The notes under the pieces: generated by a model | The model's database searches: none | Told to the model about the DNA's origin: nothing | The model's input: the letters and a program-made list of their open reading frames with translations, nothing else | Origin: Deltaproteobacteria bacterium | GTDB lineage: Bacteria; Myxococcota_A; Polyangia; JAAYKL01 | Direction: 5' to 3' | DNA: 64,000 nt | NCBI GenBank assembly: GCA_016937015.1 | Contig: JAFGWT010000543.1 | Coordinates: 30,440 to 94,439, forward strand | Translations under genes and position numbers: made by a program | In this document: positions 1-64,000 of the stretch, piece after piece | Numbering within the stretch: the stretch's first letter is position 1 | Layout: each line of letters begins with the position of its first letter

Positions 1-87
1 GTAAATGGTTATTTCAAAAAAAGTCAAACGTGAACCACGTCTTCGTTTATTGTGTTCAGCGGAGCGCTGTACTAAAATGAGAATGAA

Positions 88-552
88 ATGATTCTTCAAA
101 CAACAATTATTGACATTCTTGAACGACTGGCCGATGTGGAGCAGCTTGCCGCCGAATTATACGGACATTACGCACGCCTTTTTTCCACGCATCCAGTTGC
201 TTCCAAGGTATTTGCTCAAATGCAGCGCGAAGAGGAGTCTCATCGGAATCAGGTGATGCGGCAAAAGCAAGTGGTCGCACGTTTTTTGTCCGCAAACGAT
301 TTTATTGATGTCGATATGGCTGGGGTTGACATTGTGGCCAACGCCATACTGAGAAAGATATCGGAAAGTCGTTTGTCTCTAAAGGATGCCGTCGATTTCG
401 CCATCTGGATGGAGAGTGCCGGAATGGAATCCGCTTATCGAACGGCAGCGTCCAGATACAGCACGCATCTTGAAAAGCTGGCGCATGCACTGTCAATTGA
501 GGATTCGGCCCATATTGAACAACTTAAAAAGCTGCGGGCAAGCAGTGGATGA
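88..552 (+). CDS. ferritin-like four-helix-bundle protein (two E-x-x-H motifs: EESHRNQV and EDSAHIEQL)
   Basis: 154-aa ORF; paired ExxH motifs typical of di-iron ferritin-like/rubrerythrin-like folds; no upstream in-frame start. Confidence 0.45.
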   Translation: MILQTTIIDILERLADVEQLAAELYGHYARLFSTHPVASKVFAQMQREEESHRNQVMRQKQVVARFLSANDFIDVDMAGVDIVANAILRKISESRLSLKDAVDFAIWMESAGMESAYRTAASRYSTHLEKLAHALSIEDSAHIEQLKKLRASSG

Positions 553-610
553 AGTTTTTATAGACTTCCCGCGGGGACAACCGGACGTTCGCAGCCCCAA
601 AAGGTTTTTC

Positions 611-1612
611 TCAATCCCTGCCAAACAGTGCCAGCATGGCTTTTAGTATCCCAATGTGTTCACCTTTGTGCTTGGTTGCAAGAACTGGCACCGAGCATTG
701 TTTGATGAGCTGTTCGGTGACGCTCCCCAGCAAAACGCCGGCGGCACCGCTGCGGCCCCGGGCGCCAATGACAACCAGATCGCAATGGCGTGCTTCAATT
801 TCACGTTCGAACACATTTGCGGGATGGAACGTTTCGTCCACTCGACAGTCAAAGGTGATTTTGGCATTTGCCGTATGAATTTTGCGCTTTAGAGCATCAC
901 ATTCCCTTTTGGCAAAAAAAGTCGCTGTTTCAATTTTCTTTTCACGGGGCTCAACCGGATCCGGCGCACCGCCGGGGTAATGAATATCATTGTATACCTG
1001 AAACAGATTCAGGGCATGTATTTCGGCGTTGAATGCGATGCCAAGGTCAATGGCCGTTTGCAATGCAAGTGTTGAGCACCTGGAATCGCGTATCGGACAG
1101 AAGATTTTCGTGAGCCGCGGTACGAACTCTTCTGGCACCACCAATACAGAGCATGTTGATTTTCTGGTCACTCGCCTCGGAAGAATGGCCACGTCACCCA
1201 TTTCAAGACGTGCACCCAGATGTCTCCCCATTACAATAAGGTCAATGTCTTCGTCATGAGCGACCATCAGCGTATCTTTCAGCTGATTTCCCACGAAAAC
1301 CTTGACCTCCTGATGGATGCCGTCGATGTCTCCAAAGTGTCTCACCGCAGCTCCAGTCATTGCGTCTGTATAGCCGGTTGTCAGGCGCACAATTTCGTCG
1401 TGGTACTGACGGTCCAAATCCAATTTGCTCGTTCCTTCGACTTCTGATGCGATAGCCAATCGCGATTCCAGTGGGGTGTCGTGGATAACATGGAGAAGAT
1501 AGACCGTTTTCAAACCAACCGTTTTGGCTATCATATGCGTGTATTCGATAACATGCGCATCCAGGTTGACATCTTCCACACACACCAGAACCTTTTCAAG
1601 TTTGTTTTCCAT
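611..1612 (-). CDS. tandem universal stress protein (two UspA domains)
   Basis: 333 aa; two Usp-like halves each ending in the G-x-x-G-(9)-G-S ATP-binding motif (GRHLGARLEMGDV..; GARGRSGAAGVLLGSVT). Confidence 0.8.
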   Translation of the reverse strand: MENKLEKVLVCVEDVNLDAHVIEYTHMIAKTVGLKTVYLLHVIHDTPLESRLAIASEVEGTSKLDLDRQYHDEIVRLTTGYTDAMTGAAVRHFGDIDGIHQEVKVFVGNQLKDTLMVAHDEDIDLIVMGRHLGARLEMGDVAILPRRVTRKSTCSVLVVPEEFVPRLTKIFCPIRDSRCSTLALQTAIDLGIAFNAEIHALNLFQVYNDIHYPGGAPDPVEPREKKIETATFFAKRECDALKRKIHTANAKITFDCRVDETFHPANVFEREIEARHCDLVVIGARGRSGAAGVLLGSVTEQLIKQCSVPVLATKHKGEHIGILKAMLALFGRD

Positions 1613-1647
1613 GCGGCGACTCCTTTTCCTATGCTGCCCGTCGACAG

Positions 1648-2212
1648 TTACGCCGATACAGCAATGTAAAGAAACGCGCGGGCAATAATGCCAACCGTTT
1701 CCAAAATTCCCATGGCTATAATTAAAAAGGCAATTCCCTTTCCACCATCAGAAAGGCATCGTACTGCGGCGGCCCCAACCTGAGTCTGCATCCCGTCACT
1801 TAACATTTCAGCCAGACCTCCCGCCAGCCCAATGCCATGCAGCAGCGCGTCTTTGGCTGTGACAATATCTGCCGGAACCGACAGCAGTTTGTGCACCAGT
1901 ATCATTGCACACTGGGTGTGGAAAAAGGGCATACCCACCACACACATGGGTCATCTCTGCGACCTTGCCGTCAAGCCGATACTCGAAACCGGGTTCACTA
2001 AGGTTGGTATCCACTCCGAACAGCACCCTTTTTTGTGCGTCCAACTGTGCCGTGACGTTGACGTTAACCTGTTCCATGATTTGCGCTGATTTATTTTGAG
2101 CGCGGGAGATGATTTGAGTCGCGTCGGCTTCCGCTGTCCTGTGGGCCTGGTCGCCTGCTGCGATGCCGTCCTGCGGCAATTGATGCACAAATGATTCGAT
2201 TGTGTGCTGCAT
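1648..2212 (-). pseudogene. frameshifted gene for a small membrane protein (coiled N-terminal part, Gly-rich C-terminal TM hairpin resembling ATPase proteolipid-like segments)
   Basis: two overlapping minus-strand ORFs (1808..2212 and 1648..1947) in different frames; both halves look protein-like; the overlap contains an A5/T5 homopolymer (1932-1936) where a 1-nt indel would fuse them. Confidence 0.3.
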
Positions 2213-3000
2213 TATGGCACAGGTATTAGGCTCGATACATCGGTACCAGCCTCCAAATGTGTCCTGGCCATGTCATTCCAGGCGGTTGTAATAACAGCCA
2301 CCGCGTCATCTGGTCGGATGGTTCCCGTGTTTATAACTATATCGTAATGACGTGAGTCTTCCCAGTTCTCTCCAAAAAGCTGATGAATGAATTTTGCGCG
2401 CTGCACATCGCTCTCGCTGATTATTTTCATGGCTTCTTTATGCGTGCAACTGTTTCGCGCCATCACGCGTTTCTCCCTAAAACGCATGGGTGCAACAATC
2501 CGAATGTCCAGTCTGGGACATGTTTTAGGCAGGAATCCTGCGCCCCGACCCAGCAAGACAACGTTTCCTGTTTCCATAAAGTAATTAATCGCTCTGAGTA
2601 AATGGCGATGATGCAAATCGGAATCGATGGTGGAGCGATTTCGAAGCATGCTTCTCATCCATTCGCCCAACTGCGAATGGACCCGTTCATCCATCACGTC
2701 CACCAACTCCTTTGTTATACGTGATCGTGTTGCCACTTCATCCATTATGCGAAAGCCAAGAAGTTCGCATCCAAGTTCGCTTGTCAGTGATTTGGCTATT
2801 TCCGACGCACCGCTGCCAATCAGCCTGGATATTGTGATGACCGGTTTCGGGAGGTGTCGCCTGTTATAAACGTTTTTTACCGTTTCCTTTTGTAAATTCC
2901 AGCGAAGATGCTGCTTCTCGAGTATTGCCTGAATAGATTGTGTCATACGCGACCCCCATGGTATGATCCCCGGCATTTCGCACGGGATGTGTGGTGGCAT
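2212..3000 (-). CDS. cytidylate-kinase-like family P-loop protein
   Basis: ITISRLIGSGASEIAKSL motif matches the ITISREYGSGG signature of the cytidylate kinase-like AAA family; true start may be an internal Met. Confidence 0.6.
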   Translation of the reverse strand: MPPHIPCEMPGIIPWGSRMTQSIQAILEKQHLRWNLQKETVKNVYNRRHLPKPVITISRLIGSGASEIAKSLTSELGCELLGFRIMDEVATRSRITKELVDVMDERVHSQLGEWMRSMLRNRSTIDSDLHHRHLLRAINYFMETGNVVLLGRGAGFLPKTCPRLDIRIVAPMRFREKRVMARNSCTHKEAMKIISESDVQRAKFIHQLFGENWEDSRHYDIVINTGTIRPDDAVAVITTAWNDMARTHLEAGTDVSSLIPVP

Positions 3001-3361
3001 TAAAAATGTGCAAAGGCAGTGCCAGCGATTCAGCGTAATCCGTGAAAAAATTAGTGTTTTTTAATTCAATAGGTTTGGGGATCGTGTTTAATTATTTTCC
3101 CATCATTGCACGTAAAAGGTGAACAAATTGACCCGGAATGGGGTGTAAACTTACCTTTGTACGGTTGATTTGGTTCGGGCGACAGTGACACAGGGAAATT
3201 GGACGCTGAGAATTGCAAATCCATGACAAAATCTCTCATGTTCCTGGCATGAGTGGGATGGATTTTGATTGAATCATTACAAACGGCGCCAATTTCAAAA
3301 AGACAGGTTACAAAACGCTGATGATATGTGTATTTCCATTAAGTCTAACAAGAGGTAAATC

Positions 3362-4606
3362 ATGAGCTCCAAATCTTATCAAAATCATAAATTGCTATTT
3401 TTGTTTTCAGTGGTGCTTTGGATGCATACCATCTTCGCTGCGTCCGCGTCTGCACAAGGGAACGGCACTCCAAATCCCGCGACACCGGTTTCCAAATCCA
3501 ATAAAGTGGTGATTTTTCCGTTTGACGGCATTAATGTATCCGAGGACATCGGTGCGGCAGTATCGGAGGTCTTCAGTTCCGCGCTGGTGGCTGCCTCTTT
3601 TGTGGTTATTGACTGGGAACCTTATCGGGATACATTGGAAGCTGCCGAAAGCGTCCCCAGTCTGGCCCAAAGTCTGCAGCCGCCGCAAGATTCTTCCGTT
3701 AAAAAAACGCCCAGTATCTCTGACAAAACAACAGACGAGGTGAACTCGGAGGTTGCCGTCACCGAGCAGAATGAAACAGAATCGCCACCAATGGAGCCGT
3801 CTCAGGCGGTTTCGGCGAACGTTCCTCCGTTGACTGCAACCGCGCCAGGCAGTCGCAACCTCACCGAAACGCAAAAAAAACGTATCGCTTCAGCTGTGGG
3901 AGCGACCGGTTACATCGATGGAAAAGTGGTGAGACTGGGCACCAAGTATACCGTTCGTGTTAATTTAAAGGACTTGTCCGCTAACGTATTGGCACAAAAA
4001 GAGATGAAAGCTGCCGACGACAACGATTTGTATCTCGCATTGACGCGTATCGCGGTGGCGTTAAAAGAGAACGTGTCAACCGAACAGACGCAGAATCTCA
4101 ACAACGCCACGCTTGCAGAAACCAATACTTTGCCGAACCGCGCGCGTGTCCAGAACTACAACGGGTTTATGCTGGGGGGCGGCGCAGTCTTTGGTTCGGA
4201 TAAGGATTATGGTCTGATGACCGGCGGCTATCAGGGGGTGTGGGAAGTGCGACGTATGCGACTGGGGTTGAATCTCGCGTTGAACTTCGGATCTGACAGC
4301 CACCGCTTCGCGCTGTCAGGTGGCCTGTTGGTATCGGTATATTTGTCGGATGAAAGCGTGTCGCCGTATCTCGGAGGCGCGATGGGGGTGTACATTGGCG
4401 ATTTAATCAAGCGTTCAGATAACGGGGACGACGTATACGAGGAAGATTCAGGTATCGGTTTTGTGGTAAATCCGGTTTTTGGCGTCGAGTTTCTGCGAGA
4501 AACCCGCATTCGATTGTTTTTGGAACTGAAATACGGTTTCCTTGTCAGTGCCATGGGCGATTTAGGTCACGGACCCATGCTGGCATTCGGACTGGCATTT
4601 AATTGA
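3362..4606 (+). CDS. secreted/outer-membrane protein with C-terminal Gly/aromatic-rich beta-barrel-like region
   Basis: N-terminal signal peptide (LLFLFSVVLWMHTIFAASASA); C-terminal alternating hydrophobic/Gly pattern ending in aromatic ...LAFGLAFN typical of OM beta-barrels. Confidence 0.4.
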   Translation: MSSKSYQNHKLLFLFSVVLWMHTIFAASASAQGNGTPNPATPVSKSNKVVIFPFDGINVSEDIGAAVSEVFSSALVAASFVVIDWEPYRDTLEAAESVPSLAQSLQPPQDSSVKKTPSISDKTTDEVNSEVAVTEQNETESPPMEPSQAVSANVPPLTATAPGSRNLTETQKKRIASAVGATGYIDGKVVRLGTKYTVRVNLKDLSANVLAQKEMKAADDNDLYLALTRIAVALKENVSTEQTQNLNNATLAETNTLPNRARVQNYNGFMLGGGAVFGSDKDYGLMTGGYQGVWEVRRMRLGLNLALNFGSDSHRFALSGGLLVSVYLSDESVSPYLGGAMGVYIGDLIKRSDNGDDVYEEDSGIGFVVNPVFGVEFLRETRIRLFLELKYGFLVSAMGDLGHGPMLAFGLAFN

Positions 4607-4704
4607 TGATTTCAGGACGGATAGTCTAAGACCGGTCAACTGTTTATCAGCTGTGTTTGGGGATTTGTTTGAAAAGTGGTCTTTGGATCTGGTTGCAATT
4701 TTTT

Positions 4705-6339
4705 TTACTGATTATTCATTTCCAGTTTGAGATTGCCGCCCAGGCCGGTACGATTGTTGCCACCTAGTTTGAGTTTGTTTCCGCCCAACGATGCGCCATC
4801 GTCATTTTGAAGATTGAGTTTTAGCTCTCCAGGAGAAGAGGGGGCAGGCAAATCCAGAGCCAGATCGCCATTGGCGCCGGTATCGGTATCGTTTTCATCC
4901 GCCTCTTCCGCGTCGGGGGTATCCGTTTCAGACAGCTGAAACAGCTTACGGAGTTCGTCTCTCACAGCTTCGGACGGCGCTTTTTCGAGGGCCTGATTAA
5001 CCACTTTGCGCATCTCATCAAATCGGGCGGTCGCACGATACACCTGCGCAAGAATCATGAGCGACTGAAAGCTCTCTTTGGATAATCTGACAGCCTTTTT
5101 TGCATATTCAATTGCTTTGTCCGTTTCACCGGACATTGCCGCCAGCTGCGCTCTCGTGGCAGCGATTTCGGCTGAAGCGGGCGCAATTTTCTCTGCGATA
5201 TCGAGTTCCTGCCTGGCCGAATCCGCATCTCCACGCATCATAAACAGCGCGGCCAGCAGCGCGTGCGCCTGATAGTATTCAGGAAATTCAGTCAGTGCTT
5301 CACGTATTGCGGATTCGGCATCCGTGAGATCGCTTTGAGTCATCAGCTGGACCTGCGCAAGCGATACCTTGGTGACGGCCCAGTTACGTGTTTTTTTTGC
5401 TTTTTCAAACTCGGAAATGGCTTCCTGAATGGCGCTGCTTCCTAAAAATATTTTTCCTCGGTGAATTTTAAACGTGGCATTCTCCGGCGCCAGTTCCACT
5501 GCAATCTGATTGTCTTTCAAGGATTCGGATAACGCCAGTTTGGCAAATTTACTGAGGCTGCGATGCGCATAGAACGGCGCTGTGGCTGTTGCGGTATCGA
5601 GTTTGATTAGATTTGCATTCTCGACTTTTTCCTCCCTGCCAGCCCAGGGATCAAAGAGTGCGTCGCCGCTAATGATGGCGTATCTGGAGTACACCGCCGA
5701 TGGATCCGCCGGCGTTTTTTCCTTTTTATAATTAAGAATTTCGACCATTTGAGCGTTTGGTACCCCTGCACTCAGACTTGCTGCCAGCAGCAGGGCAGCA
5801 ATTTCGTAGCTGGACGCCTCGAAGCTCTCTTCGCCCTGTATCTTCTCCAGCAATTCCCCTGCGGTCAAAGGCCCCGGCATCCTGGGTTCAGTCTGAGAAA
5901 ACGCTCGCCATTTCTTATCCTTTTTCAGTTTCAGTAATTCGAGGTATATTGCCCGGACCGCATCTGTGCCGTCTTTTCCATCTGCGACCTTTTTTGAGAA
6001 AGCGTCGATTTTTCCGGTGGATTCAAAAGGCACAATCGCGCTCCCGGTTTCGATACCGAGGCTTTCGAGCTGCGCCTTTACGTCATCAGGTGCCACATCG
6101 GGGGCAGCTGTTTCGGCCGTGGATGACGTTGTCCGCGTGAAATACCAGCCTGCAGCCCCCACCACTAACGCCAGAATAACTGTCACGGGGACGAGAAGTC
6201 GTGGCTTGGATTGGGGACCAGATGTCTTTTTTTCCTTCTCCGGCTCCACGTCATGAATGCCCATACACTCGGGACATCGAACTTTTTCTTTTTTTTCAGA
6301 TTCAAATGTTATGTCGCAATGGTTGCATCGATATTTCAT
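4705..6339 (-). CDS. zinc-ribbon / single-TM / TPR-repeat protein with a degenerate transglutaminase-like core
   Basis: N-terminal CxxC...CxxC ribbon (CNHCD..CPEC), one TM helix, C-terminal ~250 aa of TPR-like repeats; central region has a transglutaminase-like spacing but Cys/His replaced (SSYEIAALL / YAIISGDALFDPW). Confidence 0.5.
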   Translation of the reverse strand: MKYRCNHCDITFESEKKEKVRCPECMGIHDVEPEKEKKTSGPQSKPRLLVPVTVILALVVGAAGWYFTRTTSSTAETAAPDVAPDDVKAQLESLGIETGSAIVPFESTGKIDAFSKKVADGKDGTDAVRAIYLELLKLKKDKKWRAFSQTEPRMPGPLTAGELLEKIQGEESFEASSYEIAALLLAASLSAGVPNAQMVEILNYKKEKTPADPSAVYSRYAIISGDALFDPWAGREEKVENANLIKLDTATATAPFYAHRSLSKFAKLALSESLKDNQIAVELAPENATFKIHRGKIFLGSSAIQEAISEFEKAKKTRNWAVTKVSLAQVQLMTQSDLTDAESAIREALTEFPEYYQAHALLAALFMMRGDADSARQELDIAEKIAPASAEIAATRAQLAAMSGETDKAIEYAKKAVRLSKESFQSLMILAQVYRATARFDEMRKVVNQALEKAPSEAVRDELRKLFQLSETDTPDAEEADENDTDTGANGDLALDLPAPSSPGELKLNLQNDDGASLGGNKLKLGGNNRTGLGGNLKLEMNNQ

Positions 6340-6456
6340 ATTAATTCTGCTCCGCAGGTTTGAAGTGACGCCCTGGTGTATGGGGCACGCTCCTGATTGT
6401 CAATAGCGGATGGGCGGGTTTTTTATTCCCCAAAATCAGTTTTATATTGTTTCGGT

Positions 6457-6963
6457 CTATTGTTGACAGGACAAAATTCTGGCGGGTTTGCCATCGGCTC
6501 TTTTCAATTTGCTGGCAGTGCAACGGCCCATTTCCCGGCACACTTTGGATTTCGTGCAATCCGTATCGCCACCCACAACGCAGAACCCATCATCCCCTGG
6601 GGTACATTTTCCAAATTCGGCGCACACTTCCGATGCCCTGCACCCTTCTCCATCCGCGACACATATTCCAACGGAGCGGTTACCAACGTTGTTGGGTTTA
6701 AAAACGCATTCTCCCAGTTTTGTACAGTTGGTTGATTGTTTGCAATCAATGGGCCTCGTGGCAACACAGCGATCCCCGGGGGCATAAGTACATTTCCCCG
6801 CATTGATGCACTCCTCTTTTTCCAGGCACGACAAATTCTGTACGCAATTGCCCGCCTTTGCCCGTTCAAATCCGATAGGACATGAATCACTGCCCTGGAG
6901 CAGTACACAACCGGATACAAAAGGAAAAAGGGTAATAAAAATAGATGGATAAAGCAGTTTCAT
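6457..6963 (-). CDS. Cys-rich secreted lipoprotein with periodic C-x(5-7)-G-x-C repeats
   Basis: start chosen at internal Met with AGGAGA RBS 7 nt upstream; lipobox FVSGC; 24 Cys in 150 mature residues with recurring (A/P/L)G-x-C motif. Confidence 0.55.
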   Translation of the reverse strand: MKLLYPSIFITLFPFVSGCVLLQGSDSCPIGFERAKAGNCVQNLSCLEKEECINAGKCTYAPGDRCVATRPIDCKQSTNCTKLGECVFKPNNVGNRSVGICVADGEGCRASEVCAEFGKCTPGDDGFCVVGGDTDCTKSKVCREMGRCTASKLKRADGKPARILSCQQ

Positions 6964-7235
6964 GGGTATCTCCTGTTTGTGCGATGCGGAAAAATGCAAA
7001 TATAACAGAAATTGTCGGCGTTGAACAGACGGGGTTAAGGCTGACTACGCCAACATCCAACAAATAATTACACTGCCTATTGATGGATGATCGCTGTGTG
7101 TACAATTTTTATTTCTGTTTTCCTGCACTGTGTTGTGAAGTATTGTGACTAAACTGATCACGCGAACTGGCGTGTCCGGAGATTGCTTTGCCTGCAATTG
7201 CTGTGTGCAATTGCTGTGAACGAAGGAGAAATAAT

Positions 7236-7412
7236 ATGGATATTGAATCAAAAGTGCTGTCAACTATGAAAAAAGCAGGAGAGCCATTGAATGCTGGAAA
7301 AATTGCAGAACTGTCTGGTCTTGATCGCAAGGATGTTGATAAAGCCATGAAGAACCTGAAGGCGGATGCGAAAATCGTCTCTCCCAAACGATGTTATTGG
7401 TCACCCAAATAA
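7236..7412 (+). CDS. 58-aa stand-alone winged-helix DNA-binding protein (AsnC/HTH_24-like)
   Basis: AAGGAG RBS 7 nt upstream of ATG at 7236; sequence [27 protein letters not shown] resembles HTH recognition helix plus wing. Confidence 0.45.
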
Positions 7413-7625
7413 TTTCTGCAACTTGCACAACGTCATTTTGGGCGTCAATAACAGGTGGAGCGCGCAGGTTGAACTCTTGTTTACGCCCTGATTATCGAAA
7501 AAAATAAATAGGTTATCGTATAATTTAATTCACCTGACATCAAACCTGGCAGGCACTTTAATGTAAAGTTATATTTTCACCACAAAAGTAATATTAAACC
7601 AATTTACGATCTATTCGAGGGATTC

Positions 7626-8489
7626 ATGCTGAACAGAACGATACTTTTTGTAATAATACTGGTGATTTGCGGCTGTGTGAGTACTACCTATGCGCCGCCT
7701 GAGGACGATGTGAAGGATTCGGGGTCTCCCAATGATTCAGATTCGGGGCCAACCGGCGACAGCGACACCGATACCGACACGGACGCTGATACGGACACCG
7801 ATACGGATACTGATACAGACACCGATACCGATACAGACACCGATACCGATACAGACACCGATACCGATACAGACACCGATACGGACACCGATACGGATAC
7901 TGATACAGACACCGATACAGATACAGACACAGATACAGATACAGACACAGATACAGACACAGATACAGACACCGATACGGATACTGACACAGATACCGAC
8001 ACAGACACAGATACTGACATTGATACCACCACTGATTCTGAATCAGGTAGCGACACGATGGATACCGCAGATTCCGAAACGACAGATTCTGGATTGAACT
8101 GCACCGGCGGCACAACGGAATGCAACGGCGACTGCGTTGACTTGACATCAGATCCCAATAACTGCGTGACCTGTGGGAATGTCTGTTCAGACCCCACGCC
8201 ATACTGTGGTGCAACCGGGTGTGAGGCCGGGATTTTGCTGGCATACGGTGTCGGGGTTGAATTAGAGCCTGGCACTTATGCGATAACCACCGGAGCGACA
8301 GATAATCCATCCGGAACTGGTACCCTTGCGTTGCAGTCTGCAGGGGGCACAACCATTGATGCCAGCGTCACCTTTGACGGTACAACCGCCGAGGGCAATG
8401 ATTACTATGTCTCCTTTCCGAATATACCGGAGGAAACGACCGGTTCGCTAACCATCTCTGCATCGGTAACTATTACTTTTGAGTGGTAG
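7626..8489 (+). CDS. secreted lipoprotein: ~90-residue (Asp-Thr)n linker + Cys-rich module + beta-rich C-terminal domain
   Basis: lipoprotein signal (VICGC); DTDTDT... run encoded by GATACNGACACN repeats (7755-8030); C-x-G-x-C-V-D-L-x-S-D-P-N-N-C-x-x-C-G-x-x-C module. Confidence 0.6.
   Translation: MLNRTILFVIILVICGCVSTTYAPPEDDVKDSGSPNDSDSGPTGDSDTDTDTDADTDTDTDTDTDTDTDTDTDTDTDTDTDTDTDTDTDTDTDTDTDTDTDTDTDTDTDTDTDTDTDTDTDTDTDTDTDTDIDTTTDSESGSDTMDTADSETTDSGLNCTGGTTECNGDCVDLTSDPNNCVTCGNVCSDPTPYCGATGCEAGILLAYGVGVELEPGTYAITTGATDNPSGTGTLALQSAGGTTIDASVTFDGTTAEGNDYYVSFPNIPEETTGSLTISASVTITFEW
7755..8030 (+). repeat. GATACN/GACACN hexanucleotide-type coding repeat ((Asp-Thr)n linker)
   Basis: directly visible ~45 dipeptide-coding repeats inside CDS 7626..8489. 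Confidence 0.9.
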
Positions 8490-8526
8490 GTCAATTTTTT
8501 CGGCGCCAGTCGAACGACAAAAAAAA

Positions 8527-8550
8527 GGCGGGAATCGCTTCCCGCCTTTT
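8527..8550. terminator. bidirectional rho-independent terminator between convergent genes
   Basis: GGCGGGAA-tcgc-TTCCCGCC hairpin flanked by A6 upstream and T4 downstream, between 7626..8489(+) and flgE(-). Confidence 0.6.
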
Positions 8551-8585
8551 AATTGGTGATGAGGTGTTTTTAAGGAGCCTTCTTA

Positions 8586-9878
8586 CTAACGTTTCAGGTT
8601 CACGATCTCCTGGTAAAGCTGATCCGCTGTGGTAATGGTTCGGCTGTTGGCCTGGAAACCGCGCTGATATGCAATCAGATCCACAAATTCCGCTGCAAGA
8701 TCCACGTTGGATTGCTCCAATGCGTTTGATGTGATGGACCCGGCAGAACCTTCGCCCGCGCCGCCCACGCGTGCTGCACCGGACCCCTGCGTTTCAGCCC
8801 AGAGATTGCCACCGGCGCGCGCCAGTTCACCCTCGGCGTTGAAAGTCGCCATTGCCACCTGACCCACCAGACGCTGTTCACCGTTGGAGTAAATGGCCAT
8901 CACATGGCCGTTGCCTTCAACTCCCACGCCGTTCAATTCCCCGGTGCCGTAGCCGTCCTGCTCCTGGCTGCGTATGATGCTCGATGCAGCATACTGGGTC
9001 ACGCCATCGAGGCCTGTACCGCCTTCGGCAATGCTTTCGCCAAAATCAACTTGAATATCCTGCGAAGATGCGCCAGCGAAGGTGACCGTAAAAGGTGCGC
9101 TGGTATCATCAGCGAGGAATCCATCTGTGGTGAACGTCATCGTTCCGTTGCCAACCTGAGCATATGCGCCTGGTGTGCCGCCTAAATCGCCGTCATCCAC
9201 CAGACCGTACCATGACCATGCATTGGCACCGGTTTTGGCAAAATAAACGTCCATACGGTGAGATTCGCCAAGCGAATCATATACGGTGATCGCCGTTGAA
9301 AAATTGGATGCAATACCGGGGTCAAAGTTGGGATCCGCCAGATTCCACGGCGCTGTCGGCACATCTGCACCGGAATCCAGGTTTGCGGAAATATCAATGT
9401 TTTCCGATGCCTGAGGTGGCAAAATGGTGTTGGCAATGCGCAGGTCGGTCAGTTGATTGCTGATGTTGCCATTTGCGGTCGCCAGGTACCCCTGCAGGGT
9501 TAATCCCGCAGGATTCACCAGGGCTCCGGAGTTATCAAGCGTAAACTGGCCGGCACGAGTGTAAAAGTCGTTGGTCCACCCTCCGTTATTGCCGTTTACA
9601 ATGAAGAAACCGTTTCCGTTGATGGCGAGATCCGTTGGTGACTCCGTTGTAATAAATGTCCCCTGCGAAAAAACTCGCGTTATCCCCTGAATGGTCGAAC
9701 CCGATCCTGGCGCATCCGTCGCCAGAATGGAATGTCCGAGCACGTCAGCGAATACCACGGATTCCGCCTTGTACCCTGTGGTGTTGACATTGGCGATGTT
9801 GTCACCCACCACGCCAAGCGCTTTGCCATGGGACGCCAGTCCGGCCACGCCTGTGTATAGGGTTTTGATGATACTCAT
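8586..9878 (-). CDS. flgE: flagellar hook protein FlgE
   Basis: N-terminal SxxxGLxxxxxxLxVxGNNIANxNTxGYK and C-terminal VDLAxEFVxLIxxQRGFQANSRxITTADQ signatures. Confidence 0.9.
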   Translation of the reverse strand: MSIIKTLYTGVAGLASHGKALGVVGDNIANVNTTGYKAESVVFADVLGHSILATDAPGSGSTIQGITRVFSQGTFITTESPTDLAINGNGFFIVNGNNGGWTNDFYTRAGQFTLDNSGALVNPAGLTLQGYLATANGNISNQLTDLRIANTILPPQASENIDISANLDSGADVPTAPWNLADPNFDPGIASNFSTAITVYDSLGESHRMDVYFAKTGANAWSWYGLVDDGDLGGTPGAYAQVGNGTMTFTTDGFLADDTSAPFTVTFAGASSQDIQVDFGESIAEGGTGLDGVTQYAASSIIRSQEQDGYGTGELNGVGVEGNGHVMAIYSNGEQRLVGQVAMATFNAEGELARAGGNLWAETQGSGAARVGGAGEGSAGSITSNALEQSNVDLAAEFVDLIAYQRGFQANSRTITTADQLYQEIVNLKR

Positions 9879-9932
9879 TCGAACTCTCCTTAGGCTGTTG
9901 GCACATCAGTGTGCCGCATTCCTAACACCTCA

Positions 9933-10610
9933 TCAGTTAGTCGTGCTGGGGTAAACTCCCACTATATTTGCTACAGTCGCCTGTAGATCACCCAGTTCCA
10001 GTATTGCGGATCCGCTGTTATAATTAACGCCGTCCACTTTAGCTCTAACGCGTGCTTCATATTGTATGGGGGTACCATCGCTGTCAGCCGCATGGACTGC
10101 CATTGTGTACACCCCCGCGGGTACCAGCTCCCCGTTGTTGTCCATAGTGTTCCATTCCACGTCCACCGATCCCATATTCTTCGAACCAAGATTCATGCTG
10201 CGAACCACGTCTCCAGCGCTGTTTGAAAAATCCACTATCACATTGTCCGCATTCTTGGTGAGTATGAATCCAGTATGGACCGGATCTCCTGTGCCATTAA
10301 CCATCATGTTTTTGCTGATAACTTCCACTTCCTTGCCGATATAGGATGCAGCGGAACTCTCGTATGCAGCCGTCTGAATGGTGCCCAGATTCGAGATCCC
10401 TTCGTTGACTGACACGAGCTGTTCCACGTTGGAGAAAGTGGCCAGCTGGGCGACAAACTCGTGATTCTTCATCGGCTCAAGCGGATCCTGATGCTGCATC
10501 TGAGAGATGAGCAATTTCAGAAAATCCTCCTTGCCCATAAATGAATTGTCAGAAGACTGACTTTTCAAAATCTGGGTTGTGGCACTTTCTGCGATGGTTC
10601 CAATAGTCAT
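9933..10610 (-). CDS. flgD: flagellar hook assembly/capping protein FlgD
   Basis: KEDFLKLLISQMQHQDPLEPMKNHEFVAQLATFSNVEQL matches FlgD N-terminal signature; position between fliK and flgE. Confidence 0.85.
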   Translation of the reverse strand: MTIGTIAESATTQILKSQSSDNSFMGKEDFLKLLISQMQHQDPLEPMKNHEFVAQLATFSNVEQLVSVNEGISNLGTIQTAAYESSAASYIGKEVEVISKNMMVNGTGDPVHTGFILTKNADNVIVDFSNSAGDVVRSMNLGSKNMGSVDVEWNTMDNNGELVPAGVYTMAVHAADSDGTPIQYEARVRAKVDGVNYNSGSAILELGDLQATVANIVGVYPSTTN

Positions 10611-10689
10611 TGTCTATTTCCTCATCGGTGCAAAATGCGTTGTCGCAAATTGCGGTGCATGCCGGATATGATCCATGGCATGACGAGTC

Positions 10690-11547
10690 TCATCGGAGAC
10701 CGGCGTGCGTTGACACTGTGGTCCCGTTGTTATGCTGTCCCTCAACTGAGCCAGCGCGCCTGTACCCTCGGGAAATCTCGAACTGTTCAAGGGAAAGGTC
10801 GATCCCTGAAAGCTGCCGTTTGAGCTCGCCGATTGCAAATGAGAGCGCAGCGGCCGCGCGACGGTCCGTAATGTGCGCGGTAATGAAGACCTTTTTTCCC
10901 TTAAGCGTAACATCCAGTTTTACTTCTCCCAGTTCCTTTAAATCCAGCGTCAAAAAAACGCTGTTTCTTTTGCTCAAGCTGGTACTACGCAAGACGCGTA
11001 CCAACTTTTTGAGTTCTGCCTCTGAAACCAGCGATACCAGTGCAGTCTTGCCTTGAGAAGGCGGGCGAGCAGGCATTGAAGCAAATGCAGATGCTGGAAT
11101 TTCCTTGTTAATTTGCGAATTTGCAACTTCAGATGCTTCAGATTGATGCCCCTTGTGAGCGCCGCGATGACGCGCATTCATCGAGTGATTGCTGTACTGC
11201 TGTTCAGGATTTTGACTACCGGTGCTTTTTACAGTGACAGTGGTATGACGTTTTTCTGACAGATCCCCAGAACTATTGACGCTTTCCGGGATAATCGCTG
11301 GCAGGCAGTGATGTACTGGCCTGTCGTGTCTTTTCTGTTCCTCTTTGTCAGGATTTCCACCTGGGTTCGCTGCGGCAGCGTATAGAGATGCGCCAATTGA
11401 ACCAGCATCGGTGCCTGCTTTTTGACGGGTTTCTTCCATTAATCGGGCAAATGGTGTCAACGCGGGATCCTGTATCACCACTGAATTCGTTGACATGTGC
11501 ATCGGAGGTGCAGGAGTATGGGGCATGGGCAAATCAATCTGCATCAT
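10690..11547 (-). CDS. fliK: flagellar hook-length control protein FliK
   Basis: Pro/Ala/Gln-rich N-terminal half, C-terminal L-x-L-x-L-x-E-L-G-x-V-x-L FliK_C-like segment; position fliJ-flbB-fliK-flgD; ATGA overlap with upstream gene. Confidence 0.7.
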   Translation of the reverse strand: MMQIDLPMPHTPAPPMHMSTNSVVIQDPALTPFARLMEETRQKAGTDAGSIGASLYAAAANPGGNPDKEEQKRHDRPVHHCLPAIIPESVNSSGDLSEKRHTTVTVKSTGSQNPEQQYSNHSMNARHRGAHKGHQSEASEVANSQINKEIPASAFASMPARPPSQGKTALVSLVSEAELKKLVRVLRSTSLSKRNSVFLTLDLKELGEVKLDVTLKGKKVFITAHITDRRAAAALSFAIGELKRQLSGIDLSLEQFEISRGYRRAGSVEGQHNNGTTVSTHAGLR

Positions 11548-12374
11548 TTCTGCTCTCCATCCGTGTCGGTCTTTCCATCGGGCGCTTCTGGCAATGCCAC
11601 GTCTTCCAGCTCCGGAACGGTTGGTACCCTGGGGCCCATCAGGCCGCGCGCGAGCTCCGCGGCCTTTACAGGTGCCATATTGCTTAAAATCTCCGCGGTC
11701 TTGGTGCTGCTCAGTCCGCTCAACACTTCAATTGCGTCTTCAGTGGGCATTGACGTAATCATTTGTGCGCAGGATTGAGGATTCATCCCTTCGATGGTTT
11801 TGAGCAGCTGTTCAACCCGTTGCTGCCTCTCTTTTCGCAACCGTTGAATCTCTGGCTGTAGGCTTTCTTTGTTTTCAGATTCTGTGTAATTAAGATATTT
11901 TACAATGAATTCTTTATGTTTTTCTTTGATTTTTTCCCAGTGCTTCAGGAGCTTTTCATGCTCTTTTTTATACTGTTCAGCAATCTGTGCACCGGCATTG
12001 TTAAGGGTGTCCTGGGTATCGCTTCTGAGTTTTTCAAGGGCCGATTTCTGAAACAGTGCCTCGGATTCAAGCCGGGTAACCATCTGTTCCCGCTGGATTA
12101 TGTCCCGTTCCTTCTGTTCCAGGCTGACGCGTTTTGCTTCGAGCAGCTGCGCAATTTCCACCAGTTCGTTCCCGGTTACCTGGATCGGCGGAATTGCGGA
12201 TAAATCGATCACCTTGTCTTTCGTCGCCGCGCCATTTTCAGTTTCCGCCGCCGTATCTTCGGTGTCCGCAGTATTTGAATCCCTTGCTGTATCTTTGGAT
12301 TTGTCGGACTTTTCAAAATATCCGCAGCCTGCAATAAAAACCAGCCAACCATATATAAATATACGCGTTATCAC
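11544..12374 (-). CDS. flbB: flagellar operon MgtE_N-domain protein (FlbB / YlxF-like)
   Basis: N-terminal TM/lipobox, coiled coil, C-terminal MgtE_N-like segment (AQMITSMPTEDAIEVLSGLSSTKTAEILSNMAPVKAAEL); occupies the ylxF slot of Bacillus/spirochaete fla operons. Confidence 0.6.
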   Translation of the reverse strand: MITRIFIYGWLVFIAGCGYFEKSDKSKDTARDSNTADTEDTAAETENGAATKDKVIDLSAIPPIQVTGNELVEIAQLLEAKRVSLEQKERDIIQREQMVTRLESEALFQKSALEKLRSDTQDTLNNAGAQIAEQYKKEHEKLLKHWEKIKEKHKEFIVKYLNYTESENKESLQPEIQRLRKERQQRVEQLLKTIEGMNPQSCAQMITSMPTEDAIEVLSGLSSTKTAEILSNMAPVKAAELARGLMGPRVPTVPELEDVALPEAPDGKTDTDGEQK

Positions 12375-12814
12375 CGATGTGCCTCCCGTGTGGCGGTCAG
12401 ATCATCAATCTCAGACTGCTGTTTGAGACTCTGGTCCCTCTCCAATGCCTCTTTCCGATGTGTGTGCAGCGTTTCCATCTGTTTTACTCTTTTATGCGAT
12501 GCAAGCAGCTTTGCACGCCTGGCCTCGGTGTCGTGCTTTTTCTGTGCCAACTGATTCTCACTTTTTCGCAGGTCCGACTGCGCCCATTTGGCACTCTGTT
12601 CGGCAAGGGCGAGGTCTTCCGGCGTAATGCTCTTTCCCGTGATGTCACGAATCGCATTCAATTCGCCATCAAGCGCCTGCATGGCCATGTCGCGTTCGGA
12701 TTCGGCATGGGCTTCGTTTCGTCGTGCTTCGTCCATTTCTTTGGCGTCGATATCCCGCTGGCGTTCCCGGAACGCGATGAGCCTTTTGATTTTTCTAATG
12801 TTTTCGGCTGTCAT
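12371..12814 (-). CDS. fliJ: flagellar export chaperone FliJ
   Basis: 147-aa charged coiled-coil protein immediately downstream of fliI, 4-nt overlaps on both sides. Confidence 0.7.
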   Translation of the reverse strand: MTAENIRKIKRLIAFRERQRDIDAKEMDEARRNEAHAESERDMAMQALDGELNAIRDITGKSITPEDLALAEQSAKWAQSDLRKSENQLAQKKHDTEARRAKLLASHKRVKQMETLHTHRKEALERDQSLKQQSEIDDLTATREAHR

Positions 12815-14163
12815 GAGTTGCGCCTTTTGTTCTTCCGACTCCCCGCTTCAACCTGCCTTATCAGCGTCGCCAATTGCTGCGTGGATTCGTCGTAGCCGGA
12901 ACGGGTTGTCTGAGGCTGGGATACGTAGTTCATGAACAGGGGCATGAACTGTATGGCCTTGTCAACCGTGGCATCACTGCCCTGCTGGTATGCGCCAATT
13001 TTGATCAAATCTTCGGCCTGATAGTAGTCTGACAGCATGGCGCTGGCCTCTCTGGCAGCGGCCATATTTTCAGGGGAGGATAACTGGGTTATCAGTCGCG
13101 ATTTGCTGGAAAGTACATCCACCGCCGGATAAATACCCCGGTTTGCATAGTCCCTTGACAAAATGATGTGTCCATCCAGCAGGGCTCGCGTGCTGTCTGC
13201 CACTGGGTCCACCATATCGTCGCCTTCCACCAAAACCGTGTAAATGCCTGTAATGCTGCCATTTTTGCTGTTGCCAGCGCGCTCCAGAAGCCTGGCGAGC
13301 TCGACAAATACAGAAGGCGGATATCCTTTGGTAGCCGGTAATTCACCACCTGCGAGTCCCACTTCCCGCAACGCCATCGCATATCGGGTCAGTGAATCGA
13401 GCAGCAGTACCACCCGTCGTCCCTTATCCCGAAAATATTCGGCAATCGATGTAGCGTAGAGAGCGCCACGAACACGGGTTAGGGGGGCCTGATCCCCTGT
13501 TACCGCCACCACGCAGGTGCGGCTTCGGTTTTCGGCAGTGACGGCATCCTCTACGAACTCGCGGACTTCACGGCCGCGTTCTCCCACCAGTCCAATCACG
13601 CAAACATCGAATTCGCCATGCATGCTCAGCATTGAAAGCAGAGTGGTTTTGCCAACACCCGCACCCGCGTAAATCCCCACACGTTGCCCCTGGCCCAGCG
13701 TCAGCATCGAATCGAGAACCCGGACGCCTGTTTCGAGAATCCTGTCGATGCGGGTTCGGCTCATTGGACTTGGAGGCGTGCCTCGGAGGGATTGTCGGGC
13801 GTTCAGCGTCAATGGCTTGTCATCGAGGGCACGGCCATGGGCGTCCACAATCCGTCCCAGCAGTTCATCGCCCACCGGAACCAGAGTATCCGTATTGCGC
13901 AATGTGGCGGTGCATCCGGTGAAAATGCCTTCGAGCGAATCAAATGCCATGCATAGGACATGATCTTCATCAATTCCTATCGCTTCTGCTGCCAGCGGTC
14001 TGGACGCACCCGGTGGCCACAAATCCACCTGCTGGCCCACAGATGCCCGTAATCCGCGCACTTTCAGCACCGGACCCACAATGGAAATCACCTGTCCCTC
14101 CATCTTCAGCCGGGACAGTTCCTTCATATGCGCAATGAACTGCTGCTCCTGTGCGGCCAGCAT
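12811..14163 (-). CDS. fliI: flagellum-specific ATPase FliI
   Basis: Walker A GIYAGAGVGKTTLL, Walker B VVLLLDSLTRYA, F1-beta-like fold; flanked by fliH and fliJ. Confidence 0.95.
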   Translation of the reverse strand: MLAAQEQQFIAHMKELSRLKMEGQVISIVGPVLKVRGLRASVGQQVDLWPPGASRPLAAEAIGIDEDHVLCMAFDSLEGIFTGCTATLRNTDTLVPVGDELLGRIVDAHGRALDDKPLTLNARQSLRGTPPSPMSRTRIDRILETGVRVLDSMLTLGQGQRVGIYAGAGVGKTTLLSMLSMHGEFDVCVIGLVGERGREVREFVEDAVTAENRSRTCVVAVTGDQAPLTRVRGALYATSIAEYFRDKGRRVVLLLDSLTRYAMALREVGLAGGELPATKGYPPSVFVELARLLERAGNSKNGSITGIYTVLVEGDDMVDPVADSTRALLDGHIILSRDYANRGIYPAVDVLSSKSRLITQLSSPENMAAAREASAMLSDYYQAEDLIKIGAYQQGSDATVDKAIQFMPLFMNYVSQPQTTRSGYDESTQQLATLIRQVEAGSRKNKRRNS

Positions 14164-14828
14164 CAGATGTCTCCTCCCTGCTCAAGTGAAAACAAAGTTT
14201 TCAGCTTCGCCAGCCGCTGGAATACCTCTGCGTTAACCGTTTTCCTGCCTGCATTCACCACACACCCCATCGCGGACACCGACGGGTCCACCTTAACGGT
14301 CACATTCTCCATCTCCTCCAGGAGATTCAGTAATTCGTGCTCTTCAAATGCGGCGTGGATGTCCGGATGCAGTCGCACCACTGGGCGATCCGATTCATCA
14401 AACATTCCTAGAGATTCTTTAACAATTTCAATTGTTTTCTCCGGTTTTGCCTCAAGAGTGCCACAGGTCAGCTGTTCAGCGATGGCGAAGGCCAGTCTGA
14501 CACAGAATGAGAGATCCCGTTCTGTCATTTCCTTCCTGACCCGTGCCAGCTCGCTGATGGATGTGGCCAACAACTTCAGATTGTTTTCAACCCTCGGGTC
14601 CGGCTCGGGTTCGGGTGGCGGCGGCGGCGGTGGTTCCGGCTCGGGCGGTGGCGGTGGTTCCGATTTTGGCCTGCTGTGCATCTGCGGCCCCGGTTGCGGC
14701 GTTGCGAATGGTTGTCCAATAACAATATTTGAAATCGGCTCTTCTGCCGCAGCTTTCGCGGACGCACCAGACCAGTCCGGCGTTCCCACATCAAATCCAC
14801 CTTTGTTCTCCGGATCGAACCAGATCAT
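14163..14828 (-). CDS. fliH: flagellar assembly protein FliH
   Basis: position between fliG and fliI; coiled-coil then FliH_C-like segment; contains an EPEPPPPPPPEPEP low-complexity insert. Confidence 0.7.
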   Translation of the reverse strand: MIWFDPENKGGFDVGTPDWSGASAKAAAEEPISNIVIGQPFATPQPGPQMHSRPKSEPPPPPEPEPPPPPPPEPEPDPRVENNLKLLATSISELARVRKEMTERDLSFCVRLAFAIAEQLTCGTLEAKPEKTIEIVKESLGMFDESDRPVVRLHPDIHAAFEEHELLNLLEEMENVTVKVDPSVSAMGCVVNAGRKTVNAEVFQRLAKLKTLFSLEQGGDI

Positions 14829-15868
14829 ACAATTTCCTCTCCGCCACGTCCCGCGACCACGATGGCACCTTCTGATTCAAGCCGCAATGCCGTATCCACA
14901 ATCTCCTGCTGTGCCTTTTCCACCTCGGACAACTTGACCGGACCCATGGCCGCAAGGTCGTCCAAAAGTATCTCCGCGGCACGACTCGACACCGACGACA
15001 ATATTTTGTCCCGCAGGGTATCGCTTGCGGTCTTGAGTGCGAGTACCAGCTGATCGTTGCTGATTTCCTTGATGACCGCCTGCATGCCGCGGCCCTGAAC
15101 ACTTATAAGATCTTCGAATCCAAACATCGCTCGTCGCAGGCGCAGCACCATCCCCGGATCCTCATCCCCAATATTGGTGAGCAGATCCTCGGTTTCATCA
15201 ATGGATAGATTGGAAAGGATGCCAGCCACCCGTGCAATCCCATCCACCTGGATACTGTCTCCGGAATCCACTTCGGACAGCTGGTCTTCAACCGCCGTAA
15301 ACAGGGCGGTAACCGTCGAATTGGGAATCGATTCCAGGGTCGCCATTTTGGCCAGGATTTTGGCCTGGATTTCCCCATCCATCAGGCTCAGCACTTTGGC
15401 GGCGTACCCCGGGGATAGCTCCGCCAGAATGGCAGCAACCACCTGCGGGTTTTCAGGCTCAAGCACAGCAACCACTTCTTCAGGCGTTCTTTTTTCGATG
15501 GATGCATATGGTTTGTCGTGGTCGGTTTCCTTGAAAAGGGAGCGACTTCGGTCACTTCCAAGGGAACGCTGTGCCAGCCTTTCAATGTATGCAGTTCCGG
15601 CGCCTGCCGGTAGAACTGGGGTTCGCGCGTCGTTTAGAAAATCGCGATATGTTCTGGCAAGGGAGGTTGAATCGGTTTGATATTCCTTACCTGCCAGCGC
15701 GTGCAGCATTCGAATATCCTCGGGACTCATGTGGCGAAGCACTTTTGATACAGTGTCTTCTTCTAGAGACATTATCAGCAGCACGGCCTGCGTGGGCTTT
15801 GTCAATTCCACGTACTTTTTCTGCTCCGCGGGTGGATTGGCGGGCTGCTTAGCGATTTGCGTTGCCAT
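14825..15868 (-). CDS. fliG: flagellar motor switch protein FliG
   Basis: 347 aa; armadillo-like repeats, conserved charged C-terminal torque helix region (..ILLDDLAAMGPVKLSEVEKAQQEIV..). Confidence 0.9.
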   Translation of the reverse strand: MATQIAKQPANPPAEQKKYVELTKPTQAVLLIMSLEEDTVSKVLRHMSPEDIRMLHALAGKEYQTDSTSLARTYRDFLNDARTPVLPAGAGTAYIERLAQRSLGSDRSRSLFKETDHDKPYASIEKRTPEEVVAVLEPENPQVVAAILAELSPGYAAKVLSLMDGEIQAKILAKMATLESIPNSTVTALFTAVEDQLSEVDSGDSIQVDGIARVAGILSNLSIDETEDLLTNIGDEDPGMVLRLRRAMFGFEDLISVQGRGMQAVIKEISNDQLVLALKTASDTLRDKILSSVSSRAAEILLDDLAAMGPVKLSEVEKAQQEIVDTALRLESEGAIVVAGRGGEEIV

Positions 15869-17601
15869 CAGCTGTTCTCCCTCGCTGCCACGGGTTTTTC
15901 ATGAATCCATTTTTTAATGATGCGGGCAGCAGTTTCGCTGTCTTCTTCAAACACGTTTTTCACCTGCGCCATCATTTCGGTTGTGCGATTGGCGTATTCC
16001 TCGAATCCAGGCGGAGCGTTAAAAATTGACATGTCCGGAAGAGATGCCACAGATTGGGGGGACATCCCGTCGGTCTGGCCTGGCAACTGTCTGTTTTGTT
16101 CCTCGATCATTGATTCCAGCTCATGTACCGGTCTGGGGAAGGGAAGGGTGCCAGTACCGGGCTGCGCACCCAGAAAATGTGTTCCCATGGACGCCGTCGC
16201 GGGTTGGTGGCGTTTTCTGAATGTGGCCAGCGCCAAAAATGCAAACAGCACCACCAGAACGCCAACTGCGATGGGCAGGTACTGTTTCCACGGGAACGGC
16301 GCCTTAATCGCCTCGTCGTCCAGCGGTTCGGGCTGATGGAAGGAAATGGACTGAACAGAGATCTGATCCCCCCGATTCTTGCTGTACCCTATCGCGCCCT
16401 GAACGGCGGTTTCAATTTTTTTCAGCTCCTCTTTTGAGCGGGGGACAAACTTTTCGCCCTCTTTATTAACTCCATCAACCAGCACCGAAATGGTGATTCT
16501 TTCCAGTTCACTTCCGGTGCCAATCGTTTTTTTGACGATTTTATCGATTTCCCAGTTTTTGGTTTCCAGTTCCTTGCGCGTGTTGCTCTGCGCGTTATTG
16601 GATCCTGGCTGTTCCCCCCCCGGCAGATTGGACCGCGAACCGGGAATCCCCTCGCCACCACCGCTTTGCGTCCCAGCCACTTCCAGTTCCCTGCGCTCAC
16701 TGCGGACAGCTGTTTTGGCAGGGTCGTAATGTTCCTCCTGAACTTCGTTTTTACTGAAGTCAAATTCGGCCGCCACTCGGGTAATTGATTTGCCAGGCCC
16801 CACGAGCTGGTCGAGCATCTCCTGAACGCTCTGCTGGATGTTTTGCTCATAGCGGGTTTTAAACTCCATGCCCTCGCCACCGTTGCCCCCCACACCTGAC
16901 CTGGCGGACAAGAGCTTTCCGTGGGTGTCGACAATCGTTACCTGATCGGGGGAGAGTCCTTCCACACTCGATGATACAAGGTGAACAATGGCACTTACGG
17001 TCTCTTTGGGGAGTTCCCGTCCCCGGTGAAGCTCAAGAATCACGGAAGCCTGCGCAGGTGTTGACTCCTTGCCGAGCAGCGTGCGCTTGGGCAGAACCAG
17101 GTTGGCCTTTGCGTTTTTCACAACATTGATGCGGGCGATGGTACGTGACAATTCGCCTTCCAGTGCCCGTCTCATGGCAACGCGTTCTTCGAATTCGGTC
17201 ATCCCGAACTGTTGGTGATCAAACAGTTCGAAACCGACGCCGCCGCCGGTGGGCAGTCCTTCAGTGGCCAGTTCAAGACGCAGTTCGTGAAGACTTTCGT
17301 CGGGAACCAGAATTCGTGTGCCAGCCTCTTCAAGCCGGTAAGGAATTTTTTTGCCTTTCACAAATTCAATGATCGCCGAAGCGTCTTCGGGGGTCAGATT
17401 ATTGTAAAGCGTGCGATAACTGTTGTTTTCGACAGTCATCAGCATCGCGGTGGCGCCAAGAGTAAGAATCCCGATGATAATTACCGACGCTTTCAGCATC
17501 CTGGGCTGTTGTTGCCAGAATCCTTTGACCTGCAGCAGCTTTTCCCTGGCCACATCCTGGGGCTGCTTTTTAACGCCGTTAGTCTGATTATTGTTGTCCA
17601 T
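15868..17601 (-). CDS. fliF: flagellar M-ring protein FliF
   Basis: 577 aa, two TM segments flanking a large periplasmic domain, C-terminal FliG-binding tail; canonical fliE-fliF-fliG order. Confidence 0.9.
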   Translation of the reverse strand: MDNNNQTNGVKKQPQDVAREKLLQVKGFWQQQPRMLKASVIIIGILTLGATAMLMTVENNSYRTLYNNLTPEDASAIIEFVKGKKIPYRLEEAGTRILVPDESLHELRLELATEGLPTGGGVGFELFDHQQFGMTEFEERVAMRRALEGELSRTIARINVVKNAKANLVLPKRTLLGKESTPAQASVILELHRGRELPKETVSAIVHLVSSSVEGLSPDQVTIVDTHGKLLSARSGVGGNGGEGMEFKTRYEQNIQQSVQEMLDQLVGPGKSITRVAAEFDFSKNEVQEEHYDPAKTAVRSERRELEVAGTQSGGGEGIPGSRSNLPGGEQPGSNNAQSNTRKELETKNWEIDKIVKKTIGTGSELERITISVLVDGVNKEGEKFVPRSKEELKKIETAVQGAIGYSKNRGDQISVQSISFHQPEPLDDEAIKAPFPWKQYLPIAVGVLVVLFAFLALATFRKRHQPATASMGTHFLGAQPGTGTLPFPRPVHELESMIEEQNRQLPGQTDGMSPQSVASLPDMSIFNAPPGFEEYANRTTEMMAQVKNVFEEDSETAARIIKKWIHEKPVAARENS

Positions 17602-17617
17602 TTATTATCCTTCGGAA

Positions 17618-17905
17618 TTACATTCTCATGTTCATAACTTCCTGGTACGCCATCAGCATTCGATTTCGTACCGCGCCAACCAGCTTGAATGTGATGGTGG
17701 CCCTCTCCGCTGCTATCATGGTGTCATGAATATTATTGTGTTTACCCGCTGCAAAATCCGCCCCTATCTGCTCCGATTCCTTCATGATATTGTTCGCCTT
17801 CGACAGAAAATCACTGAAGTGGTCGCCCAGATCAGGCTTCTTAATATTGTTCTCGGTTAAAAGAACACCCTGCAGCGACGATGTTTCAATGGGGCCGACA
17901 GGCAT
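17618..17905 (-). CDS. fliE: flagellar hook-basal body protein FliE
   Basis: 95 aa, FSDFLKxAxxxxxExxxxxDxxxxxxAxGKxNNIHDTMIA...FKLxxxVRNRxxxAYQEVMNMRM signature. Confidence 0.85.
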   Translation of the reverse strand: MPVGPIETSSLQGVLLTENNIKKPDLGDHFSDFLSKANNIMKESEQIGADFAAGKHNNIHDTMIAAERATITFKLVGAVRNRMLMAYQEVMNMRM

Positions 17906-18348
17906 TAGATGTTACCTCCGATACCAAGTGCGGAACGTCCCACCCGGCCTACGGCTTTCATTGCTGTCGCGCCCGCATCATAGGCACGGGACGCCATAAT
18001 CATGTTCACCATTTCCTCGGTGACATTCACATTTGGATAAGCCACAAAACCAGCCTGATCAGCGTCAGGATGGGAGGGATCATACACCATCTGAGCGGGA
18101 TTCTGATCTGTGACAATCTCCTTCACCCGCACGCCATGCGCCTGTTGCGACAGTCGGTCACCGAGCAGCTCTTCGAACTTGTTCTGCACCGGGTCCGATT
18201 GAAAAACCGGATCCTTGCGACGATAGGGACCGCCTTCTTCAGTTCTTGTGGTCTGAGCATTGGCGAGATTGGACGCAACGATGTTTAGCCTGGTGCGCTG
18301 CGCCGTTAAAGACGACGAAATGATTTCCATTGCGCTGAAAACGTTCAT
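17905..18348 (-). CDS. flgC: flagellar basal-body rod protein FlgC
   Basis: MNVFSAMEIISSSLTAQRTRLNIVASNLANAQTT N-terminus and C-terminal rod motif (EMVNMIMASRAYDAGATAMKA). Confidence 0.9.
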   Translation of the reverse strand: MNVFSAMEIISSSLTAQRTRLNIVASNLANAQTTRTEEGGPYRRKDPVFQSDPVQNKFEELLGDRLSQQAHGVRVKEIVTDQNPAQMVYDPSHPDADQAGFVAYPNVNVTEEMVNMIMASRAYDAGATAMKAVGRVGRSALGIGGNI

Positions 18349-18359
18349 GCTACGCTCCT

Positions 18360-18752
18360 TTATCTACCATCCGCAGCCGCATACTTCAGGATGCCCAGCT
18401 GGTGGCTGACCACTTTGCTCACAGTTTCATATCTCAGGGTATTGGCGTTCAACTGAGCCATTTCCTTGTCGAGACTCACATAGTTCAAGTCATTTCCGGG
18501 AACGTGATCCCGAACTTCGTAAACCTCGTATTCGCTGGCCAGTCCCAGTCCGTTGGTTTTGTAGTGCGTGTCATGGGTGCGCTGCAGCGCCATTGCGAAT
18601 TCACTACCCCCTTCAAAATCGCTTCGTTTTATTTCTTTAGGGGTAAATCCCGGGGTATCCACGTTGGCGATATTCCCCGAAATGAGATTTTGCCGCGCCA
18701 TATGAAAATTCAGGGCGCTCGCAACGCCGTTCACATTGTCAAACATGCTCAT
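18360..18752 (-). CDS. flgB: flagellar basal-body rod protein FlgB
   Basis: SGNIANVDTPGF rod motif, 130 aa, precedes flgC. Confidence 0.9.
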   Translation of the reverse strand: MSMFDNVNGVASALNFHMARQNLISGNIANVDTPGFTPKEIKRSDFEGGSEFAMALQRTHDTHYKTNGLGLASEYEVYEVRDHVPGNDLNYVSLDKEMAQLNANTLRYETVSKVVSHQLGILKYAAADGR

Positions 18753-20332
18753 GGGGTTGCCCCTTTCTTTTTCAGGTTTTCCAGCTGTCCCTGCATCTCC
18801 TGTGTCTGCTTTTTTATCGTTGCCAGAGTGGCCCAGCTGCTGTTGCGATCCTGCAGGATTTTAAGGATACTTTGATACAATCCGTTGTTCTTCTTTTGTT
18901 CCGCATCCAGAAGTCCGTAATACAGCGCATGATCGGGCAACGTACTCAACGCCTTTACCGACAGGCGCTTGCCTTCCTTAAGTGCGATTTCAGTACGCAG
19001 TCTTGTTGCGAATTTGTTCTGAATCCCGTCGATTCGATTTTTGTTCGCGTCCGGGATGATCAGTTCTGTGGAGGTGGCTCGTTCTGCCCGCACCGTCGCT
19101 TCAACGTGTGCCAGATTATCGTGGGATGATAGCGAAATCAGGGTTTCAGCCTCGGTAAAATCATCGACAGCCGCAATCCAATCTCCCTCCTGCAGCCCAA
19201 CATACGCACGCACCCTGAGCAGACGTCCACGCGCCCAACCAGGCAGGGCTTTTTCTTCAAGAAAGTACGATGCGGCGTCTCGTGCTTTTACGTACTGTCC
19301 AGCGTCAAGATATGTTTCGGCCAGTACTGGTGCTGCCCGCAACAAATCCTTGTTGTCCAGTCGTCCCATGATTCTGTCTGAATACGCGGCCAATACAGAA
19401 CCCAATCCAATCCGAATCAGATGGTCCGCCGCGATTTCAAGCAGATTGAGCGAAAAAAATCGCGTTAAGTAGTCTTTTTCAAATTTAATAAACGTGTCTG
19501 TAAGCCTGGAGGTGTCATCCAAACGTGCGTATTTCAGCAGTGTATTGATTAGGATTGTTTTTCGATGTGTTTCTATTCGCTGCAGAATCTTTTCAGATTC
19601 TTTCTCTCTGTTAGGGGTTTCTCGGAGATAGTCACCCAAAGTGCTTAAAATGTATTCCGCTTCATCCACATCACCAATGGAAAATTGACACCAGGAGATC
19701 AGAAATGCTGATTCGATGGCTTCGGGTGTATCAAATCTGCTGGAGAGCGGATTGCACTTTGCTGCGACACTTTCAGTGAGTGCTGCCTCCACCACATTGA
19801 TGCGGTTTTCGGTCAACAGTTTCTTTTCCGGTGCTGCGGATTCTTCGAGAAAAAGCGCCTTGCGCGCACCGACAACATCGCCCTTTTTTAACAGTTCTAT
19901 TGTATGAACAGGCAGTGGAACAAGCGAATCCGGATCGAGCAAAGCGTTCAGTGCATCCTTTTCCGAACGTGAATTGCCAACGATAATTTGGACCTTTTTA
20001 TGCTGTTTCTTTCCATTGAATTTTAAAGACGCATTCTTGGAGTACAGCTCAACGGTCATTTTGGACTGACGGTTTGGGAACAGCCGATACTCAATATCAG
20101 TATTTTCAAGCGAATCACGAATTTCCTGCTCCTGCACAGGTGACCATTCCCTGAAATACATACGCACGCCACGCTCATCTTCGTCCTCTTCCAGATGAAC
20201 AATTTTTTCGTCAAAGGCCAGAACAGAAAGCTCTTTGAGTGACCACATGTCGTCATCAGCGGCGGCAATGCCTGGCAAAACGATGGCGACTGAAAAGAGT
20301 AACGTGATGTGAATTTTATTCGGACATTTCAT
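18749..20332 (-). CDS. secreted TPR-like/helical-repeat protein, first gene of the flagellar operon
   Basis: clear signal peptide (KIHITLLFSVAIVLPGIAAA); 4-nt overlap with flgB start implies co-transcription; no recognisable catalytic motif. Confidence 0.5.
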   Translation of the reverse strand: MKCPNKIHITLLFSVAIVLPGIAAADDDMWSLKELSVLAFDEKIVHLEEDEDERGVRMYFREWSPVQEQEIRDSLENTDIEYRLFPNRQSKMTVELYSKNASLKFNGKKQHKKVQIIVGNSRSEKDALNALLDPDSLVPLPVHTIELLKKGDVVGARKALFLEESAAPEKKLLTENRINVVEAALTESVAAKCNPLSSRFDTPEAIESAFLISWCQFSIGDVDEAEYILSTLGDYLRETPNREKESEKILQRIETHRKTILINTLLKYARLDDTSRLTDTFIKFEKDYLTRFFSLNLLEIAADHLIRIGLGSVLAAYSDRIMGRLDNKDLLRAAPVLAETYLDAGQYVKARDAASYFLEEKALPGWARGRLLRVRAYVGLQEGDWIAAVDDFTEAETLISLSSHDNLAHVEATVRAERATSTELIIPDANKNRIDGIQNKFATRLRTEIALKEGKRLSVKALSTLPDHALYYGLLDAEQKKNNGLYQSILKILQDRNSSWATLATIKKQTQEMQGQLENLKKKGATP

Positions 20333-20345
20333 ACCCGAAACGGGG

Positions 20346-20362
20346 TTGCAATCCGTATGCCA
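20346..20362 (-). promoter_or_regulatory. sigma-54-like -24/-12 element (TGGCAT-N5-TTGCA)
   Basis: reverse complement of 20346..20362 reads TGGCATACGGATTGCAA with consensus GG/GC spacing; caveat: only ~12 nt from the ATG at 20332. Confidence 0.25.
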
Positions 20363-20466
20363 CGGTTATCCAAATGAATTTATTCAGTTTTTTGACGCTT
20401 CTGTCAGAAATTTGAGCGGTGCAGGGTCAGAATGATGACTGTTGCGTTCGTCATTTGACGCTTCAT

Positions 20467-20562
20467 TCAATGGACGATGCAGGCAATGGACGATGCAGGC
20501 AATGGACGATGCAGGCAATGGACGATGCAGGCAATGAACGATGCAGGCAATGGACGATGCAG
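20467..20562. repeat. 6 x 16-bp perfect tandem direct repeat (CAATGGACGATGCAGG; copy 5 has one G>A)
   Basis: read directly from sequence; lies in the 270-bp leader between the xylanase 3' end and the flagellar operon start. Confidence 0.95.
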
Positions 20563-20603
20563 GTTTGCGATAAATCGACGGGGAAAGGAATGGGGAAGTG
20601 GAA

Positions 20604-21779
20604 TCAGTCGAACCTAACGGTTACTTCAGCGTGACCGGAGCTATGATATCCCTCTACAACCAACGATACCTCGTAGAAAGATCCCATTTGCAGGCCATAC
20701 TGTCCCCATGCCTGAAAGTGGGGGGCGACAGTAATCGTGCCGCTGGTACGCTTGTCGGTGCGCACGCTCCAGAACTGTGGGAAAGTGGCGGTTCCTTCGA
20801 TGGACGGCTGGTTGATTCGGTCGCTTTTGTATACCTCATAAGTGCCACCATCCACCTGAATCGTACCCAGGGGGCTTGTCCCTGGTGGACGCCAGCTGCC
20901 CCAGCTATCCACGATGTAGTATTCAACCAACGGATTTTGCGTCCAGCCGTAAATCGCCAGATAGGAATTGCCGTTGGGCTGGTAATTCGCACTGTAGGTC
21001 ACCACAGGCTCGGCGGATCCGGGTCTGACGCCTTTTCGGGCCAGATAATTCCCCTGTGCCTCGGTCCAGTCTGCGACAAAGCCGACCGCGGTATTGGTCA
21101 TACAGGCGGAACCACTGTCCGTCCAGATTTCGTAGGTGAGTCCGCAATGCTTACCTGACTGTGCGCTCGCGCAAGCCTGCATATCCCCTTCGGTACATGC
21201 GGGGGGATCGGCGTCTGTATCCGTGTCCGTATCGGTATCAGTGTCCGTATCAGTGTCCGTATCAGTGTCTGTGTCCGTATCGGTATCGGTATCCGTATCA
21301 GTGTCCGTATCAGTGTCGGTGTCAGAATCCGTAGCGCCGGGTTCGCAACAGATTGGTGTCTCTGATGGACATGTGTAGTCGGGGAGATAAGTGCCATTCA
21401 TGTTTCGACATTCTCCCTGTCCAACACAAGTTCCCGGACAATTCGTATCGCCATCTGAATCAGTGTCCGTATCTGTATCGCTGTCCGAATCCGAGTCTGA
21501 ATCGGTATCTGTATCCGTGTCCGAGTCGGTGTCTGAATCTGAATCAGTGTCTGAATCTGAATCAGTATCCGAATCAGTGTCTGAATCAGTGTCTGAATCC
21601 GAATCAGAATCGCTGTCAGTGTCTGTGTCACTGTCGGTATCTGCATCTGAATCCGAATCGCTATCTGAGTCGGAATCTGAATCGCTGCTGCCTTCTCTTA
21701 AATTGTCTTCTCCGCCAGTACACGCCGCGAAGAGAGAGACGGCAGACAGTAAGATTAAAACCAGTGCATGCTTCGTCAT
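20604..21779 (-). CDS. GH11 endo-1,4-beta-xylanase with lipoprotein signal, two (Asp-Ser/Asp-Thr)n linkers and an 8-Cys mini-module
   Basis: C-terminal 190 aa align by eye to GH11 signatures ([22 protein letters not shown] ... [12 protein letters not shown] ... [21 protein letters not shown]; both catalytic Glu present); start set at Met with lipobox LFAAC. Confidence 0.9.
21201..21332 (-). repeat. (Asp-Thr)n coding repeat, xylanase linker 2
   Basis: GTATCNGTGTCN repeats visible on + strand. Confidence 0.9.
21444..21686 (-). repeat. (Asp-Ser/Asp-Thr)n coding repeat, xylanase linker 1
   Basis: ~80-residue SD/TD run encoded by GA(R)TC/GTGTC-type repeats. Confidence 0.9.
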
Positions 21780-22074
21780 TTGGCTTTCCCTTTCAAAAAA
21801 ATCATTAATAAACCTTTTTATTTGCACCCCAGTCTCAAGCAAACAAGGGGTAATACATCTTAAAAAACGGGAAAATTTCGCTCATTATCGTTAAACGCTG
21901 ATCGCTAAAGATAGTACCATGGCGTTGTGTAATCGGAGCACCTAATTGGTTATTTTGTGATTTTTTTTTGGCATATGAATATTTTTACTGGTCGCTATGA
22001 TCGAAAAAAATGCAAGATTGGTCGCATTATGATATTTTTTACTTTATTTTTCGACGCCTTGTCCCTCCCTTTGA

Positions 22075-23148
22075 TTGACCTGTTTATCCTTGCGTGATAT
22101 CTGGTTTTTTCGGCCCATTGAGCAATACGTTATGATGACAGGACTACGCACAATAAAAGATCAGGAAACTGCTATCGCGATACTTCAACGCGGGTTGCAG
22201 TTCGATAAACTTCACCACGCGTATTTATTCGAAGGACCTCCAGGGGTCGGAAAACAGCTCACAGCATTGGCTTTGGCTCTGGCAATTAACTGCGATTCTG
22301 AAAAGGATGGCTGTGGCGAGTGCATCCATTGTCGGAAGCTGTTAAAAGGAAACCATCCGGATTATCTGGAACTGACGCCTCCCGACGGAAAGCGGAATAT
22401 CTTGATTGACGGTGTTCGTGAAGCCGAAGCGTGGATTCGAATGCGTCCTCATGAGGGTAAGGCCAGAATTCTGGTTATTGCACCTGCTGACGCGATGACT
22501 GAATCTGCCGCCAACGCATTGCTGAAAACGCTTGAAGAACCCCGACGGGGCAATTACATCATTCTGGTTACCGCCGCGTCGTCGTCATTGCTGCCTACAG
22601 TGCGGTCGCGATGCCAGTCTGTCCGTTTCCATGCTTTATCGGAACAAACGGTTTTGGAGATACTGATTAGCGGTGGAATGTCCGAAGACGATGCGAAGCT
22701 TCTGGCATCTGTCAGCCGTGGTTCAATGGAGACGGCCACACAGTTTCGCAGTGAAGAGGTGTCGGGCAGGGTTGCACTGGTCTCACAGCTTCTTGAGGGG
22801 GCATCGAGTCGAATTCCTGATTTGGCGCTTGATGCGGCGTCAAAAATCAGGGATCGCGGTGAGGCCATTGCTGTACTGGAGTTGTTGCTGGTGGTCATGG
22901 AGGCACTGTTAAGAATACGCGCCGGAGCCAGAAGCGACTCTGGAACTAAACTTATTTTTGGAGATTTGCTTGGTAAACTGCAAAATGGCAGTGTACAGAT
23001 CGCAGCCTCGCATGTCGCGGCGATTCACCGCGCATTGGTGAGCATACAGCGGAATAACATGAATCCTCAGCTTGCGCTCGAAGGAATGATTATGAATATG
23101 CGCAGCAGGCAAAAGGATGATTTTTGGAGCAGGATTGGTGCGAAATGA
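22075..23148 (+). CDS. holB: DNA polymerase III delta-prime subunit
   Basis: HAYLFEGPPGVGKQLTALALALAINC P-loop region, C-x-x-C...C zinc module (CGECIHCRKLLKGNHPD), SRC arginine finger (TVRSRCQSV); true start may be the internal MMTGL at 22132. Confidence 0.8.
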   Translation: MTCLSLRDIWFFRPIEQYVMMTGLRTIKDQETAIAILQRGLQFDKLHHAYLFEGPPGVGKQLTALALALAINCDSEKDGCGECIHCRKLLKGNHPDYLELTPPDGKRNILIDGVREAEAWIRMRPHEGKARILVIAPADAMTESAANALLKTLEEPRRGNYIILVTAASSSLLPTVRSRCQSVRFHALSEQTVLEILISGGMSEDDAKLLASVSRGSMETATQFRSEEVSGRVALVSQLLEGASSRIPDLALDAASKIRDRGEAIAVLELLLVVMEALLRIRAGARSDSGTKLIFGDLLGKLQNGSVQIAASHVAAIHRALVSIQRNNMNPQLALEGMIMNMRSRQKDDFWSRIGAK

Positions 23149-24854
23149 GTGCTGACGAAAAGACAGGAGCGAACAATGCTCCTTCTAATAATGCGGAAAA
23201 TAATTCAGATTCAAAGCGGGAACCTCGGGACAGCCGAATGCCTGGCCCGAGAAAAAAGAGACGAAAAAATACGCGAAATTCTCGAATTCCACGACCGGAG
23301 CAAACTTCGGAGCCGCGGGAGGTGGAGGAACAATCTCTGGGTCCTGGTCGGAAAAAGCGAATTTTTAAACGACGACGCGCCAACGCGGAACAGGTTGTAC
23401 CCAATAATTCGGCAGATGCCAATCCTAAAAGCGTCCCAAGTGGTGAGGAACAAAACGGGGGACGGCGTAATCGGCGCAATCGAAGCGCACAGGGAAAAAC
23501 GCGCAAGCAATCTCAGGACACCAGACGGGACAGGACACGGGCGCGGCATGAGTCACAGGGGAGGGATAATGCCATTCACGGGGATTCCCAAAATCATCGA
23601 CGCCGAAGCGCTGGCGGTGAAACCGGTACTCAACCCAGCGGAGACAGAGAGAGTCTGCCGCCAGTGGCGCTCAACGACAGCGCGCCAGACGGATCTTTTT
23701 TTGGTAACGATTACACCGATATTGACACCCGTGGGACAGGACGAAATGTGCCCGCGTATGCCGCAACGGACGAAGCAGAAATAGTATCTGTTGAGAATTT
23801 CTTTTCGGGGCGAAAGGATACCGATTTTTCGTCGATGACAGATGCGGAGCTGGATTTTCTGAAGCCCCACGAGGCAAATGAAAATGATCTGTATCTGGAT
23901 TTGCCGGAACTTGACACCTCCCATCCCCCCAGAGGGAAGCTGATGGACATAGTTGGCGTAAAAACCCACAGGAGCGGCATTATTGAACCTTTCGATTGCG
24001 AGGATCTGATTCTTGCCCGTGGCGATGAGGTGATCGTCGAAACGGATAGGGGACTCGCCATTGGGGAGGTAATGGTTCCCACCACCAGACGGTGGGTAAG
24101 TCGCGATGTCCCCAGGGTATTTCGCGCAGCCACCCCCAATGATATGCGTCAGCGTGATCGCAATCTTCAGAAAGCGGCCGAAGCGGTTGACCTGTGCCAG
24201 AGATCCATCGTGCGTCTTCGACTGGTAATGAAACTTGTCGAAGTGATTTATCTGCATGGCGGAAATAAGGCAGTTTTTTATTTTATGGCTGAAGGGCGGG
24301 TGGATTTTCGTCAACTGGTCAAGGAGTTGGCAAGGGAACTTCATATTCGGGTTGAAATGCGTCAGATTGGTGTTCGCGATGCATCCCGAATGATCGGAGG
24401 TATCGGCACGTGCGGTTTGCAGTTGTGCTGCACTCGCTATATTCGTGAATTTCAGCCGGTATCCATCCGCATGGCCAAAGATCAGGATTTGGTTTTAAAC
24501 CCCGAAAAAGTATCCGGACAATGTGGTCGATTGATGTGTTGTCTCGCGTACGAAGAAGAGGTTTACAAGGAAAAAGGGAAAGCCATGCCCCGGGTGGGAA
24601 AAATCGTCGAAACCCCACATGGTTGCGGGCGAGTCAGAGACAGGGACATTTTAAGGGGACTTGTTCGGGTTGAACTTGAAGGTGAACACGGGTTGACGCC
24701 TTTTGAAATCGCCGATATCCGCCCGGTAAAGCAAACTGCTGATATGGGCCGCGGACGGCGAAATGAGCATCGGGAGAAAGAGGCGGATGCACCCGATAGT
24801 CCAGCTGCCAGTCCTGAACCTGAATTGACTGAAGAAAACAAATCCAGCGAATAA
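23145..24854 (+). CDS. ricT: PSP1/RicT(YaaT)-family protein with ~280-aa Arg/Lys/Ser-rich disordered N-terminal extension
   Basis: C-terminal 270 aa carry the PSP1 domain incl. GTCGLQLCCTRYIREF and CGRLMCCLAYEEEVY Cys motifs; ATGA overlap with holB stop (conserved holB-yaaT synteny). Confidence 0.75.
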   Translation: MSADEKTGANNAPSNNAENNSDSKREPRDSRMPGPRKKRRKNTRNSRIPRPEQTSEPREVEEQSLGPGRKKRIFKRRRANAEQVVPNNSADANPKSVPSGEEQNGGRRNRRNRSAQGKTRKQSQDTRRDRTRARHESQGRDNAIHGDSQNHRRRSAGGETGTQPSGDRESLPPVALNDSAPDGSFFGNDYTDIDTRGTGRNVPAYAATDEAEIVSVENFFSGRKDTDFSSMTDAELDFLKPHEANENDLYLDLPELDTSHPPRGKLMDIVGVKTHRSGIIEPFDCEDLILARGDEVIVETDRGLAIGEVMVPTTRRWVSRDVPRVFRAATPNDMRQRDRNLQKAAEAVDLCQRSIVRLRLVMKLVEVIYLHGGNKAVFYFMAEGRVDFRQLVKELARELHIRVEMRQIGVRDASRMIGGIGTCGLQLCCTRYIREFQPVSIRMAKDQDLVLNPEKVSGQCGRLMCCLAYEEEVYKEKGKAMPRVGKIVETPHGCGRVRDRDILRGLVRVELEGEHGLTPFEIADIRPVKQTADMGRGRRNEHREKEADAPDSPAASPEPELTEENKSSE

Positions 24855-24899
24855 TCAACCCCCCGATGCTGTTGGTGATGCGAATATGGTGTCTTAAAG

Positions 24900-25889
24900 A
24901 TGAGTAATTTTGCTTTGCCCATGGCACTGCCCAATTTTCCAGCGGCAATCAGAGATGCCGGAAGTTCGTTTGCCCCCGCGCGACTGGCTGCCTGTGTGTC
25001 CTTTTCTCTTGTAGACGACTCCGATATTCCCCAGGCGGTTCAGCTACTTTCCGCGATGCTAGCTGACTCCGAATTACAGATACGTATCCAGTCAATTGAG
25101 AGTCTGGCCGCATTGGTCGAGCGCGGCGCAGACGTGGACAGGGCATCGATGCAGTGTGTATACGAAAATGGCCATGCAGACCTCCGTGCGGTACTGCTGC
25201 AAAATGGGCGTCAGTTGCTGTCATCCCCCTTGATAGCTGCGATAGATGCGGCCAGCAGCAAGGATGAGCTTCTGCGATACAGTGCAGCTGTTTCGCTGGG
25301 CGCAATGCTGGACGACGAAAAAGCGCAGGAAATCAGGAATGTGTTGCTGACACTGCTGGATGATGAATCAATGGAAGTGCGTATCACCGCCGCATTTCAG
25401 TTGGGGGCGCGGGGTTCTGAAAAGTCTGCTGTTCTCCTTGAATCTTTGGTCGAAAGTCAAGACGATAAGGCGATTGAAGCGATGATCATTTTGGCTCAGC
25501 TGGGATTGTCCCGGAGCCGGAAAGTGCTTGAAAATGTGGCGCAGCGACGATTTGCGCCACCAGCATTGCGTGCGATGGCCAGTACCGCTTTGATTCGCAT
25601 GTACGGAAACAGTTACTTCAGTGGTCTGAATGACATGCTGCAGTCCTGGCGCAAATCAAGACGATTGGCCGCTTTGCGCGCCTGCGCCGCGATTCCCTCT
25701 GATTCACTGGCGGAGACATTGGCGCATCACGTTGTTTCCGCCGTCGGTGAGGATGAACAGTCCGCCGCCCTTTGGGCGCTGTGGCAGGTTGTATCGAAAT
25801 ACCCCCATTGTGCGCCTGTTCTAAATGAACTGCGTGTTCATCTTGGCAAGTCACTGACAGATGAGCTGTCAGAATATGGGAAAGGATAA
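24900..25889 (+). CDS. HEAT/PBS-lyase-like repeat protein
   Basis: ~30-residue helical repeats with recurring xxVRxxAAxALGxxG pattern (EVRITAAFQLGARG; ALRAMASTALIRMYG). Confidence 0.5.
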   Translation: MSNFALPMALPNFPAAIRDAGSSFAPARLAACVSFSLVDDSDIPQAVQLLSAMLADSELQIRIQSIESLAALVERGADVDRASMQCVYENGHADLRAVLLQNGRQLLSSPLIAAIDAASSKDELLRYSAAVSLGAMLDDEKAQEIRNVLLTLLDDESMEVRITAAFQLGARGSEKSAVLLESLVESQDDKAIEAMIILAQLGLSRSRKVLENVAQRRFAPPALRAMASTALIRMYGNSYFSGLNDMLQSWRKSRRLAALRACAAIPSDSLAETLAHHVVSAVGEDEQSAALWALWQVVSKYPHCAPVLNELRVHLGKSLTDELSEYGKG

Positions 25890-25893
25890 ACCT

Positions 25894-26757
25894 ATGGTGG
25901 CGTTTCAAAAAAAATCGCAACACGTGCAGCTGAGCACTTCGCCGCAGAGTGTCCCACTGTTTGATTCTCACGCTCATTTGGACATGTTGATTCAAAGGGG
26001 ACTTAACCTTGATGACATAATGAATAGTGCATTGGAAATTGGACTGAAGGGAATCATCGCTGTTGCCTGTGCAGATAAGGAAGGTGAGTACGCGGATGGC
26101 CTTGCGGCGGCGGCCGAATATCCAAATATCTGGCGTATCGCCGGTGTACATCCCCATTCCGCGTCGATTGTCAGTGATGGCGCAGTAGAACAGTTGCGTG
26201 TGGCGCTATTGCAATCCAAAGCGATTGGGTTGGGTGAAATTGGATTGGACTATCATTACAACTACAGTTCACCGCAGGCGCAGCGCAGCGCATTTATTGC
26301 GCAACTCAAGCTGGCGCGAGAACTTCGGCTGCCGGTTGTCGTTCACACGAGAAATGCAGACGATGATACATTTGCCATACTGGATGGAGAGGGTGTGTCT
26401 GAATACGGCGGCGTGATTCACTGCTTCTCATCAGGAGAAAAGTTCGCGTCACAGGCACTGGAAATGGGGTTATATCTGTCGTTTTCGGGGATTGTGACAT
26501 TTCCAAAATCGACGGAAATACAGGAAGTGGCCAAATGGATTCCCGAAGAACGGATATTGAACGAGACCGATTCTCCCTTTCTTAGCCCCGCGCCAAAACG
26601 AGGCGGAATTAATACTCCTGAAAAAGTAAGGTTCGTCACGCAAAAAATTGCCGAACTTCGCAACGTTCCTCTGACAGAGATGGCTGCTGCAATCTATAAA
26701 AATACACAACGCTGTTTTAATTTATCCCTGGAAAATATGTCGAATGAAAAGGAATGA
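25894..26757 (+). CDS. tatD: TatD-family metal-dependent hydrolase
   Basis: LFDSHAHLD, GEIGLDYHY, VVHTR, HCFSSG, ETDSPFL motifs; start set at Met with AAAGGA RBS after HEAT stop. Confidence 0.85.
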   Translation: MVAFQKKSQHVQLSTSPQSVPLFDSHAHLDMLIQRGLNLDDIMNSALEIGLKGIIAVACADKEGEYADGLAAAAEYPNIWRIAGVHPHSASIVSDGAVEQLRVALLQSKAIGLGEIGLDYHYNYSSPQAQRSAFIAQLKLARELRLPVVVHTRNADDDTFAILDGEGVSEYGGVIHCFSSGEKFASQALEMGLYLSFSGIVTFPKSTEIQEVAKWIPEERILNETDSPFLSPAPKRGGINTPEKVRFVTQKIAELRNVPLTEMAAAIYKNTQRCFNLSLENMSNEKE

Positions 26758-27133
26758 CAAGATGACAGAGCGGGTTTTAGATGCTGATAAATACCTTGGG
26801 ATGCTCTTTGAGGCAATGAATCAGAAGAATCTGGCATTGCTTGAGGGGGCACTTGCGGAGAATGCAGTGTTTTATTTTCCGAAGACTGCACCAATCGAAG
26901 GAAAAAAGCGCATCATTACTTTTTTGAAAATTTTACTGCGGAAATACCCTGATTTGAATTTTACAGTGCGCCGCATAATTGGAAACACTGCCAGCGCAGC
27001 AGCTGAGTGGTCCAACCACGGCACATCTTCAAACGGCGATTCATACCAAAATGCCGGGGCGACATTTCTTGAAATGAAAGAGGGCAAAATCATCTATATC
27101 AGCGACACCTTTAAAAATACCGAGATAGTTTAA
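26744..27133 (+). CDS. NTF2/SnoaL-like small protein
   Basis: 129 aa; pattern of alternating hydrophobic strands and ...FLEMKEGKIIYISDTF C-terminus typical of NTF2-like cone fold; weak. Confidence 0.4.
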   Translation: MKRNDKMTERVLDADKYLGMLFEAMNQKNLALLEGALAENAVFYFPKTAPIEGKKRIITFLKILLRKYPDLNFTVRRIIGNTASAAAEWSNHGTSSNGDSYQNAGATFLEMKEGKIIYISDTFKNTEIV

Positions 27134-27286
27134 TTGCCAATTCTGTTATTTGTGATTTTTTGTAATTTTATCAAATAGATGTCCCGTCTTCATGTGGTAT
27201 AATTGTATTTTACGCCGTTTAGCCTGATTGATGAGATTGGGGTGTGCGGCATATCAGACGGACGCCATTTTATTCTGGAGGCATTT

Positions 27287-28177
27287 ATGAAGATGGTTAC
27301 TTTTACTCGGTCTGCCTTATTATTGTTTTTACTGTTTTTGTTGCTTGCAATGATATCGTGTTCGGAAAAGAGCGCGGATGAGCCACTGAATGACACCAAC
27401 CTCTCGGAGAATCAAGATACTACCACTGATTTTTCTGGCGACACGGATACTGATACCGACACCGATACTGATACAGATACCGACACCGATACTGATACCG
27501 ACACAGATACTGACACAGATACTGATACAGATACTGATACAGATACTGATACCGACACTGATACCGACACTGATACTGATACAGATACCGACACAGATAC
27601 TGTTACCAACACAGATGTCGACATGCATTCCGATTCAGATACGGCTACTGGTTCTGAAGATGATACAGACACTGGTTCCGGTTTAAATACTGATTCTGAT
27701 TTTGATGCTGACAGTGTTACTGACACAGATACGCATGCTGATTCCGACACGAGTGCCGACGCGAATACTGATACCGCAACAGATTCCGGCACCGATGCCG
27801 CCCCGGTGGCTGCTATTCTGGACGATTTACATCCGGGGTGGTACGCAAATGACTGGCACTACAAATCCAACTGCGCCTATAGTAACTGCCACAATGGTCT
27901 TGGTCCGGATCTGCCCACCGATCATGGAAGCTACGACGAACCATATTGCGCGGATTGCCATGGGGGAAATGGCGCATGGAAGCCAAATACTGCACACAAC
28001 CACCACCCGTCCCCCATGCCGACGAATTGTACTGGTTGCCATACCAACGGGCAACATGGCTTTACTCAGGACGCGGATTGCATTGCCTGCCATCTTGCGA
28101 ATGTTGGTACGGTGGATGGCTTCAGCACGCTTGGATGCGAAGCCGTGATATGCCATGCGGTTACCCCCACGCCGTAA
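27287..28177 (+). CDS. lipoprotein with (Asp-Thr)n linker and C-terminal c3-like multihaem cytochrome module
   Basis: GGAGG RBS; signal+lipobox (LAMISC); 3 canonical CxxCH (CADCH, CTGCH, CIACH) plus 2 CxxxxCH (CAYSNCH, CEAVICH) within ~100 aa with many extra His. Confidence 0.6.
   Translation: MKMVTFTRSALLLFLLFLLLAMISCSEKSADEPLNDTNLSENQDTTTDFSGDTDTDTDTDTDTDTDTDTDTDTDTDTDTDTDTDTDTDTDTDTDTDTDTDTDTDTVTNTDVDMHSDSDTATGSEDDTDTGSGLNTDSDFDADSVTDTDTHADSDTSADANTDTATDSGTDAAPVAAILDDLHPGWYANDWHYKSNCAYSNCHNGLGPDLPTDHGSYDEPYCADCHGGNGAWKPNTAHNHHPSPMPTNCTGCHTNGQHGFTQDADCIACHLANVGTVDGFSTLGCEAVICHAVTPTP
27441..27620 (+). repeat. (Asp-Thr)n coding repeat
   Basis: GATACNGACACN-type repeats, ~58 residues of pure DT. 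Confidence 0.9.
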
Positions 28178-28277
28178 TCATGGCTTTTAATGACGTAACC
28201 ATACTATCCGGTCGTGATTAACAGCATAGTGTGAAATTTTCAGTTGGGGCATGGGAAGGAAAGAGCAGCGATTTCTT

Positions 28278-28658
28278 CTATTTTGACGACCAGTTGCCGT
28301 GAATAGTGCAGTATTCCCTTGCAACAAGAGTATCGCTGTAAGGCACGTAAAATTCTGCTTCCGGTGGATCTCCTGGCTTTAGATATTTTCGCTGTACATA
28401 GTCACCGTTGATGACTTCAATCCATTCGATGAAGTGTTCTGCAATCATTGGGTGCGCCGTGGAGCCAACGACCACTTTGATTCCTTTTTCGGTTTTTTCG
28501 ATGATCGGTACGTGCTTCTCAGTGCTGTGATCAGCAGTCTTCTCTTTTTGGAGTGTCATTTCTTTGCCACAGCAGACCAGTGTACCGCCGGATGCATGTC
28601 CGACTTCCACCACATTGCCACATATTTCACATTTGTATATTTCCAGTCTTTTGGTCAT
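28278..28658 (-). CDS. dfx: desulfoferrodoxin (2Fe superoxide reductase)
   Basis: N-terminal desulforedoxin CxxC...CC site (CEICGNVVEV...VCCGKEM) and C-terminal neelaredoxin domain (EKHVPIIE...HPMIAEHFIEWIEV). Confidence 0.9.
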   Translation of the reverse strand: MTKRLEIYKCEICGNVVEVGHASGGTLVCCGKEMTLQKEKTADHSTEKHVPIIEKTEKGIKVVVGSTAHPMIAEHFIEWIEVINGDYVQRKYLKPGDPPEAEFYVPYSDTLVAREYCTIHGNWSSK

Positions 28659-28750
28659 AGCTTCCCCTCTGTCGTTTAATAATGGTCTATTCTTTGCTTT
28701 CTGCTTCGTAGAATAAGCACGGAAAAAATAAAAGCAAACTCCGAGGGAAA

Positions 28751-29167
28751 TTAATTTTCCAGAATATTAAGTCCCACTTCGATATGGGTTTTCAAATCAT
28801 GCATGTTGACCGGTTTGCAGATATAATCGTCGGCGCCACCTTCCAATGCGTCAATTGCATTTTCGAGCCCATCATTACCAGTTAGCATAATGATGTGAAA
28901 ACGTGTTTCGTTGTCCTCTGCAAATTTTCGAGCGTGTTTACACCAGGCGATACCGTCCATTCCAGGCATGGACCAATCCAAAACAACCACCGAAGGCTGG
29001 CCGGGGTCGAGGGCATCAAGGGCTTCTCGCTGGTCGAGATAAAAAGCGGTATCCCAGGAGGTCTCGAGTTTATCGAAATATCTTTTTAAGGAGTTCAGAA
29101 ATATTTCTTCGTCGTCCACAAAAATCACTTTTTCCGTCATTGCTCTCTCCCTGACTGAGTACATCAA
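28751..29167 (-). CDS. single-domain CheY-like response regulator
   Basis: receiver motifs: DD pair (FVDDEE), phospho-Asp context (VVLDWSMPGMDG), conserved T (IIMLTG) and K (YICKP). Confidence 0.8.
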   Translation of the reverse strand: MMYSVRERAMTEKVIFVDDEEIFLNSLKRYFDKLETSWDTAFYLDQREALDALDPGQPSVVVLDWSMPGMDGIAWCKHARKFAEDNETRFHIIMLTGNDGLENAIDALEGGADDYICKPVNMHDLKTHIEVGLNILEN

Positions 29168-29433
29168 AGAAGCATAATTCTCAGTTTCTCACCTATATAG
29201 CGTCCGTTAGGTTGCCAGATTAAGCTGCTGGCAGAAAAAATTCGAAAAAATGCCATCGCCGAGAGGGAGTGCATATTTGCCAACTGTTTGTTTTTTTTAA
29301 ACAAACATGCCCATTATTTCCTTTTACAGATTCGTTTTGCGTTGGATTTATAAGACAGTTTTATGTATTGTCGTTATATTGTTTTAATTGTTGCCTTTAA
29401 CAATCCCATCTCGATGTGAAAACGTAGGTCAGT

Positions 29434-31062
29434 ATGAAAAAAAGCAGGTTTTTTAAAGAATCCAAGTTGCGAAAGTATAAAGATAAAGCCAGCGATTTGA
29501 TCGAAAAAGGCAAGTACGAAAAAGCGCTATCCATCTACAGGGATATCCTTCAGGCGTTTCCCAACGATACCGCGATTATGCTCAAAATTGGGGATTTGTG
29601 TAAAAAGATGAATTTGATCCCTGAAGCGGTGGCAGTCTACAGCGCCGCTGCGGAATACCATGCCCAGTCGGGAAGATTGCTTCAGGCCATTGCGGTCTGT
29701 CGGCTGATACTCGAAGTCGATGGATCACATCGCGCCACTCAGCAGAAACTCGCGTCACTCTACGCGCAAAAATATGGTTCCTCTGAGTTGTCGGGCATAA
29801 CGGATTTGAATGAAGCAGTGGAAGCACCCACAGGGGCGGAAAGTATCAGACTCACGGAAGCAGACCTGAAGCCTCGGCCGCGGGTGTCTACCAGTGCCGC
29901 GCCATCAGTCTCGTCGCCGGCATCCCAATTTGACGATACAACTGAAAATCCACTTGCGGGCAATTCCGATGAAACCGCGAAGGTACAGGTTTTCGAGCTT
30001 GACGAGTATGCCGCATCCAATGCGGAAACGTCTGGAACAGATGGGCTGCGGCTTGATTTTACGCCGGTATTTGAGAACGATGAGGAGCCATCGGCCGTAT
30101 ATGAGCAAGAGGATTTGGATGAGTATCTGGCTGAGCTGAAGGCGGCGGGACTAACGAGCGAACTGGAAGCGGAGCAGGAGGCACTAAATGCAGGTCCTCG
30201 GCCAGCAACTGAGCGCAATTTGATACTGCAAATATCCAGGCCCGCGCCACCACCGCAAACCCTTCCGCCGATGCCACTCTTTTCCAGTTTGGACGAAGGC
30301 GCGTTGATTGACCTGATTAACGAACTCCCGATGCGACATTTTGAAGCACTCGAGACAATTGTGAGTGATGGCGACCACGGTGATTCATTTTTTATTATTA
30401 TTTCGGGTAGCGTGGAAGTCTTTAAAAATGGCGAGAGCCTGGCCACCCTTGAAGAAGGCGCTTTTTTTGGCGAAATGGCCATGCTCTTTCCTGGTCCCAG
30501 GCAGGCGACAGTGGTTACAGTGGAACCATGCGACCTGTTCGAAATTTCGAATGAACAGTTGAACAGATTACGGATGAACCATCCACGCGTTGGCAGGGTT
30601 TTACTCGAATTCGCTGAGGATCGACTGCTGAATAATCTCCTGAATACATCCCCAATTTTTGCACCGTTCGACGATGTGGAGAGACAGTCGCTTATGGACA
30701 AATTTGAACCTTATCTTATCGATCCCGGAACAGTCGTGATTCAGGAAGGGGAGCAGTCTTCGGGACTGTATCTGATTGTCATTGGTGAAGTATCTGTCAC
30801 TATGACTGGCGATAACGGAGAGCCCACCGAGATTGAAAGGCTGAAGGGAAACGAAATATTTGGAGAGGTTTCGCTGCTGTCGCATTCCGGCGCGATTTCC
30901 ACAGTGACCACTGCAACTCAGACCCGTGTACTCATGCTGCCACGCGCCCGTTTCAGTGAACTCATTATGACCCACCCACAGGTGCTGGAGTTGGTAGCCG
31001 CTATTTCCGATGAGCGCATCGCCACAATGAAAGCAATTAAGGAAGGCCTTTCAAATCAATAG
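29434..31062 (+). CDS. TPR + two cyclic-nucleotide-binding (cNMP) domains, no recognisable output domain
   Basis: N-terminal TPR-like helices; two cNMP modules with FGE-M-A-L and FGEVSLL phosphate-binding-cassette motifs. Confidence 0.75.
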   Translation: MKKSRFFKESKLRKYKDKASDLIEKGKYEKALSIYRDILQAFPNDTAIMLKIGDLCKKMNLIPEAVAVYSAAAEYHAQSGRLLQAIAVCRLILEVDGSHRATQQKLASLYAQKYGSSELSGITDLNEAVEAPTGAESIRLTEADLKPRPRVSTSAAPSVSSPASQFDDTTENPLAGNSDETAKVQVFELDEYAASNAETSGTDGLRLDFTPVFENDEEPSAVYEQEDLDEYLAELKAAGLTSELEAEQEALNAGPRPATERNLILQISRPAPPPQTLPPMPLFSSLDEGALIDLINELPMRHFEALETIVSDGDHGDSFFIIISGSVEVFKNGESLATLEEGAFFGEMAMLFPGPRQATVVTVEPCDLFEISNEQLNRLRMNHPRVGRVLLEFAEDRLLNNLLNTSPIFAPFDDVERQSLMDKFEPYLIDPGTVVIQEGEQSSGLYLIVIGEVSVTMTGDNGEPTEIERLKGNEIFGEVSLLSHSGAISTVTTATQTRVLMLPRARFSELIMTHPQVLELVAAISDERIATMKAIKEGLSNQ

Positions 31063-31125
31063 ACTCGTTTATACCGCTCACTTTGTTATTGGAGATTCTT
31101 TAGAAGAAATTGAGTTTCTTGCTGA

Positions 31126-31272
31126 TTAGTTGCTCAGCAACAAATGTACGGTCATAAACAATGCCAGCGCCGCAAAAACACTGATTCCATAAACAGTGGG
31201 GCCGTTTTTTTCCAACCAGGTGCGCTGGCTATTTTCTTTATTGTCAATTTTTTTATCGTTAATGTCTGTCAT
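31126..31272 (-). CDS. possible 48-aa small membrane protein (unannotated in ORF track, <60 aa)
   Basis: ATG at 31272..31270 to TAA at 31128..31126; C-terminal hydrophobic helix GISVFAALALFMTVHLLL; no clear RBS. Confidence 0.2.
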   Translation of the reverse strand: MTDINDKKIDNKENSQRTWLEKNGPTVYGISVFAALALFMTVHLLLSN

Positions 31273-31985
31273 ACTGCACTCCATATGTTTTCACATGGAT
31301 TAAATCGCACCATGTGAACAGGCTGTTGTCGTTATGCTATTTTTTTTCAGAACTAATATGCCTTCAGCTGGTTACATCCTGCTTAGGCTATGCATGTGAC
31401 AGTTGAGGCGGTCGTTCGGGGAGAAACCGGTAATCGCCACCTGCGCGCGACATGGGGAGGCATGGGGGGATGACCACAAAAAAAATACCATATGCAAACT
31501 GAATATTAATTGGGATTTCTGCAGAAAACGATTCTTCTTCCAGCAGATGTGACGTGTCTGCCGGCACATGAAAGGGTAAGTCCGCCGCATTTGGCATGTG
31601 CAAAACAGAGCGCTTAACCGTAAAATCCGTCGGTTCTTCAATTGACTGCATCATCAGCCACATGGAGGCACAAACAGCTGATATTATTAAAAATGCAATA
31701 TATTTTAAAGAGTTACGGAACACGATACCTGCCTTTTATTGAACGGCGAATCATCCTTGCAAATCGTTGATTTGAACCGACCGCCTTATTAATTATATAA
31801 GCAGTGCTGCACTGAACGCAACCCGGAGACACATTTTGGCGGTAACGTGCGGGCAACAATACATACTCACCGGCCCCCAAAAAAAATATCCGGTTTCCCA
31901 TTTTTGTTTCTCCAGGTGTTCATATCGCAAAAGCAATTACATGCAGCAGGCAACCGTCAGCTGCGTGGGAGGGGAGACGACGTTT

Positions 31986-34145
31986 ATGAAACAGAAAAGA
32001 ATATTTAGACACATCGGGTGGCTTGCGGTGCGGGCTGTTTTACTGTCAGTGACACTGCTTGGGACAGGATGCGGCGACGATGCCGGCGAATGGCAGAGCA
32101 TGAAGGTCCGGATGGTGCGCCACAACCTTATTTCTTTCAACAATGCACAGTCGTTTGTGGCGTATGCACAGGACGCAGCCAGCCAACGCATGCGGGCAGA
32201 GGTTGAACTTCAACGTGCTCAGGACATTGCGTGGCTGACCACCGAGCCGGCATTGCGTGATATGCCAACCGCCAACGCTGATGTTGATTACGCCGAAGAT
32301 ATGGATTCGAGTTCTTCAGATGCCAAAGGCGATGACGCCGGCGGCACGGCAGGGCATTCAACGACGAACACCCAGGAGGCTGGTGTGGATGAGGCGGACA
32401 TAGTTAAAACCGATGGGCAGTATATCTATGCTTTGAGTGGCGGAAAGCTGGTTATCGTAAAAACGCAGGAAGGCGTTTTAACAAAATCCGGCAGCATTGA
32501 CGTGGGTGGGTTCGCAAGGGAGATGTTCATTAACGGTAACGTGGTCGCTGTGTTTTCGAATCGTGCAGAAGCGGATGTGCCAGAAGAAATGCGCTATCCA
32601 ATGAACGATAATGCAAATCTGTACAACATCAAATATGACGACATGTCCGTAGATGATGTGGCGATGCCCGATTCGGATCCAGGAACGGGAAAAGCCTATT
32701 GCGACGAGTATGGTTGTGCAGGCAACACATATCTGCAACTGGCGCTCGTGGATGTGAGCAATCCATCGGCGCCGTCGCTTATCCGCACGATGATTTACGG
32801 CGGACAGTATGTGACGTCTCGCATGGTTAATGGCGTTGCGCGTCTCGTGCTGGACACACCTCTGTATAATCTCTCCATGACCTGGGACTATGGCGACAAT
32901 CCGGACTGGTCAACAGAGCAGGGGCTCAATACGGCCTATGCGAACGTGATTCGCGAAAATGAAACCGCATTCAGCGCATTGACGATGAAAGACATTGTTC
33001 CCGGAAAATGGGATTCCAAAACAAACGCAGTCACACTTCTGGTGAATCCTGAAAATATTACTGCGCCGCAAACACCCAATGGGGTTGGATTACAAACAAT
33101 TGTGTCTATTGATTTAAATAGCCCTATGGCCGATTCCACGCAGGAAGGTGTTTTTTCACAGCGTGGCATTGTCTATGCCAGCACAGAATCCCTTTATCTC
33201 ACAAGTGCCAGAGACTGGGTATCCCTTGCAATGGAATCGGGCCTTTGGTCAGGTTATGAAAACCAGACAACCGGTATTCATAAATTTGACATCAGCGGCA
33301 ACACATTGGATGTTCCCTGGTTGGCCACCGGCACTGTGGACGGACGGCTGCTGAATCAGTTCAGCATGGGCGAGAAGGATGGATACCTGCGGGTTGCGTC
33401 CACTACAGGTGATTTCTGGTGGGGCGATGCTGGAAACACGCTGGACAACCACGTGTTTGTCTTGGGGCAGGCGGGAACGATGCTTAAACAGATCGGCCAT
33501 ATAAGTGGACTCGGTGCGGGAGAGGAAATCTACGCCGTGCGTTTCATGGGCGACAAAGCATTTATTGTCACATTTTTCCAGAGCGATCCCCTGTTCACCA
33601 TTGACCTTAGCGACCCCGCGAACCCAACAAAACTGGGCGAATGGGTTGGTCCGGGATATTCAACGTATCTGCATCCGTACGGCGACAATCTGTTGATTGC
33701 ACTTGGGGAGGAAGACTGGCAACCGACGATCTCCCTATACAATATTGCAGATTTCTTCAATCCGGTTCTGGTTCAGCGCATTCCGCTTGGCACTGACGCA
33801 TGGAGTGCTGCGCTCTACGATCACAAGGCATTCACCTTTAATCCCGAAACAGGCTTTTTGGCTCTTCCCTTCAGTGGCTGGACAGACGGTTTTCAGACGG
33901 GAATTTTGACTTACAAAATCAGTGAGGGCGGTATCGAACCCCGCGGAACCCTTAACATGGCCACTGAGGATGACTCATATTACTCTGAAGCGTTGCGTTC
34001 GATGTACATTGATGAGTTTCTCTATGGAATGTCCAGATGCAGCATCGGTTCGGCGCCAATCGATTCTCCGGAAAGCATCACTTCAAGCGTGGCATTGTTT
34101 GACGGAGAAAACTGCGCCGGCGATTTGTATCCGTACTGGTACTGA
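31986..34145 (+). CDS. secreted beta-propeller-domain protein (COG4880/Beta_propel-like)
   Basis: start at MKQKRIF with signal/lipobox (LLGTGCG); early EAGVDEADIVKTDGQYIYALSGGKLVIV motif that I recall as characteristic of this family; ~700-aa beta-rich remainder. Confidence 0.5.
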   Translation: MKQKRIFRHIGWLAVRAVLLSVTLLGTGCGDDAGEWQSMKVRMVRHNLISFNNAQSFVAYAQDAASQRMRAEVELQRAQDIAWLTTEPALRDMPTANADVDYAEDMDSSSSDAKGDDAGGTAGHSTTNTQEAGVDEADIVKTDGQYIYALSGGKLVIVKTQEGVLTKSGSIDVGGFAREMFINGNVVAVFSNRAEADVPEEMRYPMNDNANLYNIKYDDMSVDDVAMPDSDPGTGKAYCDEYGCAGNTYLQLALVDVSNPSAPSLIRTMIYGGQYVTSRMVNGVARLVLDTPLYNLSMTWDYGDNPDWSTEQGLNTAYANVIRENETAFSALTMKDIVPGKWDSKTNAVTLLVNPENITAPQTPNGVGLQTIVSIDLNSPMADSTQEGVFSQRGIVYASTESLYLTSARDWVSLAMESGLWSGYENQTTGIHKFDISGNTLDVPWLATGTVDGRLLNQFSMGEKDGYLRVASTTGDFWWGDAGNTLDNHVFVLGQAGTMLKQIGHISGLGAGEEIYAVRFMGDKAFIVTFFQSDPLFTIDLSDPANPTKLGEWVGPGYSTYLHPYGDNLLIALGEEDWQPTISLYNIADFFNPVLVQRIPLGTDAWSAALYDHKAFTFNPETGFLALPFSGWTDGFQTGILTYKISEGGIEPRGTLNMATEDDSYYSEALRSMYIDEFLYGMSRCSIGSAPIDSPESITSSVALFDGENCAGDLYPYWY

Positions 34146-34473
34146 TGGCGGTGTGATACACAGCGCAGTACTTGGGTAACCGCCAGCTGAAGCGTGGGAA
34201 TGTCACGCAAATAGCTATAATCAAAGTTGATAAATTTCCACATGCTTGATTTGCGCAACGAAAAAAAACGAAACATTTTTGTGCAACTGATTAATGGGGA
34301 AATACAATTGTGTGCCGTGAAAAAATCTGTTATTGACTGCCACTCCCTCAGATAATGCCGTAATTCAGTAACTTTTTTGTAGGTTGTACATTCTGGTACA
34401 TATATTGCTTGCGCCTCGACGTCGTTTAACATGCGACATAATCGAGATTTCAGCTACGCAAGGAGACAACTCA

Positions 34474-35763
34474 ATGGCCCTAAGACCAAACAAACTTCTA
34501 ATTTTGTTTTTCGCCGTTCTTTCTCTGTTGTCCAGTCAAAGCGCCGTGGCGGCAGACACTGACGGATTGACAGCAATTACAAATTCTTCGAACACACTGT
34601 TTATATTGATTGGCGCGGTGATGATCCTTGCCATGCACAGTGGATTCGCATTTCTTGAAGTGGGTTCCGTGCGCAGAAAAAACCAGGTAAACGCATTAAA
34701 TAAAATTATCGCCGAGTGGGGGTTTTCAACACTTATATATTTCTTCATCGGATATCCCATATCGAGGGGAATCAATTTCCTGGTGCCAATCAGTGATATG
34801 TCAGCGAACAACGGACTCGACTATGTCCGGTTCTTTCTGTTTCTTGGATTTGCAGCCTGTATCCCCGCAATTATTTCAGGCGGCGTTGCTGAGCGTTCAA
34901 AGTTTTGGACAAACTCCATTGCCGGCGGAATATTTGTCGGTCTGGTGTATCCATTTATCGAAGGCGCCACCTGGGGCGAGTTTTCGACCACATTGGGGGG
35001 TACAGAAGGATGGCTGGCGACAACCTTTGGCGCACCGTTCCATGACTTTGCAGGCTCGGTGGTGGTGCATGCCACGGGCGGCTGGCTCGCATTGCCCGCA
35101 GTTATTCTGTTGGGGCCACGCATTCGTGTCGCCGAAACCGATACCATTGAGGTTAGCTCAATTCCGTTTTTGGCGCTGGGGTCATGGATTCTGATTGTAG
35201 GGTGGTTTGGATTTAATGTAATGAGCGCCGGTGCGATAAATAACATCTCAGGTCTGGTTGCCATTAACTCTTTGCTCGCAATGGTTGGCGGCACCATCGC
35301 TGCATTGATTGTGTCCAAAAATGATGCAGGATTTGTACACAACGGCGCACTCGCTGGCTTGGTGGCAGTGTGTGCCGGTTCAGATTTGTATCATCCCGTG
35401 GGCGCTTTGGTTGTGGGTGCTGTTGCTGGTCTTATTTTCGTATTTATGTTTCAGGTTGAGTCGTCCAAACTCAAATGGGATGATGTGCTTGGCGTTTGGC
35501 CCCTACACGGCCTGTGTGGTATCTGGGGGGGGATCGCTGCGGGGATCTTTGGTATGGAAGCATTGGGCGGTGCAGGTGGCGTATCGTTTATGTCACAAAT
35601 CATCGTTTCACTGGGCGTTATCGCTGTCTCACTGGTTGCCAGCTTTGGAGTGTACGGATTATTAAAGAAAACGGTTGGTATCCGGTTGCATGCACAGCAG
35701 GAGCGTATTGGTTCAGATATTTCCATTCATGCCATTGCATCATCTCCGGAAGAGATGTTTTGA
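34474..35763 (+). CDS. amt: ammonium transporter (Amt family)
   Basis: AGGAGA RBS; signal peptide, 11 TM helices, Amt signatures (DFAGGTVVH-like DFAGSVVVHATGG; twin-His region), followed by P-II gene. Confidence 0.9.
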   Translation: MALRPNKLLILFFAVLSLLSSQSAVAADTDGLTAITNSSNTLFILIGAVMILAMHSGFAFLEVGSVRRKNQVNALNKIIAEWGFSTLIYFFIGYPISRGINFLVPISDMSANNGLDYVRFFLFLGFAACIPAIISGGVAERSKFWTNSIAGGIFVGLVYPFIEGATWGEFSTTLGGTEGWLATTFGAPFHDFAGSVVVHATGGWLALPAVILLGPRIRVAETDTIEVSSIPFLALGSWILIVGWFGFNVMSAGAINNISGLVAINSLLAMVGGTIAALIVSKNDAGFVHNGALAGLVAVCAGSDLYHPVGALVVGAVAGLIFVFMFQVESSKLKWDDVLGVWPLHGLCGIWGGIAAGIFGMEALGGAGGVSFMSQIIVSLGVIAVSLVASFGVYGLLKKTVGIRLHAQQERIGSDISIHAIASSPEEMF

Positions 35764-35831
35764 ATTCAGGTATTCAACTACTCAGGTGTAAAACCACAAC
35801 GTATTTTACTGATTTATTTAAGGACAGGACT

Positions 35832-36173
35832 ATGAAACTTGTAATCGCAATCATTCAACCAGAGCGGCTTTCCTACGTTAAAGAAGAACTGTTTAAGGCC
35901 GAAGTGCGCAAGATGACAGTCAGTCGAGTTAAAGGCTGCGGACAGCAGATGGGATACGAATCATCTTACCGCGGCAAAATTCATTCTGTTAATCTTCTGG
36001 ACAAAATACGAATTGGTATCGTGGTGAATGATGATTTTGAGCAGAAGACCATCGATGCAATTGTTGCGGGCGCGCGTACCGGAAACATTGGTGACGGAAA
36101 AATATTTGTACAGGAGCTGCACCGGTGCATCCGTATTCGAACTGGCGAAGAAGGTCACGATGCAGTTGGATAA
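35832..36173 (+). CDS. glnK: nitrogen regulatory protein P-II
   Basis: MKLVIAIIQPERL... 113 aa; T-loop RYRG-like segment (YRGKIHSVNLL); amt-glnK pairing. Confidence 0.9.
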   Translation: MKLVIAIIQPERLSYVKEELFKAEVRKMTVSRVKGCGQQMGYESSYRGKIHSVNLLDKIRIGIVVNDDFEQKTIDAIVAGARTGNIGDGKIFVQELHRCIRIRTGEEGHDAVG

Positions 36174-36222
36174 CCATTAATCTGTAGCTGTAGGAAGCGA
36201 AAATCCCAATGCAGTGCAGCAG

Positions 36223-38946
36223 TTAGTTGCGTGTCATTTGCATCAGTGTTTTTTGGTTTCTTTTTATCGTTTTTGCTTTGGCACTTGAAACGTTATCTTT
36301 CATTTGCAAAAAGCGTTCGTACGATGCGAGAGCGTCTGAAGCATATTGATGGCGCAGTTTTTTAGATTTCTCTATTTTGGTCAGATTGTATTCTGTGCGA
36401 CCTTTTACAAACCATGTGTTTGGCGGAATTCGGCCTGATCGTCTGATAATCTCGTTAAAGTGTGCGAGAGAGGATTTCAACACATCATATTGCTGTTCGC
36501 GAGTCAGTTTTGTTTTTCCGTCCCTTCCTGAGTCCCCCTTCTGATACAGGTCCATTCCATTGTCGTAGAGTTGTTCAATATTCATCTCGGCGATAGGTTC
36601 GATGTTATAGAGAGATATTGATTCTGATGGCTTCGCAACTGGTGCATTTTCTGCTTCTTCTGGCGCCGACGGTTTGGCAATGACAGCTGATTCCATTGAT
36701 GTGGATTCCTGTGGGTTGACGGAAGATACCGCCGCAGTCGTTACATCACTCTGGTCAGCTGAGGCCTTTGTCAATGTTGAATCCGCAGACAGGGGAGGCG
36801 TTACCTCTGCGTTGGTGTTGCCAGTTCGTTTTATCTCTTTATCCTGTTTTGGCGACGCTGCTGCCGAATCTCCCCATGTTGGCAGCCTGTTCAGAACAGG
36901 AAGGCTGTCCTTCGAAATGGGTGACCATGGTGACAGGAGGATGGCCACAGTGCTGCACAATAGCAGCACAACACCAACAATAACCCCTGCAATCAGTTTT
37001 CTACTACCAGTTGAGCCGATTGGATAAAATGAGATATTGGATTCCTCGGGAATGTCCTCATCCACCACGGATTCCTGTAATTTTGACAGGTCGATTTGCT
37101 GAATCTCATCATCCCCATTAAACACTGCGTGTGACCCGATATCCGCATCTGTTTCCACTTGTCTGCTTTGCTGTGCAGCCAATGCACCAATGTTTTCGTG
37201 GGTGGTGGTCAATGTTGCTTCTTCATCCTGAGTGTCGGGCGTCTGATATACCGCGGGGGCGGGCAGGGTGCCGGTGGCGGGCTGCAGCTTAATCACGGGG
37301 GGCGTGCCGATTTTTGTCTGGCTTGGCGGTCTGTTTGGTTTGTTCGTTCGAGCTGATGTGCCTGCGATGGCCCCGGGAATAGTGGAAAACATTTCGTCAA
37401 TTTCTTCGGGATTCAGTTGTTGCAGCTCGTTTACATCCACTTCGTCGGTATCGTTACCGACCATTGCAGTGGCTTTGTTGACCATCGCAGATTTCCATTT
37501 TTCGGCTTCCAGTTTCAAGTCGTTTATTTCCGCCCGCAGGCCAGATAGTCCTTTCCCCATTAATTTACCAATGCGCATCTCCATATCGGTAAGTTCAACC
37601 TGCAACTCCGCGTGAATTCGTTCTTCAATTTTAGGCAGTTCCTCCGAAACCCATTTCTCCATGGTTTTGGAAATCTCACCTGTCGCGAGCGCCAGTACGT
37701 CTCCCCTTGTACCAGCCAGGCGCTTTTGAATGTCCGTCCGGATTCGAGACTCCAACTCATCCATCTGATCCGGCAGCTGATCCATAACTTTCTGTACAAT
37801 TGACTGCATTTCCGATTCGATAATCGATCGGCGGTGCGATCGTCGCGGCTCAAACGGATCAGCCGGTGCAATCGACGCAAAACTGTCTGCCGCCATACTG
37901 GTGCGCGATTTGAGTTTCGGGGAACTGTTTCGTTTTTTTGGACGCAACCTCGCAGAGCTTGGTCTGTGGGGCAATATGGAATCCATGGCCCCTTCTGAAA
38001 GAGGCCCCTGGGTCTGTTCTTTGTGATTGTTTTCAGGCATCATGGAGATTGTGCCACTTTCGTCGTTGTCGAGGTTTGCGAGATTTACGAGAGAAAACAT
38101 CCCGTTCGACATAATATTGTCATTTTGACGTGTCCCCTGCCAGCCTGGCGAAAAAACCACCACACACCCATGTGTTTTTCCAAATTCTCTGAGCGCTTCA
38201 GCAATTCGTTGTGCCTGTTCCCGTGGGTCACCTTCGCCCATCCAGTGTTTCAGCTGATTCAGTGGAAAACTGGAGAGCGCTGCTTCCCTCGAAAAGAAGA
38301 CAAGCTGCTCGTTTTTTTTCATTGGTACAGTATTGGTTTGTATCTGCGGAATGAAATCACCTAAATCGCCAATCTTGCTGAACAGTCCACCGGCAATGTG
38401 ATCCTGCGTCAGCTTTTGAACCCTGGCGCCCACCAGATATTGCTGCGATTCGCCTCTATGGGAAATGTGAATTCCTCCATCGTAGTAGACAACCGCTTCC
38501 AGACTGTTGGTAATCCTGCTTATTAGACTGTTTTTCGCAGGTGCTTTTACATTGTTGGCCGCCTCCATTTTGTACGCGACCATCTCATCCTGCCCGTGGG
38601 TTACAGTATCCACCAGCATCTGATCAAGACCAGAGACTGTCTGTCCAAGCAGATTGCGAAACGCCGGATCGGAAGCGTCGACGTTGTCTGCCTTGCCGGC
38701 ACTGTTTTTTAAATAGTTGGAGATGTATTCCGCGATCAATGCGGTCGCAGTATTGCCCAGCTCATCAAGGATGGCAGTGTCAACACCGCTGCCTCGAAGT
38801 CGAATAGTATGGGCTTCCGCCATAACGATGGCGCCGTTTTCGGGATTTACAGTCAAATGGACTGTGCCGGATTTTTCAGGATCCAGAAATGCGACCCCAA
38901 CAGCACCGTTGGAGAACATGTTTTCGTCAACCGTCATGTCATCCAA
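36223..38946 (-). CDS. 907-aa single-TM protein: N-terminal PP2C-like (degenerate) domain, coiled coil, TM, C-terminal helical domain
   Basis: N-terminal 270 aa have PP2C-like layout but metal-binding DGxGG replaced (ILDELGNTAT); Pro/Ser-rich linker, coiled coil, TM helix LIAGVIVGVVLLLCSTVAILL; function unknown. Confidence 0.45.
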   Translation of the reverse strand: MDDMTVDENMFSNGAVGVAFLDPEKSGTVHLTVNPENGAIVMAEAHTIRLRGSGVDTAILDELGNTATALIAEYISNYLKNSAGKADNVDASDPAFRNLLGQTVSGLDQMLVDTVTHGQDEMVAYKMEAANNVKAPAKNSLISRITNSLEAVVYYDGGIHISHRGESQQYLVGARVQKLTQDHIAGGLFSKIGDLGDFIPQIQTNTVPMKKNEQLVFFSREAALSSFPLNQLKHWMGEGDPREQAQRIAEALREFGKTHGCVVVFSPGWQGTRQNDNIMSNGMFSLVNLANLDNDESGTISMMPENNHKEQTQGPLSEGAMDSILPHRPSSARLRPKKRNSSPKLKSRTSMAADSFASIAPADPFEPRRSHRRSIIESEMQSIVQKVMDQLPDQMDELESRIRTDIQKRLAGTRGDVLALATGEISKTMEKWVSEELPKIEERIHAELQVELTDMEMRIGKLMGKGLSGLRAEINDLKLEAEKWKSAMVNKATAMVGNDTDEVDVNELQQLNPEEIDEMFSTIPGAIAGTSARTNKPNRPPSQTKIGTPPVIKLQPATGTLPAPAVYQTPDTQDEEATLTTTHENIGALAAQQSRQVETDADIGSHAVFNGDDEIQQIDLSKLQESVVDEDIPEESNISFYPIGSTGSRKLIAGVIVGVVLLLCSTVAILLSPWSPISKDSLPVLNRLPTWGDSAAASPKQDKEIKRTGNTNAEVTPPLSADSTLTKASADQSDVTTAAVSSVNPQESTSMESAVIAKPSAPEEAENAPVAKPSESISLYNIEPIAEMNIEQLYDNGMDLYQKGDSGRDGKTKLTREQQYDVLKSSLAHFNEIIRRSGRIPPNTWFVKGRTEYNLTKIEKSKKLRHQYASDALASYERFLQMKDNVSSAKAKTIKRNQKTLMQMTRN

Positions 38947-39014
38947 AACGGCAGTTGCCTTACTTTATCTTAGGTTTTTTAATCAGATGAGGTTACTTTT
39001 TTACCGAAAATTCA

Positions 39015-41603
39015 TCAAAGTGCGTGATAATTTTGAGTTGTCGGTTCCCTGGAAGGAATCAATCCTGGGTTCTCAATCAGATGGCACATAACGAAACTGT
39101 CTGTCTGAATCGTTTTGAATAGTGCCATGCGATTCAGCGCATCAGGTATTGGGGTGTACATCTGCAATTTAGTGACAGTGCCGGTTCTGAACGATTCATA
39201 TCGAATTTGTGTATCCGACACGCCGCGTCGGCGCAGTGCATCAACCAATGGCCTGTACAGTGTTGGTGGGCCACAAATGAAATATGTTTTTCTGTCGAGG
39301 TTGTCAGGGAACAGCTCCAATACACCGCGGACTGATACACGACCGGTTCTGCCTTTCCAGAAACGGGAAGGACGAGAAAGGATGTGTGTTAGTCTGATGT
39401 TTGGATTTCTATTAACGACCTCGTTAATTTCGTCTTTGAATATTAAATCGGCCTCATGTCTGGCGCCGTACACCAGGTGAACCCGAGGTGCTTCGCGACT
39501 GCCGTCAAATTCCCGGAGCATGCTCATTATGGGAGTGATACCGCTACCTACCGCAATGGCCACAATGTCCTTTGTATCGCGTTCGGGAACATACACAAAA
39601 TCACCGAACGGTCCTGTTACAGAAAGCCTGTCTCCCACGCGCACATCGTTTACCAGCCAGCGGGACATGTTGCCGCCGGGCTGTGCTTTGACCGTGATAT
39701 CCAAATATTTGCCGTTTTCCGGCGCAGACGAAATACTGTACGCCCTTGTGACTCGTTGGCCACGGATATCCGCTGTGACATCCATATATTGACCTGCCCT
39801 GAAGTGCATGAACCGTTCTTTTTCCGGAAACAGACGCAAAGTCACCGTATCTGCCGTTTCAACTTTTCGAGATGTCACTTTCACCAGAATGTTGGCCGCG
39901 TGAAATCGCGCTGATTTATCGTAAGTACTGATGAAGGGTTCTTCCAGCGAGGAATTGTCGTACTTTCTGTACTTGCTTCGAATCACTTTTCCCACCCGTT
40001 TGCCGTCCCGAAACATCAGTTTCCAGCCATTAAGGCGCCGTTGCAGCGTTTGGTCGCGCACCGTCTGGCTCGCGCCGATGCCATAGGGGAGTTCATTCAC
40101 TTCTCCCCATTGCTCAAGAATGCACATAGCCGTGTTGTATCCGGATGTAATCACGCCCTGGTAGCCAGCGCTCGGGCGCGTCCATGCGCCTGCAAACCAA
40201 AGACCTTCCAGAGGCCCTTTGTTGTCCATTCGGAACCCCGGATTTTCCTCTGGCGTATTCGCGAAGCCATATATGGCGCCCTGCGGGTTTCCGGTATACC
40301 TGACATTGCTGACCGGCGTCGATACTATTTGAGTTTCAATTGCATCCCTTATCGCGGGGAACCGCTCGGCGACAATCTTTAGCAGCATTTTGCCGTAGCG
40401 CTCCTTTTCGATTGCATACTCCGCATCATTCAGGCTTGTCCACACCTCTCCCTGCTGAAGAATTGTAATCGCCAGCACGCCTTTTCCTTTCCGAGCAAAC
40501 GATGGGTTGGCGATGTCATATGCACACACCGAAACAACACCGGGAGAGCATAACTGGCCACAGCTTTCCCATTGCTTGTTCATATCTGTCTCCAGGTTGA
40601 TGTACAACTCGTGGTTGTGGATTCCCAACTCCCGGGTTGGTCGGTTCAGTCCAAGATAAAGCGTCACTGTTCCCGCACTGGGGGCGGCTGCCTCAAGACG
40701 GCGGATATGTTTGGGTTGAATGTGTTGCCTGTCAATGAGCCGTGTCAGTGTGCTGTATGGATCCGCGTTGGATATGACCGTATCTGTGAAGAAGGTATCG
40801 CCTTTGTCGCTTACAACCCCACAAACCCGACCATTTTCAACCAGAATCTGCTGAATTCCTTCTGACAGATGCACTTCGCCTCCATTTTCGCGAATTACAT
40901 CGGCATAAGCATTTGATAGTGACTGACTTTTTCCTTCAATTGTTACCGCTCCCCAGGTCAGGTAGCTGCTGACGCCGGCCGCAAACAGTAAGAACGACAG
41001 TTTGTCAGGGGGCAATCCGAAGTATCCCCAAAGCTGACCGAGAACCAGTTTCAGATTATCATTGGATATGTACCGGTTCATAACGTCCGATACAGTGGTT
41101 CCGGCTGCGTGCGCAAGGTTGGGAAATCGAGCCAGTGTTGGTAACGGGCTGGTCCCATATCCGCCTTCGCGAATGAGCTGAACTTCTTTGCCGACCGTAA
41201 CGATCTGCTGGATAAACGAATGAATCCCCGCTGCTTCGTCTGGAAATGCACTGATCAACACCGATTCGGCGTTGGCCGGAGAACGCGGGATGGTGATGTC
41301 CACACCATCTGCCATTGTGCGATACAGGTCCGGCAAAGGAATGAAGTTAACTTTGTCCAGTATGCCCAATGCGTCATAAAAAGTCCTGAGCGGTCCAGGA
41401 TTATCGGGTGTGCCAACACCGCTCATGGCATGAAGAGAAACTTCAAACTCAAAACCGTCTCTGAAAAAAGTTGTTGCGTATCCGCCCGGCTGACTGTGCC
41501 GTTCAAATACCGCCACTTTATGTCTATTTTTTGCAAGCGTTGCCGCGACGGTTAATCCCCCAAGGCCACTGCCCACAATGATTGCTTTAAACTGATTTCT
41601 CAT
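39015..41603 (-). CDS. fusion flavoenzyme: CrtI/phytoene-desaturase-like FAD oxidoreductase + C-terminal FNR-like (FAD/NAD(P)-binding) reductase domain
   Basis: N-terminal dinucleotide-binding GSGLGGL..VFERHSQPGG; C-terminal RAYSISS (RxYS FAD motif) and GSGITP (NAD(P) motif) of ferredoxin-reductase-type domains. Confidence 0.7.
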   Translation of the reverse strand: MRNQFKAIIVGSGLGGLTVAATLAKNRHKVAVFERHSQPGGYATTFFRDGFEFEVSLHAMSGVGTPDNPGPLRTFYDALGILDKVNFIPLPDLYRTMADGVDITIPRSPANAESVLISAFPDEAAGIHSFIQQIVTVGKEVQLIREGGYGTSPLPTLARFPNLAHAAGTTVSDVMNRYISNDNLKLVLGQLWGYFGLPPDKLSFLLFAAGVSSYLTWGAVTIEGKSQSLSNAYADVIRENGGEVHLSEGIQQILVENGRVCGVVSDKGDTFFTDTVISNADPYSTLTRLIDRQHIQPKHIRRLEAAAPSAGTVTLYLGLNRPTRELGIHNHELYINLETDMNKQWESCGQLCSPGVVSVCAYDIANPSFARKGKGVLAITILQQGEVWTSLNDAEYAIEKERYGKMLLKIVAERFPAIRDAIETQIVSTPVSNVRYTGNPQGAIYGFANTPEENPGFRMDNKGPLEGLWFAGAWTRPSAGYQGVITSGYNTAMCILEQWGEVNELPYGIGASQTVRDQTLQRRLNGWKLMFRDGKRVGKVIRSKYRKYDNSSLEEPFISTYDKSARFHAANILVKVTSRKVETADTVTLRLFPEKERFMHFRAGQYMDVTADIRGQRVTRAYSISSAPENGKYLDITVKAQPGGNMSRWLVNDVRVGDRLSVTGPFGDFVYVPERDTKDIVAIAVGSGITPIMSMLREFDGSREAPRVHLVYGARHEADLIFKDEINEVVNRNPNIRLTHILSRPSRFWKGRTGRVSVRGVLELFPDNLDRKTYFICGPPTLYRPLVDALRRRGVSDTQIRYESFRTGTVTKLQMYTPIPDALNRMALFKTIQTDSFVMCHLIENPGLIPSREPTTQNYHAL

Positions 41604-41634
41604 CGTCTTCCTCCGCTGGGATTGCCACGTTTTG

Positions 41635-42237
41635 CTATGCGTTGTTGCGAATGTTTTTCAGAATGTCGTATGCGTTGCTCACGAACCCTCGCGAGAAGAG
41701 GGACGGTGGAACACTGCCACCCAGATCCAGATGATTTATGTAGGTTATCCTGGTTCGCTTTCCGCCGTCTATGGGGGTCAGCGTCCAGCTGCCCTGAACA
41801 TTGCGCACAGGAATACCTTTGGGATTTACTGGTTTTCGCTCATTGGTTTTAGTCCAGCGCCGAACATATTGCGGATACCCATCCACATCAGTTACCTGCC
41901 AGTTCACTTTAACTACATAATGTCTGTCTTTAATCATCCAGTTGCCCAGCCGCACATACACGTAATCACAGCCGTTACCGCAGCTGTCAATGGTATTATG
42001 TTCTTTCAGTCCATCGATTTTTATGGTTTCAGTTACGTATTCCCACACCCTTGGGGTGGGCGCATTAATTGTAGTCACCGCTTTTACTTCCGGCACTTCA
42101 CTTTTGGGGTGATTCGTAGTGAATACACTGATTCCCTCCTCTTTGCCATGTCTCTCCCATTTACCCTTTGCATTGACATCCGAGACCAGTACCAGTGCTG
42201 CCGTGGCAAGGCTGACTGTTACAACTGAATTAATCAT
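41635..42237 (-). CDS. secreted START/SRPBCC-domain lipid-binding protein
   Basis: signal peptide; ~170-aa domain with START-like pattern (VWEYVTE...KE..TIDSCGNG...YVVKVNW...GSWTLTPIDGGK.RITY); weakly supported. Confidence 0.5.
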   Translation of the reverse strand: MINSVVTVSLATAALVLVSDVNAKGKWERHGKEEGISVFTTNHPKSEVPEVKAVTTINAPTPRVWEYVTETIKIDGLKEHNTIDSCGNGCDYVYVRLGNWMIKDRHYVVKVNWQVTDVDGYPQYVRRWTKTNERKPVNPKGIPVRNVQGSWTLTPIDGGKRTRITYINHLDLGGSVPPSLFSRGFVSNAYDILKNIRNNA

Positions 42238-42457
42238 GACTATCCTCCGTTAATGCGCGTTTTCTTCAGCTATTGTAATGAGTGATGAGTGATGATGCGC
42301 AATTTTGAATAATTTAAATCTCTTCAAAAATTAGTCAACGATTTTGCGCCAGATTTTATCTAAGTGTTTATTATTGCGTTATTAATTGTTTTGGGAGTTA
42401 TTGGGCAAAATGTTTTTGACGGATTTTTGAATAGATAATTTCGCAAGGAAGGCTTAG

Positions 42458-43036
42458 CTAAGCGGCCTGTTCAAGCTCGCTACGGGAGCCAAGTCGGGTG
42501 CGGAGGGCGTTGCGACCCCGGTGGAGACGAGACATGACAGTGCCAACCGGACATGTCAGTTCACCAGCGGCCTCCGCATATGACAGGCCGTTCACATCGC
42601 ACAGCATAACCACCTGACGATATTCCGGTTTCAGCTCATCCATGGCTGCCGTGACGGTGTCGCCAAAACCGTCATCATTATACACATTGCCATCCTGGTG
42701 TGTGGTACGTCGTCCCATCTCGCCAATCGACCATGTTCTGAGCGCATAGCTGCCTTCTTCTTCCATGGTTTTCTCTTCAAGTCTGATTCGTCTGACAATG
42801 GAGATGTACCGATTTTTCATTATGCGGGCGAGCCATGCTCTGATGTTGGTACCTTCCTGATAGCTGGTGCGAAATTTGAGTGCCAATAGCATCGTGTCCT
42901 GAAGAAGATCTTCGGCACGGGATACATCGTGGGTCAGCGACACTGCGAGTTTCAACAGATTGCCGCGGTGGTCTTCAAGCTGGTTTTCAAAACTAATAAT
43001 GTCATTGAAATTTCTGGCGATATTTTTCATGGTCAT
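42458..43036 (-). CDS. ECF-type RNA polymerase sigma factor
   Basis: region 2 (LLQDTMLLALKFRTSY..NIRAWLARIMKNRYIS) and region 4 (SYAEAAGELTCPVGTVMSRLHRGRNAL) motifs; no obvious anti-sigma adjacent. Confidence 0.85.
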   Translation of the reverse strand: MTMKNIARNFNDIISFENQLEDHRGNLLKLAVSLTHDVSRAEDLLQDTMLLALKFRTSYQEGTNIRAWLARIMKNRYISIVRRIRLEEKTMEEEGSYALRTWSIGEMGRRTTHQDGNVYNDDGFGDTVTAAMDELKPEYRQVVMLCDVNGLSYAEAAGELTCPVGTVMSRLHRGRNALRTRLGSRSELEQAA

Positions 43037-43237
43037 TCCTCTTTCCCGTTGCTAAGTGGTTGTTGATAGAGCTATTGAGCAAAGACAATGCCAGGATTGT
43101 CCCAATTGGCGGATTTTGGAAAAAATTAATTAATTCGTAGGTTTAAGAGGATGGCTGTGTTGGATTGAACATCAGTGATGCCGAGATTGCAGGAGGAATT
43201 GTCTTTTTTTAAGCGATTTTATATGCAATTAGTAGAT

Positions 43238-43657
43238 TTAATGGTTTCGTTCATGCTGACAGAGCTCAGTCAGAACACCGGCGGTGGATTTGGGATGAAG
43301 AAAAGCGATTTGCGCGCCACCGGCACCGATTCGAGGTGTTTCGTCTATCAGGCGCAGCCCATCCGCCTGAGCCTCTTTCAGCGATTCCTCCAAATCATCG
43401 ACCTCAAAGGCAATGTGATGAAATTTGGGTTTGTTGTCGTTGCCGGATAAAAACTTTTGCACGGGACTGTCTTCGGCAGTGGGTTCCAAAAGCTCTATTC
43501 GAGATTCACCCACCTGCAGAAAGGCCACTCTGACCTTTTGATCGGCGACATCCTCAGTGCCCAGAAACGACAGCCCCAGGGTGTCTCTAAAGATATGCAG
43601 ATATTCTTCGATGTTGGGGACCGCAATTCCAATATGACTGATTTTCTTTGCTGACAT
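43238..43657 (-). CDS. VOC-family protein, methylmalonyl-CoA epimerase-like
   Basis: start set at Met with AAGGAT RBS; ISHIGIAV ... HIAFEVDD ... metal-ligand pattern of glyoxalase/MCE fold. Confidence 0.65.
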   Translation of the reverse strand: MSAKKISHIGIAVPNIEEYLHIFRDTLGLSFLGTEDVADQKVRVAFLQVGESRIELLEPTAEDSPVQKFLSGNDNKPKFHHIAFEVDDLEESLKEAQADGLRLIDETPRIGAGGAQIAFLHPKSTAGVLTELCQHERNH

Positions 43658-43871
43658 GTTTTTTATCCTTTCATACAGAAGTCGCACCATACGTTATCCG
43701 GCTGCAAAAGTACATATTTGTCATTGCCAACAAAATCACCACAGACTTATCATAACGGCTTCTAACGATTTTCGATTTGGTGTATAGCGATTGGCAACCT
43801 TGAGAAGGGGCGATTTAAAGGTGCGCAGTCACCGAGACAATACGTTTTAAGAAAACTTTAAGGACGAAATA

Positions 43872-45692
43872 ATGAAGAAGTATGATGCGATTGCGGTAAT
43901 TGATTTTGGTGGACAGTACGCTCATCTGATTGCGAACAAGGTTCGGCGGCAAAATGTGCTGGCAGAGATTAGACAACCTGAGGATTCGGTTGAGACCCTT
44001 GCCGGCTACAGGGGAATCATCCTTTCGGGAAGCCCGGCGCTCACATCACAGGGGGATGAGCCCGGATTCAATACCGAAATTCTCAACATGGATTTGCCAA
44101 TACTGGGTCTGTGTTTTGGGCATCAGGAGATCGCGCATCGCTATGGCGGTGAAATCGAACATCATGGCCGGGAATGGGGCTTCGCCAATTTCTACAAATC
44201 AATTGATCATCCTCTGTTTGAGGGGCTGAACGAAGTGGAGCAGGTGTGGATGAGTCACAATGATTCCGTTGTGGCAGTGGGGGAAGGGTTTGAGGAATTC
44301 GGTTACACCACTCTCGAAAAAGGTGGGAAGAAGCACGGTTTTGCAGCGATTGGCTCTGATAAGTATAAACGATACGGCGTTCAGTTTCATCCCGAAGTTG
44401 ACGATACCCCTAATGGTCATGTGATTATCTCCAACTTCGTCAAAAATATTTGCGGGTGCAAACCATCATGGACAATGGAAAGCTATCTCGCTGGTCAGGT
44501 GGATCGCATCCGTGAACAGGTGGGTGACGGGTCGGTTTTCCTGCTGGCATCGGGAGGTGTGGACTCCACGGTTGCTGCCAAACTGTTTGCGGAAGCCATA
44601 GGCAATGATCGACTGCACCTGTTGCACATCGATAATGGATTGATGCGAAAGAATGAAAGCCAAAACGTTATTGAGATGTACAGGCGTCTTGGTCTTGACA
44701 CCAATTTTCATTTTTACGACGCCACAGATGATTTTTTGAATGCTCTGGGCGACGAAATCTCTCCAGAAGAAAAGCGCCGCATCATTGGCAATACCTTTGT
44801 TGAGGTCTTTGACAAAAAGGCGCGAGAACTGGGTATCGAAGATCATTTACTGGGGCAGGGCACCATTTATCCCGATACCATCGAAACCGGCGCCACAAAA
44901 AGATCCGATACAATCAAGACCCATCACAACCGGGTGCCAATCATCGATGAGCTGATTAAACAGGGTAAAGTGATTGAACCGCTGGCGGATCTCTACAAGG
45001 TTGAAGTGAGGGAGCTGGGTGAAAAACTGGGCATTGATGCCAAAGCGGTATGGCGGCATCCGTTCCCAGGGCCTGGGCTTGGGGTGCGGCTGTTATGCAG
45101 CGATGGGAGTGACGACGACGATTTATCCGAGCCGACTCGTCTCGCGAACAGGATTGCAGAGGAATATGGGCTCACTGCTGTTGCTTTGCCAATCAAATCA
45201 GTTGGCGTAAAGGCGGATTTGCGTACGTATGAACATCCTGTTGTCATTAATGGTGACGCGCCATTTTCCACATTGCAGGAAGCGGCCGGACGTATTTTTA
45301 AGGAAGTGGCCGGAATCAATCGCTGCATCTGGAATCTGTCTGACGTGCCAATTATGGATGCTGCACCACTTGCTGCCACTATGGAAAAAGAACGACTGGA
45401 TCTGTTGCGTGAAGCCGATGCGGTGGTCATGGATGGCCTTCGTCGTCATGGCCTTTACGACAGCATATGGCAGTGCCCGACCGTGTTTATTCCCATGAGT
45501 GTCAACGGCAAGGGACAGGAGCTCTGCGTTGTGCGCCCAATTCACTCCGAACGGGCAATGACCGCCACTGCTGCCAGTCTCCCTCAAAAACTTATCATTG
45601 AACTTCGGGAGCAGATTCTCCGGCTCAGAGGTATTTCCGGACTTACCCTGGATTTGACCTCAAAGCCGCCTGGCACTATAGAGTGGGAATAA
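43872..45692 (+). CDS. guaA: GMP synthase (glutamine-hydrolysing)
   Basis: class-I GATase (LGLCFGHQ), PP-loop SGGVDS, C-terminal KPPGTIEWE identical in style to GuaA termini. Confidence 0.9.
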   Translation: MKKYDAIAVIDFGGQYAHLIANKVRRQNVLAEIRQPEDSVETLAGYRGIILSGSPALTSQGDEPGFNTEILNMDLPILGLCFGHQEIAHRYGGEIEHHGREWGFANFYKSIDHPLFEGLNEVEQVWMSHNDSVVAVGEGFEEFGYTTLEKGGKKHGFAAIGSDKYKRYGVQFHPEVDDTPNGHVIISNFVKNICGCKPSWTMESYLAGQVDRIREQVGDGSVFLLASGGVDSTVAAKLFAEAIGNDRLHLLHIDNGLMRKNESQNVIEMYRRLGLDTNFHFYDATDDFLNALGDEISPEEKRRIIGNTFVEVFDKKARELGIEDHLLGQGTIYPDTIETGATKRSDTIKTHHNRVPIIDELIKQGKVIEPLADLYKVEVRELGEKLGIDAKAVWRHPFPGPGLGVRLLCSDGSDDDDLSEPTRLANRIAEEYGLTAVALPIKSVGVKADLRTYEHPVVINGDAPFSTLQEAAGRIFKEVAGINRCIWNLSDVPIMDAAPLAATMEKERLDLLREADAVVMDGLRRHGLYDSIWQCPTVFIPMSVNGKGQELCVVRPIHSERAMTATAASLPQKLIIELREQILRLRGISGLTLDLTSKPPGTIEWE

Positions 45693-45714
45693 TAGGTAAT
45701 TTCTGTATATCGCT

Positions 45715-46077
45715 TTATCTGCGGATTTTCAGGTTGGTTTTCTCACGATGTTTGTCGAGATGAATTGCCCGGTGATGGGCAGTCTGGGCGAATCGTTCAA
45801 CAATTTTGGGTAAATCCGAATTCTCCCAGACATCAGCAAACAACTTTGAGTCCAGCAGGCGACGGTGCACCTGATACAGGGATTCGCCGTCCTGCGTGTA
45901 TTGAATATCCTGCTGATTTATTTTAATATTGCCGTCAAAGATTTTGTCGCACAGTGATCGAACTGTGTAGTCAAAGAATTTTTCAACATCTGACGAAGAC
46001 TCTGCGCCACTCATCTGGCTTCGATACTGATGCATTAAGTCATTTTCAAACCTGTTGTATGAAATCCGTGTAGCCAT
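45715..46077 (-). CDS. hypothetical 120-aa protein
   Basis: ORF only; no recognisable motifs. Confidence 0.3.
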   Translation of the reverse strand: MATRISYNRFENDLMHQYRSQMSGAESSSDVEKFFDYTVRSLCDKIFDGNIKINQQDIQYTQDGESLYQVHRRLLDSKLFADVWENSDLPKIVERFAQTAHHRAIHLDKHREKTNLKIRR

Positions 46078-46676
46078 GCATTACTCCTTCTTCTGAAATT
46101 CCGCAGTCTTATGCCATCGTTACAGGCAGGCAAAAATACAGAATTTCCCGCTATTGGCGTTTTCCGCCTTATTGATAAATTGTAAAAACGTTTTGTGATT
46201 TGATGTCCGACTGACGCGAACCCAAAAACAGCTGGAAGAATGTGTTTTCACACGTGTTGCTGTCATGCCTAAAACATATTCACTGCAGCGGGACATGCAA
46301 TTTTAAATGCAGATATTTTGAACCTTCACACGATAGGAAAGTGGCCCTGCGCCATAATTTCGATTTAATTTATCTATAGGCTATCTTCATTTTTTGGGGG
46401 ATTGTTTGCCAGAATAATGCTGACCCAGGCGATTCAGCGCCCAGTAGAAAAGGGGGATGGCGCCGTTCGCTGATATTTCTTTGAATTTCAGAATTTATCA
46501 TCAGAATTTATTAATTGATACTTTATTTATGCGCGCAATGTTGATAGATGGCGAACGTTGCCGGTAGTTGACAGCATCCCTCGATATTTCAGGAAGGTGA
46601 TTCATTGACAGTTGCGTGACGACGCATAAACACATAAGTTATTATGTGCCTTTTCCAGATTCGGTGGAGAATCATT

Positions 46677-47327
46677 GTGAGCGCTAATACTGTAATTTTT
46701 GACTTTGACGGTACACTGGTGGACTCTTTTGGGTTGTCGGTTCGACTGAGCAACATGCTTGCGCCCGAGTACGGTTATCGGACAGTTCGTGACAGCGAAG
46801 TACCAACGTTAAAAAAACTGCCTTTGCCTGAACTTTTTAAGCAACTTGAATTCCCTTTGTACAAATTACCGGTAGTTATGGCAAAGGCCCGTAGAGAAAT
46901 GGGCCGTGAAATCGAAGCAATCTGCATGTTTGATGGTATGCCGCAGATGCTGGAGAGGCTGCGTTTGGCCGGTCTTCGACTTGGTATCGTTACGTCAAAC
47001 TCTCTTCATAATGTACAGTGTTGTTTGACGAAAAATGGTGTACTCGAACTGTTTGATTTTGTTCATTCCGCGAAGAATGTATTTGGCAAGCACCGGGTGC
47101 TGAGCAAATTGATGAAAAAAATGGAACTGTCTCATGATTCCGTCATTTACGTGGGCGACGAGGGGCGAGATATCGAAGCATCCCGCAGAGTAAATATTCC
47201 CATCATTGCGGTGGCATGGGGATTTCAGGACAAGGAGCGACTGAGCAAAATGTCGCCGGATTATCTTGCGGAACTTCCCTCCGATATAGAAAAATTTGTA
47301 CTTTCATATTTCACAGAAAACGAATAG
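46677..47327 (+). CDS. HAD-superfamily hydrolase (phosphoglycolate-phosphatase-like)
   Basis: GTG start after GGTGGAG RBS; motif I IFDFDGTL, motif II IVTSN, motif III/IV K..GDEGRD. Confidence 0.75.
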   Translation: MSANTVIFDFDGTLVDSFGLSVRLSNMLAPEYGYRTVRDSEVPTLKKLPLPELFKQLEFPLYKLPVVMAKARREMGREIEAICMFDGMPQMLERLRLAGLRLGIVTSNSLHNVQCCLTKNGVLELFDFVHSAKNVFGKHRVLSKLMKKMELSHDSVIYVGDEGRDIEASRRVNIPIIAVAWGFQDKERLSKMSPDYLAELPSDIEKFVLSYFTENE

Positions 47328-47397
47328 TAAGTGCTGCTGACACTTGTTCGATCCGTCGTGTAAACACACTGTCGACCGGGCAGAATTGAGAGGTCTA

Positions 47398-48084
47398 ATG
47401 GCGAATAATATGACGTTTTTGGAAACTTCCGTTGGCAAAAAGGTGCTTATGGCCGCCACCGGATTCATCATTTTTGGATTCGTGGTAGTACATATTCTGG
47501 GTAACCTGCAACTTTTTCTGGGGCCGGAAGCGCTGAATCAGTACGCGGCATTCTTGCAGGCGTCCGGTCCCATAAAATGGACCGTGCGTATTGTTCTGGC
47601 TGCCAGTGTGCTGGCTCACATTGTCAGTGCGGTGATGGTAACGCTGCAAAACTGGCGGGCCAGACCACAGAAATACGCGGTAAAACGCTATCAGGAAACC
47701 ACCTATGCTGCGCGCACCATGTGGCTGGGGGGCCCTATTATCGGGCTGTTCGTGGTGTATCATTTGCTGCATTTTACAACTGGACACTGTCATCCGGTTA
47801 AAGCGGGATTTATCCCCGATTCGAACGGGGTTATTAACGTATACAATAACGTCATATTCGGATTTCAGGACACTGTCGCCTCTGGTGTCTATATCTTCAC
47901 AATGGTGCTGATTGGCCTGCATCTGTATCACGGACTGTGGAGTATGATGCAGAGTGTCGGATTGAATCATCCTAAATACAACCATTGGCGCAAGGCATTC
48001 GCGGTGTTGTTCGCGCTGTTAATCGCCACGGCCGGTATCTCGTTGCCTGTATCGGTATTGCTGGGCCTGGTTACTCCGGTGTAA
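47398..48084 (+). CDS. frdC: fumarate reductase/succinate dehydrogenase dihaem cytochrome b subunit (5-TM, type B)
   Basis: 5 predicted TM helices with conserved His pairs; directly precedes flavoprotein and Fe-S subunits (Wolinella/Bacteroides CAB order). Confidence 0.8.
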
Positions 48085-48104
48085 CCGAGACAAGGAGCTT
48101 GCAT

Positions 48105-50018
48105 ATGAAACTTGATTCAAAAGCCCCGGACGGGCCAATCGAAAATCGCTGGGATTCACATAAATTCAACATGAAGCTGGTGAACCCGGCAAACAAGCGG
48201 AAATTTGACATCATCGTCGTAGGGGCCGGGCTCGCGGGTGCGTCGGCATCTGCAACTTTGGCCGAACTCGGATACAACGTGAGATGCTTTTTTTATCAGG
48301 ACAGTCCCAGACGGGCGCACAGTATTGCAGCCCAGGGAGGGATTAACGCCGCAAAAAATTATCAGAGTGATGGCGACAGCATTCATCGTCTGTTTTACGA
48401 CACTGTGAAAGGTGGAGACTATCGTGCGCGGGAATCCAATGTCTATCGGTTGGCTCAGGTCAGCAATAATATTATTGACCAGTGTGTGGCGCAGGGCGTC
48501 CCGTTTGCCAGAGAGTACGGGGGCAATCTGGCGAACCGATCATTTGGCGGCGCGCAGGTATCCCGAACTTTTTATGCCCGTGGACAAACGGGACAGCAGT
48601 TGCTGTTGGGTGCCTATTCGGCGCTGATGGCGCAGGTTAACGCCGGAAAGGTGAAACTGCACCGACGTAGCGAGATGCTTGAACTGGTCGTTGCAGATGG
48701 TCGGGCCCGCGGTATTGTCACCCGCGATATGGTCACTGGAAAAATAGAATCCCATGCTGCAGATGCCGTAGTGCTTGCCACAGGTGGTTACGGCAACGTG
48801 TTTTATCTGTCGACAAATGCCAAGGGATGCAATGTCACTGCAGCCTGGCGGGCATACACAAAAGGCGCTGGATTTGCCAATCCCTGTTACACCCAGATTC
48901 ATCCCACCTGTATTCCGGTGCATGGCGAATATCAGTCCAAACTGACGCTGATGAGCGAATCCCTGCGCAACGATGGCCGCATCTGGGTTCCAAAGAAAAA
49001 GGGTGACGATCGCGTGCCCACATCGATTCCGGACCACGAACGCGATTATTATCTGGAACGTCGATATCCATCATTTGGCAATCTGGTTCCGCGGGACGTA
49101 GCTTCCCGTGCTGCTAAAAAAGTGTGCGATGAAGGCCTTGGCGTTGGCAGCAGTGGTTTAGGGGTTTATCTGGATTTTTCAGACGCGGTAAAGCGACTGG
49201 GCGAAGACGGTGTTCGCGAGCGATATGGTAATCTTTTTCATATGTACGAAAAGATCACCGCAGAGAATCCTTACAAAGTACCGATGCGAATTTTTCCTGC
49301 GGTGCATTACACCATGGGCGGTCTGTGGGTGGATTACAACCTGATGACAACCATTGATGGCTGCTTTGCCATTGGCGAGGCCAATTTTTCCGATCACGGC
49401 GCGAATCGTCTGGGCGCCAGTGCACTGATGCAGGGACTTGCGGACGGTTATTTCATTTTGCCTTACACCATTGGCGACTACCTGGCGACTGCTGGTAAAA
49501 ACAGCATCCACAGCGATGACAAATATTTCTCAAAATCGAAGGATGATGCGCATGGCAAAGTAAACAGGCTGCTGGCCATCAAAGGTGAACGTACCCCGGA
49601 TTCATTTCATCGGGAACTGGGCAAGCTTCTTTGGGACAACTGCGGCATGGCGCGCAGTGACGAGTCGCTTAAGCGCGCGCTGGAAAAAATTCCAAAAATA
49701 AAAGACGAATTTTGGCAAAACGTCAAAGTCCCGGGGGAGGGCAAGGAACTCAATCAAACGCTGGAAATGGCGGGCCGTGTGGCTGACTTCATCGATTTTT
49801 CGGAAGTTCTGGTTAGAGACGCTCTTGCGCGCACCGAGTCCTGTGGCGGTCATTTCAGGGTGGAAAGCCAGACCGATGAAAACGAAGCCAAACGGGACGA
49901 CGATAACTTCGCACATGCGGCCGTGTGGGAATATAAAGGGGAGGGCACCATTCCGGAACGTCATACGGAACAGCTGTCGTTTGAATACTGCAAGCCGAGT
50001 CAAAGGAGTTACAAATAA
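48105..50018 (+). CDS. frdA: fumarate reductase/succinate dehydrogenase flavoprotein subunit
   Basis: [19 protein letters not shown] fold, covalent-FAD His context ([14 protein letters not shown]), active-site HPT and RL motifs; start at MKLDSK. Confidence 0.95.
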
Positions 50019-50764
50019 TGAATTTTACGCTCAAAGTGTGGCGCCAGAAGCCCGGTGAAAAAGGGAAAATCGTTACATATGACGCAAAAGAGATAAGTTC
50101 GGATGCGTCTTTTTTGGAGATGCTCGATATCGTGAATGAGCGCCTTGTCATTGAGGGGGAGGAAGCCATTGCATTTGATCATGACTGTCGCGAAGGAATC
50201 TGCGGTATGTGCGGCTGTGTGGTGAACGGATATGCCCATGGCCACCAGGAAGGCACCACGCTTTGTCAGCTACATATGCGCGCATTTGAGGACGGCAGTG
50301 TGATATATGTGGAGCCTTGGCGGTCGAGGGCATTTCCGGTACTCAAGGATTTGGTTGTGGATCGCAGTGCGTTTGACGCCATTATCACAGCAGGTGGTTA
50401 CATTTCAATTCGAACCGGATCCGCGCCGGATGGCAATGCTATCGCCGTGTCGAAAGAAACAGCCGATGCAGCCATGGATGTGGCGGAGTGCATTGGGTGC
50501 GGCGCATGCGTGGCGGCCTGTCCGAATGCATCGGCGATGTTGTTCACATCGGCCAAAATATCTCAGCTGGCACTATTGCCGCAGGGACAGCCGGAACGCA
50601 TGACTCGGGCGCAACGTATGGTTCGAGCGATGGAAGTAGCGGGGTTTGGCGCATGCACCAATCACGGCGAATGCGAAGCTGCATGCCCAAAAGAAATCAA
50701 ACTCGACAATATTGCCCGGCTGAATAGGGAATTTATTGGCGCGTCGGTCAAAAAGCAAGCTTGA
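50018..50764 (+). CDS. frdB: fumarate reductase/succinate dehydrogenase iron-sulfur subunit
   Basis: 2Fe-2[11 protein letters not shown], 4Fe-4[13 protein letters not shown], 3Fe-4S C...CEAACP motifs. Confidence 0.95.
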
Positions 50765-50774
50765 GGCGGTTACA

Positions 50775-52316
50775 ATGAGTAGAGCCGAAATGACTCCGGG
50801 GAATCTCATTCATCAATTTTACGGTTATCTGTTTATTCACAAGCGTATTTACATACTGCTGCTGGCCGTTGCGTTGGCTGGATGCGGTAAAACGTCAGCA
50901 GAGCAGGCGCCCGTTCCAACAGCCACTCAAAAAAGCGCTGAGCAAAATCCGCGCGCAAGTGTGGAGAAGGCGGGGGCATCGCATCCTGTGACTGTCGAGA
51001 AACCGCCATTTAACAAGGTGCTGGTGGTACTCATTGATGCGCTTCGTGCGGATAAACTTGGATGCTATGGGTTTAACGAGCCCACGTCACCGGCCATCGA
51101 CCAACTCGCCAGGGAATCCATCTTATTTGAAAATGTGCATTCTGCTTCTCCATGGACGGCGCCATCATTCGGCACCCTTTTTACCGGAGTATCTCCCACC
51201 GTTCACGGTGCCGGTAAAATGCTGGGTAAGAATTCCAAATCCGGCAAGTCCGTGCACGGAGTAACCGTTGGTGGTATCCGAAAAGATTTGCCAACGCTTG
51301 CGGAATTGATGCCTGAAAAAATGAAAACAGCAGCGGTGGTGAACAATTCATTTGTATGTAAAGAGCTTGGATATGCGCGTGGGTTTGATGATTTTGATTT
51401 TCAGATTGCACGTTTAACCAGTTATCGAACTGCGGATCAGGTTACTGATGCAGCCATCAAGTGGTTGGCGCAAAACAGGAACAATTCTTTTTTTTATTTC
51501 CTTCATTATTTCGATCCGCACATTCAGTATGCCCCGCCTAAAAAGTATTTACCAATATTTGCGCCGAATAAACCGCCTCGAATCGCATATCCTTTCATTG
51601 ACCACGCATCTGCGCGGGATGGAAGCCTCAATCCCAGCAAGGCGGAGAAAGCTTTTATTCGCGGTCTGTACCATGGCGAAGTGCGATTTGTAGATGATGA
51701 GTTCAATCGACTCGTAGCGTTCATGACCAGGGAAGGATTAATGGATGATACGTGGATCATCATATTGTCGGACCATGGGGAGGAATTGTTCGAGCACGGC
51801 AGTTTTGATCATGGGCACCGATACGAAGAGGAAGTCACACGCGTGCCATGGATTATCCGTCCTCCGGGTGGTAAGTGGCATGCTGGGTTAAGAGTGTCGG
51901 CTAATGTATCCCATGTTGATATATTTGCCACGCTGCTCGACCTGGCAAATGTTTCTTTACCGGCTCATAGCGAAGGCGAAAGTGTCCTTCCCATGCTCGA
52001 CCAAAAGGAAAATGGCAGTCGGACTTCATACATGGAATTTAACCTGTTTAATGGTCAACAGGCCGCGTTGTTCGATGGCCGATATAAACTTATTTATGAT
52101 ATTCGCCGGGAAAGCGCATTTGTATATGATCTGCTAAACGATCCGGCGGAACAAAAGAAATTGAATGATGCGAATGATCAGTTTGCAAAATTGCTTGAAC
52201 AACTCAAAAGGAAGCAGGCAAAACTCAAAACGATTTCTTCAGGAAAAGAAGAAAACAGTGCCGTTTTATCAGATGAGTCTCGTGATGCGTTAAAATCACT
52301 CGGGTATATTAAATAG
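50775..52316 (+). CDS. sulfatase-family (alkaline-phosphatase superfamily) lipoprotein with Thr at the nucleophile position
   Basis: lipobox LAGCGK; VLIDALRAD...GCYG metal-site motif; FGly motif C/S-x-P-x-R replaced by T-A-P-S-F (ASPWTAPSFGTLFTG). Confidence 0.75.
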   Translation: MSRAEMTPGNLIHQFYGYLFIHKRIYILLLAVALAGCGKTSAEQAPVPTATQKSAEQNPRASVEKAGASHPVTVEKPPFNKVLVVLIDALRADKLGCYGFNEPTSPAIDQLARESILFENVHSASPWTAPSFGTLFTGVSPTVHGAGKMLGKNSKSGKSVHGVTVGGIRKDLPTLAELMPEKMKTAAVVNNSFVCKELGYARGFDDFDFQIARLTSYRTADQVTDAAIKWLAQNRNNSFFYFLHYFDPHIQYAPPKKYLPIFAPNKPPRIAYPFIDHASARDGSLNPSKAEKAFIRGLYHGEVRFVDDEFNRLVAFMTREGLMDDTWIIILSDHGEELFEHGSFDHGHRYEEEVTRVPWIIRPPGGKWHAGLRVSANVSHVDIFATLLDLANVSLPAHSEGESVLPMLDQKENGSRTSYMEFNLFNGQQAALFDGRYKLIYDIRRESAFVYDLLNDPAEQKKLNDANDQFAKLLEQLKRKQAKLKTISSGKEENSAVLSDESRDALKSLGYIK

Positions 52317-52370
52317 CCAATGCAAAAAATTGAGCCGAAATTATTTTTTTATGCTACCATATCTGAGGAA

Positions 52371-52386
52371 GGTGAAAATTTTCACC
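52371..52386. promoter_or_regulatory. 16-bp perfect palindrome GGTGAAAATTTTCACC (CRP-family-like GTGA-N6-TCAC core)
   Basis: read from sequence; ~260 bp upstream of Cys-rich lipoprotein gene A. Confidence 0.3.
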
Positions 52387-52648
52387 ATTTATTAAACTTA
52401 ATGTTAAAACTTGACCTGGAATCGCAAAGTGAGAAACCTACGGAACCTATCGGAATACAAAAGTTTTTTGGTTAAGAATGGCATTGGAATTTCTTTGAAC
52501 GCGTTTCTTTTATATATTCACTTTTCGCGTCAAAGAGCGTAAAATGTGGCGCAGCAAAAAACAATATCTTTAGGGATATTCACTTAAGGAATCCGGATCT
52601 GATGCAAGGAAAATTTCAGGTCCATAGCAAATTGTGAGGGAATTTATC

Positions 52649-53569
52649 ATGAAAAAACAAAACCTATTATTAATCTTAGCGATGGCGCTGCTTACCGGTT
52701 TTGCATTTATTGGATGCGGAACCGATGATGAGGGCCCGGGCCTGAACAAGTCTGCCACAGGCGACTCTGACAGTGACACTGACAGCGACAGCGACTCTGA
52801 CAGTGATTCAGACAGCGACAGCGACTCAGATAGCGACAGCGACTCAGACAGCGACAGCGATACTGACAGCGATAGCGATAGCGATGGCGGTGGTACCGAA
52901 TGTGACGGCAACGACAAAGATTGCTACAGCGAATGCTGGGGTTGTGCATTGTCTTCAGCTGCACTTTGTAAACCAACGCTTGAAGATTGCCTGATGGACA
53001 CAAAATGTGCTGCGTATTACGATTGCAAAGACAAAACCTGCTGTGGCGGTAACGACAACTGCCTCACTGGCGACGAGTGGGAAGACTGCATGAAAGGTTG
53101 TGCTGAAACCGCAGAAGCAACCGATGCAACTCTCGAAATGTATAAAGACATCGATTATTGTGTTGCCTGTGAAGCATGTGAAATCTCATGCGCACAGGGC
53201 GAGTCCGCTGACTTCGCCATGTGTGGTAATCCTGAAGATATGAACAACCCCGACAATCCCTGCTACGAAGCCGATGCTGAACCCGGTCAGACTGCCTGTT
53301 TCTCATGGGCCGGTTGGGGTGGACCCTGTACGACCGCCGTTACAAACTGCAAAAACGACGACAAATGTGAGACTCTGGAGACATGTGTAAACGAAACCTG
53401 GGCGTATGACGATTGGTCCGCCCGTCAGGACGTTTGTTTCGCAGATGCTGGATCAGCTGCCGAAACACTGTATTGGGCTTACATGCAATGCATCTACTGT
53501 GACGCATGTGATGTCGCCTGTCTTAAAGATGCTGGCTCCAAAAACTGCGACGAATACAGCGGTAAATAG
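52649..53569 (+). CDS. Cys-rich secreted lipoprotein, paralogue A ((Asp-Ser)n linker + ~250-aa novel Cys-rich domain)
   Basis: TGAGGG RBS; lipobox FIGC; shares with paralogue B the motifs CDGxDxDCYxxCWGCALSS, CVACxxCxISC, ACFSWAGWGGPC, DDWSARQD, YMQCIYCxAC. Confidence 0.6.
   Translation: MKKQNLLLILAMALLTGFAFIGCGTDDEGPGLNKSATGDSDSDTDSDSDSDSDSDSDSDSDSDSDSDSDSDTDSDSDSDGGGTECDGNDKDCYSECWGCALSSAALCKPTLEDCLMDTKCAAYYDCKDKTCCGGNDNCLTGDEWEDCMKGCAETAEATDATLEMYKDIDYCVACEACEISCAQGESADFAMCGNPEDMNNPDNPCYEADAEPGQTACFSWAGWGGPCTTAVTNCKNDDKCETLETCVNETWAYDDWSARQDVCFADAGSAAETLYWAYMQCIYCDACDVACLKDAGSKNCDEYSGK
52763..52885 (+). repeat. (Asp-Ser)n coding repeat (GACAGY/GAYTCN)
   Basis: visible hexanucleotide repeats within paralogue A. 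Confidence 0.9.
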
Positions 53570-53791
53570 CTGAGTCCTCGGATAACCATTTCCCCCATTT
53601 CATTTCTTTTATTCAATCTGTAGGTGATATTTTTTAAGTGACATTCTTTTCCCAGGATGCCGCTGAAAATAACTATTTTTTTTTGAGCCGAATTGAATTT
53701 GGTTCCCACCATATTACTATAGCAACACGAATGATGCCGCAACTGGTTACGGTATCACGTGCTTTTATGTCTTAAACGATGGAGGTCTCTT

Positions 53792-54724
53792 ATGAAAAGG
53801 TTAACGTTTTTATCAACCCGTGTAGTGCGTTTTTTCTTTGTATTGTTTTTATTGGCAGGCTGCAATGTGAACAACGGTTCATCTGAAACAGGCGCCGATT
53901 CCGATTCTGATGCCGACACAGATTCTGATGCCGATACAGATTCTGACACCGATTCAGACACGGATGCTGATTCCGAATCGGATTCCGGCGGAGAGGACTC
54001 CGAAACAACGGCTGAATGTGATGGCGCCGACATGGATTGTTATGATGATTGCTGGGGCTGTGCCTTATCGTCTTCGGCTTGCAAACCGCTGGTCGAACAA
54101 TGCTTGTCGGATACAGTCTGCGCAGCATATTACAACTGTAAAACAACAGACTGTTGTGACGAAAACAATAACTGCCTCGAAGGCGATGCATGGGAGGCAT
54201 GCATGGCGGATTGCTCCGCTGAAGCTGAACTGACAGAGGCCGCATTTAACATGTTCACGGCCATTGACAAGTGTGTGGCCTGCGATGAATGCAGCATATC
54301 CTGCGGAGAAAAGCGAAAAGATGAGTTCTCCATGTGCGTGGATCCTGTGGTGGATATAACCATCGATACGCCTTGTTATGATGAAGACATTGAAGGCGAG
54401 GAAGTTGCCTGCTTTTCGTGGGCTGGCTGGGGCGGACCGTGTAGCTGGGCCACTAAACAGTGTAAAGATAACGCGGATTGCGCCGCTCTAGAAACGGCAA
54501 TTAACGAGACTTGGGAGTTTGATGACTGGAGTGCGCGCCAGGACATCATTTGGGGTGAGACGGCAGATGACATTGAAGCGCTCTATTGGGAATATATGCA
54601 ATGCATTTACTGTGGCGCCTGCTACGAAACCAAGTGCTATTCTCACGCGCAATCGAAGAATTGCGAGGAATACTGGGAAACGCATGGTGGCGGTGAAGAA
54701 GATACTGAAACTGCCTCAGAGTAA
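53792..54724 (+). CDS. Cys-rich secreted lipoprotein, paralogue B
   Basis: GGAGG RBS 6 nt upstream; lipobox LAGC; (Asp-Ser/Asp-Thr/Asp-Ala)n linker 53881-53995; same conserved Cys-rich domain as paralogue A. Confidence 0.6.
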   Translation: MKRLTFLSTRVVRFFFVLFLLAGCNVNNGSSETGADSDSDADTDSDADTDSDTDSDTDADSESDSGGEDSETTAECDGADMDCYDDCWGCALSSSACKPLVEQCLSDTVCAAYYNCKTTDCCDENNNCLEGDAWEACMADCSAEAELTEAAFNMFTAIDKCVACDECSISCGEKRKDEFSMCVDPVVDITIDTPCYDEDIEGEEVACFSWAGWGGPCSWATKQCKDNADCAALETAINETWEFDDWSARQDIIWGETADDIEALYWEYMQCIYCGACYETKCYSHAQSKNCEEYWETHGGGEEDTETASE

Positions 54725-54935
54725 GACTTTTTCCTTTTTTTGTTTCATCTGAATTCTAAATCCGCTAATAGCTACTCACATTTGTCGACGTGGTGGCAAG
54801 CCATGATTGGCGCGACACGAAGATGCAGAGATGTTGCGTCTGCCCCGCTTACACCATGACTTGTTTTGTGGTAATTATATATTGGACTTACTGCTGCTTG
54901 CGGCTTACCACGAATTTTGTTGATAAAGGAGAACC

Positions 54936-55202
54936 ATGTCGAAGAATAACGATGCCACTTCGGAAAGTCGACGAAAAGGCACAGTTGTCATAAACGAAGA
55001 ACGATGCAAAGGGTGCACCTATTGTGTTCGGTTCTGTCCCACCGGCGCCCTGGAGATGACTGATCGCCTTAATCACAAGGGATACAACCTGCCAACACTG
55101 GCCTATCCAGATAAGTGCAATGGATGTGACATGTGCGGCATGTATTGTCCTGACTTTGCCATTTTTGGTCGCAGAATTGGACAGAATGAGGAGGACGAGT
55201 AG
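54936..55202 (+). CDS. oorD: 2-oxoacid:ferredoxin oxidoreductase delta (2x[4Fe-4S] ferredoxin) subunit
   Basis: CKGCTYCVRFCP and CNGCDMCGMYCP clusters; first gene of D-A-B-C operon. Confidence 0.8.
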   Translation: MSKNNDATSESRRKGTVVINEERCKGCTYCVRFCPTGALEMTDRLNHKGYNLPTLAYPDKCNGCDMCGMYCPDFAIFGRRIGQNEEDE

Positions 55203-55205
55203 AAA

Positions 55206-56363
55206 ATGGGCAAAACCAGAAAAATCGTCGATACAGGAACTCATTTCATTGATGGCAACATGGCATGCGCGGAAGGTGCAATTGCCGCTGGCTGTCGCTT
55301 TGTATCCGGATATCCCATTACGCCGTCAACAGAAGTGGTGGAACATCTCGCAAAAAGGTTTCCTGAAATTGGCGGAATGTTTATCCAAATGGAGGATGAA
55401 TTGGCTGCGTCCATCTGCTTTCAGGGCGCTGTCTGGAGCGGTGTAAAAGGCATGACGGTAACCTCCGGACCCGGTTTTTCGTTGATGATGGAGCATGTTG
55501 GACTCGCCGCTGCGTTGGAAACGCCATCTGTTTTTGTTGATGTCCAGAGGGCAGGGCCTTCCACCGGTCTGCCCACTGCACCGGCACAGCAGGATATGAT
55601 GCAGGCAAGGTGGGGGTCTCATGGTGACTACGAAATTATTGCGTTATCGCCCAGCTCGCCTCAGGAGTGTTTTGACTATATCGTCATTTGTTTTAATCTG
55701 GCCGAAAAATACAGATGTCCCGTTTTTTTCATGATGGATGAAACGGTTGGGCATATGCACGGGAAGGTAAAGATTCCATCTCCTGATGAAATCGAAGTAG
55801 TGGAACGAAAAAATACATCCCGTCCACCAGGGGAATATAAACCATACAAAATCTACGGTGGGGACGTACCTGAAATGGTCAAGGTGGGAATGGGACATCG
55901 TATTCACATCACAGGGCTGACTCATGACGAACAGGGCTATCCCGCCATGACAGCGAGTGCACAGCAGATTCTTGTAAAACGACTATGTTCGAAAATCACC
56001 GACAATGTCGAAGATATTTCGATTATTAAGACTGATGAAATTGAAGACTCCGAGGTTGTCGTGATTTCTTACGGTATTACCTCGCGAATTGTTGAGTACG
56101 CCGCCGGGATTGCCAGAAAAAAGGGAATCAAAACAGGTACTGTGCAACTGGTCACCATCTGGCCCTTTAACGACAAAGCGATTCGGGAGATTGCCGCTCA
56201 AACCCGGCATATCATTGTTGCGGAGATGAATCTCGGACAAATGGTTCTCGAAGTGCAGCGCGCGGTTGCGAATAAGGTGCCTGTTCATTTTCTTGGAAAT
56301 GCAGGCGGACGCACTCTGGACCCGGAAACGATTATCGAAAAAATTATGGAGGTGGTCCAATGA
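55206..56363 (+). CDS. oorA: 2-oxoglutarate/2-oxoacid:ferredoxin oxidoreductase alpha subunit
   Basis: GNMACAEGAIAAGCRFVSGYPITPSTEV N-terminal signature of KorA/PorA. Confidence 0.9.
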   Translation: MGKTRKIVDTGTHFIDGNMACAEGAIAAGCRFVSGYPITPSTEVVEHLAKRFPEIGGMFIQMEDELAASICFQGAVWSGVKGMTVTSGPGFSLMMEHVGLAAALETPSVFVDVQRAGPSTGLPTAPAQQDMMQARWGSHGDYEIIALSPSSPQECFDYIVICFNLAEKYRCPVFFMMDETVGHMHGKVKIPSPDEIEVVERKNTSRPPGEYKPYKIYGGDVPEMVKVGMGHRIHITGLTHDEQGYPAMTASAQQILVKRLCSKITDNVEDISIIKTDEIEDSEVVVISYGITSRIVEYAAGIARKKGIKTGTVQLVTIWPFNDKAIREIAAQTRHIIVAEMNLGQMVLEVQRAVANKVPVHFLGNAGGRTLDPETIIEKIMEVVQ

Positions 56364-57214
56364 CGGAAATCAAATCGCATCCGGTTGATGGCCTGCTTCG
56401 CACAGATAGAATGCCTCACATTTGGTGTCCGGGTTGCGGTGTGGGCACTTCGGTCAATTGTTTTACCAGAGCCATTGAAAAGCTCGAGATGGATTTGGAT
56501 AGACTCCATGTGGTCTCGGGTATTGGCTGCACCGGTCGCGTGGCCGGATATATCAATGTGGATTCATTCCACACGACTCACGGTCGAGCATTGGCGTTTG
56601 CGACTGGCCTGTCGCTGTCGCGGCCGGATTCGAAGGTGGTCGTTTACTCAGGAGACGGAGATATAGCGGCCATCGGCGGCAATCATTTGATTCATACTGC
56701 AAGACGCAACGTGGATATGACCGTTATTTGCGTCAACAACTACACATACGGCATGACCGGCGGACAGGTGACCCCGACTACGCCGGATAAAGCCCTTGCC
56801 AGCACCACACCTTTCGGCAACTTTGAACATACTTTCAATATCCCCAATCTAGTGGCTGCAAGCGGGGCAACATACGTGGCGCGCTGGACGGTGTTTCATG
56901 TGAGGCAATTGACACGGGCAATGGTCAAAGCCCTTCAGCATCCTGGATTCTCCTTTATTGAAGTACTGAGTCCCTGTCCAACTTTGTTTATGCGGCGCAA
57001 CAAGCTTGGCGCGGCCGTCAATCTAATGGAATATTTCAGAGACAGTGCTGTTATCGAAAACGGCGCGGACACCAGAACTGTGGGATTGAATGAAGGTCGA
57101 ACAGTGCTTGGTGAGTTTGTCAATATGAGATTGCCCACCCTTCGCGAGAGTTACGAAAACCGAATGAAGGAAGCTTTGGGGGACGCGTTTGTGCCATACG
57201 AGGGAGACAAATGA
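56360..57214 (+). CDS. oorB: 2-oxoacid:ferredoxin oxidoreductase beta (TPP-binding) subunit
   Basis: WCPGCGxG, GIGC, TPP-binding GDGD motif (YSGDGDIAAIGGNHLIH); 4-nt overlap with alpha. Confidence 0.9.
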   Translation: MTEIKSHPVDGLLRTDRMPHIWCPGCGVGTSVNCFTRAIEKLEMDLDRLHVVSGIGCTGRVAGYINVDSFHTTHGRALAFATGLSLSRPDSKVVVYSGDGDIAAIGGNHLIHTARRNVDMTVICVNNYTYGMTGGQVTPTTPDKALASTTPFGNFEHTFNIPNLVAASGATYVARWTVFHVRQLTRAMVKALQHPGFSFIEVLSPCPTLFMRRNKLGAAVNLMEYFRDSAVIENGADTRTVGLNEGRTVLGEFVNMRLPTLRESYENRMKEALGDAFVPYEGDK

Positions 57215-57750
57215 ATAAGGTAGATATCCGAATTTGCGGAATGGGTGGTCAGGGTGTTATTATGAGCGGACTGGTGATTGGCAAAGCCGCATCCATTTAC
57301 GAAGACAAATGGTCCACAATGATTCAGTCCTTTGGACCGGAAGCCAGAGGTAGCACCTGCGCTGCGCAAGTAATGATTAATGACACGCAGATAGGATATC
57401 CTTACATAAAAAGGTCAGACATCTTTCTGGTGTTTAGCCAGGCCGGATACGAAAAGTATGTGGATGAGCTTAAGGAAAACGCCATACTCATTTACGAGAA
57501 TGAATTGATTACATTGGACGATCGTGTCCCATCGGGCGTGAAGAGCTGCGGTATTCCCGCCACGCGTATCGCTCACGAACAGATTGGCAAGGTGATTACC
57601 TTTAACATGGTTATGCTTGGCTATTTTGCGCGCCGCACGAATGTCGTTGATGTTGAAGCCATAAAAAAATCCATCGTGGATAGTGTGCCCTCCGGCACCG
57701 ATCAAATCAATCTGAAGGCATTTCAAGCCGGATACGACTATTCGGAATAG
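57211..57750 (+). CDS. oorC: 2-oxoacid:ferredoxin oxidoreductase gamma subunit
   Basis: ICGMGGQGVIMSG...SFGPEARGS signature; 4-nt overlap with beta. Confidence 0.85.
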   Translation: MNKVDIRICGMGGQGVIMSGLVIGKAASIYEDKWSTMIQSFGPEARGSTCAAQVMINDTQIGYPYIKRSDIFLVFSQAGYEKYVDELKENAILIYENELITLDDRVPSGVKSCGIPATRIAHEQIGKVITFNMVMLGYFARRTNVVDVEAIKKSIVDSVPSGTDQINLKAFQAGYDYSE

Positions 57751-58243
57751 TTTTTTCCGTTGCACTGACGACGTTCATTCTCGGATTAGACCGATAGGGG
57801 AACCAGTTGCCAGTGCACCCTTTTTCGGTTCACCGACTGGAATCGCACAACTGTCTCACCGGTAATATGTATGTTGTGGCGACTGTTGGCGAATCAAAAT
57901 CAAATGATATCCAATAGCCCGCAAAAGAAGACAATGTCTCAACAGCCATGCTGGAAATTAGAATTGCCAAGCCGGTGCTGGCCCTTTGCGTGGCGAACCA
58001 CGGTGTCGGATGCGGAATAAGTTGAGGCAACAGTTATTGACGGTCGCTGGCAGATGGTACTGGATTGCACAGGGAGCGAGAAGTCTGGAGCCCGTCAGGG
58101 AGAGCCCGTCAGGGAGAGCCCGGCAGGGATTTTGTGTAACCTGTCCTGACATCGTTAAACAGGTACCCGGTTTTCCCAGTGGGCACTTTTCTGTTTGCGG
58201 TAAAGAAGATTCTGACGGGCTCCTTGGGCTCGGCTCAAGAGCG

Positions 58244-59593
<1,350 letters not shown>

Positions 59594-59812
59594 AATTACT
59601 CCTCGTTTTTTTGAGTTCAAACACCTTGTCAATTATCGGTATAGTTTAGTCATAATCCAGCTTGTGCAAAGTGAATAATCGGTTTTTAAAAATATACATT
59701 TTAAAAATACTGAAATTGCAATTTTAATATAATTTTTTGCTTGCGGTCATGATTCCAGAAGTGAGCGGAAAATTCGGAGGTACCCATTAAATGGACCACG
59801 TATCGGCCGTTT

Positions 59813-62197
59813 ATGACAAGGACGCTTAAAAATAACAAATGCATAGAAACAGTCAATAAAATGCGCGACCACAGAGACCCACAGTATATTATTTTACTGG
59901 CATCCGCTGGCCAGCTAACAGTTGACCAACACGGAAATGTGCAGCGTTTCGATGAACGATTCAGGCTTCGTTATGTAGAACTGACCGCTTTTGGTGATGA
60001 CACATCCAGACATGCGCTTTTTCTGTTGTGTCCGCGCAATCAGTTACATTGTCAGGCCGTTTCAGAATGTCTGCGGATGGGCAGTGCAAAACGTCGCATG
60101 ATTTTCCAGATTAGCGAAGCTGAACATAACGCTGTTGAAGTGGAGCTGATATATACCCCATCCGGCGCTGGTGAGCTCCTGGCAGATATTACCGTTTTCG
60201 AAAAGGGCATCGTCCCAGGCTCCGAGCAGAACGAACAACGACAGGCCTGCGAAGCCGAATCCTGTGGTAAATATATCAAAAAGGTGAGCAGCGAATTCAG
60301 AACGCCCATGAACGGGATTATCGGCATGGCAGGATTGCTGCTGGATACACCACTGACGTCAGAACAGCAGGAATACGCAAAGACCATGCGGCACAGCGCG
60401 GAATCCCTGATGCGAACGGTCAATGATCTGATGGATTTGTCACGAATACAGTTGGGCGAACTGGCACTTGATGAAGCACCTTTTGACTTTCGGTTAATCA
60501 TTCGCAACATAGATGTTGCAATGATTGAACTGTCAGAAAGCAAGGGGCTCAGCTACCACTGTGTTGTTGATGACAATCTCACCAGTAATCTGGTTGGCGA
60601 TGCTGGCAGGTTGCGTCAGGCCATCAGTACAATCATTCTCAATTCCATCGAATCGACCACGCGGGGAAATATTCTAATTCGCTACGAAGAGGCAGCGCGT
60701 TTGAAGGATAAAGTTGTCGTTGAAATTTCCATCTCGGATACTGGGATTTCTCTCGACGAGAATCAACGCGCGACCCTTTTTGATGCCTTTTTTGACACAG
60801 CGCAGCCATCTGCACGGAAGTTTGGCGGATCAGGACTCGGCCTTTATGTGGCCAGGAAGCTGATTGAAACAATGGATGGGCGTATTGAAATTATTCCAAT
60901 ACATGATGGCGGAATTACATTTCGAATTAGATTATCCCTTTTGGTGCCTGAAGAAAAAATTTCATATTCGGCCCCGTCAATGTGGACGGAAGAAACTAAA
61001 ATAATTGTTTTTGATGAGATTGGGTCGGCAGAGCGAATATCGATTCAACTGGTGGAACAATACAACTGTGAGTGCGAGTATCAGGACAATGCCGAGGAAG
61101 TGTTTCTGGCTATGCGCAATGCCCAACAGGCAGGAAAACCATTTGTAGTGGCAATTCTTGATATGGATCATATCTCGGATTACTCCGGATATCCAATTAC
61201 GGGTAAAGAGCTCGGAATGAAAATCAAACAGCACGAGCAGTTGCAGGACACTATTATAATTATGCTTACGGCACGCGGAATGATTGGCGATGTACGTGAA
61301 CTGCGGCAAATGGGTTTTGAGGTATATCTGCCGAAGCCTGTTAATGTCGATCAGCTTGGACAAAGCATTCTTCTGGCCAAAAGCAATCGACACATGTTTG
61401 AACAGCATTTACCCAGTGTGATTACGCGTCATACGCTGGAGGAAGAGTTGAAGCGCGGCGCGCACATTCTGCTTGTGGAAGATAATGTTGTGAATCAAAA
61501 AGTTGCACAAAAGCTGCTGGAGAAGCTGGGGTACCAGGTGACTATCTGCAAGGATGGTGAGGAATGTATCCGTGCGCTGTCATTGGACAATTACGACCTG
61601 GTCTTCATGGATATACAGATGCCCAATATGAATGGCTTTGAAGCCACTCGTATTGTACGTGACACTTCCTCGAAAGTCCTTGACCACACCGTTCCCATCG
61701 TTGCGATGACAGCGTACACCTCTGACGAGGATAAACATCAGTACCTCAGCGCAGGCATGAATGACTATATGTTCAAGCCAGTCAGTATGTCTGGCTTCGA
61801 TCAGATGGTCACCAAATGGGTTTCGAATGTTCATCACAGAGATGCGCTGTGTGCGAAGCTTCCACGAGAGGAGGTGCTGTTCGAGCCGGATAGATTGCGG
61901 GAACAGCTTGTGGGAGATGAAGATTTGTACAATCGGATAATAGAATCGTATCTTCATGAAACTGTGCAGCAGATTGGAAAATTGAAAGATGCGGTCGCGC
62001 ATGATGAACTCAAGCGCACTCGTGATATTGCCCGGATGCTCATCAACGCATCAGATGATGTTACCGCAAGGAGCATGAAAAGTATTGCCCGCCAGATTGA
62101 ACAGGCAGCCATATCTGCCAACCGAATGCGGCTTACCGGTCTCATTGAAAAGCTCGACGGACAGTTTGAGAAAACCCGACAGTTTATTGGAAACTGA
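59813..62197 (+). CDS. hybrid sensor histidine kinase (cytoplasmic N-domain, HisKA, HATPase_c, receiver, C-terminal HPt)
   Basis: H-box FRTPMNGIIGMAGLL; G2 box GSGLGLYVARKL; receiver ILLVEDNVVNQ...DLVFMDIQMP...; HPt-like helix with Hxx(K/R) near C-terminus (AHDELKRTRDIARML). Confidence 0.9.
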   Translation: MTRTLKNNKCIETVNKMRDHRDPQYIILLASAGQLTVDQHGNVQRFDERFRLRYVELTAFGDDTSRHALFLLCPRNQLHCQAVSECLRMGSAKRRMIFQISEAEHNAVEVELIYTPSGAGELLADITVFEKGIVPGSEQNEQRQACEAESCGKYIKKVSSEFRTPMNGIIGMAGLLLDTPLTSEQQEYAKTMRHSAESLMRTVNDLMDLSRIQLGELALDEAPFDFRLIIRNIDVAMIELSESKGLSYHCVVDDNLTSNLVGDAGRLRQAISTIILNSIESTTRGNILIRYEEAARLKDKVVVEISISDTGISLDENQRATLFDAFFDTAQPSARKFGGSGLGLYVARKLIETMDGRIEIIPIHDGGITFRIRLSLLVPEEKISYSAPSMWTEETKIIVFDEIGSAERISIQLVEQYNCECEYQDNAEEVFLAMRNAQQAGKPFVVAILDMDHISDYSGYPITGKELGMKIKQHEQLQDTIIIMLTARGMIGDVRELRQMGFEVYLPKPVNVDQLGQSILLAKSNRHMFEQHLPSVITRHTLEEELKRGAHILLVEDNVVNQKVAQKLLEKLGYQVTICKDGEECIRALSLDNYDLVFMDIQMPNMNGFEATRIVRDTSSKVLDHTVPIVAMTAYTSDEDKHQYLSAGMNDYMFKPVSMSGFDQMVTKWVSNVHHRDALCAKLPREEVLFEPDRLREQLVGDEDLYNRIIESYLHETVQQIGKLKDAVAHDELKRTRDIARMLINASDDVTARSMKSIARQIEQAAISANRMRLTGLIEKLDGQFEKTRQFIGN

Positions 62198-62232
62198 CGT
62201 CGCGGCTGGCGGCTGGAGTTGACATAATGGCT

Positions 62233-64000
62233 TTATTCGAAGATTTCGCGAACGCAACGTCCACCAATGGCTGAAGAGGTCGTGGCAGGGGCTTCCTTAT
62301 CCCGCGCGGCGTTTCTGAATGCGGATGCATACATGCTGTTGTAGCTGCCGCCGCGAACAACAAATTCGTCACCAACCGGGGGGCCTTGTGGGTTGATGCA
62401 GCTTTCTCCTGCACATCCTCCCAGAACCTCACCATATAAATCCTGTGTCCATTCAGAAACGTTGCCCATCATATCGTATAGTCCAAATGCGTTGGGTTGA
62501 AGACTTCGCACTTCGAAAACACGCGATGTGCCACAGCCAGGATTGTCCTCGTTCATGATGACACGGGAGCAGTCAGGTGCAGGCGTGTTTCCCCAGGGAT
62601 ACGCATAATATGTGTCCGCAACTCCATCGTGACCACACCTGGCCGCGTTTTCCCACTGGGCCTCGGTCGGAAGATCCCCCTCCAGATAGCTGCAGAATTC
62701 CAGGAGGCCTTCGTGGGTGATGCAGTTTATTGGCGCTGTGTTGTTTTCCTTGCCGTTGAATGTGCAACCGGTGGTGGTTGCCACATTGGCTGCATTGCAT
62801 CCGCCGTTCCGGACGCATACCGCATACATGCCCGCCGTCACTTCGCTGTCCATAATGTAATAATCAGAAAGTGTGACCGGAACACGCTGCTCATCATTAT
62901 CGCAATTTGTATCGAGGGACCAGTCACATCCCAGCGTGATCTCGCCGCCGCTGATTCGAACCCACGCCATACCATCCATCCCCGCTGGCACACACTTGTT
63001 ATCGACACTGCATGTCTCACCCGAGCCACATTCACCGCAGTCGACGTCGCCAACGGAACCGCACTCGATGTTATTGCATACATCCACACATACGCCGGCG
63101 TTATTACAGCCGAACATGTTGCCGAGGGAGGAACAGTCTCCACAGCTCACGCCCTCTACTGTACCGCATTGACGATCGCCGCATGCGTCCACACATGCCC
63201 CATTGCTGTCACATCCGAAAGTTGCGCCGTATTCGCTGCAATCGCCGCAGCTGATGCCATCGACAATGCCACACTCGCGATTTGAGCATACGTCAAAACA
63301 GGTGTGTGTTTCTGAACAGGCATAGGTAGCGCCATAGTCCGAACAATCACCGCAATTTACTCCGAGCAGCAAACCGCATTGGGCATTGGCACAGGCATCG
63401 ACACATTTGTAGTCGCTGCAGGTGTAGGTGAGACCTTGAGCGCAAGTGCCGCAATTGACGCCATTGGCAATACCGCATTCATAGGATGAATCGCAGGCAT
63501 CCAGACATTGGCCTGTCTCATTGCAGAATTCTCCATCACTGCACGTGCCGCAAATAAATCCGTCAACAGTTCCGCAAACCTGATTTAAACATGGAAACGC
63601 CACCTCGGCAGGTGTGCACCCAACAATATCAAAATCTGTTGCATCGTACCTGGTCTCAAGAATTCCGGTTTTACCGTCCTTGCTGATTTCTATCTCAAGT
63701 GTGCGAACGCCACCCACCCGTGGACTGCAGATACCCATTAGATAATATGATTTGGAGATGTCATGAATCAGAGCGGTGATTTTGGCAAAAGATGTTTTCA
63801 GCGCATCTGTGTTGGCGGCCCATTCAAATCCGTTTTTGCCAAACTGTTCCAATTCCTCCTGGTTGACATCGGTTCCAAGACCGACGGTGTACACGTAAAC
63901 TTCTGAAGATTGAATCAAATGATCCGCGGTTGTCTTTGACGCTGCCATTGCTTCATCAGTTCCATCGGTAAACAGAACCATGGATTCTGCTGATAAAATA
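62233..64000 (-). CDS. partial (N-terminus beyond window) multidomain protein: vWA-like + six ~35-aa Cys-rich repeats + C-terminal FGE/SUMF1-like domain lacking catalytic Cys pair
   Basis: LFTDGTD vWA motif; repeats of C-V-D-(A/V)-C-x-x-x-x-C-G-x-x-x-G-(V/I)-x-C-G-x-C; C-terminal FGE-like motifs (YAYPWGN, GLYDMMGNVSEWTQD, RGGSYNS) with SUMF1 GGSYMCHRSYC replaced by GGSYNSMYASAF. Confidence 0.7.
   Translation of the reverse strand, partial: ILSAESMVLFTDGTDEAMAASKTTADHLIQSSEVYVYTVGLGTDVNQEELEQFGKNGFEWAANTDALKTSFAKITALIHDISKSYYLMGICSPRVGGVRTLEIEISKDGKTGILETRYDATDFDIVGCTPAEVAFPCLNQVCGTVDGFICGTCSDGEFCNETGQCLDACDSSYECGIANGVNCGTCAQGLTYTCSDYKCVDACANAQCGLLLGVNCGDCSDYGATYACSETHTCFDVCSNRECGIVDGISCGDCSEYGATFGCDSNGACVDACGDRQCGTVEGVSCGDCSSLGNMFGCNNAGVCVDVCNNIECGSVGDVDCGECGSGETCSVDNKCVPAGMDGMAWVRISGGEITLGCDWSLDTNCDNDEQRVPVTLSDYYIMDSEVTAGMYAVCVRNGGCNAANVATTTGCTFNGKENNTAPINCITHEGLLEFCSYLEGDLPTEAQWENAARCGHDGVADTYYAYPWGNTPAPDCSRVIMNEDNPGCGTSRVFEVRSLQPNAFGLYDMMGNVSEWTQDLYGEVLGGCAGESCINPQGPPVGDEFVVRGGSYNSMYASAFRNAARDKEAPATTSSAIGGRCVREIFE

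Follow-up and report, generated by a model that had tools for sequence, protein, structure and literature searches.

CrtISO and RetSat, of the CrtI/CrtD family, require their flavin in reduced form or some reductant, the physiological source of which is unsettled, and we know of none with a fused or dedicated reductase. The COG1233 flavoenzyme CtmAB of Castellaniella defragrans acts on an isoprenoid with a co-encoded ferredoxin and pyridine-nucleotide reductase: within ctmABCDEFG, CtmE is a 2Fe-2S ferredoxin and CtmF an NADH:ferredoxin oxidoreductase, and ctmE transposon mutants do not grow on limonene (PMC4109377). CtmAB with CtmE is thus a known case of a COG1233 enzyme relying on both a 2Fe-2S ferredoxin and a reductase. 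Both CtmAB and its relative, the Delta24-steroid desaturase (Delta24-SD) of Sterolibacterium denitrificans, act oxidatively at allylic positions, by hydroxylation or desaturation (PMC4109377, PMC11061730). In CYP116B P450s and self-sufficient reductive dehalogenases a catalytic domain, an NAD(P)H-flavin reductase and a plant-type 2Fe-2S domain are fused, so that one polypeptide holds the whole electron chain (PMC7260179, PMC10463259).

The stretch analysed here (64 kb; the window) encodes an 862-aa protein that is a genuine natural fusion of a CrtI-type and an FNR-type flavin domain (Table 1). Like CtmAB it is a COG1233 flavoenzyme, and by motif comparison the covalent-flavin site of CtmAB and Delta24-SD resembles its N-terminal His motif (PMC11061730). 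The two known enzymes differ from it in having two COG1233 subunits and separate partner proteins and in catalysing oxidations, whereas the fusion has one catalytic domain, a covalently joined reductase of FNR type rather than Pyr_redox_2 type, and no Fe-S centre. The CYP116B-type layout, with its phthalate-dioxygenase-reductase/PaaE-like module, matches the Fer2-bearing relatives of the fusion (P0006-P0028); in the window clade, by contrast, the 2Fe-2S domain has been dropped and a flavin-flavin pair left, and the catalytic domain is itself a flavoprotein with an amine-oxidase/CrtI fold. PaaE, BenC and MmoC have FAD_binding_6 and NAD_binding_1 in the same order as the fusion and a C-terminal Fer2 as in its relatives, but the fusion itself has no Fer2 and carries in addition a helical N-terminal extension that the split reductases share.

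Table 1. Features of the locus, in window coordinates.
Feature	Position	Strand	Basis
ECF-type sigma factor gene, 192 aa	42458..43036	(-)	Sigma70_r2, Sigma70_r4_2 and TIGR02937 matches
SRPBCC (START-like, Polyketide_cyc2) gene, 200 aa	41635..42237	(-)	Pfam; predicted signal peptide, residues 1-23
Fusion flavoenzyme gene, 862 aa	39015..41603	(-)	ORF and Pfam domains
Large membrane-protein gene	36223-38946 by first TTG (907 aa); 36223..38937 by ATG (904 aa)	(-)	
Fusion residues 1-500, COG1233/CrtI-like flavin domain	40104..41603	(-)	Motifs, Pfam, fold matches
Fusion residues 501-572, junction and basic helical segment RLNGWKLMFRDGKRVGKVIRSKYRKY	39888..40103	(-)	Alignment to split reductase, model helices
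Fusion residues 573-805, FNR-type reductase (FAD_binding_6 + NAD_binding_1)	39189..39887	(-)	Motifs, Pfam, PDB matches
Fusion residues 806-862 and stop codon, disordered tail in place of the lost 2Fe-2S ferredoxin domain	39015..39188	(-)	pLDDT, Pfam, alignment A1
Sigma-54-type -24/-12 element TGGCATTGTCTTTGCT, upstream of ECF sigma gene	43078..43093	(-)	Consensus match
19-nt invariant block ATCAACAACCACTTAGCAA, sigma-gene leader	43049..43067	(-)	Identical in window, L002 and L003
Promoter-like block TTGACT-N16-TAAATT, upstream of SRPBCC gene	42307..42338	(-)	Promoter scan and conservation in four genomes
Terminator-like hairpin then T-run, ~100 nt past the stop of the 904-aa gene	36108..36122	(-)	Pattern match; such matches here are no commoner than chance expectation

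The minus-strand ORFs, their domains and the motifs RAYSISS (residues 620-626) and GSGITP (686-691) lie where the original prediction placed them (Pfam, translation). On the 862-aa protein, Pfam cut-offs are passed by Amino_oxidase at residues 14-496 (65 bits against 19.8), FAD_binding_6 at 575-671 (63.6 against 21.1) and NAD_binding_1 at 683-783 (65.6 against 22). The FNR part also contains ICGPP, and the CrtI-like domain has GSGLGGL (11-17), an invariant FEFEVSLHA with His58, and a C-terminal FAD motif at 467-488. RxYS, GSGITP, CGPP and both N-domain FAD motifs are intact and conserved in P0001-P0005, at 58-68% identity. An AF2 model built with 28 homologues as input (pLDDT 84, pTM 0.83) has two domains, with helices at 519-543 inside the junction segment. 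The best PDB matches of its N-terminal half are CrtD 4rep (TM 0.85), 3ka7 and CrtI 4dgk, with 5mog also found, a fold in common with CrtISO and RetSat; those of the C-terminal half are cytochrome b5 reductase, NqrF, flavohaemoglobin and GcoB. Despite the likeness in fold, the protein scores far under the family cut-offs (crtI_fam, 131 against 238; CrtD, 127 against 550; CrtISO, 124 against 587) and has no carotenoid or retinoid context. Residues 574-808 find their best NCBIfam and PDB sequence matches among PaaE/BenC/MmoC-type reductases, the PaaE model scoring 136 against an equivalog cut-off of 421. The last 57 residues (806-862) have pLDDT <35, are poorly conserved, lack a Cys4 motif and have no Pfam match.

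NCBI MAGs, JGI metagenomes, and ENA and Logan assemblies all contain homologues that match over the full length at 33-68% identity, and because these independent assemblies show the same architecture, the suspicion of an assembly artefact can be dismissed. Since the fusion is genuine, a self-sufficient NAD(P)H-linked flavoenzyme, as first proposed, is its natural reading; domain scores and model agree with it. To our knowledge, no member of this fusion subfamily has been characterised.

The fusion had been called unusual. It is better described as uncommon yet recurrent, and the architecture is already annotated automatically in several databases; the pairing of CrtI-like and FNR proteins is itself widespread and unstudied. 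In a set of 173 homologue loci, whose counts are not de-duplicated, a separate, adjacent, same-strand FNR+Fer2 gene directly follows the CrtI-like gene in 45, while nine loci are fused with Fer2 and eight without. The two genes overlap or nearly abut in split examples such as L090 and L091, and the alignment of the stand-alone reductase from L090 with the fusion starts at its residue 2, opposite fusion residue 523 (38% identity over 285 residues). Fusion segment 501-572 corresponds to the N-terminal extension of the split-system reductase subunit, and the fusion unites in one chain what is elsewhere a conserved module of two genes, a Rosetta-stone pattern. Other electron-transfer domains were joined independently to the same catalytic domain: FNR-Fer2 in reversed order, N-terminal of it, in P0140; cytochrome c3 in P0151; and Pyr_redox_2 with a BFD-type 2Fe-2S domain in P0153, where, in a likeness to CtmAB, exactly this module stands in one chain. 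In some relatives the fused domain is a 4HBT thioesterase.

An NJ tree nests the window clade in a fused, Fer2-bearing clade, with P0006 as its sister, and places the fusions in P0018, P0019, P0020-28 and P0051 as separate events; fusion arose several times, once with reversed domain order. In alignment A1, a CxxxxCxxC...C Fer2 domain occupies the C-terminal position in 21 of 28 homologues and is missing from P0001-P0005, a pattern which indicates that the window clade lost its 2Fe-2S domain. L154 is an independent Fer2-less fusion.

The gene preceding the enzyme encodes a 200-aa protein which passes Polyketide_cyc2 (29.9 bits against 27.4) and fails START proper (16.8 against 22), and which therefore belongs to the SRPBCC superfamily without being strictly a START protein, as had been suggested. 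The signal peptide that had been proposed for it stands: the N-terminus reads as a Sec signal, a hydrophobic run followed by VNA|K, and is kept in orthologues. Only 9 clusters of this protein were found among 5.8 billion proteins, five of them on the contigs of P0001, P0002, P0004, P0005 and P0006, and a local profile search located a sixth copy adjoining P0016 in L008. A copy lies beside the enzyme in six fusion loci, both with and without Fer2, and the gene stays by the enzyme down to 41-49% identity and occurs almost nowhere else. The linkage is real, and the SRPBCC protein is a conserved partner of the fusion enzyme. About 70 nt before its start codon is a 32-nt block with a fully conserved spacer, which occurs once in the window. 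It is conserved across four genomes, one of which, L003, has its sigma gene at a non-adjacent place, and its match to consensus suggests that it is the gene's own sigma-70-like promoter.

The upstream gene encodes an ECF sigma factor without an obvious anti-sigma, as originally stated: it matches Sigma70_r2 and Sigma70_r4_2 (Pfam) and TIGR02937 (62.1 bits against 42.9), and no anti-sigma ORF is present in the 220-bp gap downstream. That it leads the gene string did not hold up. In three genomes (window, L002 and L173) the sigma gene is directly upstream of the SRPBCC/fusion unit and in the same orientation, but in L003/L004 YebC and a divergent GGDEF gene lie between the two, and no sigma gene accompanies the P0006 and P0016 homologues; the gene is a neighbour with loose linkage and does not belong to the conserved unit. 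Upstream of it, TGGCAT-N5-TTGCT is the sole match to the sigma-54-type element in the 64-kb window, where 0.09 would be expected by chance, and the equivalent positions read TGGCATTTCATTTGCT in L002 and TGGCACTCCGCTTGCT in L003. From the consensus, this element may be the sigma gene's own promoter. The 19-nt leader block also occurs once in the window.

Orthologue alignment places the real start of the large downstream gene at the ATG of position 38937, so that its product has 904 aa rather than the 907 reported. The protein combines conserved domains at its N-terminus (~300 aa) and C-terminus (~120 aa) with coiled and low-complexity regions and a single TM helix (~residues 651-672, window 36931-36996). 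Its gene was found only beside P0001, P0002, P0004 and P0005, and is clade-specific. Its description as a membrane protein stands, while the degenerate PP2C-like domain assigned to it was not confirmed: there is no Pfam match even at E<=10 and no PDB profile match, hhalign against PstP aligned only a GDSR-like stretch at 1.7% probability, and Smith-Waterman scoring relative to shuffled sequences yielded z values of 2.0, -0.45, 0.45 and 1.4. A single-sequence AF2 model was unusable (pLDDT 36).

With slightly better than even confidence, we favour a unit of SRPBCC protein and two-flavin enzyme, the latter a fused two-component system with a reductive or isomerising action on a hydrophobic lipid. 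The conserved functional unit is the gene pair for an exported SRPBCC lipid-binding protein and a cytoplasmic enzyme, which in the window clade is followed by the gene for the 904-aa single-pass membrane protein; the three genes probably share one transcript from the conserved sigma-70-like promoter at 42338-42311. Most likely the enzyme uses NAD(P)H to drive the reduction or isomerisation of a hydrophobic lipid or isoprenoid. We infer that NAD(P)H reduces the FAD of the FNR module, which passes the electrons on to the flavin of the CrtI-like domain, and since the 2Fe-2S domain was lost in this clade, the last transfer, flavin to flavin, would be direct. The reduced flavin would then saturate a C=C bond, or isomerise it without net redox change, in an isoprenoid or unsaturated lipid, and the SRPBCC protein would carry substrate or product on the periplasmic side. 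The automatic JGI names of relatives, prolycopene isomerase and retinol 13,14-reductase, count for this reading, as both reactions require reduced flavin or a reductant. A membrane-lipid role is hinted at by L091, whose reductase is fused to an LPG_synthase_TM domain and adjoins an Omp85 gene, and by a CDP-alcohol phosphatidyltransferase gene near P0009. Counting against it, direct transfer without 2Fe-2S is assumed, and the characterised COG1233 enzymes with a known or suspected ferredoxin need (CtmAB, Delta24-SD) are all oxidative. In addition, with the enzyme cytoplasmic and its partner exported, a direct hand-off would need a membrane step.

It is possible, but in our view rather unlikely, that the enzyme is instead an allylic dehydrogenase or hydroxylase of the CtmAB/Delta24-SD type, whose CrtI-like domain oxidises an isoprenoid or allylic C-H and whose FNR module serves only for reductive flavin activation or as an exit for electrons. 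The potential of NAD(P)+ is too low for it to take up the electrons released by C-C desaturation or allylic hydroxylation. CtmAB nevertheless genetically needs a 2Fe-2S ferredoxin and clusters with a reductase (PMC4109377), Delta24-SD cycles between semiquinone and hydroquinone with a natural acceptor that is unknown, which suits one-electron carriers, and F-E-F-E-V-S-L-H58-A resembles the covalent-flavin site G-F-L/R-x-N/S-T/L-H-A of both enzymes at 5/7 specified positions (PMC11061730). Against these likenesses, the known enzymes are heterodimers where the fusion has a single catalytic domain, and the catabolic acyl-CoA clusters around distant relatives, which would fit an oxidative role, have no counterpart beside the window clade. 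The same clusters could place the enzyme in the catabolism of an unsaturated or isoprenoid acid that has been activated with CoA, with the SRPBCC and membrane proteins as incidental neighbours: among 35 clustered fused or split loci, conserved neighbours include acyl-CoA ligase (17/35), enoyl-CoA hydratase (17/35), acyl-CoA dehydrogenase (9/35), NMO (8/35), thiolase (7/35) and a ChsH2/DUF35-type OB-fold protein (4/35), and the 4HBT fusions point the same way. The lack of such genes near the window gene and its closest relatives (P0002, P0004, P0005, P0006 and P0016), together with the persistent SRPBCC linkage, makes this improbable.

We give as little credence to the original model of an ECF-sigma-led operon, a stress-induced regulon modifying carotenoids or isoprenoid lipids. 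In its favour are the three adjacent sigma genes, the CrtI/CrtD-like fold and the P0009 locus, where a gene two places downstream of the homologue encodes a different ECF-type sigma with fused CMD and DGC domains. Apart from its variable linkage, however, the sigma gene has a putative sigma-54-type promoter of its own and no anti-sigma partner, the sigma-70-like block of the SRPBCC gene is kept in all four genomes, and visual inspection of the conserved upstream blocks revealed no ECF promoter motif of the GAAC/CGT type. Nor do carotenoids fit: the enzyme fails the carotenoid-family cut-offs, no crt or squalene genes are present among the scanned window ORFs, and the contexts of relatives are beta-oxidation-like or membrane-related. 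That 2Fe-2S loss broke the electron chain and left a decaying relic which no longer works as an oxidoreductase is very improbable; the disordered tail would be expected of it, but the full frame of 855-872 aa is retained, at 58-68% identity, in five clusters (90% identity) that stem from different samples, the cofactor motifs are all invariant, SRPBCC synteny is retained, and L154 dispensed with Fer2 independently.

The original observation is partly confirmed and its interpretation partly supported: the fusion here is tied to an exported lipid-binding protein, not to carotenoid genes or to the neighbouring sigma factor. As distant relatives lie in acyl-CoA catabolic clusters, the function of the family may not be uniform. 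On the reductive or isomerising reading that we prefer, the enzyme would be the fused version of a widespread uncharacterised two-component system, in which a COG1233 (CrtI/CrtISO/RetSat/CtmAB-type) flavoprotein is served by a dedicated PaaE/BenC-type reductase (FNR plus plant-type 2Fe-2S), and its fused NAD(P)H reductase would supply exactly the reductant that CrtISO/RetSat-type chemistry needs.

The four minus-strand ORFs of the string lie where the original prediction had placed them (see table), and the 862-aa fusion of a CrtI-like and an FNR-like flavoenzyme that it had claimed is borne out: three Pfam models passed their cut-offs and the RAYSISS and GSGITP motifs are present. By its profile match, its GxGxxG fold and its C-terminal FAD motif, the N-terminal half is an amine-oxidase/CrtI-fold flavoprotein (PF01593, COG1233), with an additional NAD_binding_8 match (56.6). 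The C-terminal half has both domains of an FNR-like reductase together with the RxYS, GxGxxP and CGPP motifs. An AlphaFold2 model built from 28 homologues (pLDDT 84, pTM 0.83) is confident for both folds except in the C-terminal tail. Foldseek matched the N-terminal half to CrtD (4rep, TM 0.85), 3ka7 and CrtI (4dgk), and the C-terminal half to cytochrome b5 reductase, NqrF, flavohaemoglobin and GcoB reductases. Neither Pfam nor the alignment revealed a plant-type 2Fe-2S (Fer2) domain or a CxxxxCxxC motif in the tail, and the protein is therefore not of the three-module PaaE type. The invariant motif F-E-F-E-V-S-L-H58-A is found throughout the window family, and H58 is kept in 28 homologues.

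Features of the window (coordinates of the whole stretch), of the fusion enzyme (residues) and of three loci holding homologues (positions within each locus)
Feature	Position	Strand	Remarks
Flagellar block	8586-17601	-	FlgE, FliI ATPase, FliG, FliF
GH11 xylanase gene	20604-21842	-	N-terminal extension of ~230 aa without family match
904-aa protein gene	36223-38937	-	ATG at 38937; predicted as ORF 36223-38946
Fusion enzyme gene	39015-41603	-	862 aa
SRPBCC protein gene	41635-42237	-	200 aa
Sigma-SRPBCC gap	42238-42457	-	CTATTCAAAA motif twice
ECF sigma gene	42458-43036	-	192 aa
Invariant leader block	43049-43067	-	ATCAACAACCACTTAGCAA, 19 nt
TGGCA(T/C)-N5-TTGCT element	43078-43093	-	upstream of sigma gene
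C2-domain protein gene	58244-59632	-	462 aa
FAD motif, N-terminal	residues 11-17		GSGLGGL
Amino_oxidase (PF01593)	residues 14-496		65 bits vs cut-off 19.8
H58 motif	residues 53-59		F53-E-V-S-L-H58-A59
FAD motif, C-terminal	residues 467-483		GLWFAGAWTRPSAGYQG
FAD_binding_6 (PF00970)	residues 575-671		63.6 vs cut-off 21.1
RAYS	residues 620-623		in RAYSISS
NAD_binding_1 (PF00175)	residues 683-783		65.6 vs cut-off 22
GSGITP	residues 686-691
ICGPP	residues 776-780
C-terminal tail	residues 806-862		disordered in AlphaFold2 model
L090, Rieske fusion gene	5397-6986		Rieske + Pyr_redox_2 + Reductase_C
L091, reductase fusion gene	6824-9154		FNR-Fer2 + LPG_synthase_TM
L006, 577-aa protein gene	13251-14984		ECF sigma + CMD + DGC

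An assembly artefact, which the original prediction had asked to be checked, is excluded as the source of the fusion because the same architecture recurs in independent assemblies. An identical 862-aa protein is present in an NCBI MAG labelled Deltaproteobacteria, and relatives with the same 855–872 aa layout and 58–68% identity occur in other MAGs, some of which bear Zodletone isolate names, in one JGI metagenome and in Logan assemblies. About 20 further 90%-identity clusters (880–923 aa, 33–49% identity) bear a C-terminal Fer2 domain (CxxxxCxxC...C). Among the homologue clusters, Fer2 is found in P0006–P0028 and is lacking in P0001–P0005, the window clade. An exhaustive HMMER search of 1.84 billion representatives of 50%-identity clusters returned 1183 relatives at E<=1e-30; about 20 of the best 150 are fusion-sized, at least ~800 aa, with domains confirmed for four of them. 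Matches listed in a metagenome scan were mostly 28–38% identical, and so they added split and fused counts and no new close relatives.

To place the fusion among its relatives, we assembled a set of 173 loci encoding homologues of the CrtI-like domain (for the metagenome part, among the matches listed; not de-duplicated), called their ORFs and searched these with N-domain, FNR and Fer2 profiles. A separate same-strand FNR+Fer2 gene directly adjoins the CrtI-like gene in 45 loci. Both parts are fused with Fer2 in 9 loci and without it in 8; the CrtI-like gene stands alone in 106, many of them short contigs, and the remaining 5 are split without Fer2 or have the reductase further off. The module was found in Dehalococcoidia, Desulfobacterales, Syntrophomonas, Nocardia, marine hydrocarbon degraders and Asgard archaea.

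How the two forms relate can be read from locus L090, where the CrtI-like and reductase genes overlap by 4 bp. Residue 2 of its stand-alone reductase aligns to window residue 523, with 38% identity over 285 residues, which indicates that the basic helical 'linker' of the fusion is the counterpart of the extension at the reductase subunit's N-terminus; the fusion reads as two neighbouring genes read through. In a neighbour-joining tree of the N-domains, fused Fer2-bearing sequences enclose the window clade, whose sister is P0006, implying that Fer2 was lost secondarily. Independent fusions in the same tree are P0018, P0019, P0020–28 and P0051. Other clusters have FNR-Fer2 at the N-terminus, in reversed order (P0140), a Pyr_redox_2 reductase with a BFD-type 2Fe-2S domain (P0153), a class III cytochrome c (P0151), 4HBT thioesterases (P0223, P0272) or an ABC1/UbiB-like kinase (P0237). 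Because NAD(P)H-linked one-electron modules have been recruited repeatedly and independently, there is strong comparative evidence that the CrtI-like catalytic flavoprotein would need an external electron chain.

Two split loci carry additional fusions. Directly upstream of the gene pair in L090 is a Rieske-containing fusion gene whose product would be a second redox partner within the same operon-like string. L091 holds a close split relative (P0030, 48% identity); the FNR-Fer2 reductase there carries an added membrane domain, LPG_synthase_TM (MprF-type flippase-like), and an Omp85 gene comes after it, a hint of a membrane-lipid role.

Neighbouring genes from 35 fused or split loci were grouped into clusters, and representatives were compared with Pfam. 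In a distant branch comprising Dehalococcoidia, Promethearchaeota and other archaea, Desulfobacterales, Syntrophomonas, Halopseudomonas and Robiginitomaculum, the neighbours are acyl-CoA ligase and enoyl-CoA hydratase (17/35 loci each), acyl-CoA dehydrogenase (9/35), NMO (8/35), thiolase (7/35) and a ChsH2/DUF35-type OB-fold protein (4/35). This context, as in the gene map of locus L009, is beta-oxidation-like. None of these neighbours occurs in the window clade loci, where the constant partner is the 200-aa protein encoded upstream of the enzyme.

The partner had been described as a secreted START protein. It passes the Pfam Polyketide_cyc2 cut-off (29.9 vs 27.4) and falls short of START proper (PF01852, 16.8 vs 22), and it is therefore a member of the SRPBCC superfamily; the secretion part of the description stands, as its N-terminus reads as a signal peptide ending VNA|K that is kept in orthologues. 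Among 5.8 billion proteins it has 9 clusters, 5 of which lie on contigs of P0001, P0002, P0004, P0005 and P0006. In the window, 31 bp separate the SRPBCC and fusion genes, with a GGAGGA ribosome-binding site before the enzyme's ATG. The linkage extends to Fer2-bearing relatives: the SRPBCC gene is 28 bp upstream on the same strand at the P0006 locus (49% identity), and a 226-aa homologue is divergently upstream in L008 (P0016, 41% identity). Downstream, the trio is followed on the opposite strand in three relatives (L003/L004/L005/L173) by genes for AbpE_bact, an NIL+Fer4 protein and HcyBio (homocysteine biosynthesis); an ammonium transporter gene occupies the equivalent position in the window.

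The 192-aa protein is the ECF sigma factor that had been predicted, with regions 2 and 4 (Sigma70_r2 42.6, Sigma70_r4_2 61.2) and a TIGR02937 score above the cut-off (62.1 vs 42.9). Its proposed leadership of the string is not supported. The sigma gene is directly upstream of the pair in the window, L002 and L173, is separated from it by YebC and a divergent GGDEF gene in L003/L004, and does not occur next to P0006 or P0016. Ahead of the SRPBCC gene, a 32-nt block, TTGACT-N16-TAAATT, aligns across four genomes, spacer included and even in L003. At the level of consensus matches, the SRPBCC/fusion pair is therefore most likely to have a promoter of its own, and the sigma gene would be a loosely linked neighbour under separate control. 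Terminator and promoter scans gave overall match counts at chance level, and only sites conserved across genomes were retained. The CTATTCAAAA motif, kept in four genomes, occurs ~100 nt upstream of the SRPBCC gene and again overlapping the -10; it is a candidate binding site for a regulator.

The sigma gene is preceded in three genomes by a shared TGGCA(T/C)-N5-TTGCT sequence, which by consensus would be a textbook sigma-54 -24/-12 element. The window holds no second match (chance expectation 0.09), and an invariant leader block follows the element. An anti-sigma gene in the sigma–SRPBCC gap was considered and rejected, since no ORF of at least 25 aa there shows any conservation and the next gene encodes the exported SRPBCC protein; this agrees with the original remark that there was no obvious anti-sigma. 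An ECF sigma under RpoN control without an anti-sigma partner is an unusual arrangement. Near the P0009 homologue in L006, a 577-aa protein joins an ECF sigma to CMD (carboxymuconolactone decarboxylase-like) and DGC parts, which make up a sensor-like extension at its C-terminus.

The membrane protein downstream of the enzyme retains its predicted status, with one TM helix, but from its real start it has 904 aa and not 907. It follows the enzyme only in P0001, P0002, P0004 and P0005. It gave no Pfam match at E<=10 and none in a PDB profile search. The degenerate PP2C-like domain ascribed to it could not be confirmed: the N-terminal domain contains HRGESQxYLV...KLTxDH, resembling the PP2C GDSR motif with its Asp replaced (GDSR to GESQ), and hhalign against the verified PstP aligned 33 columns (HRGESQxYLV vs HIGDSRGYLL) at a probability of 1.7%, a local likeness that was not significant in a shuffle test. 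A homologue search with the N-terminal 300 aa returned no match, itself included; with orthologues known from four fetched loci, the family is either extremely narrow or missed by the word index.

The suggestion of a carotenoid regulon is not supported. The fusion enzyme scores far under the curated NCBIfam cut-offs for crtI_fam (TIGR02734, 131 vs 238.1), CrtD (TIGR02733, 127 vs 549.7) and CrtISO (TIGR02730, 123.6 vs 586.9), and no crtE, crtB, crtY or other carotenoid or squalene gene was found among the larger window ORFs scanned or in the relatives' loci. Among the products of these larger window ORFs are flagellar proteins, a GH11 xylanase, a succinate dehydrogenase/fumarate reductase flavoprotein, a sulfatase and a 2-oxoacid:ferredoxin oxidoreductase. 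The last of these named, with the Zodletone origin of the closest relatives, is compatible with an anaerobe and is not proof of one. One window protein has a C2 domain (PF00168, E = 1e-13), which is mostly eukaryotic. Overall, the observation behind the original prediction was largely right; of its interpretation, the self-sufficient flavoenzyme stands, while ECF leadership and carotenoids were wrong or at least unsupported.

Our full-text search for published work on a CrtI-like/FNR fusion or gene pair found none, and returned the papers on limonene dehydrogenase (CtmAB) and Delta24-steroid desaturase (Delta24-SD) alone. Among COG1233 enzymes, limonene dehydrogenase alone has been described as having a ferredoxin and a reductase dedicated to it: ctmA, ctmB and the 2Fe-2S ferredoxin gene ctmE are needed for growth on limonene, and ctmF is the reductase gene (PMC4109377). 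Delta24-SD cycles between semiquinone and hydroquinone with an unknown acceptor, and in both enzymes the flavin is covalently bound at the His of G-F-L/R-x-N/S-T/L-H-A (PMC11061730). The main rival to a reductive role is a CtmAB-like oxidative enzyme that is reductively activated. The potential of NAD(P)+ is too low for it to be the acceptor of CtmAB or Delta24-SD, so the redox chain there probably serves activation. The H58 motif of the window protein is a partial sequence match to their covalent-flavin motif. In the wider family, 45 split and 9 fused loci have Fer2 along with the reductase; the window protein has kept the reductase and lacks the ferredoxin. CtmAB and Delta24-SD are oxidative heterodimers of two COG1233 subunits, whereas the window enzyme has one COG1233 domain and its locus encodes no second paralogue.

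CrtISO and RetSat share the CrtI fold and depend on a reductant or on reduced flavin; many relatives carry JGI names taken from these two enzymes. The domain arrangement of the Fer2-bearing relatives is like that of self-sufficient CYP116B P450s and of self-sufficient reductive dehalogenases (PMC7260179, PMC10463259). Architecture, split/fused pattern and SRPBCC linkage were observed; for the mechanism, we propose that NAD(P)H would supply electrons to the FAD of the FNR part and that, in the window clade, these would move directly on to the CrtI-like flavin with no Fe-S step. The CrtI-like flavin would then bring about the reduction or isomerisation of a C=C bond; the substrate would be a hydrophobic lipid or isoprenoid, to be handled on the periplasmic side by the exported SRPBCC protein.

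The system described here is an uncharacterised, widely distributed COG1233-reductase system; the form encoded in the window is derived, fused and Fe-S-less, and it has an exported SRPBCC partner that is private to it. A much broader reading is conceivable, though we consider it rather unlikely as a whole: that CrtISO/RetSat-like COG1233 flavoproteins with an NAD(P)H-FNR-[2Fe-2S] reductase form a large unrecognised prokaryotic class (bacteria and Asgard archaea) of lipid/isoprenoid double-bond saturases or isomerases, and that the flavin-to-flavin form of the window clade, with its dedicated periplasmic SRPBCC carrier, remodels or salvages envelope lipids in anoxic sulfidic habitats. We know of no settled physiological electron donor for CrtISO, RetSat or the anaerobic allylic oxidases CtmAB and Delta24-SD. 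If true, the COG1233-reductase class would show the kind of donor that CrtISO/RetSat-like enzymes use. A conserved gene pair, fused repeatedly and independently, ties the CrtI fold to an NAD(P)H-FNR-2Fe-2S chain and so offers a testable answer, and the single-polypeptide fusions should be easily assayed. The window version, Fe-S-less and with its own exported lipid-binding partner, is a compact variant suited to work on mechanism and substrate. Because the module usually adjoins acyl-CoA genes, it may represent a step, so far unrecognised, by which unsaturated or isoprenoid lipids are turned over both anaerobically and aerobically.

Follow-up and report, generated by a model that had tools for sequence, protein, structure and literature searches.

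Carbohydrate-binding modules (CBMs) described to date are overwhelmingly beta-rich, and surface glycan-binding proteins (SGBPs) of the SusE/SusF type belong to the cell-surface apparatus for polysaccharide utilisation. Among Cys-rich proteins, those of the Csp type are helical bundles lined by Cys, while exported proteins that are loaded with a cofactor require the Tat pathway. In the locus described here two tandem genes, A and B, encode predicted lipoproteins with a Cys-rich, probably helical domain that is previously undescribed and represents a protein family new to databases. They are the only copies of the family in the window, by which is meant the entire 64-kb stretch of DNA that was analysed, and the features of the locus are listed in Table 1.

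Table 1. Features of the A-B locus and its flanks, in window coordinates.
Feature	Position	Strand	Details	Basis
Gene A promoter-like site	52517..52545	+	TTCACT-17 nt-TAAAAT	Consensus scan; six-genome alignment
Gene A structured 5' leader (predicted)	52563..52623	+		RNAalifold, six orthologous leaders
Leader hairpin 1 (predicted)	52563-52580	+	AATATCTT/GGATATT	RNAalifold
Leader hairpin 2 (predicted)	52595-52623	+	GGATCTGA...TCAGGTCC	RNAalifold
Gene A	52649..53569	+	306 aa lipoprotein	ORF, translation
A signal peptide and lipobox	52649..52717	+	MKKQNLLLILAMALLTGFAFIG-C23, no twin arginine	Translation
A acidic stalk	52718..52897	+	Residues 24-83, (Asp-Ser/Thr)n	Translation, repeat analysis
A module 1 (M1)	52898..53224	+	Residues 84-192, 18 Cys	Module alignment
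A module 2 (M2)	53258..53557	+	Residues 204-303, 12 Cys, with ACFSWAGWGGPC block	Module alignment
Gene B	53792..54724	+	310 aa lipoprotein	ORF, translation, BLASTP against A
B signal peptide and lipobox	53792..53863	+	...FLLAG-C24	Translation
B acidic stalk	53864..54013	+	Residues 25-74	Translation, repeat analysis
B module 1	54014..54337	+	Residues 75-182, 18 Cys	Alignment, translation
B module 2	54371..54673	+	Residues 194-294, 10 Cys	Alignment, translation
oorD promoter-like site	54849..54877	+	TTACAC-17 nt-TAATTA, TGg before the -10 hexamer	Five-genome spacer alignment

An earlier, sequence-only reading of this DNA had placed the pair at 52649-54724, and these limits proved exact, with both ORFs on the forward strand. 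The ATG of gene A (52649) is preceded by a ribosome-binding site, GAGGGA, at 52636-52641, and that of gene B (53792) has GGAGG immediately 5' of it. The two had been taken for tandem paralogues of about 45% identity by eye; the paralogy holds, but the identity is higher, at 54% across 234 residues (BLASTP, E = 1e-83). All six sequence blocks quoted in that reading occur in A and B alike and in the same order, and the lipobox, the (Asp-Ser)n stalk and the domain with about 30 Cys were borne out by the translations. Both genes are under strong purifying selection, since dN/dS between gene A and its closest orthologue (L016) is 0.058. B-type orthologues form a separate clade in a neighbour-joining (NJ) tree.

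Upstream of gene A, both hexamers of the promoter-like site are conserved in six genomes, and the site may well function as a promoter. It is followed by a leader with two predicted 8-bp helices (RNAalifold, six orthologues), the second of which has three base pairs that are preserved despite substitutions on both sides. A search of Rfam with positions 52300-55000 returned no family for the leader at E <= 1. An exact 10-mer, TTGAGCCGAA, occurs at 52330, 5' of A, and at 53683, 5' of B, and nowhere else in the window. It is missing from all related loci, and the upstream regions of A and B share nothing beyond it; it is therefore taken to be a chance occurrence.

The features of an Lgt/signal peptidase II substrate, namely a positively charged n-region, a hydrophobic h-region and a lipobox ([LVI][ASTVI][GAS]-C), are found in both proteins. 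The leader of B (MKR...) ends in a canonical lipobox, L-A-G-C24, and that of A (MKKQ...) in a relaxed one, F-I-G-C23, which is a type of leader also seen in the orthologues L016-L019, P0001 and P0003. In the family members with a complete N-terminus the n-region contains K/R and the lipobox is canonical or nearly so. A and B are thus probably Sec-exported and lipid-anchored, with lipidation itself a prediction, and we infer that they are exposed at the surface, a location that sequence alone cannot separate from the periplasm. The stalks that follow, (D-S/T/A)n in both proteins, are encoded by imperfect tandem repeats of 6, 18 and 36 nt and vary in length between orthologues.

The Cys-rich domain comprises about 225 residues, with 30 Cys in A (13.5% of domain residues) and 28 in B (11.9%). 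Its two modules are homologous to one another (hhalign probability 95.5%, E = 1.6e-8), and by this alignment a unit of about 100 residues was duplicated within the domain. Module 2 of B is without the Cys pair that matches C246/C263 of A, and is followed by an acidic tail that extends to 54721. Two non-Cys blocks stand out: ACFSWAGWGGPC, which is identical in most of the 27 aligned domains and is kept in every architecture seen, and LYWAYMQCIYC, which is conserved family-wide. Conserved aromatic residues include F218, W220, W223, W251, W256, Y275, W276, Y278 and Y283. The domain is strongly acidic (46-55 Asp+Glu vs 11-13 Lys+Arg). A CX2CX2CX3C spacing occurs twice in each protein; His is absent from A and present twice in B, in neither case following CXXC, and a c-type cytochrome was rejected because CXXCH is found in neither protein.

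The sequence-only reading could assign the conserved blocks to no known family, and this stands. Pfam and NCBIfam profiles gave no match to the Cys-rich domain of either protein, so no characterised family was recovered, and a PDB sequence search with the domain was likewise without a match. An AlphaFold2 model built from 21 sequences and covering M1 and M2 together (pLDDT 92.7, pTM 0.81) has 13 helices and no strands, by which the fold is predicted to be all-alpha, with the CX2CX2CX3C motifs in and around long helices. A structural search of the PDB with this model returned no fold match, with structures of the GDNF receptor alpha/GAS1 group (6q2j_D, 6q2o_C, 4ux8_E and 5mr5_D) recurring among the weak matches, and the fold is probably new as well. 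In the literature there is no prior description of the domain, nor of helical Cys-rich CBMs. While the confident model covers M1 and M2 jointly, M2 also occurs alone in enzymes, with 12 Cys, an even number.

The pattern of Cys conservation bears on what holds the domain together. In 25 of the 27 aligned domains the total is 26, 28, 30 or 32, the exceptions being P0016 (29 within the envelope) and a fragment whose N-terminus is missing (27), so that all N-terminally complete domains but P0016 have an even number; M1 (18) and M2 (12) are each even-numbered too. Variable Cys are gained or lost in pairs only across this alignment: C85 and C99 are jointly absent in P0016 and P0019, C246 and C263 are jointly absent in the B clade and again in P0019, and C200 and C203 were gained jointly in three sequences. 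By this covariation C85-C99 and C246-C263 are predicted disulfide pairs. Because the counts are even and the changes pairwise, the pattern points to disulfides rather than Fe-S or metal sites, about 15 in A and 14 in B, the pairing being deduced from even counts and from Cys that covary between relatives rather than from observed geometry. This favours the dense disulfide scaffold that had been one of the alternatives raised in the sequence-only reading. Against it is the habitat of the lineage, anoxic and sulfide-rich water in which exposed disulfides risk reduction, and how about 15 disulfides per domain are made and kept in such a setting is a physiological question in its own right.

The same Cys could instead belong to a thiolate-rich lipoprotein that captures or stores chalcophile metals (Cu, Zn, Cd, Mo) in sulfidic water, in principle like metallothionein or the Csp copper-storage proteins. 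Such a role would fit the 12-13.5% Cys, the numerous helical CxxC and CxxCxxCxxxC spacings, and a domain that is extracytoplasmic and strongly acidic. However, there was no Pfam match to DUF326 and no structural similarity to solved Csp bundles, and metal storage is regarded as quite improbable.

The four genes downstream of B are assigned to a four-subunit 2-oxoacid:ferredoxin oxidoreductase (OOR), oorDABC, because they carry Fer4, POR_N/PFOR_II, TPP_enzyme_C and POR domains. Between the stop codon of B and the ATG of oorD (54936) is a spacer of 211 nt, in which the promoter-like site lies about 60 nt 5' of the ATG; across five genomes its TTAC and TAAT are invariant and the remainder of the spacer has diverged. 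This conserved site argues that oorDABC has its own transcription. Gene A likewise has a separate conserved promoter-like site and a structured leader, in keeping with independence from oor. Membership of A and B in the oorDABC operon was rejected, given the spacer, the promoter-like site and the family copies found elsewhere.

From the CxxC/CxxCxxC spacings it had been suggested that A and B could ligate metals or Fe-S clusters, and from their duplication and divergence next to these genes that they may act as extracytoplasmic redox partners. A protein of this kind, working with OorDABC or Sdh/Frd, would explain the two CX2CX2CX3C motifs in each protein, the weak match of B to Fer4 (E = 0.076) and the conserved placement between sdhCAB and oorDABC, but neither part of the proposal found support and the reading is considered very improbable. 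The Fer4 match, seen in B but not in A, reaches 13.3 bits where the cut-off is 21.1, whereas the neighbouring OorD scores 48-53 bits; no Pro follows the fourth Cys of the motifs, which in the all-alpha model lie within or around long helices; the leaders are of the Sec/lipoprotein type and lack twin arginine; and the Cys parity indicates disulfides. A ferredoxin-type domain (PF00037/PF12838) was accordingly rejected as being under the gathering cut-off, with no CX2CX2CX3CP, no beta-alpha-beta fold and no Tat route. As to partnership, both OOR and the ferredoxin it uses are located in the cytoplasm, oorD is preceded by a conserved promoter-like site of its own, and other family copies are found in unrelated neighbourhoods. 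At least seven family loci lie away from this oor operon, one of which (L013) is near a distantly related POR-type operon, and no redox genes adjoin the copies at L003, L006, L007, L009, L010 and L012.

The family is rare, with 27 representatives among 1.84 billion proteins, 12 loci in four MAGs among 185,579 species genomes, and five loci, all on short contigs, among 241 million metagenome records; profile searches with single-module alignments returned fragments only. Its members come exclusively from a single uncultured, anaerobic lineage within the Polyangia (Myxococcota), and the named source genomes include MAGs of the order JAFGXQ01. This lineage has been described as an anaerobic polysaccharide degrader that is enriched in GH12, GH45, GH5, GH9 and other families (bioRxiv 10.1101/2021.07.06.451402). 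Upstream of A and B are sdhCAB and then a sulfatase, and the gene order sdhAB-sulfatase-A-B-oorDABC is found again in four other genomes, where the pair is intact rather than absent or pseudogenised; the A-B tandem is also present on a fifth, short contig.

Between genomes, identity is 86-95% for SdhA and OorB but just 45-60% for A and B, and such fast divergence next to conserved neighbours is typical of exposed surface proteins. The same contrast, together with the multi-copy and lineage-restricted nature of the family, could reflect a fast-evolving coat, decoy or protective protein without a specific ligand, either a shield that is stapled by disulfides and withstands proteases or a surface layer of variable antigenicity, for which the enzyme fusions described below would be incidental domain shuffling. 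The promoter-like site of gene A and its stabilising-looking 5' hairpins would suit an abundant protein of this sort. A dN/dS of 0.06 speaks against it, and the conserved non-Cys blocks (ACFSWAGWGGPC and LYWAYMQCIYC) point to a specific conserved site, not bulk, so this is judged unlikely.

A different role is suggested by the enzymes that carry the module. In L013_9333, M2 alone, set between acidic linkers, is fused to a GH45 endoglucanase (PF02015, E = 1.9e-35), and the tandem paralogue of this enzyme, 70% identical in the catalytic domain, has a CBM6/35 in the equivalent position. L011_9620 also has M2 alone, likewise between linkers, and the stretch downstream of it is, judged by eye, similar to two tandem GH12 neighbours (its own Pfam scan was empty). 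M2 thus occurs in both as a contiguous module inside carbohydrate-active enzymes, as is expected of a CBM. Several family copies elsewhere adjoin plant-cell-wall CAZymes: the stalked lipoproteins next to family members include one GH11, GH12s and two proteins with CBM6, namely a pectate lyase and a pectinesterase, and a GH6 enzyme is also nearby. Pfam CBM profiles gave no match in A, B or the M2-bearing enzymes, and CBM6/35 was readily found in the enzyme paralogues.

The best explanation, with a probability of roughly 0.4, is that A and B are disulfide-stapled, surface-tethered binding lipoproteins, probably for carbohydrate or another substrate. After Sec export and lipid anchoring, a flexible poly(Asp-Ser/Thr) stalk would display the all-alpha, two-module domain, held by some 15 disulfides in A and 14 in B, and not by metal or Fe-S centres. 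Within the lineage the same modules would serve as accessory parts of stalk-tethered plant-cell-wall hydrolases, and A and B would be their stand-alone, non-catalytic counterparts, with a polysaccharide or plant-cell-wall substrate as the likeliest ligand and a role like that of a CBM or a surface glycan-binding lipoprotein. The position of A and B between sdhCAB-sulfatase and oorDABC would, as part of the same tentative explanation, represent conserved synteny and not functional coupling to OOR. That M1 and M2 form a new CBM family, all-alpha, without a solved counterpart to its fold, with 6-9 disulfides per 100 residues or so and carried by tethered cellulases and free-standing lipoproteins, is a further proposal that may well not hold. 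Several observations weigh against the binding role. We know of no described CBM family with an all-alpha fold of this kind, glycoside hydrolase fusions are seen in just two of the roughly 45 family members, and apart from the sulfatase there is no CAZyme near A and B within the window. A functional tie to that sulfatase is regarded as less likely in view of the strong acidity of the domain, which argues against binding of the anionic, sulfated glycans that the adjoining gene would suggest.

The distribution of the modules could also be explained by protein-protein assembly in the manner of cohesin and dockerin, where M1-M2 lipoproteins (possibly an A:B heterodimer) form a surface scaffold on which enzyme-borne M2 docks, or where the modules mediate cell-cell or cell-matrix adhesion. 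The A-B tandem is kept in five further genomes or contigs, two full domains are joined in one ORF at L006 (a Rosetta-stone-type hint), enzymes bear M2 only while the stand-alone proteins bear M1 and M2, and the ACFSWAGWGGPC block is retained throughout. Nevertheless, the M2-bearing enzymes have a lipobox of their own and need no anchor protein, M2 is even in Cys and looks self-contained, no complementary partner class was found, and in the NJ tree the two oor-locus copies of ZodW_Metabat.4 group together, not as an A type and a B type, which is a poor fit to a strict heterodimer. Assembly is therefore also thought unlikely.

The binding lipoproteins proposed here would be of interest beyond this locus. 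The domain family, and probably its fold, was in no database, and a confident model is now available for testing. If the module binds polysaccharide, the structural repertoire of CBMs would be extended to a helical, disulfide-stapled scaffold, and it would supply a small, highly stable tag with potential uses in biotechnology. For this uncultured, anaerobic myxobacterial branch it outlines a lineage-specific surface apparatus of lipid anchor, acidic stalk, and interchangeable modules and enzymes. The tempting inference that Cys-rich genes beside oor encode an Fe-S redox partner can be removed as wrong.

In comparison with known systems, Fer4 ferredoxins and Csp bundles resemble A and B in having the CX2CX2CX3C spacing twice or in their Cys-rich helices, but A and B differ in their sub-threshold match, the lack of the Pro and of a Tat signal, the predicted all-alpha fold and a Cys pattern of disulfides. 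The staphylococcal MSCRAMMs (ClfA/B, SdrC/D) also have an (Asp-Ser)n spacer between anchor and ligand-binding domain. SD-repeat regions of these proteins are the sole database matches of the A stalk, and NCBIfam yielded no entries other than Sdr/Clf (E as low as 3e-9), with the SD repeat alone aligned; because their scores (24-35 bits) are far under the cut-offs of 999-2500, the likeness is low-complexity similarity only. MSCRAMMs, moreover, are anchored by a C-terminal LPXTG, which A and B lack, having an N-terminal lipid instead. The twin-CX9C (CHCH) proteins, such as NDUFA8 and the hinge subunit 6 of cytochrome bc1, are helical hairpins that have no sequence relation to A and B, and unlike them are small, located in the mitochondrial intermembrane space and have two to four disulfides. 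Closer in architecture are GDNF receptor alpha and GAS1, with tandem all-alpha modules of about 100 residues, several disulfides in each, and an extracellular, lipid-anchored location, but neither gave a significant structural or profile match to the domain. SusE/SusF-type SGBPs of Bacteroidota are likewise lipid-anchored and non-catalytic with tandem binding modules; they are from another phylum, have a beta-sandwich fold and are PUL-encoded, whereas A and B have no SusC/D pair or CAZymes adjoining within the window. The CBMs of modular glycoside hydrolases differ from the A/B domain, for which carbohydrate binding would be a predicted property, in that it has no Pfam CBM sequence match and is all-alpha and disulfide-stapled in the model. 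They are nonetheless similar to M2, which looks like a discrete, non-catalytic module, in being joined by low-complexity linkers to GH45 or GH12-like domains, and the CBM6/35 of the GH45 paralogue occupies the same position as M2, which is also rich in conserved aromatics.

The two tandem lipoprotein genes that a sequence-only reading had placed at 52649-54724, here called A and B, exactly fill that interval as two forward-strand ORFs (Table). At each N-terminus, an n-region with K/R residues and a hydrophobic core precede a lipobox (FIG-C23 in A, LAG-C24 in B), after which comes an acidic low-complexity stalk of Asp-Ser, Asp-Thr and Asp-Ala dipeptides (residues 24-83 of A and 25-74 of B). The domain distal to the stalk, about 225 residues long, has 30 Cys in A and 28 in B. 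The proteins share 54% identity over 234 residues (BLASTP, E = 1e-83), and all six motif blocks reported earlier were found in the translations. Since dN/dS is 0.058 for A against L016, the closest orthologue (89% identical), A and B are real genes under strong constraint. A 211-nt spacer separates B from four genes, with the domains Fer4, POR_N/PFOR_II, TPP_enzyme_C and POR, that encode an OorDABC-type 2-oxoacid:ferredoxin oxidoreductase. ORFs, BLASTP, motifs, dN/dS and downstream domains together confirm tandem paralogous Cys-rich lipoproteins upstream of oorDABC. The stalk-coding DNA of both genes consists of imperfect 6/18/36-nt tandem repeats, which also yield spurious ORFs in other frames, and stalk length differs among the A orthologues L016-L019.

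Features of the window and of related loci (window coordinates unless a locus is named)
Feature	Location	Strand	Details
Gene A	ATG 52649 to stop 53569	+	306 aa; RBS GAGGGA 8 nt upstream
Gene B	ATG 53792 to stop 54724	+	310 aa; RBS GGAGG
First module, M1	A residues 84-192		
Second module, M2	A residues 204-303		
A promoter-like site	52517-52545	+	TTCACT-17-TAAAAT; conserved across six genomes
A 5' leader	within 52517-52648	+	~100 nt, conserved in six genomes; two 8-bp hairpins
10-mer TTGAGCCGAA	52330-52339; 53683-53692	+; +	upstream of A; upstream of B
oorD sigma-70-like promoter-like site	54849-54877	+	TTACAC-17-TAATTA, TG extension; about 60 nt upstream of oorD
Sulfatase upstream of A	50736-52316	+	PF00884 + SGSH_C; lipoprotein (…LAVALAG-C), non-acidic linker
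Lipoprotein-like protein	58244-59632	-	462 aa; two long poly-Asp tracts (one >40 consecutive Asp); C2 domain (PF00168, E = 1e-13)
FGE-sulfatase (SUMF1-like) protein	62233-63981	-	582 aa; PF03781, E = 3e-36
Spurious stalk ORFs	52570-52917; 53755-54033; 52773-52994	-; -; +	poly-Ser-Leu, His/Arg-rich and similar
Tandem GH45 lipoproteins	L013, 7539-11995	+	ZodW_Metabat.4; accessories swapped (CBM6/35 vs M2 + small Cys domain)
POR-type oxidoreductase	L013, 3211-6200	-	~3 kb upstream of the M2-bearing GH45
Double-domain ORF	L006, 2-1768	+	ZodW_Metabat.4; two complete M1-M2 domains + linker
P0033	L021, 6001-6201		F1F2.bin.2; 66 aa

The earlier claim of novelty was upheld in Pfam, NCBIfam and PDB sequences. 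Pfam gave only noise on A and B (TrAA12 and PARP on the stalk; Fer4 in B at 13.3 bits against a cut-off of 21.1), the sole NCBIfam matches were staphylococcal SD-repeat regions (24-35 bits against cut-offs of 999-2500), and phmmer against all PDB chain sequences found no match at E <= 10. The confident model of the domain likewise shows no solved structural counterpart. Relatives numbered 8 among 5.8 billion protein clusters (word-indexed search) and 27, at E <= 0.001, among 1.84 billion cluster representatives searched exhaustively by profile. A pattern scan found 12 loci among 185,579 species (one genome each), confined to four MAGs ('Polyangia bacterium F1F2.bin.2', the Zodletone-spring ZodW_Metabat.4 (JAFGXQ01) and Zod_Metabat.76 (JAFGQN01), and USDV_metabat.110); 241 million metagenome records yielded five short contigs when scanned. 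The domain family is genuinely undescribed, very rare and lineage-restricted. Since its SdhA is 88-91% identical to that of three of the four MAGs, the window probably belongs to the same lineage. The genera JAFGXQ01 and JAFGQN01 belong to a novel order, also named JAFGXQ01 (class Polyangia, Myxococcota), whose members are described as anaerobic polysaccharide degraders enriched in endoglucanases of families GH12, GH5, GH45, GH8 and GH9, in xylanases and in pectin lyases (bioRxiv 10.1101/2021.07.06.451402).

The second A-B BLAST HSP is off-diagonal, and profile-profile comparison matches the N-terminal to the C-terminal half of the domain (95.5% probability, E = 1.6e-8); the domain is therefore an internal duplication of a module of about 100 residues, with the rough consensus C-D-G..D-C-Y..C-W-G-C-A....C......A-C.....C..L..C....C...L-T-G..W..C...C...........L-Y.....C-I-Y-C-D-A-C..S-C......C. 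Distant relatives (P0008, P0023-P0026, P0030-P0032) have one module or two similar ones. The double-domain ORF of L006 is a fused form of the tandem pair, and P0033, found also on L022, matches the last two-thirds of M2 only and is probably a gene remnant.

Among 27 aligned non-redundant two-module domains, 25 have 26, 28, 30 or 32 Cys, the exceptions being a fragment cut short at its N-terminus (27) and P0016, which has 29 inside the envelope and a further Cys just upstream. Each variable Cys column changes jointly with one other: in A-numbering, C85 and C99 are both absent in P0016 and P0019, C246 and C263 throughout the B clade and, independently, in P0019, and C200 and C203 were gained jointly in three sequences. 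Parity and paired change are the classical signature of disulfide pairs, and point to them here, though in related sequences with few paired events (two or three per pair); they support the disulfide scaffold proposed earlier, with 15 bonds predicted in A and 14 in B. The number is also even in each module (18 in M1, 12 in M2), which fits the occurrence of M2 on its own. A sulfidic habitat is a caveat to the disulfide reading, and a thiolate metal-binding role is possible. The Fe-S or haem alternative fared poorly: twin arginine is absent from both leaders, the two CX2CX2CX3C motifs lie within and next to long helices and have no ferredoxin-type Pro, Fer4 is below cut-off, and A has no His.

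The order sdhA-sdhB-sulfatase-A-B-oorDABC recurs in ZodW_Metabat.4 (L001/L005), F1F2.bin.2 (L004) and Zod_Metabat.76 (L008), and partly on an ENA contig (L002); a JGI contig (L020) has the A-B tandem; all A and B copies at these syntenic loci are intact. A neighbour-joining tree separates A-type from B-type orthologues for the window, for F1F2 and, with a B type only, for the ENA contig; the second copy of Zod_Metabat.76 also lies within the B clade. The two ZodW_Metabat.4 copies cluster with each other, which suggests conversion or re-duplication. The proposal that A and B are redox partners of the oor product found no support, and a functional link to oor is opposed by three observations: oorD has a conserved promoter-like site, A has another and its own leader, and family copies at ten loci (L003, L006, L007, L009-L015) have other neighbours. 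Across five genomes, the TTAC...TAAT blocks of the B-oorD spacer are invariant; the RBS and a T-rich block just past the end of B are conserved too, and most of the remainder diverges. Hairpin 2 of the A leader has three compensatory pairs; no Rfam family matches this leader, which could be mRNA-stabilising or regulatory. Upstream of B, conservation is limited to the RBS. The 10-mer TTGAGCCGAA, with no third exact copy in the window, is conserved at no related locus and its flanks are unrelated, so its sharing is probably chance. On L013, the POR-type oxidoreductase is a second 2-oxoacid:ferredoxin enzyme, distantly related to the first (25-30% identity to OorA/OorB), and its nearness to the M2-bearing GH45 gene is regarded as a coincidence.

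The plan of lipobox, acidic stalk and modules is common to many lipoproteins of the lineage. Stalked enzymes adjoining family members include a pectinesterase and a pectate lyase that both carry CBM6 (L015), a GH11 xylanase (L009), two GH12 endoglucanases (L011) and a GH45 endoglucanase with CBM6/35 (L013_7539); a GH6 enzyme without acidic stalk adjoins another (L007). Adjacent to L013_7539 is a second GH45 gene, L013_9333 (lipobox-stalk-M2-stalk-small Cys domain-stalk-GH45; PF02015, E = 1.9e-35), in which M2 stands alone between acidic linkers. The two catalytic domains are 70% identical, and the accessory slot holds CBM6 in one and M2 in the other. In modular cellulases, that slot normally holds a substrate-binding module. 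M2 also occurs in L014_9527 and in L011_9620, there ahead of a region that looks by eye like the two neighbouring GH12 enzymes; a Pfam scan of L011_9620 itself gave no hit.

Because M2 fills the CBM6 slot of a GH45 paralogue and has many conserved aromatic residues, the M1/M2-type module may serve in binding, with A and B as free-standing tethered binding proteins. Only two enzyme fusions were seen, and a docking or assembly role is possible; we know of no described all-alpha CBM family of this kind, and no CAZyme apart from the sulfatase lies beside A and B in the window. Identity between genomes is 45-60% for A and B, compared with 86-95% for SdhA and OorB and 68-71% for the sulfatase, so that, apart from the Cys and a few blocks, A and B evolve fast, like exposed proteins; a surface coat without ligand is also possible. 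Ligand and function are tentative, and we give tethered binding proteins, as the best explanation as a whole, a probability of roughly 0.4, while the structural and evolutionary conclusions are firm.

Other Cys-rich or stalked proteins were noted. After the L013 GH45 pair comes a lipoprotein that is also stalked and has a STIG1-like Cys-rich domain (PF04885, E = 7e-8), and two more small Cys-rich modules without Pfam match occur on stalked lipoproteins of the lineage (P0006, P0007, P0009, P0011, P0012, P0017, L009_15143 and L013_9333): C..G...C.G..L..C..G.W....DC......C, and C..EC..HC.SWGG....G.C...L.CC, the latter also ahead of GH11 and GH45 domains. The window's lipoprotein sulfatase retains synteny with A and B across four related genomes, and 10 kb from it in the window the FGE-sulfatase protein has about seven Cys-rich repeats (CG.v.Gv.CG.C...C.D.C) before its PF03781 domain. 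The C2 domain of the poly-Asp protein has a Ca2+/lipid-binding fold that is uncommon among bacteria. The proteins encoded by A and B are of a familiar kind: stalked lipoproteins that carry a disulfide-rich accessory or binding module outside the cytoplasm.

Follow-up and report, generated by a model that had tools for sequence, protein, structure and literature searches.

With respect to its fold, the C-terminal domain of the protein described here is homologous to the FGEs of human (SUMF1), Streptomyces coelicolor and Thermomonospora curvata, with PF03781 matched end to end. The FGE landmarks LPTEAEWE, GN-x-EW, RGG, and C-terminal G-x-RC are kept, whereas both copper-binding cysteines and C346, their disulfide partner, are missing. 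Unlike in FGEs, the domain is here the C-terminal module of a probable lipoprotein of 769 aa, whose gene has no consistent sulfatase neighbour. PorK, GldK, and GldJ, which belong to the T9SS and gliding machineries of Bacteroidota, are likewise lipoproteins with an FGE-like fold devoid of the catalytic cysteines, and in PorK this fold is a protein-docking hub (PMC12421860). In contrast with PorK and GldK, the present protein exhibits no detectable InsH-type insertion domain, originates from Myxococcota in the absence of a T9SS context, and possesses in addition a vWA domain and a putative rod of Cys-rich repeats. A further protein of the same fold subclass, the DGR variable protein TvpA of Treponema denticola, uses the fold purely as a ligand-binding scaffold.

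With regard to the N-terminal part, the protein is comparable in its organisation to CglB (MXAN_3060) and CglD (MXAN_0962), two vWA outer-membrane lipoprotein adhesins of M. xanthus, of which CglD has a Cys-rich stalk (PMC9946355; bioRxiv 10.1101/2023.10.19.562135). These lipoproteins of the gliding focal adhesions come from the same phylum and bear a MIDAS in their vWA domain. According to published descriptions, CglD resembles a beta-integrin: its vWA domain sits within a beta-sandwich, its stalk is Cys-rich and EGF-like, and the protein works together with CglB. As far as their descriptions allow a comparison, CglD differs in that its repeats are COMP-like and Ca-binding and that an FGE-fold domain has not been reported for it. 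The gene pair described here has no Glt or Agl neighbours. TraA, the kin-recognition receptor of M. xanthus, carries a lectin-type head on a stalk of tandem Cys-rich repeats, which were proposed to be rigid (PMC3325183), and its partner gene traB is adjacent. The head of TraA is PA14-like, its repeats belong to TIGR04201, and its anchor is a C-terminal MYXO-CTERM tag, as opposed to the N-terminal lipid predicted here. A literature search for the vWA plus FGE-sulfatase architecture returned nothing relevant.

Gene and full-length protein

The minus-strand ORF at the end of the window, by which we mean the whole 64,000-nt stretch that was analysed, was confirmed to be a real gene. Its frame (62236..63999) comprises 588 open codons, stops at a TAA (62233-62235), and runs past the window end; a database protein (P0001) is 100% identical to it. 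As stated in the original prediction, the N-terminus lies outside the window: the missing 5' part of the called gene measures 543 nt and encodes 181 residues, or 594 nt with 17 more residues if an upstream in-frame ATG is used. The N-terminus was supplied by contig L001, which agrees with the window at every position of a 4568-nt stretch (100% identity) and yields a protein of 769 aa, or of 786 aa from the upstream ATG. The latter start gives the N-terminus MTMNHLIYFKYISCIALMAFFLWGC and adds a lipoprotein-type signal. The protein consists of a vWA domain flanked by beta-strand segments, followed by six 35-aa units with six cysteines each and by the FGE-sulfatase domain (Table 1), and it contains 54 cysteines in total (7%). 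The succession of vWA domain, Cys-rich repeats, and FGE-like domain, which had been proposed from the window alone, was corroborated by Pfam matches and by a profile of the family repeats. Within the 64-kb window, the gene has no paralogues, and no terminator was found between the convergent genes.

Table 1 Position of the gene and of the encoded features in the window
Feature	Position	Strand	Basis
3' part of the gene, 1768 nt (residues 182-769 and stop)	62233..64000	-	Open frame and TAA
vWA domain, C-terminal portion (residues 182-262)	63757..63999	-	Pfam VWA match on the full protein
MIDAS Asp193 in the motif LFTDGTDEA	63964-63966	-	Invariance in the family
Three beta-strands that follow the vWA domain (residues 263-308)	63619..63756	-	Secondary structure in the AF2 model (pLDDT in the 80s)
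Six tandem Cys-rich units (residues 318-517)	62992..63591	-	Family repeat profile
Individual repeat units	63505-63591, 63403-63495, 63298-63393, 63193-63288, 63088-63183, 62992-63078	-	
FGE-sulfatase-fold (C-type-lectin-like) domain (residues 526-765)	62248..62967	-	Pfam PF03781; phmmer against PDB
Former active-site loop RGGSYNSMYASAFRNAAR (residues 730-747)	62302..62355	-	Alignment to human FGE structures

The FGE-like domain

The C-terminal domain matches PF03781 with 125.7 bits (cutoff 23.3, E 3.3e-36) and spans positions 4-255 of this profile, which has 255. Its best PDB matches in phmmer are human FGE structures (E 1e-17). In the phmmer alignment to these structures, human C341 is opposite Ala739, and C336 falls in a 2-residue gap or, under another gap placement, opposite Ser736. 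C346 is aligned to Asn744, and R349 to R747, which is invariant in the family. The SUMF1 motif given in the original prediction was correct, and the alignment verifies that both catalytic cysteines are lost. The domain has 12 family-conserved cysteines, yet the pair of a catalytic FGE of the SUMF1 type is not among them. Both catalytic cysteines are absent from all 23 full-length homologues, and the CxxxxC pair is absent from 108 of 108 checkable nearest FGE-domain proteins; its loss is therefore normal for this branch. Thus, the earlier view of the domain as non-catalytic holds, whereas the loss itself is not the distinguishing oddity that it had been taken for. A 15-residue window on the loop ranks twelfth of the 226 windows in the domain (conservation of 0.80 versus a domain mean of 0.70), so this loop is under constraint and not decaying. 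The pair formed by H638 and D639 is also invariant in the family. The C-terminal half of the domain was modelled poorly, with a pLDDT of 30-60.

The conservation of the loop and of the H638-D639 pair could also mean that the domain is still an enzyme, with a chemistry that does not require cysteines and a substrate in the envelope, along the lines proposed for PvdO or the EgtB/OvoA sulfoxide synthases. The source annotation ("SUMF1/EgtB/PvdO family nonheme iron enzyme") and weak NCBIfam matches (E 1e-10 to 1e-11) to EgtB, SenA, and PvdO point in this direction, but the scores obtained with EgtB (43.8 bits, cutoff 360), SenA (38.7, cutoff 420), and PvdO (NF051459; 38.3, cutoff 500) fall short of the family cutoffs by a factor of 8 to 13. 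Moreover, the DinB-like iron-binding domain required in EgtB was not detected with Pfam or NCBIfam, the N-terminal half being composed of beta-strands and vWA, and both copper ligands of FGE are gone. A sulfatase gene is directly upstream in one of the 14 loci (L007, PF00884), but among the loci with gene calls this adjacency is limited to that one, and no consistent neighbour of the sulfatase (CxPxR) type was found. We therefore regard an enzymatic role as very unlikely. The domain is most likely a binding module and not an FGE enzyme. The automatic label is misleading for a protein incapable of FGE chemistry.

The presence of TvpA (2y3c) among the PDB sequence matches (E 1.4e-7), together with the C-terminal location of the FGE-like domain, as in DGR targets, led us to consider whether the protein is the variable protein of a diversity-generating retroelement (DGR), with a variable region at its extreme C-terminus. 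Unlike TvpA, it has neither a template repeat nor a hypervariable C-terminus. Blastn of the last 368 nt revealed no template repeat in the 64-kb window or in L001, the best chance match being of 28-30 nt (E 0.8), and family members have a conserved C-terminal segment. This candidate is effectively refuted by these two results, and we leave it only a vanishing probability.

The vWA domain and the Cys-rich repeats

On the window fragment alone, the Pfam VWA match is weak (E 0.002), whereas on the full protein it covers residues 86-238 with an E of 4.9e-11, which substantiates the N-terminal vWA-like domain that had been predicted from the fragment. The complete MIDAS motif, consisting of D89-x-S91-x-S93, T160/T161, and D193, is invariant among the 23 homologues, and so are F191, T192, D193, and G194 in the family. 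Of the MIDAS residues, only D193 is inside the window.

In the full-length model, the pLDDT is mostly around 80 from the start through the end of the repeats. The strands of residues 263-308 and the N-terminal strands of residues 18-75 probably form a sandwich holding the inserted vWA domain, resembling the hybrid domain of integrins. Foldseek gave alignments of 330-390 columns to the vWA-plus-beta-sandwich proteins 4fx5, ArnAB, ITIH1, and integrin beta3, and the best structural matches of the region are integrin beta3, ITIH1, 4fx5, anthrax-toxin receptor, and TRAP.

The proteins matched are adhesive and combine a vWA domain with beta-sandwiches that flank it. In Flavobacteriaceae, homologues of the N-terminal cassette exist as stand-alone proteins; they are encoded by single genes beside a molybdoenzyme operon and were set aside as an uninformative functional clue.

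The module order of the protein is the same as in integrin beta: a MIDAS vWA domain apparently inserted in a beta-sandwich, then tandem Cys-rich modules. The Foldseek alignment to beta3 integrin extends over 560 columns (E 6e-12) with a very high rmsd of about 29 A, and we consider the likeness to be an analogy only. The repeats have six cysteines per unit versus eight in I-EGF and no structural match to it. The predicted membrane anchor lies at the other end of the protein, and the FGE-fold head replaces the beta-tail and the transmembrane segment.

The repeat units follow the pattern C-x4/5-C-G-x6-C-G-x-C-x5/8-C-x5-C and are separated by 3-residue linkers, with six cysteines in each 35-aa unit and 36 repeat cysteines in this protein. 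A profile made from 133 family units finds exactly six units in the window, all in this ORF (per-unit E 7e-8 to 3e-15), and has no further match elsewhere in the window. The count of six repeats of about 35 aa given in the original prediction is thereby upheld. However, the Cys module of the ORF at 7626, which had been described there as related, has no profile match even at E <= 10. This link was rejected; the lipoprotein encoded by that ORF has a (DT)n run and, below threshold, a weak Stig1-like motif.

The number of units varies from 5 to 8 across the family, and near-identical units are present in a homologue (P0011), which fits a spacer whose length shifts by whole units. In the present gene, TRF reveals no 105-nt period in the DNA, and its units are therefore old and diverged. 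No match to the repeat was found among Pfam models, NCBIfam models, or solved structures, and an NCBIfam scan of the window fragment with all six units returned no repeat model at E <= 1. Models of myxobacterial Cys-rich repeats include TIGR04201 (TraA type) and TIGR02232. The repeats match neither the profiles nor the fold of the EGF-like, laminin-EGF, or integrin I-EGF families; in the searches described here, the 35-aa six-Cys repeat matched no known repeat family. It is rare, with 61 representatives among 1.84 billion. In other proteins it accompanies VWA, FGE-sulfatase, Lcl_C, Laminin_G_3, and FG-GAP domains, and this co-occurrence with extracytoplasmic binding domains would fit a binding or scaffold role. 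A repeat without a Pfam model is now defined, from which a profile could be made.

The C-G-x-C spacing is like that of zinc knuckles, and an artificial triple consensus repeat weakly matches PF07754 (E 1.5e-4, 22 bits versus a cutoff of 33.2). The Cys units could accordingly be read as zinc-knuckle-like CGxC pairs that bind metal, which would make the region metal-dependent or redox-sensing. The native repeat region, though, has no Pfam match whatever. Furthermore, an export signal is present, and Cys-rich repeats of exported proteins are as a rule oxidised; with six cysteines, a unit could hold three internal disulfides, and CglD, a related case, displays DTT-dependent mobility shifts (bioRxiv 10.1101/2023.10.19.562135). 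We hold metal binding to be highly improbable, and prefer disulfide-stabilised units.

Predicted membrane anchor, partner gene, and probable function

By inspection, the upstream ATG in L001 opens a predicted signal peptide that ends in a lipobox cysteine, MTMNHLIYFKYISCIALMAFFLWG|C. The sequence L-W-G-C departs from the typical lipobox. In the family, where the N-terminus is complete, most proteins show a hydrophobic start and a signal closing in x-G-C. Based on these sequence features, the protein is probably a membrane-anchored lipoprotein. The +2 rule for the sorting of lipoproteins derives from work on M. xanthus. A lysine at the +2 position occurs in no family member, and for this reason the anchor membrane is probably the outer membrane. 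The original prediction of a secreted adhesion or scaffold protein is thus retained in part: the signal peptide and the 54 cysteines agree with an extracytoplasmic binding or scaffold role, whereas the lipobox cysteine argues against free secretion.

The family was found only in Polyangia (Myxococcota), and all its members come from metagenome-assembled genomes (MAGs) of uncultured organisms. A gene for a YfbK-like vWA lipoprotein adjoins the family gene in all 14 loci, with two different arrangements of the pair. In a clustering of all ORFs of the 14 related loci and of the last 14 kb of the window, no other neighbour recurred in at least 3 loci. The clusters comprised the gene, its partner, and shadow ORFs of the two, and a wider conserved operon was rejected. 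The called neighbours include no glt or agl genes, and neither source names nor NCBIfam matches point to Cgl proteins.

A protein anchored in the outer membrane could face the periplasm as well, and a scaffold on the inner leaflet, whose Cys-less FGE fold docks partners of an envelope machine in the manner of PorK, GldK, and GldJ, has to be weighed. Among NCBIfam models, PorK/GldK (TIGR03525) matches the C-terminal domain best (E 1.3e-22), PorK structures are among the PDB matches (E 5e-13), and the FGE fold of the PorK lipoprotein docks PorN (PMC12421860). The NCBIfam score, however, is 80.7 bits for a cutoff of 350, and the match spans model positions 257-407 of 408, which is the generic C-terminal part. 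Apart from the vWA partner, no conserved genes of the T9SS or of another machine are nearby; elsewhere, the repeat stands alongside lectin-type and adhesion-type domains; and a rod of 5-8 modules with two globular domains would probably be long for the periplasm. Taken together, a periplasmic scaffold appears unlikely.

We favour, with slightly better than even confidence, a Polyangia cell-envelope lipoprotein whose role would be in binding or adhesion, as opposed to sulfatase maturation. The best reading of its architecture, by analogy with CglD/CglB, TraA, and PorK, is a disulfide-rich stalk with a non-catalytic FGE-fold head, and it is from this that we infer a role in adhesion. The lipid anchor would keep the vWA end at the membrane, probably the outer one, while the Cys modules would fold as a disulfide-stabilised rod, varying in length by whole units, which spaces the FGE-fold head from the anchor. 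The metal ion of the MIDAS may take hold of an acidic side chain of a ligand, and the former substrate groove of FGE could now serve as another surface on which a protein or a glycan docks. The protein would cooperate with the adjacent YfbK-like vWA lipoprotein, the two forming an adhesin or scaffold comparable to CglB/CglD. A narrower form of this proposal, which we put forward tentatively and consider unlikely, is an integrin-like adhesin of two lipoproteins in a subclade of Polyangia. Its beta-integrin-like subunit would have the vWA domain inserted in a beta-sandwich, then the stalk of new six-Cys modules with a repurposed FGE/C-type-lectin head on top, and the complex with the YfbK-like partner would recognise prey, kin, or matrix ligands at the cell surface.

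If the reading of a binding or adhesion protein is right, this is the third independent case of a Cys-less FGE fold recycled as a binding surface, after PorK/GldK and the DGR variable proteins, and one more Cys-stalked vWA lipoprotein beside CglB, CglD, and TraA in the contact of myxobacteria with surfaces, prey, and kin. It overturns nothing, as precedents exist for each type of module and for the overall logic.

The partner gene lies just outside the window and is the strongest functional clue available. Its product has a lipobox and an acidic tether, and its MIDAS is complete. The two vWA proteins are not recent paralogues, BLASTP showing no significant similarity beyond the MIDAS motifs. 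Distant homologues of the partner (45-50% identity) occur alone, without the present gene, and the partner is therefore not generally dependent on this protein; being solitary genes, they were discarded as a functional clue. The partner itself matches PF12450 faintly (E 0.057), and some of its homologues carry PF12450 and COG2304-type names.

Gene extent and vWA domain

The gene is an open frame of 588 codons that continues past the end of the window; the ORF listed for it is shorter because that listing begins ORFs there at an internal ATG. A protein search returned P0001, a 769-aa database protein 100% identical to the window fragment across the fragment, and residues 182-769 of this protein, whose numbering is used here, fall inside the window. 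Its contig, L001, shares 4568 nt with the window at 100% identity and is therefore the same genome, reaching 1490 nt beyond the window. With regard to the N-terminus, the gene caller's start, which reads MAFFLWGC..., is probably too short. Translation from an in-frame ATG located 51 nt upstream of that start and preceded by GGAAGGAAA yields MTMNHLIYFKYISCIALMAFFLWGCGPKK, which by inspection is a signal peptide with a lipobox-like cysteine at its end, i.e. a putative export and lipidation signal. Most homologues with a complete N-terminus exhibit a hydrophobic N-terminal segment ending in x-G-C.

Coordinates of the FGE-fusion gene, its neighbours and related features
Feature	Sequence	Position	Strand	Remarks
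FGE-fusion gene, open frame	window	62236..63999	-	TAA at 62233-62235
FGE-fusion gene, listed ORF	window	62233..63981	-	
Segment shared with L001	window	64000-59433		L001 1491-6058
Hybrid histidine kinase/response regulator	window	59813-62197	+	HisKA, HATPase_c, Response_reg
Shadow ORF	window	62497-63285	+	equivalents in L001-L014
C2 ORF	window	58244-59632	-	462 aa
Beta_propel-type protein	window	31836-34145	+	PF09826
7626 ORF	window	7626-8489	+	287 aa
P0011 (homologue)	L004	8001-10430		
Beta_propel-type relative	L005	2413-4620		
Sulfatase gene	L007	5835-7781		PF00884
Second partner copy	L011	2-823	-	
Stand-alone vWA cassette	L015	7001-8089		
Stand-alone vWA cassette	L016	7001-8098		

The vWA-like N-terminal domain of the original prediction is borne out: the Pfam VWA match is borderline when only the window fragment is searched (E 0.002), but the full protein gives a clear one (residues 86-238, E 4.9e-11). 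The MIDAS, which the prediction had left for checking, is complete (D89-x-S91-x-S93, T160/T161 and D193) and does not vary among 23 full-length homologues. The full protein was modelled with AF2 from a 23-sequence alignment; the mean pLDDT is 75, with values near 80 for most positions as far as residue 530 and 30-60 across much of residues 640-760, the C-terminal half of the FGE-like domain being poorly modelled. The model comprises beta-strands at 18-75, a Rossmann-type vWA at 81-263 and three further strands at 266-300. The top Foldseek matches in the PDB (4fx5, ArnAB, ITIH1 and integrin beta3, aligned over 330-560 columns) are vWA proteins with flanking beta-sandwiches or hybrid domains, followed by the classical adhesive I-domains of anthrax-toxin receptor, TRAP and integrin alpha-I; FGE structures rank 31st and lower. 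This pattern fits a vWA domain set into a beta-sandwich. Stand-alone homologues of the N-terminal beta-strand and vWA cassette (about 360 aa, 31-34% identity, 93-100% coverage) are found in marine Flavobacteriaceae; in both genomes examined the homologue lies beside a [2Fe-2S]/molybdopterin oxidoreductase operon, in divergent orientation.

FGE-like domain and cysteine-rich units

The FGE-family domain, initially recognised from sequence landmarks, matches PF03781 essentially end to end (E 3.3e-36, 125.7 bits vs a cutoff of 23.3), and the gene product is a member of this superfamily with a canonical vWA/MIDAS domain. The SUMF1 catalytic motif given in the original prediction is correct, and alignment with human FGE crystal-structure sequences upholds the proposed absence of the catalytic cysteines. 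Human C341 aligns with Ala739, whereas C336 falls in a 2-residue deletion, or opposite Ser736 under another gap placement. The structural C346 aligns with Asn744, and R349 with the invariant R747. No family member, among 23 further homologues, exhibits a cysteine at either catalytic position, and 12 other cysteines of the domain are conserved. The former active-site loop, RGGxWNDFYxSAFRTAxR across the family, is one of the better conserved windows in the domain (0.80 vs a domain mean of 0.70), and is therefore constrained rather than decaying. The RGGxW motif is recognisable in 108 of the best 120 matches, which are multi-domain proteins, among them fusions with kinase, dockerin, Laminin_G and other domains. 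None of these 108 keeps the CxxxxC pair, so loss of the cysteines is the norm for this PF03781 branch and not unusual; the 12 residues after RGGxW contain no cysteine in 69 and one in 39.

The gene product falls outside the catalytic FGEs, PorK/GldK, EgtB/SenA and PvdO. That its FGE-like domain retains some non-FGE enzymatic activity is improbable, as it scores 8- to 13-fold under the NCBIfam cutoffs for EgtB, SenA and PvdO, a DinB-like domain was not detected in the protein, and a sulfatase adjoins the family gene in one locus only. In that locus, L007, the sulfatase gene lies immediately upstream, and the family homologue beside it also lacks the catalytic cysteines.

The six tandem repeats first described were re-phased as C-x4/5-C-G-x6-C-G-x-C-x5/8-C-x5-C with 3-residue linkers, giving six cysteines per unit and 36 in total. 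A profile of 133 family units (consensus CVDACADAECGTVLGVDCGDCSDLGETFACDDDNT) finds exactly six in the ORF (E 7e-8 to 3e-15) and no other match in the six-frame translation of the window. Family members have 5-8 units, differing by gain or loss of whole units. Three consecutive 35-aa units of P0011 are almost identical (CVDACADAQCGTILGV[N/D]CGDCSAFGETFGCDENN), which indicates recent intragenic duplication. The six-Cys repeat appears new to profile libraries, and falls outside the EGF-type families. Searched against 1.84 billion cluster representatives, the 200-aa repeat region gave only 61 matches; in the 59 scanned, it accompanies FGE-sulfatase (18), VWA (11), Lcl_C (4), Laminin_G_3 (3), FG-GAP (2) and Recep_L_domain (2). 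The unit is therefore a rare, mobile extracytoplasmic spacer beside binding domains. The long shadow ORFs opposite the repeat region in all related loci are by-products of the repeat codon pattern, not genes.

A related module had also been suggested in the 7626 ORF, a lipoprotein-like protein in which a stretch of about 50 Asp-Thr dipeptides precedes the Cys motif CTGGTTECNGDCVDLTSDPNNCVTCGNVCSDPTPYCGATGC. This is not supported: the repeat profile gives no match there, the motif showing only a sub-threshold Stig1 match (E 7e-4).

Distribution and vWA partner

The whole architecture is common to 23 further full-length or near-full-length proteins (45-62% identity), all from uncultured organisms. 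Scanning a single genome per species turned up seven loci, each in a MAG labelled Polyangia, Myxococcota, Myxococcales or Deltaproteobacteria. The database name of these proteins, 'SUMF1/EgtB/PvdO family nonheme iron enzyme', is generic and probably misleading.

The family gene is strictly linked to a second MIDAS-bearing lipoprotein gene, which lies just outside the window and adjoins it in 14 of 14 loci, in two orders: directly upstream in L001, L002, L005 (where only the last 44 codons remain, at the contig edge), L008, L009, L011, L012 and L013, and directly downstream in L003, L004, L006, L007, L010 and L014. Where both ends can be read, 3-75 nt separate the two genes. The 545-590-aa partner has a lipobox and a long tether that is acidic and rich in D/S/T. 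Its vWA domain contains a complete MIDAS (DTSGS ... GGSTNLYG ... ISDG), and nothing matches the C-terminal region of the protein, some 180 aa long. Sequence comparison ruled out the two proteins being recent paralogues. L011 carries a second, inverted partner copy (about 49% identity) roughly 4 kb from the first.

Clustering of all ORFs of the related loci revealed no other neighbour conserved in at least three. The histidine kinase gene, which lies downstream and converges on the gene across a 35-nt gap where no terminator-like hairpin was found, is not conserved in other loci. The partner family is much larger (at least 1491 matches); its members are named VWA domain-containing or 'Ca-activated chloride channel family', a COG2304/YfbK-type label, and some carry PF12450. 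As the two more distant members examined are both solitary genes, the FGE-fusion gene looks like an accessory which, in one Polyangia subclade, joined a widely distributed vWA lipoprotein.

Elsewhere in the window, the Beta_propel-type protein, 28 kb from the gene, is 38.6% identical to the product of the gene directly downstream of the family gene in L005. The C2 ORF clearly matches PF00168 in two stretches (E 1e-13); C2, a eukaryote-typical Ca/lipid-binding domain, is unusual in bacteria.

Proposed role

The MIDAS of the protein is intact, its modular Cys-dense region varies in length across the family, and its FGE fold lacks the copper ligands. On balance, it is probably an adhesin or surface scaffold. 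A lipid anchor would hold it at the membrane, likely the outer one, since no family member has a lysine at +2, the inner-membrane retention signal of M. xanthus. Each unit could form three disulfides, yielding a stiff rod that would keep the FGE-fold head apart from the anchored vWA end; that the repeats bind metal instead is very doubtful. The adhesin or scaffold would have two binding sites, the MIDAS and a re-used FGE groove, and may act jointly with the neighbouring vWA lipoprotein. A DGR variable protein is practically excluded, as no template repeat was found in the window or in L001 and the C-terminus is conserved.

This architecture is undescribed, and literature searches found nothing on it: a vWA domain, apparently set within a beta-sandwich, is followed by a rod of unclassified six-Cys repeats and an FGE head devoid of the catalytic cysteines, with a vWA lipoprotein as obligatory neighbour. 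One of its two closest working likenesses is PorK, a lipoprotein with an FGE-like fold lacking catalytic cysteines, in which the former substrate-groove regions dock PorN (PMC12421860). A periplasmic scaffold of this kind is a rather unlikely role for the gene product. As an adhesin or surface scaffold, it would work most like the myxobacterial Cys-stalked vWA lipoproteins, a likeness drawn, for CglB and CglD, from their descriptions. CglB of M. xanthus is a vWA outer-membrane lipoprotein adhesin (PMC9946355), and CglD, called beta-integrin-like, is a surface lipoprotein that combines a vWA domain with a Cys-rich stalk containing EGF-like repeats (bioRxiv 10.1101/2023.10.19.562135). The Cys-rich repeats of TraA have been proposed to form a rigid stalk bearing a lectin-like head (PMC3325183). 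The function is inferred, and each element and the overall logic of the protein have clear precedents.
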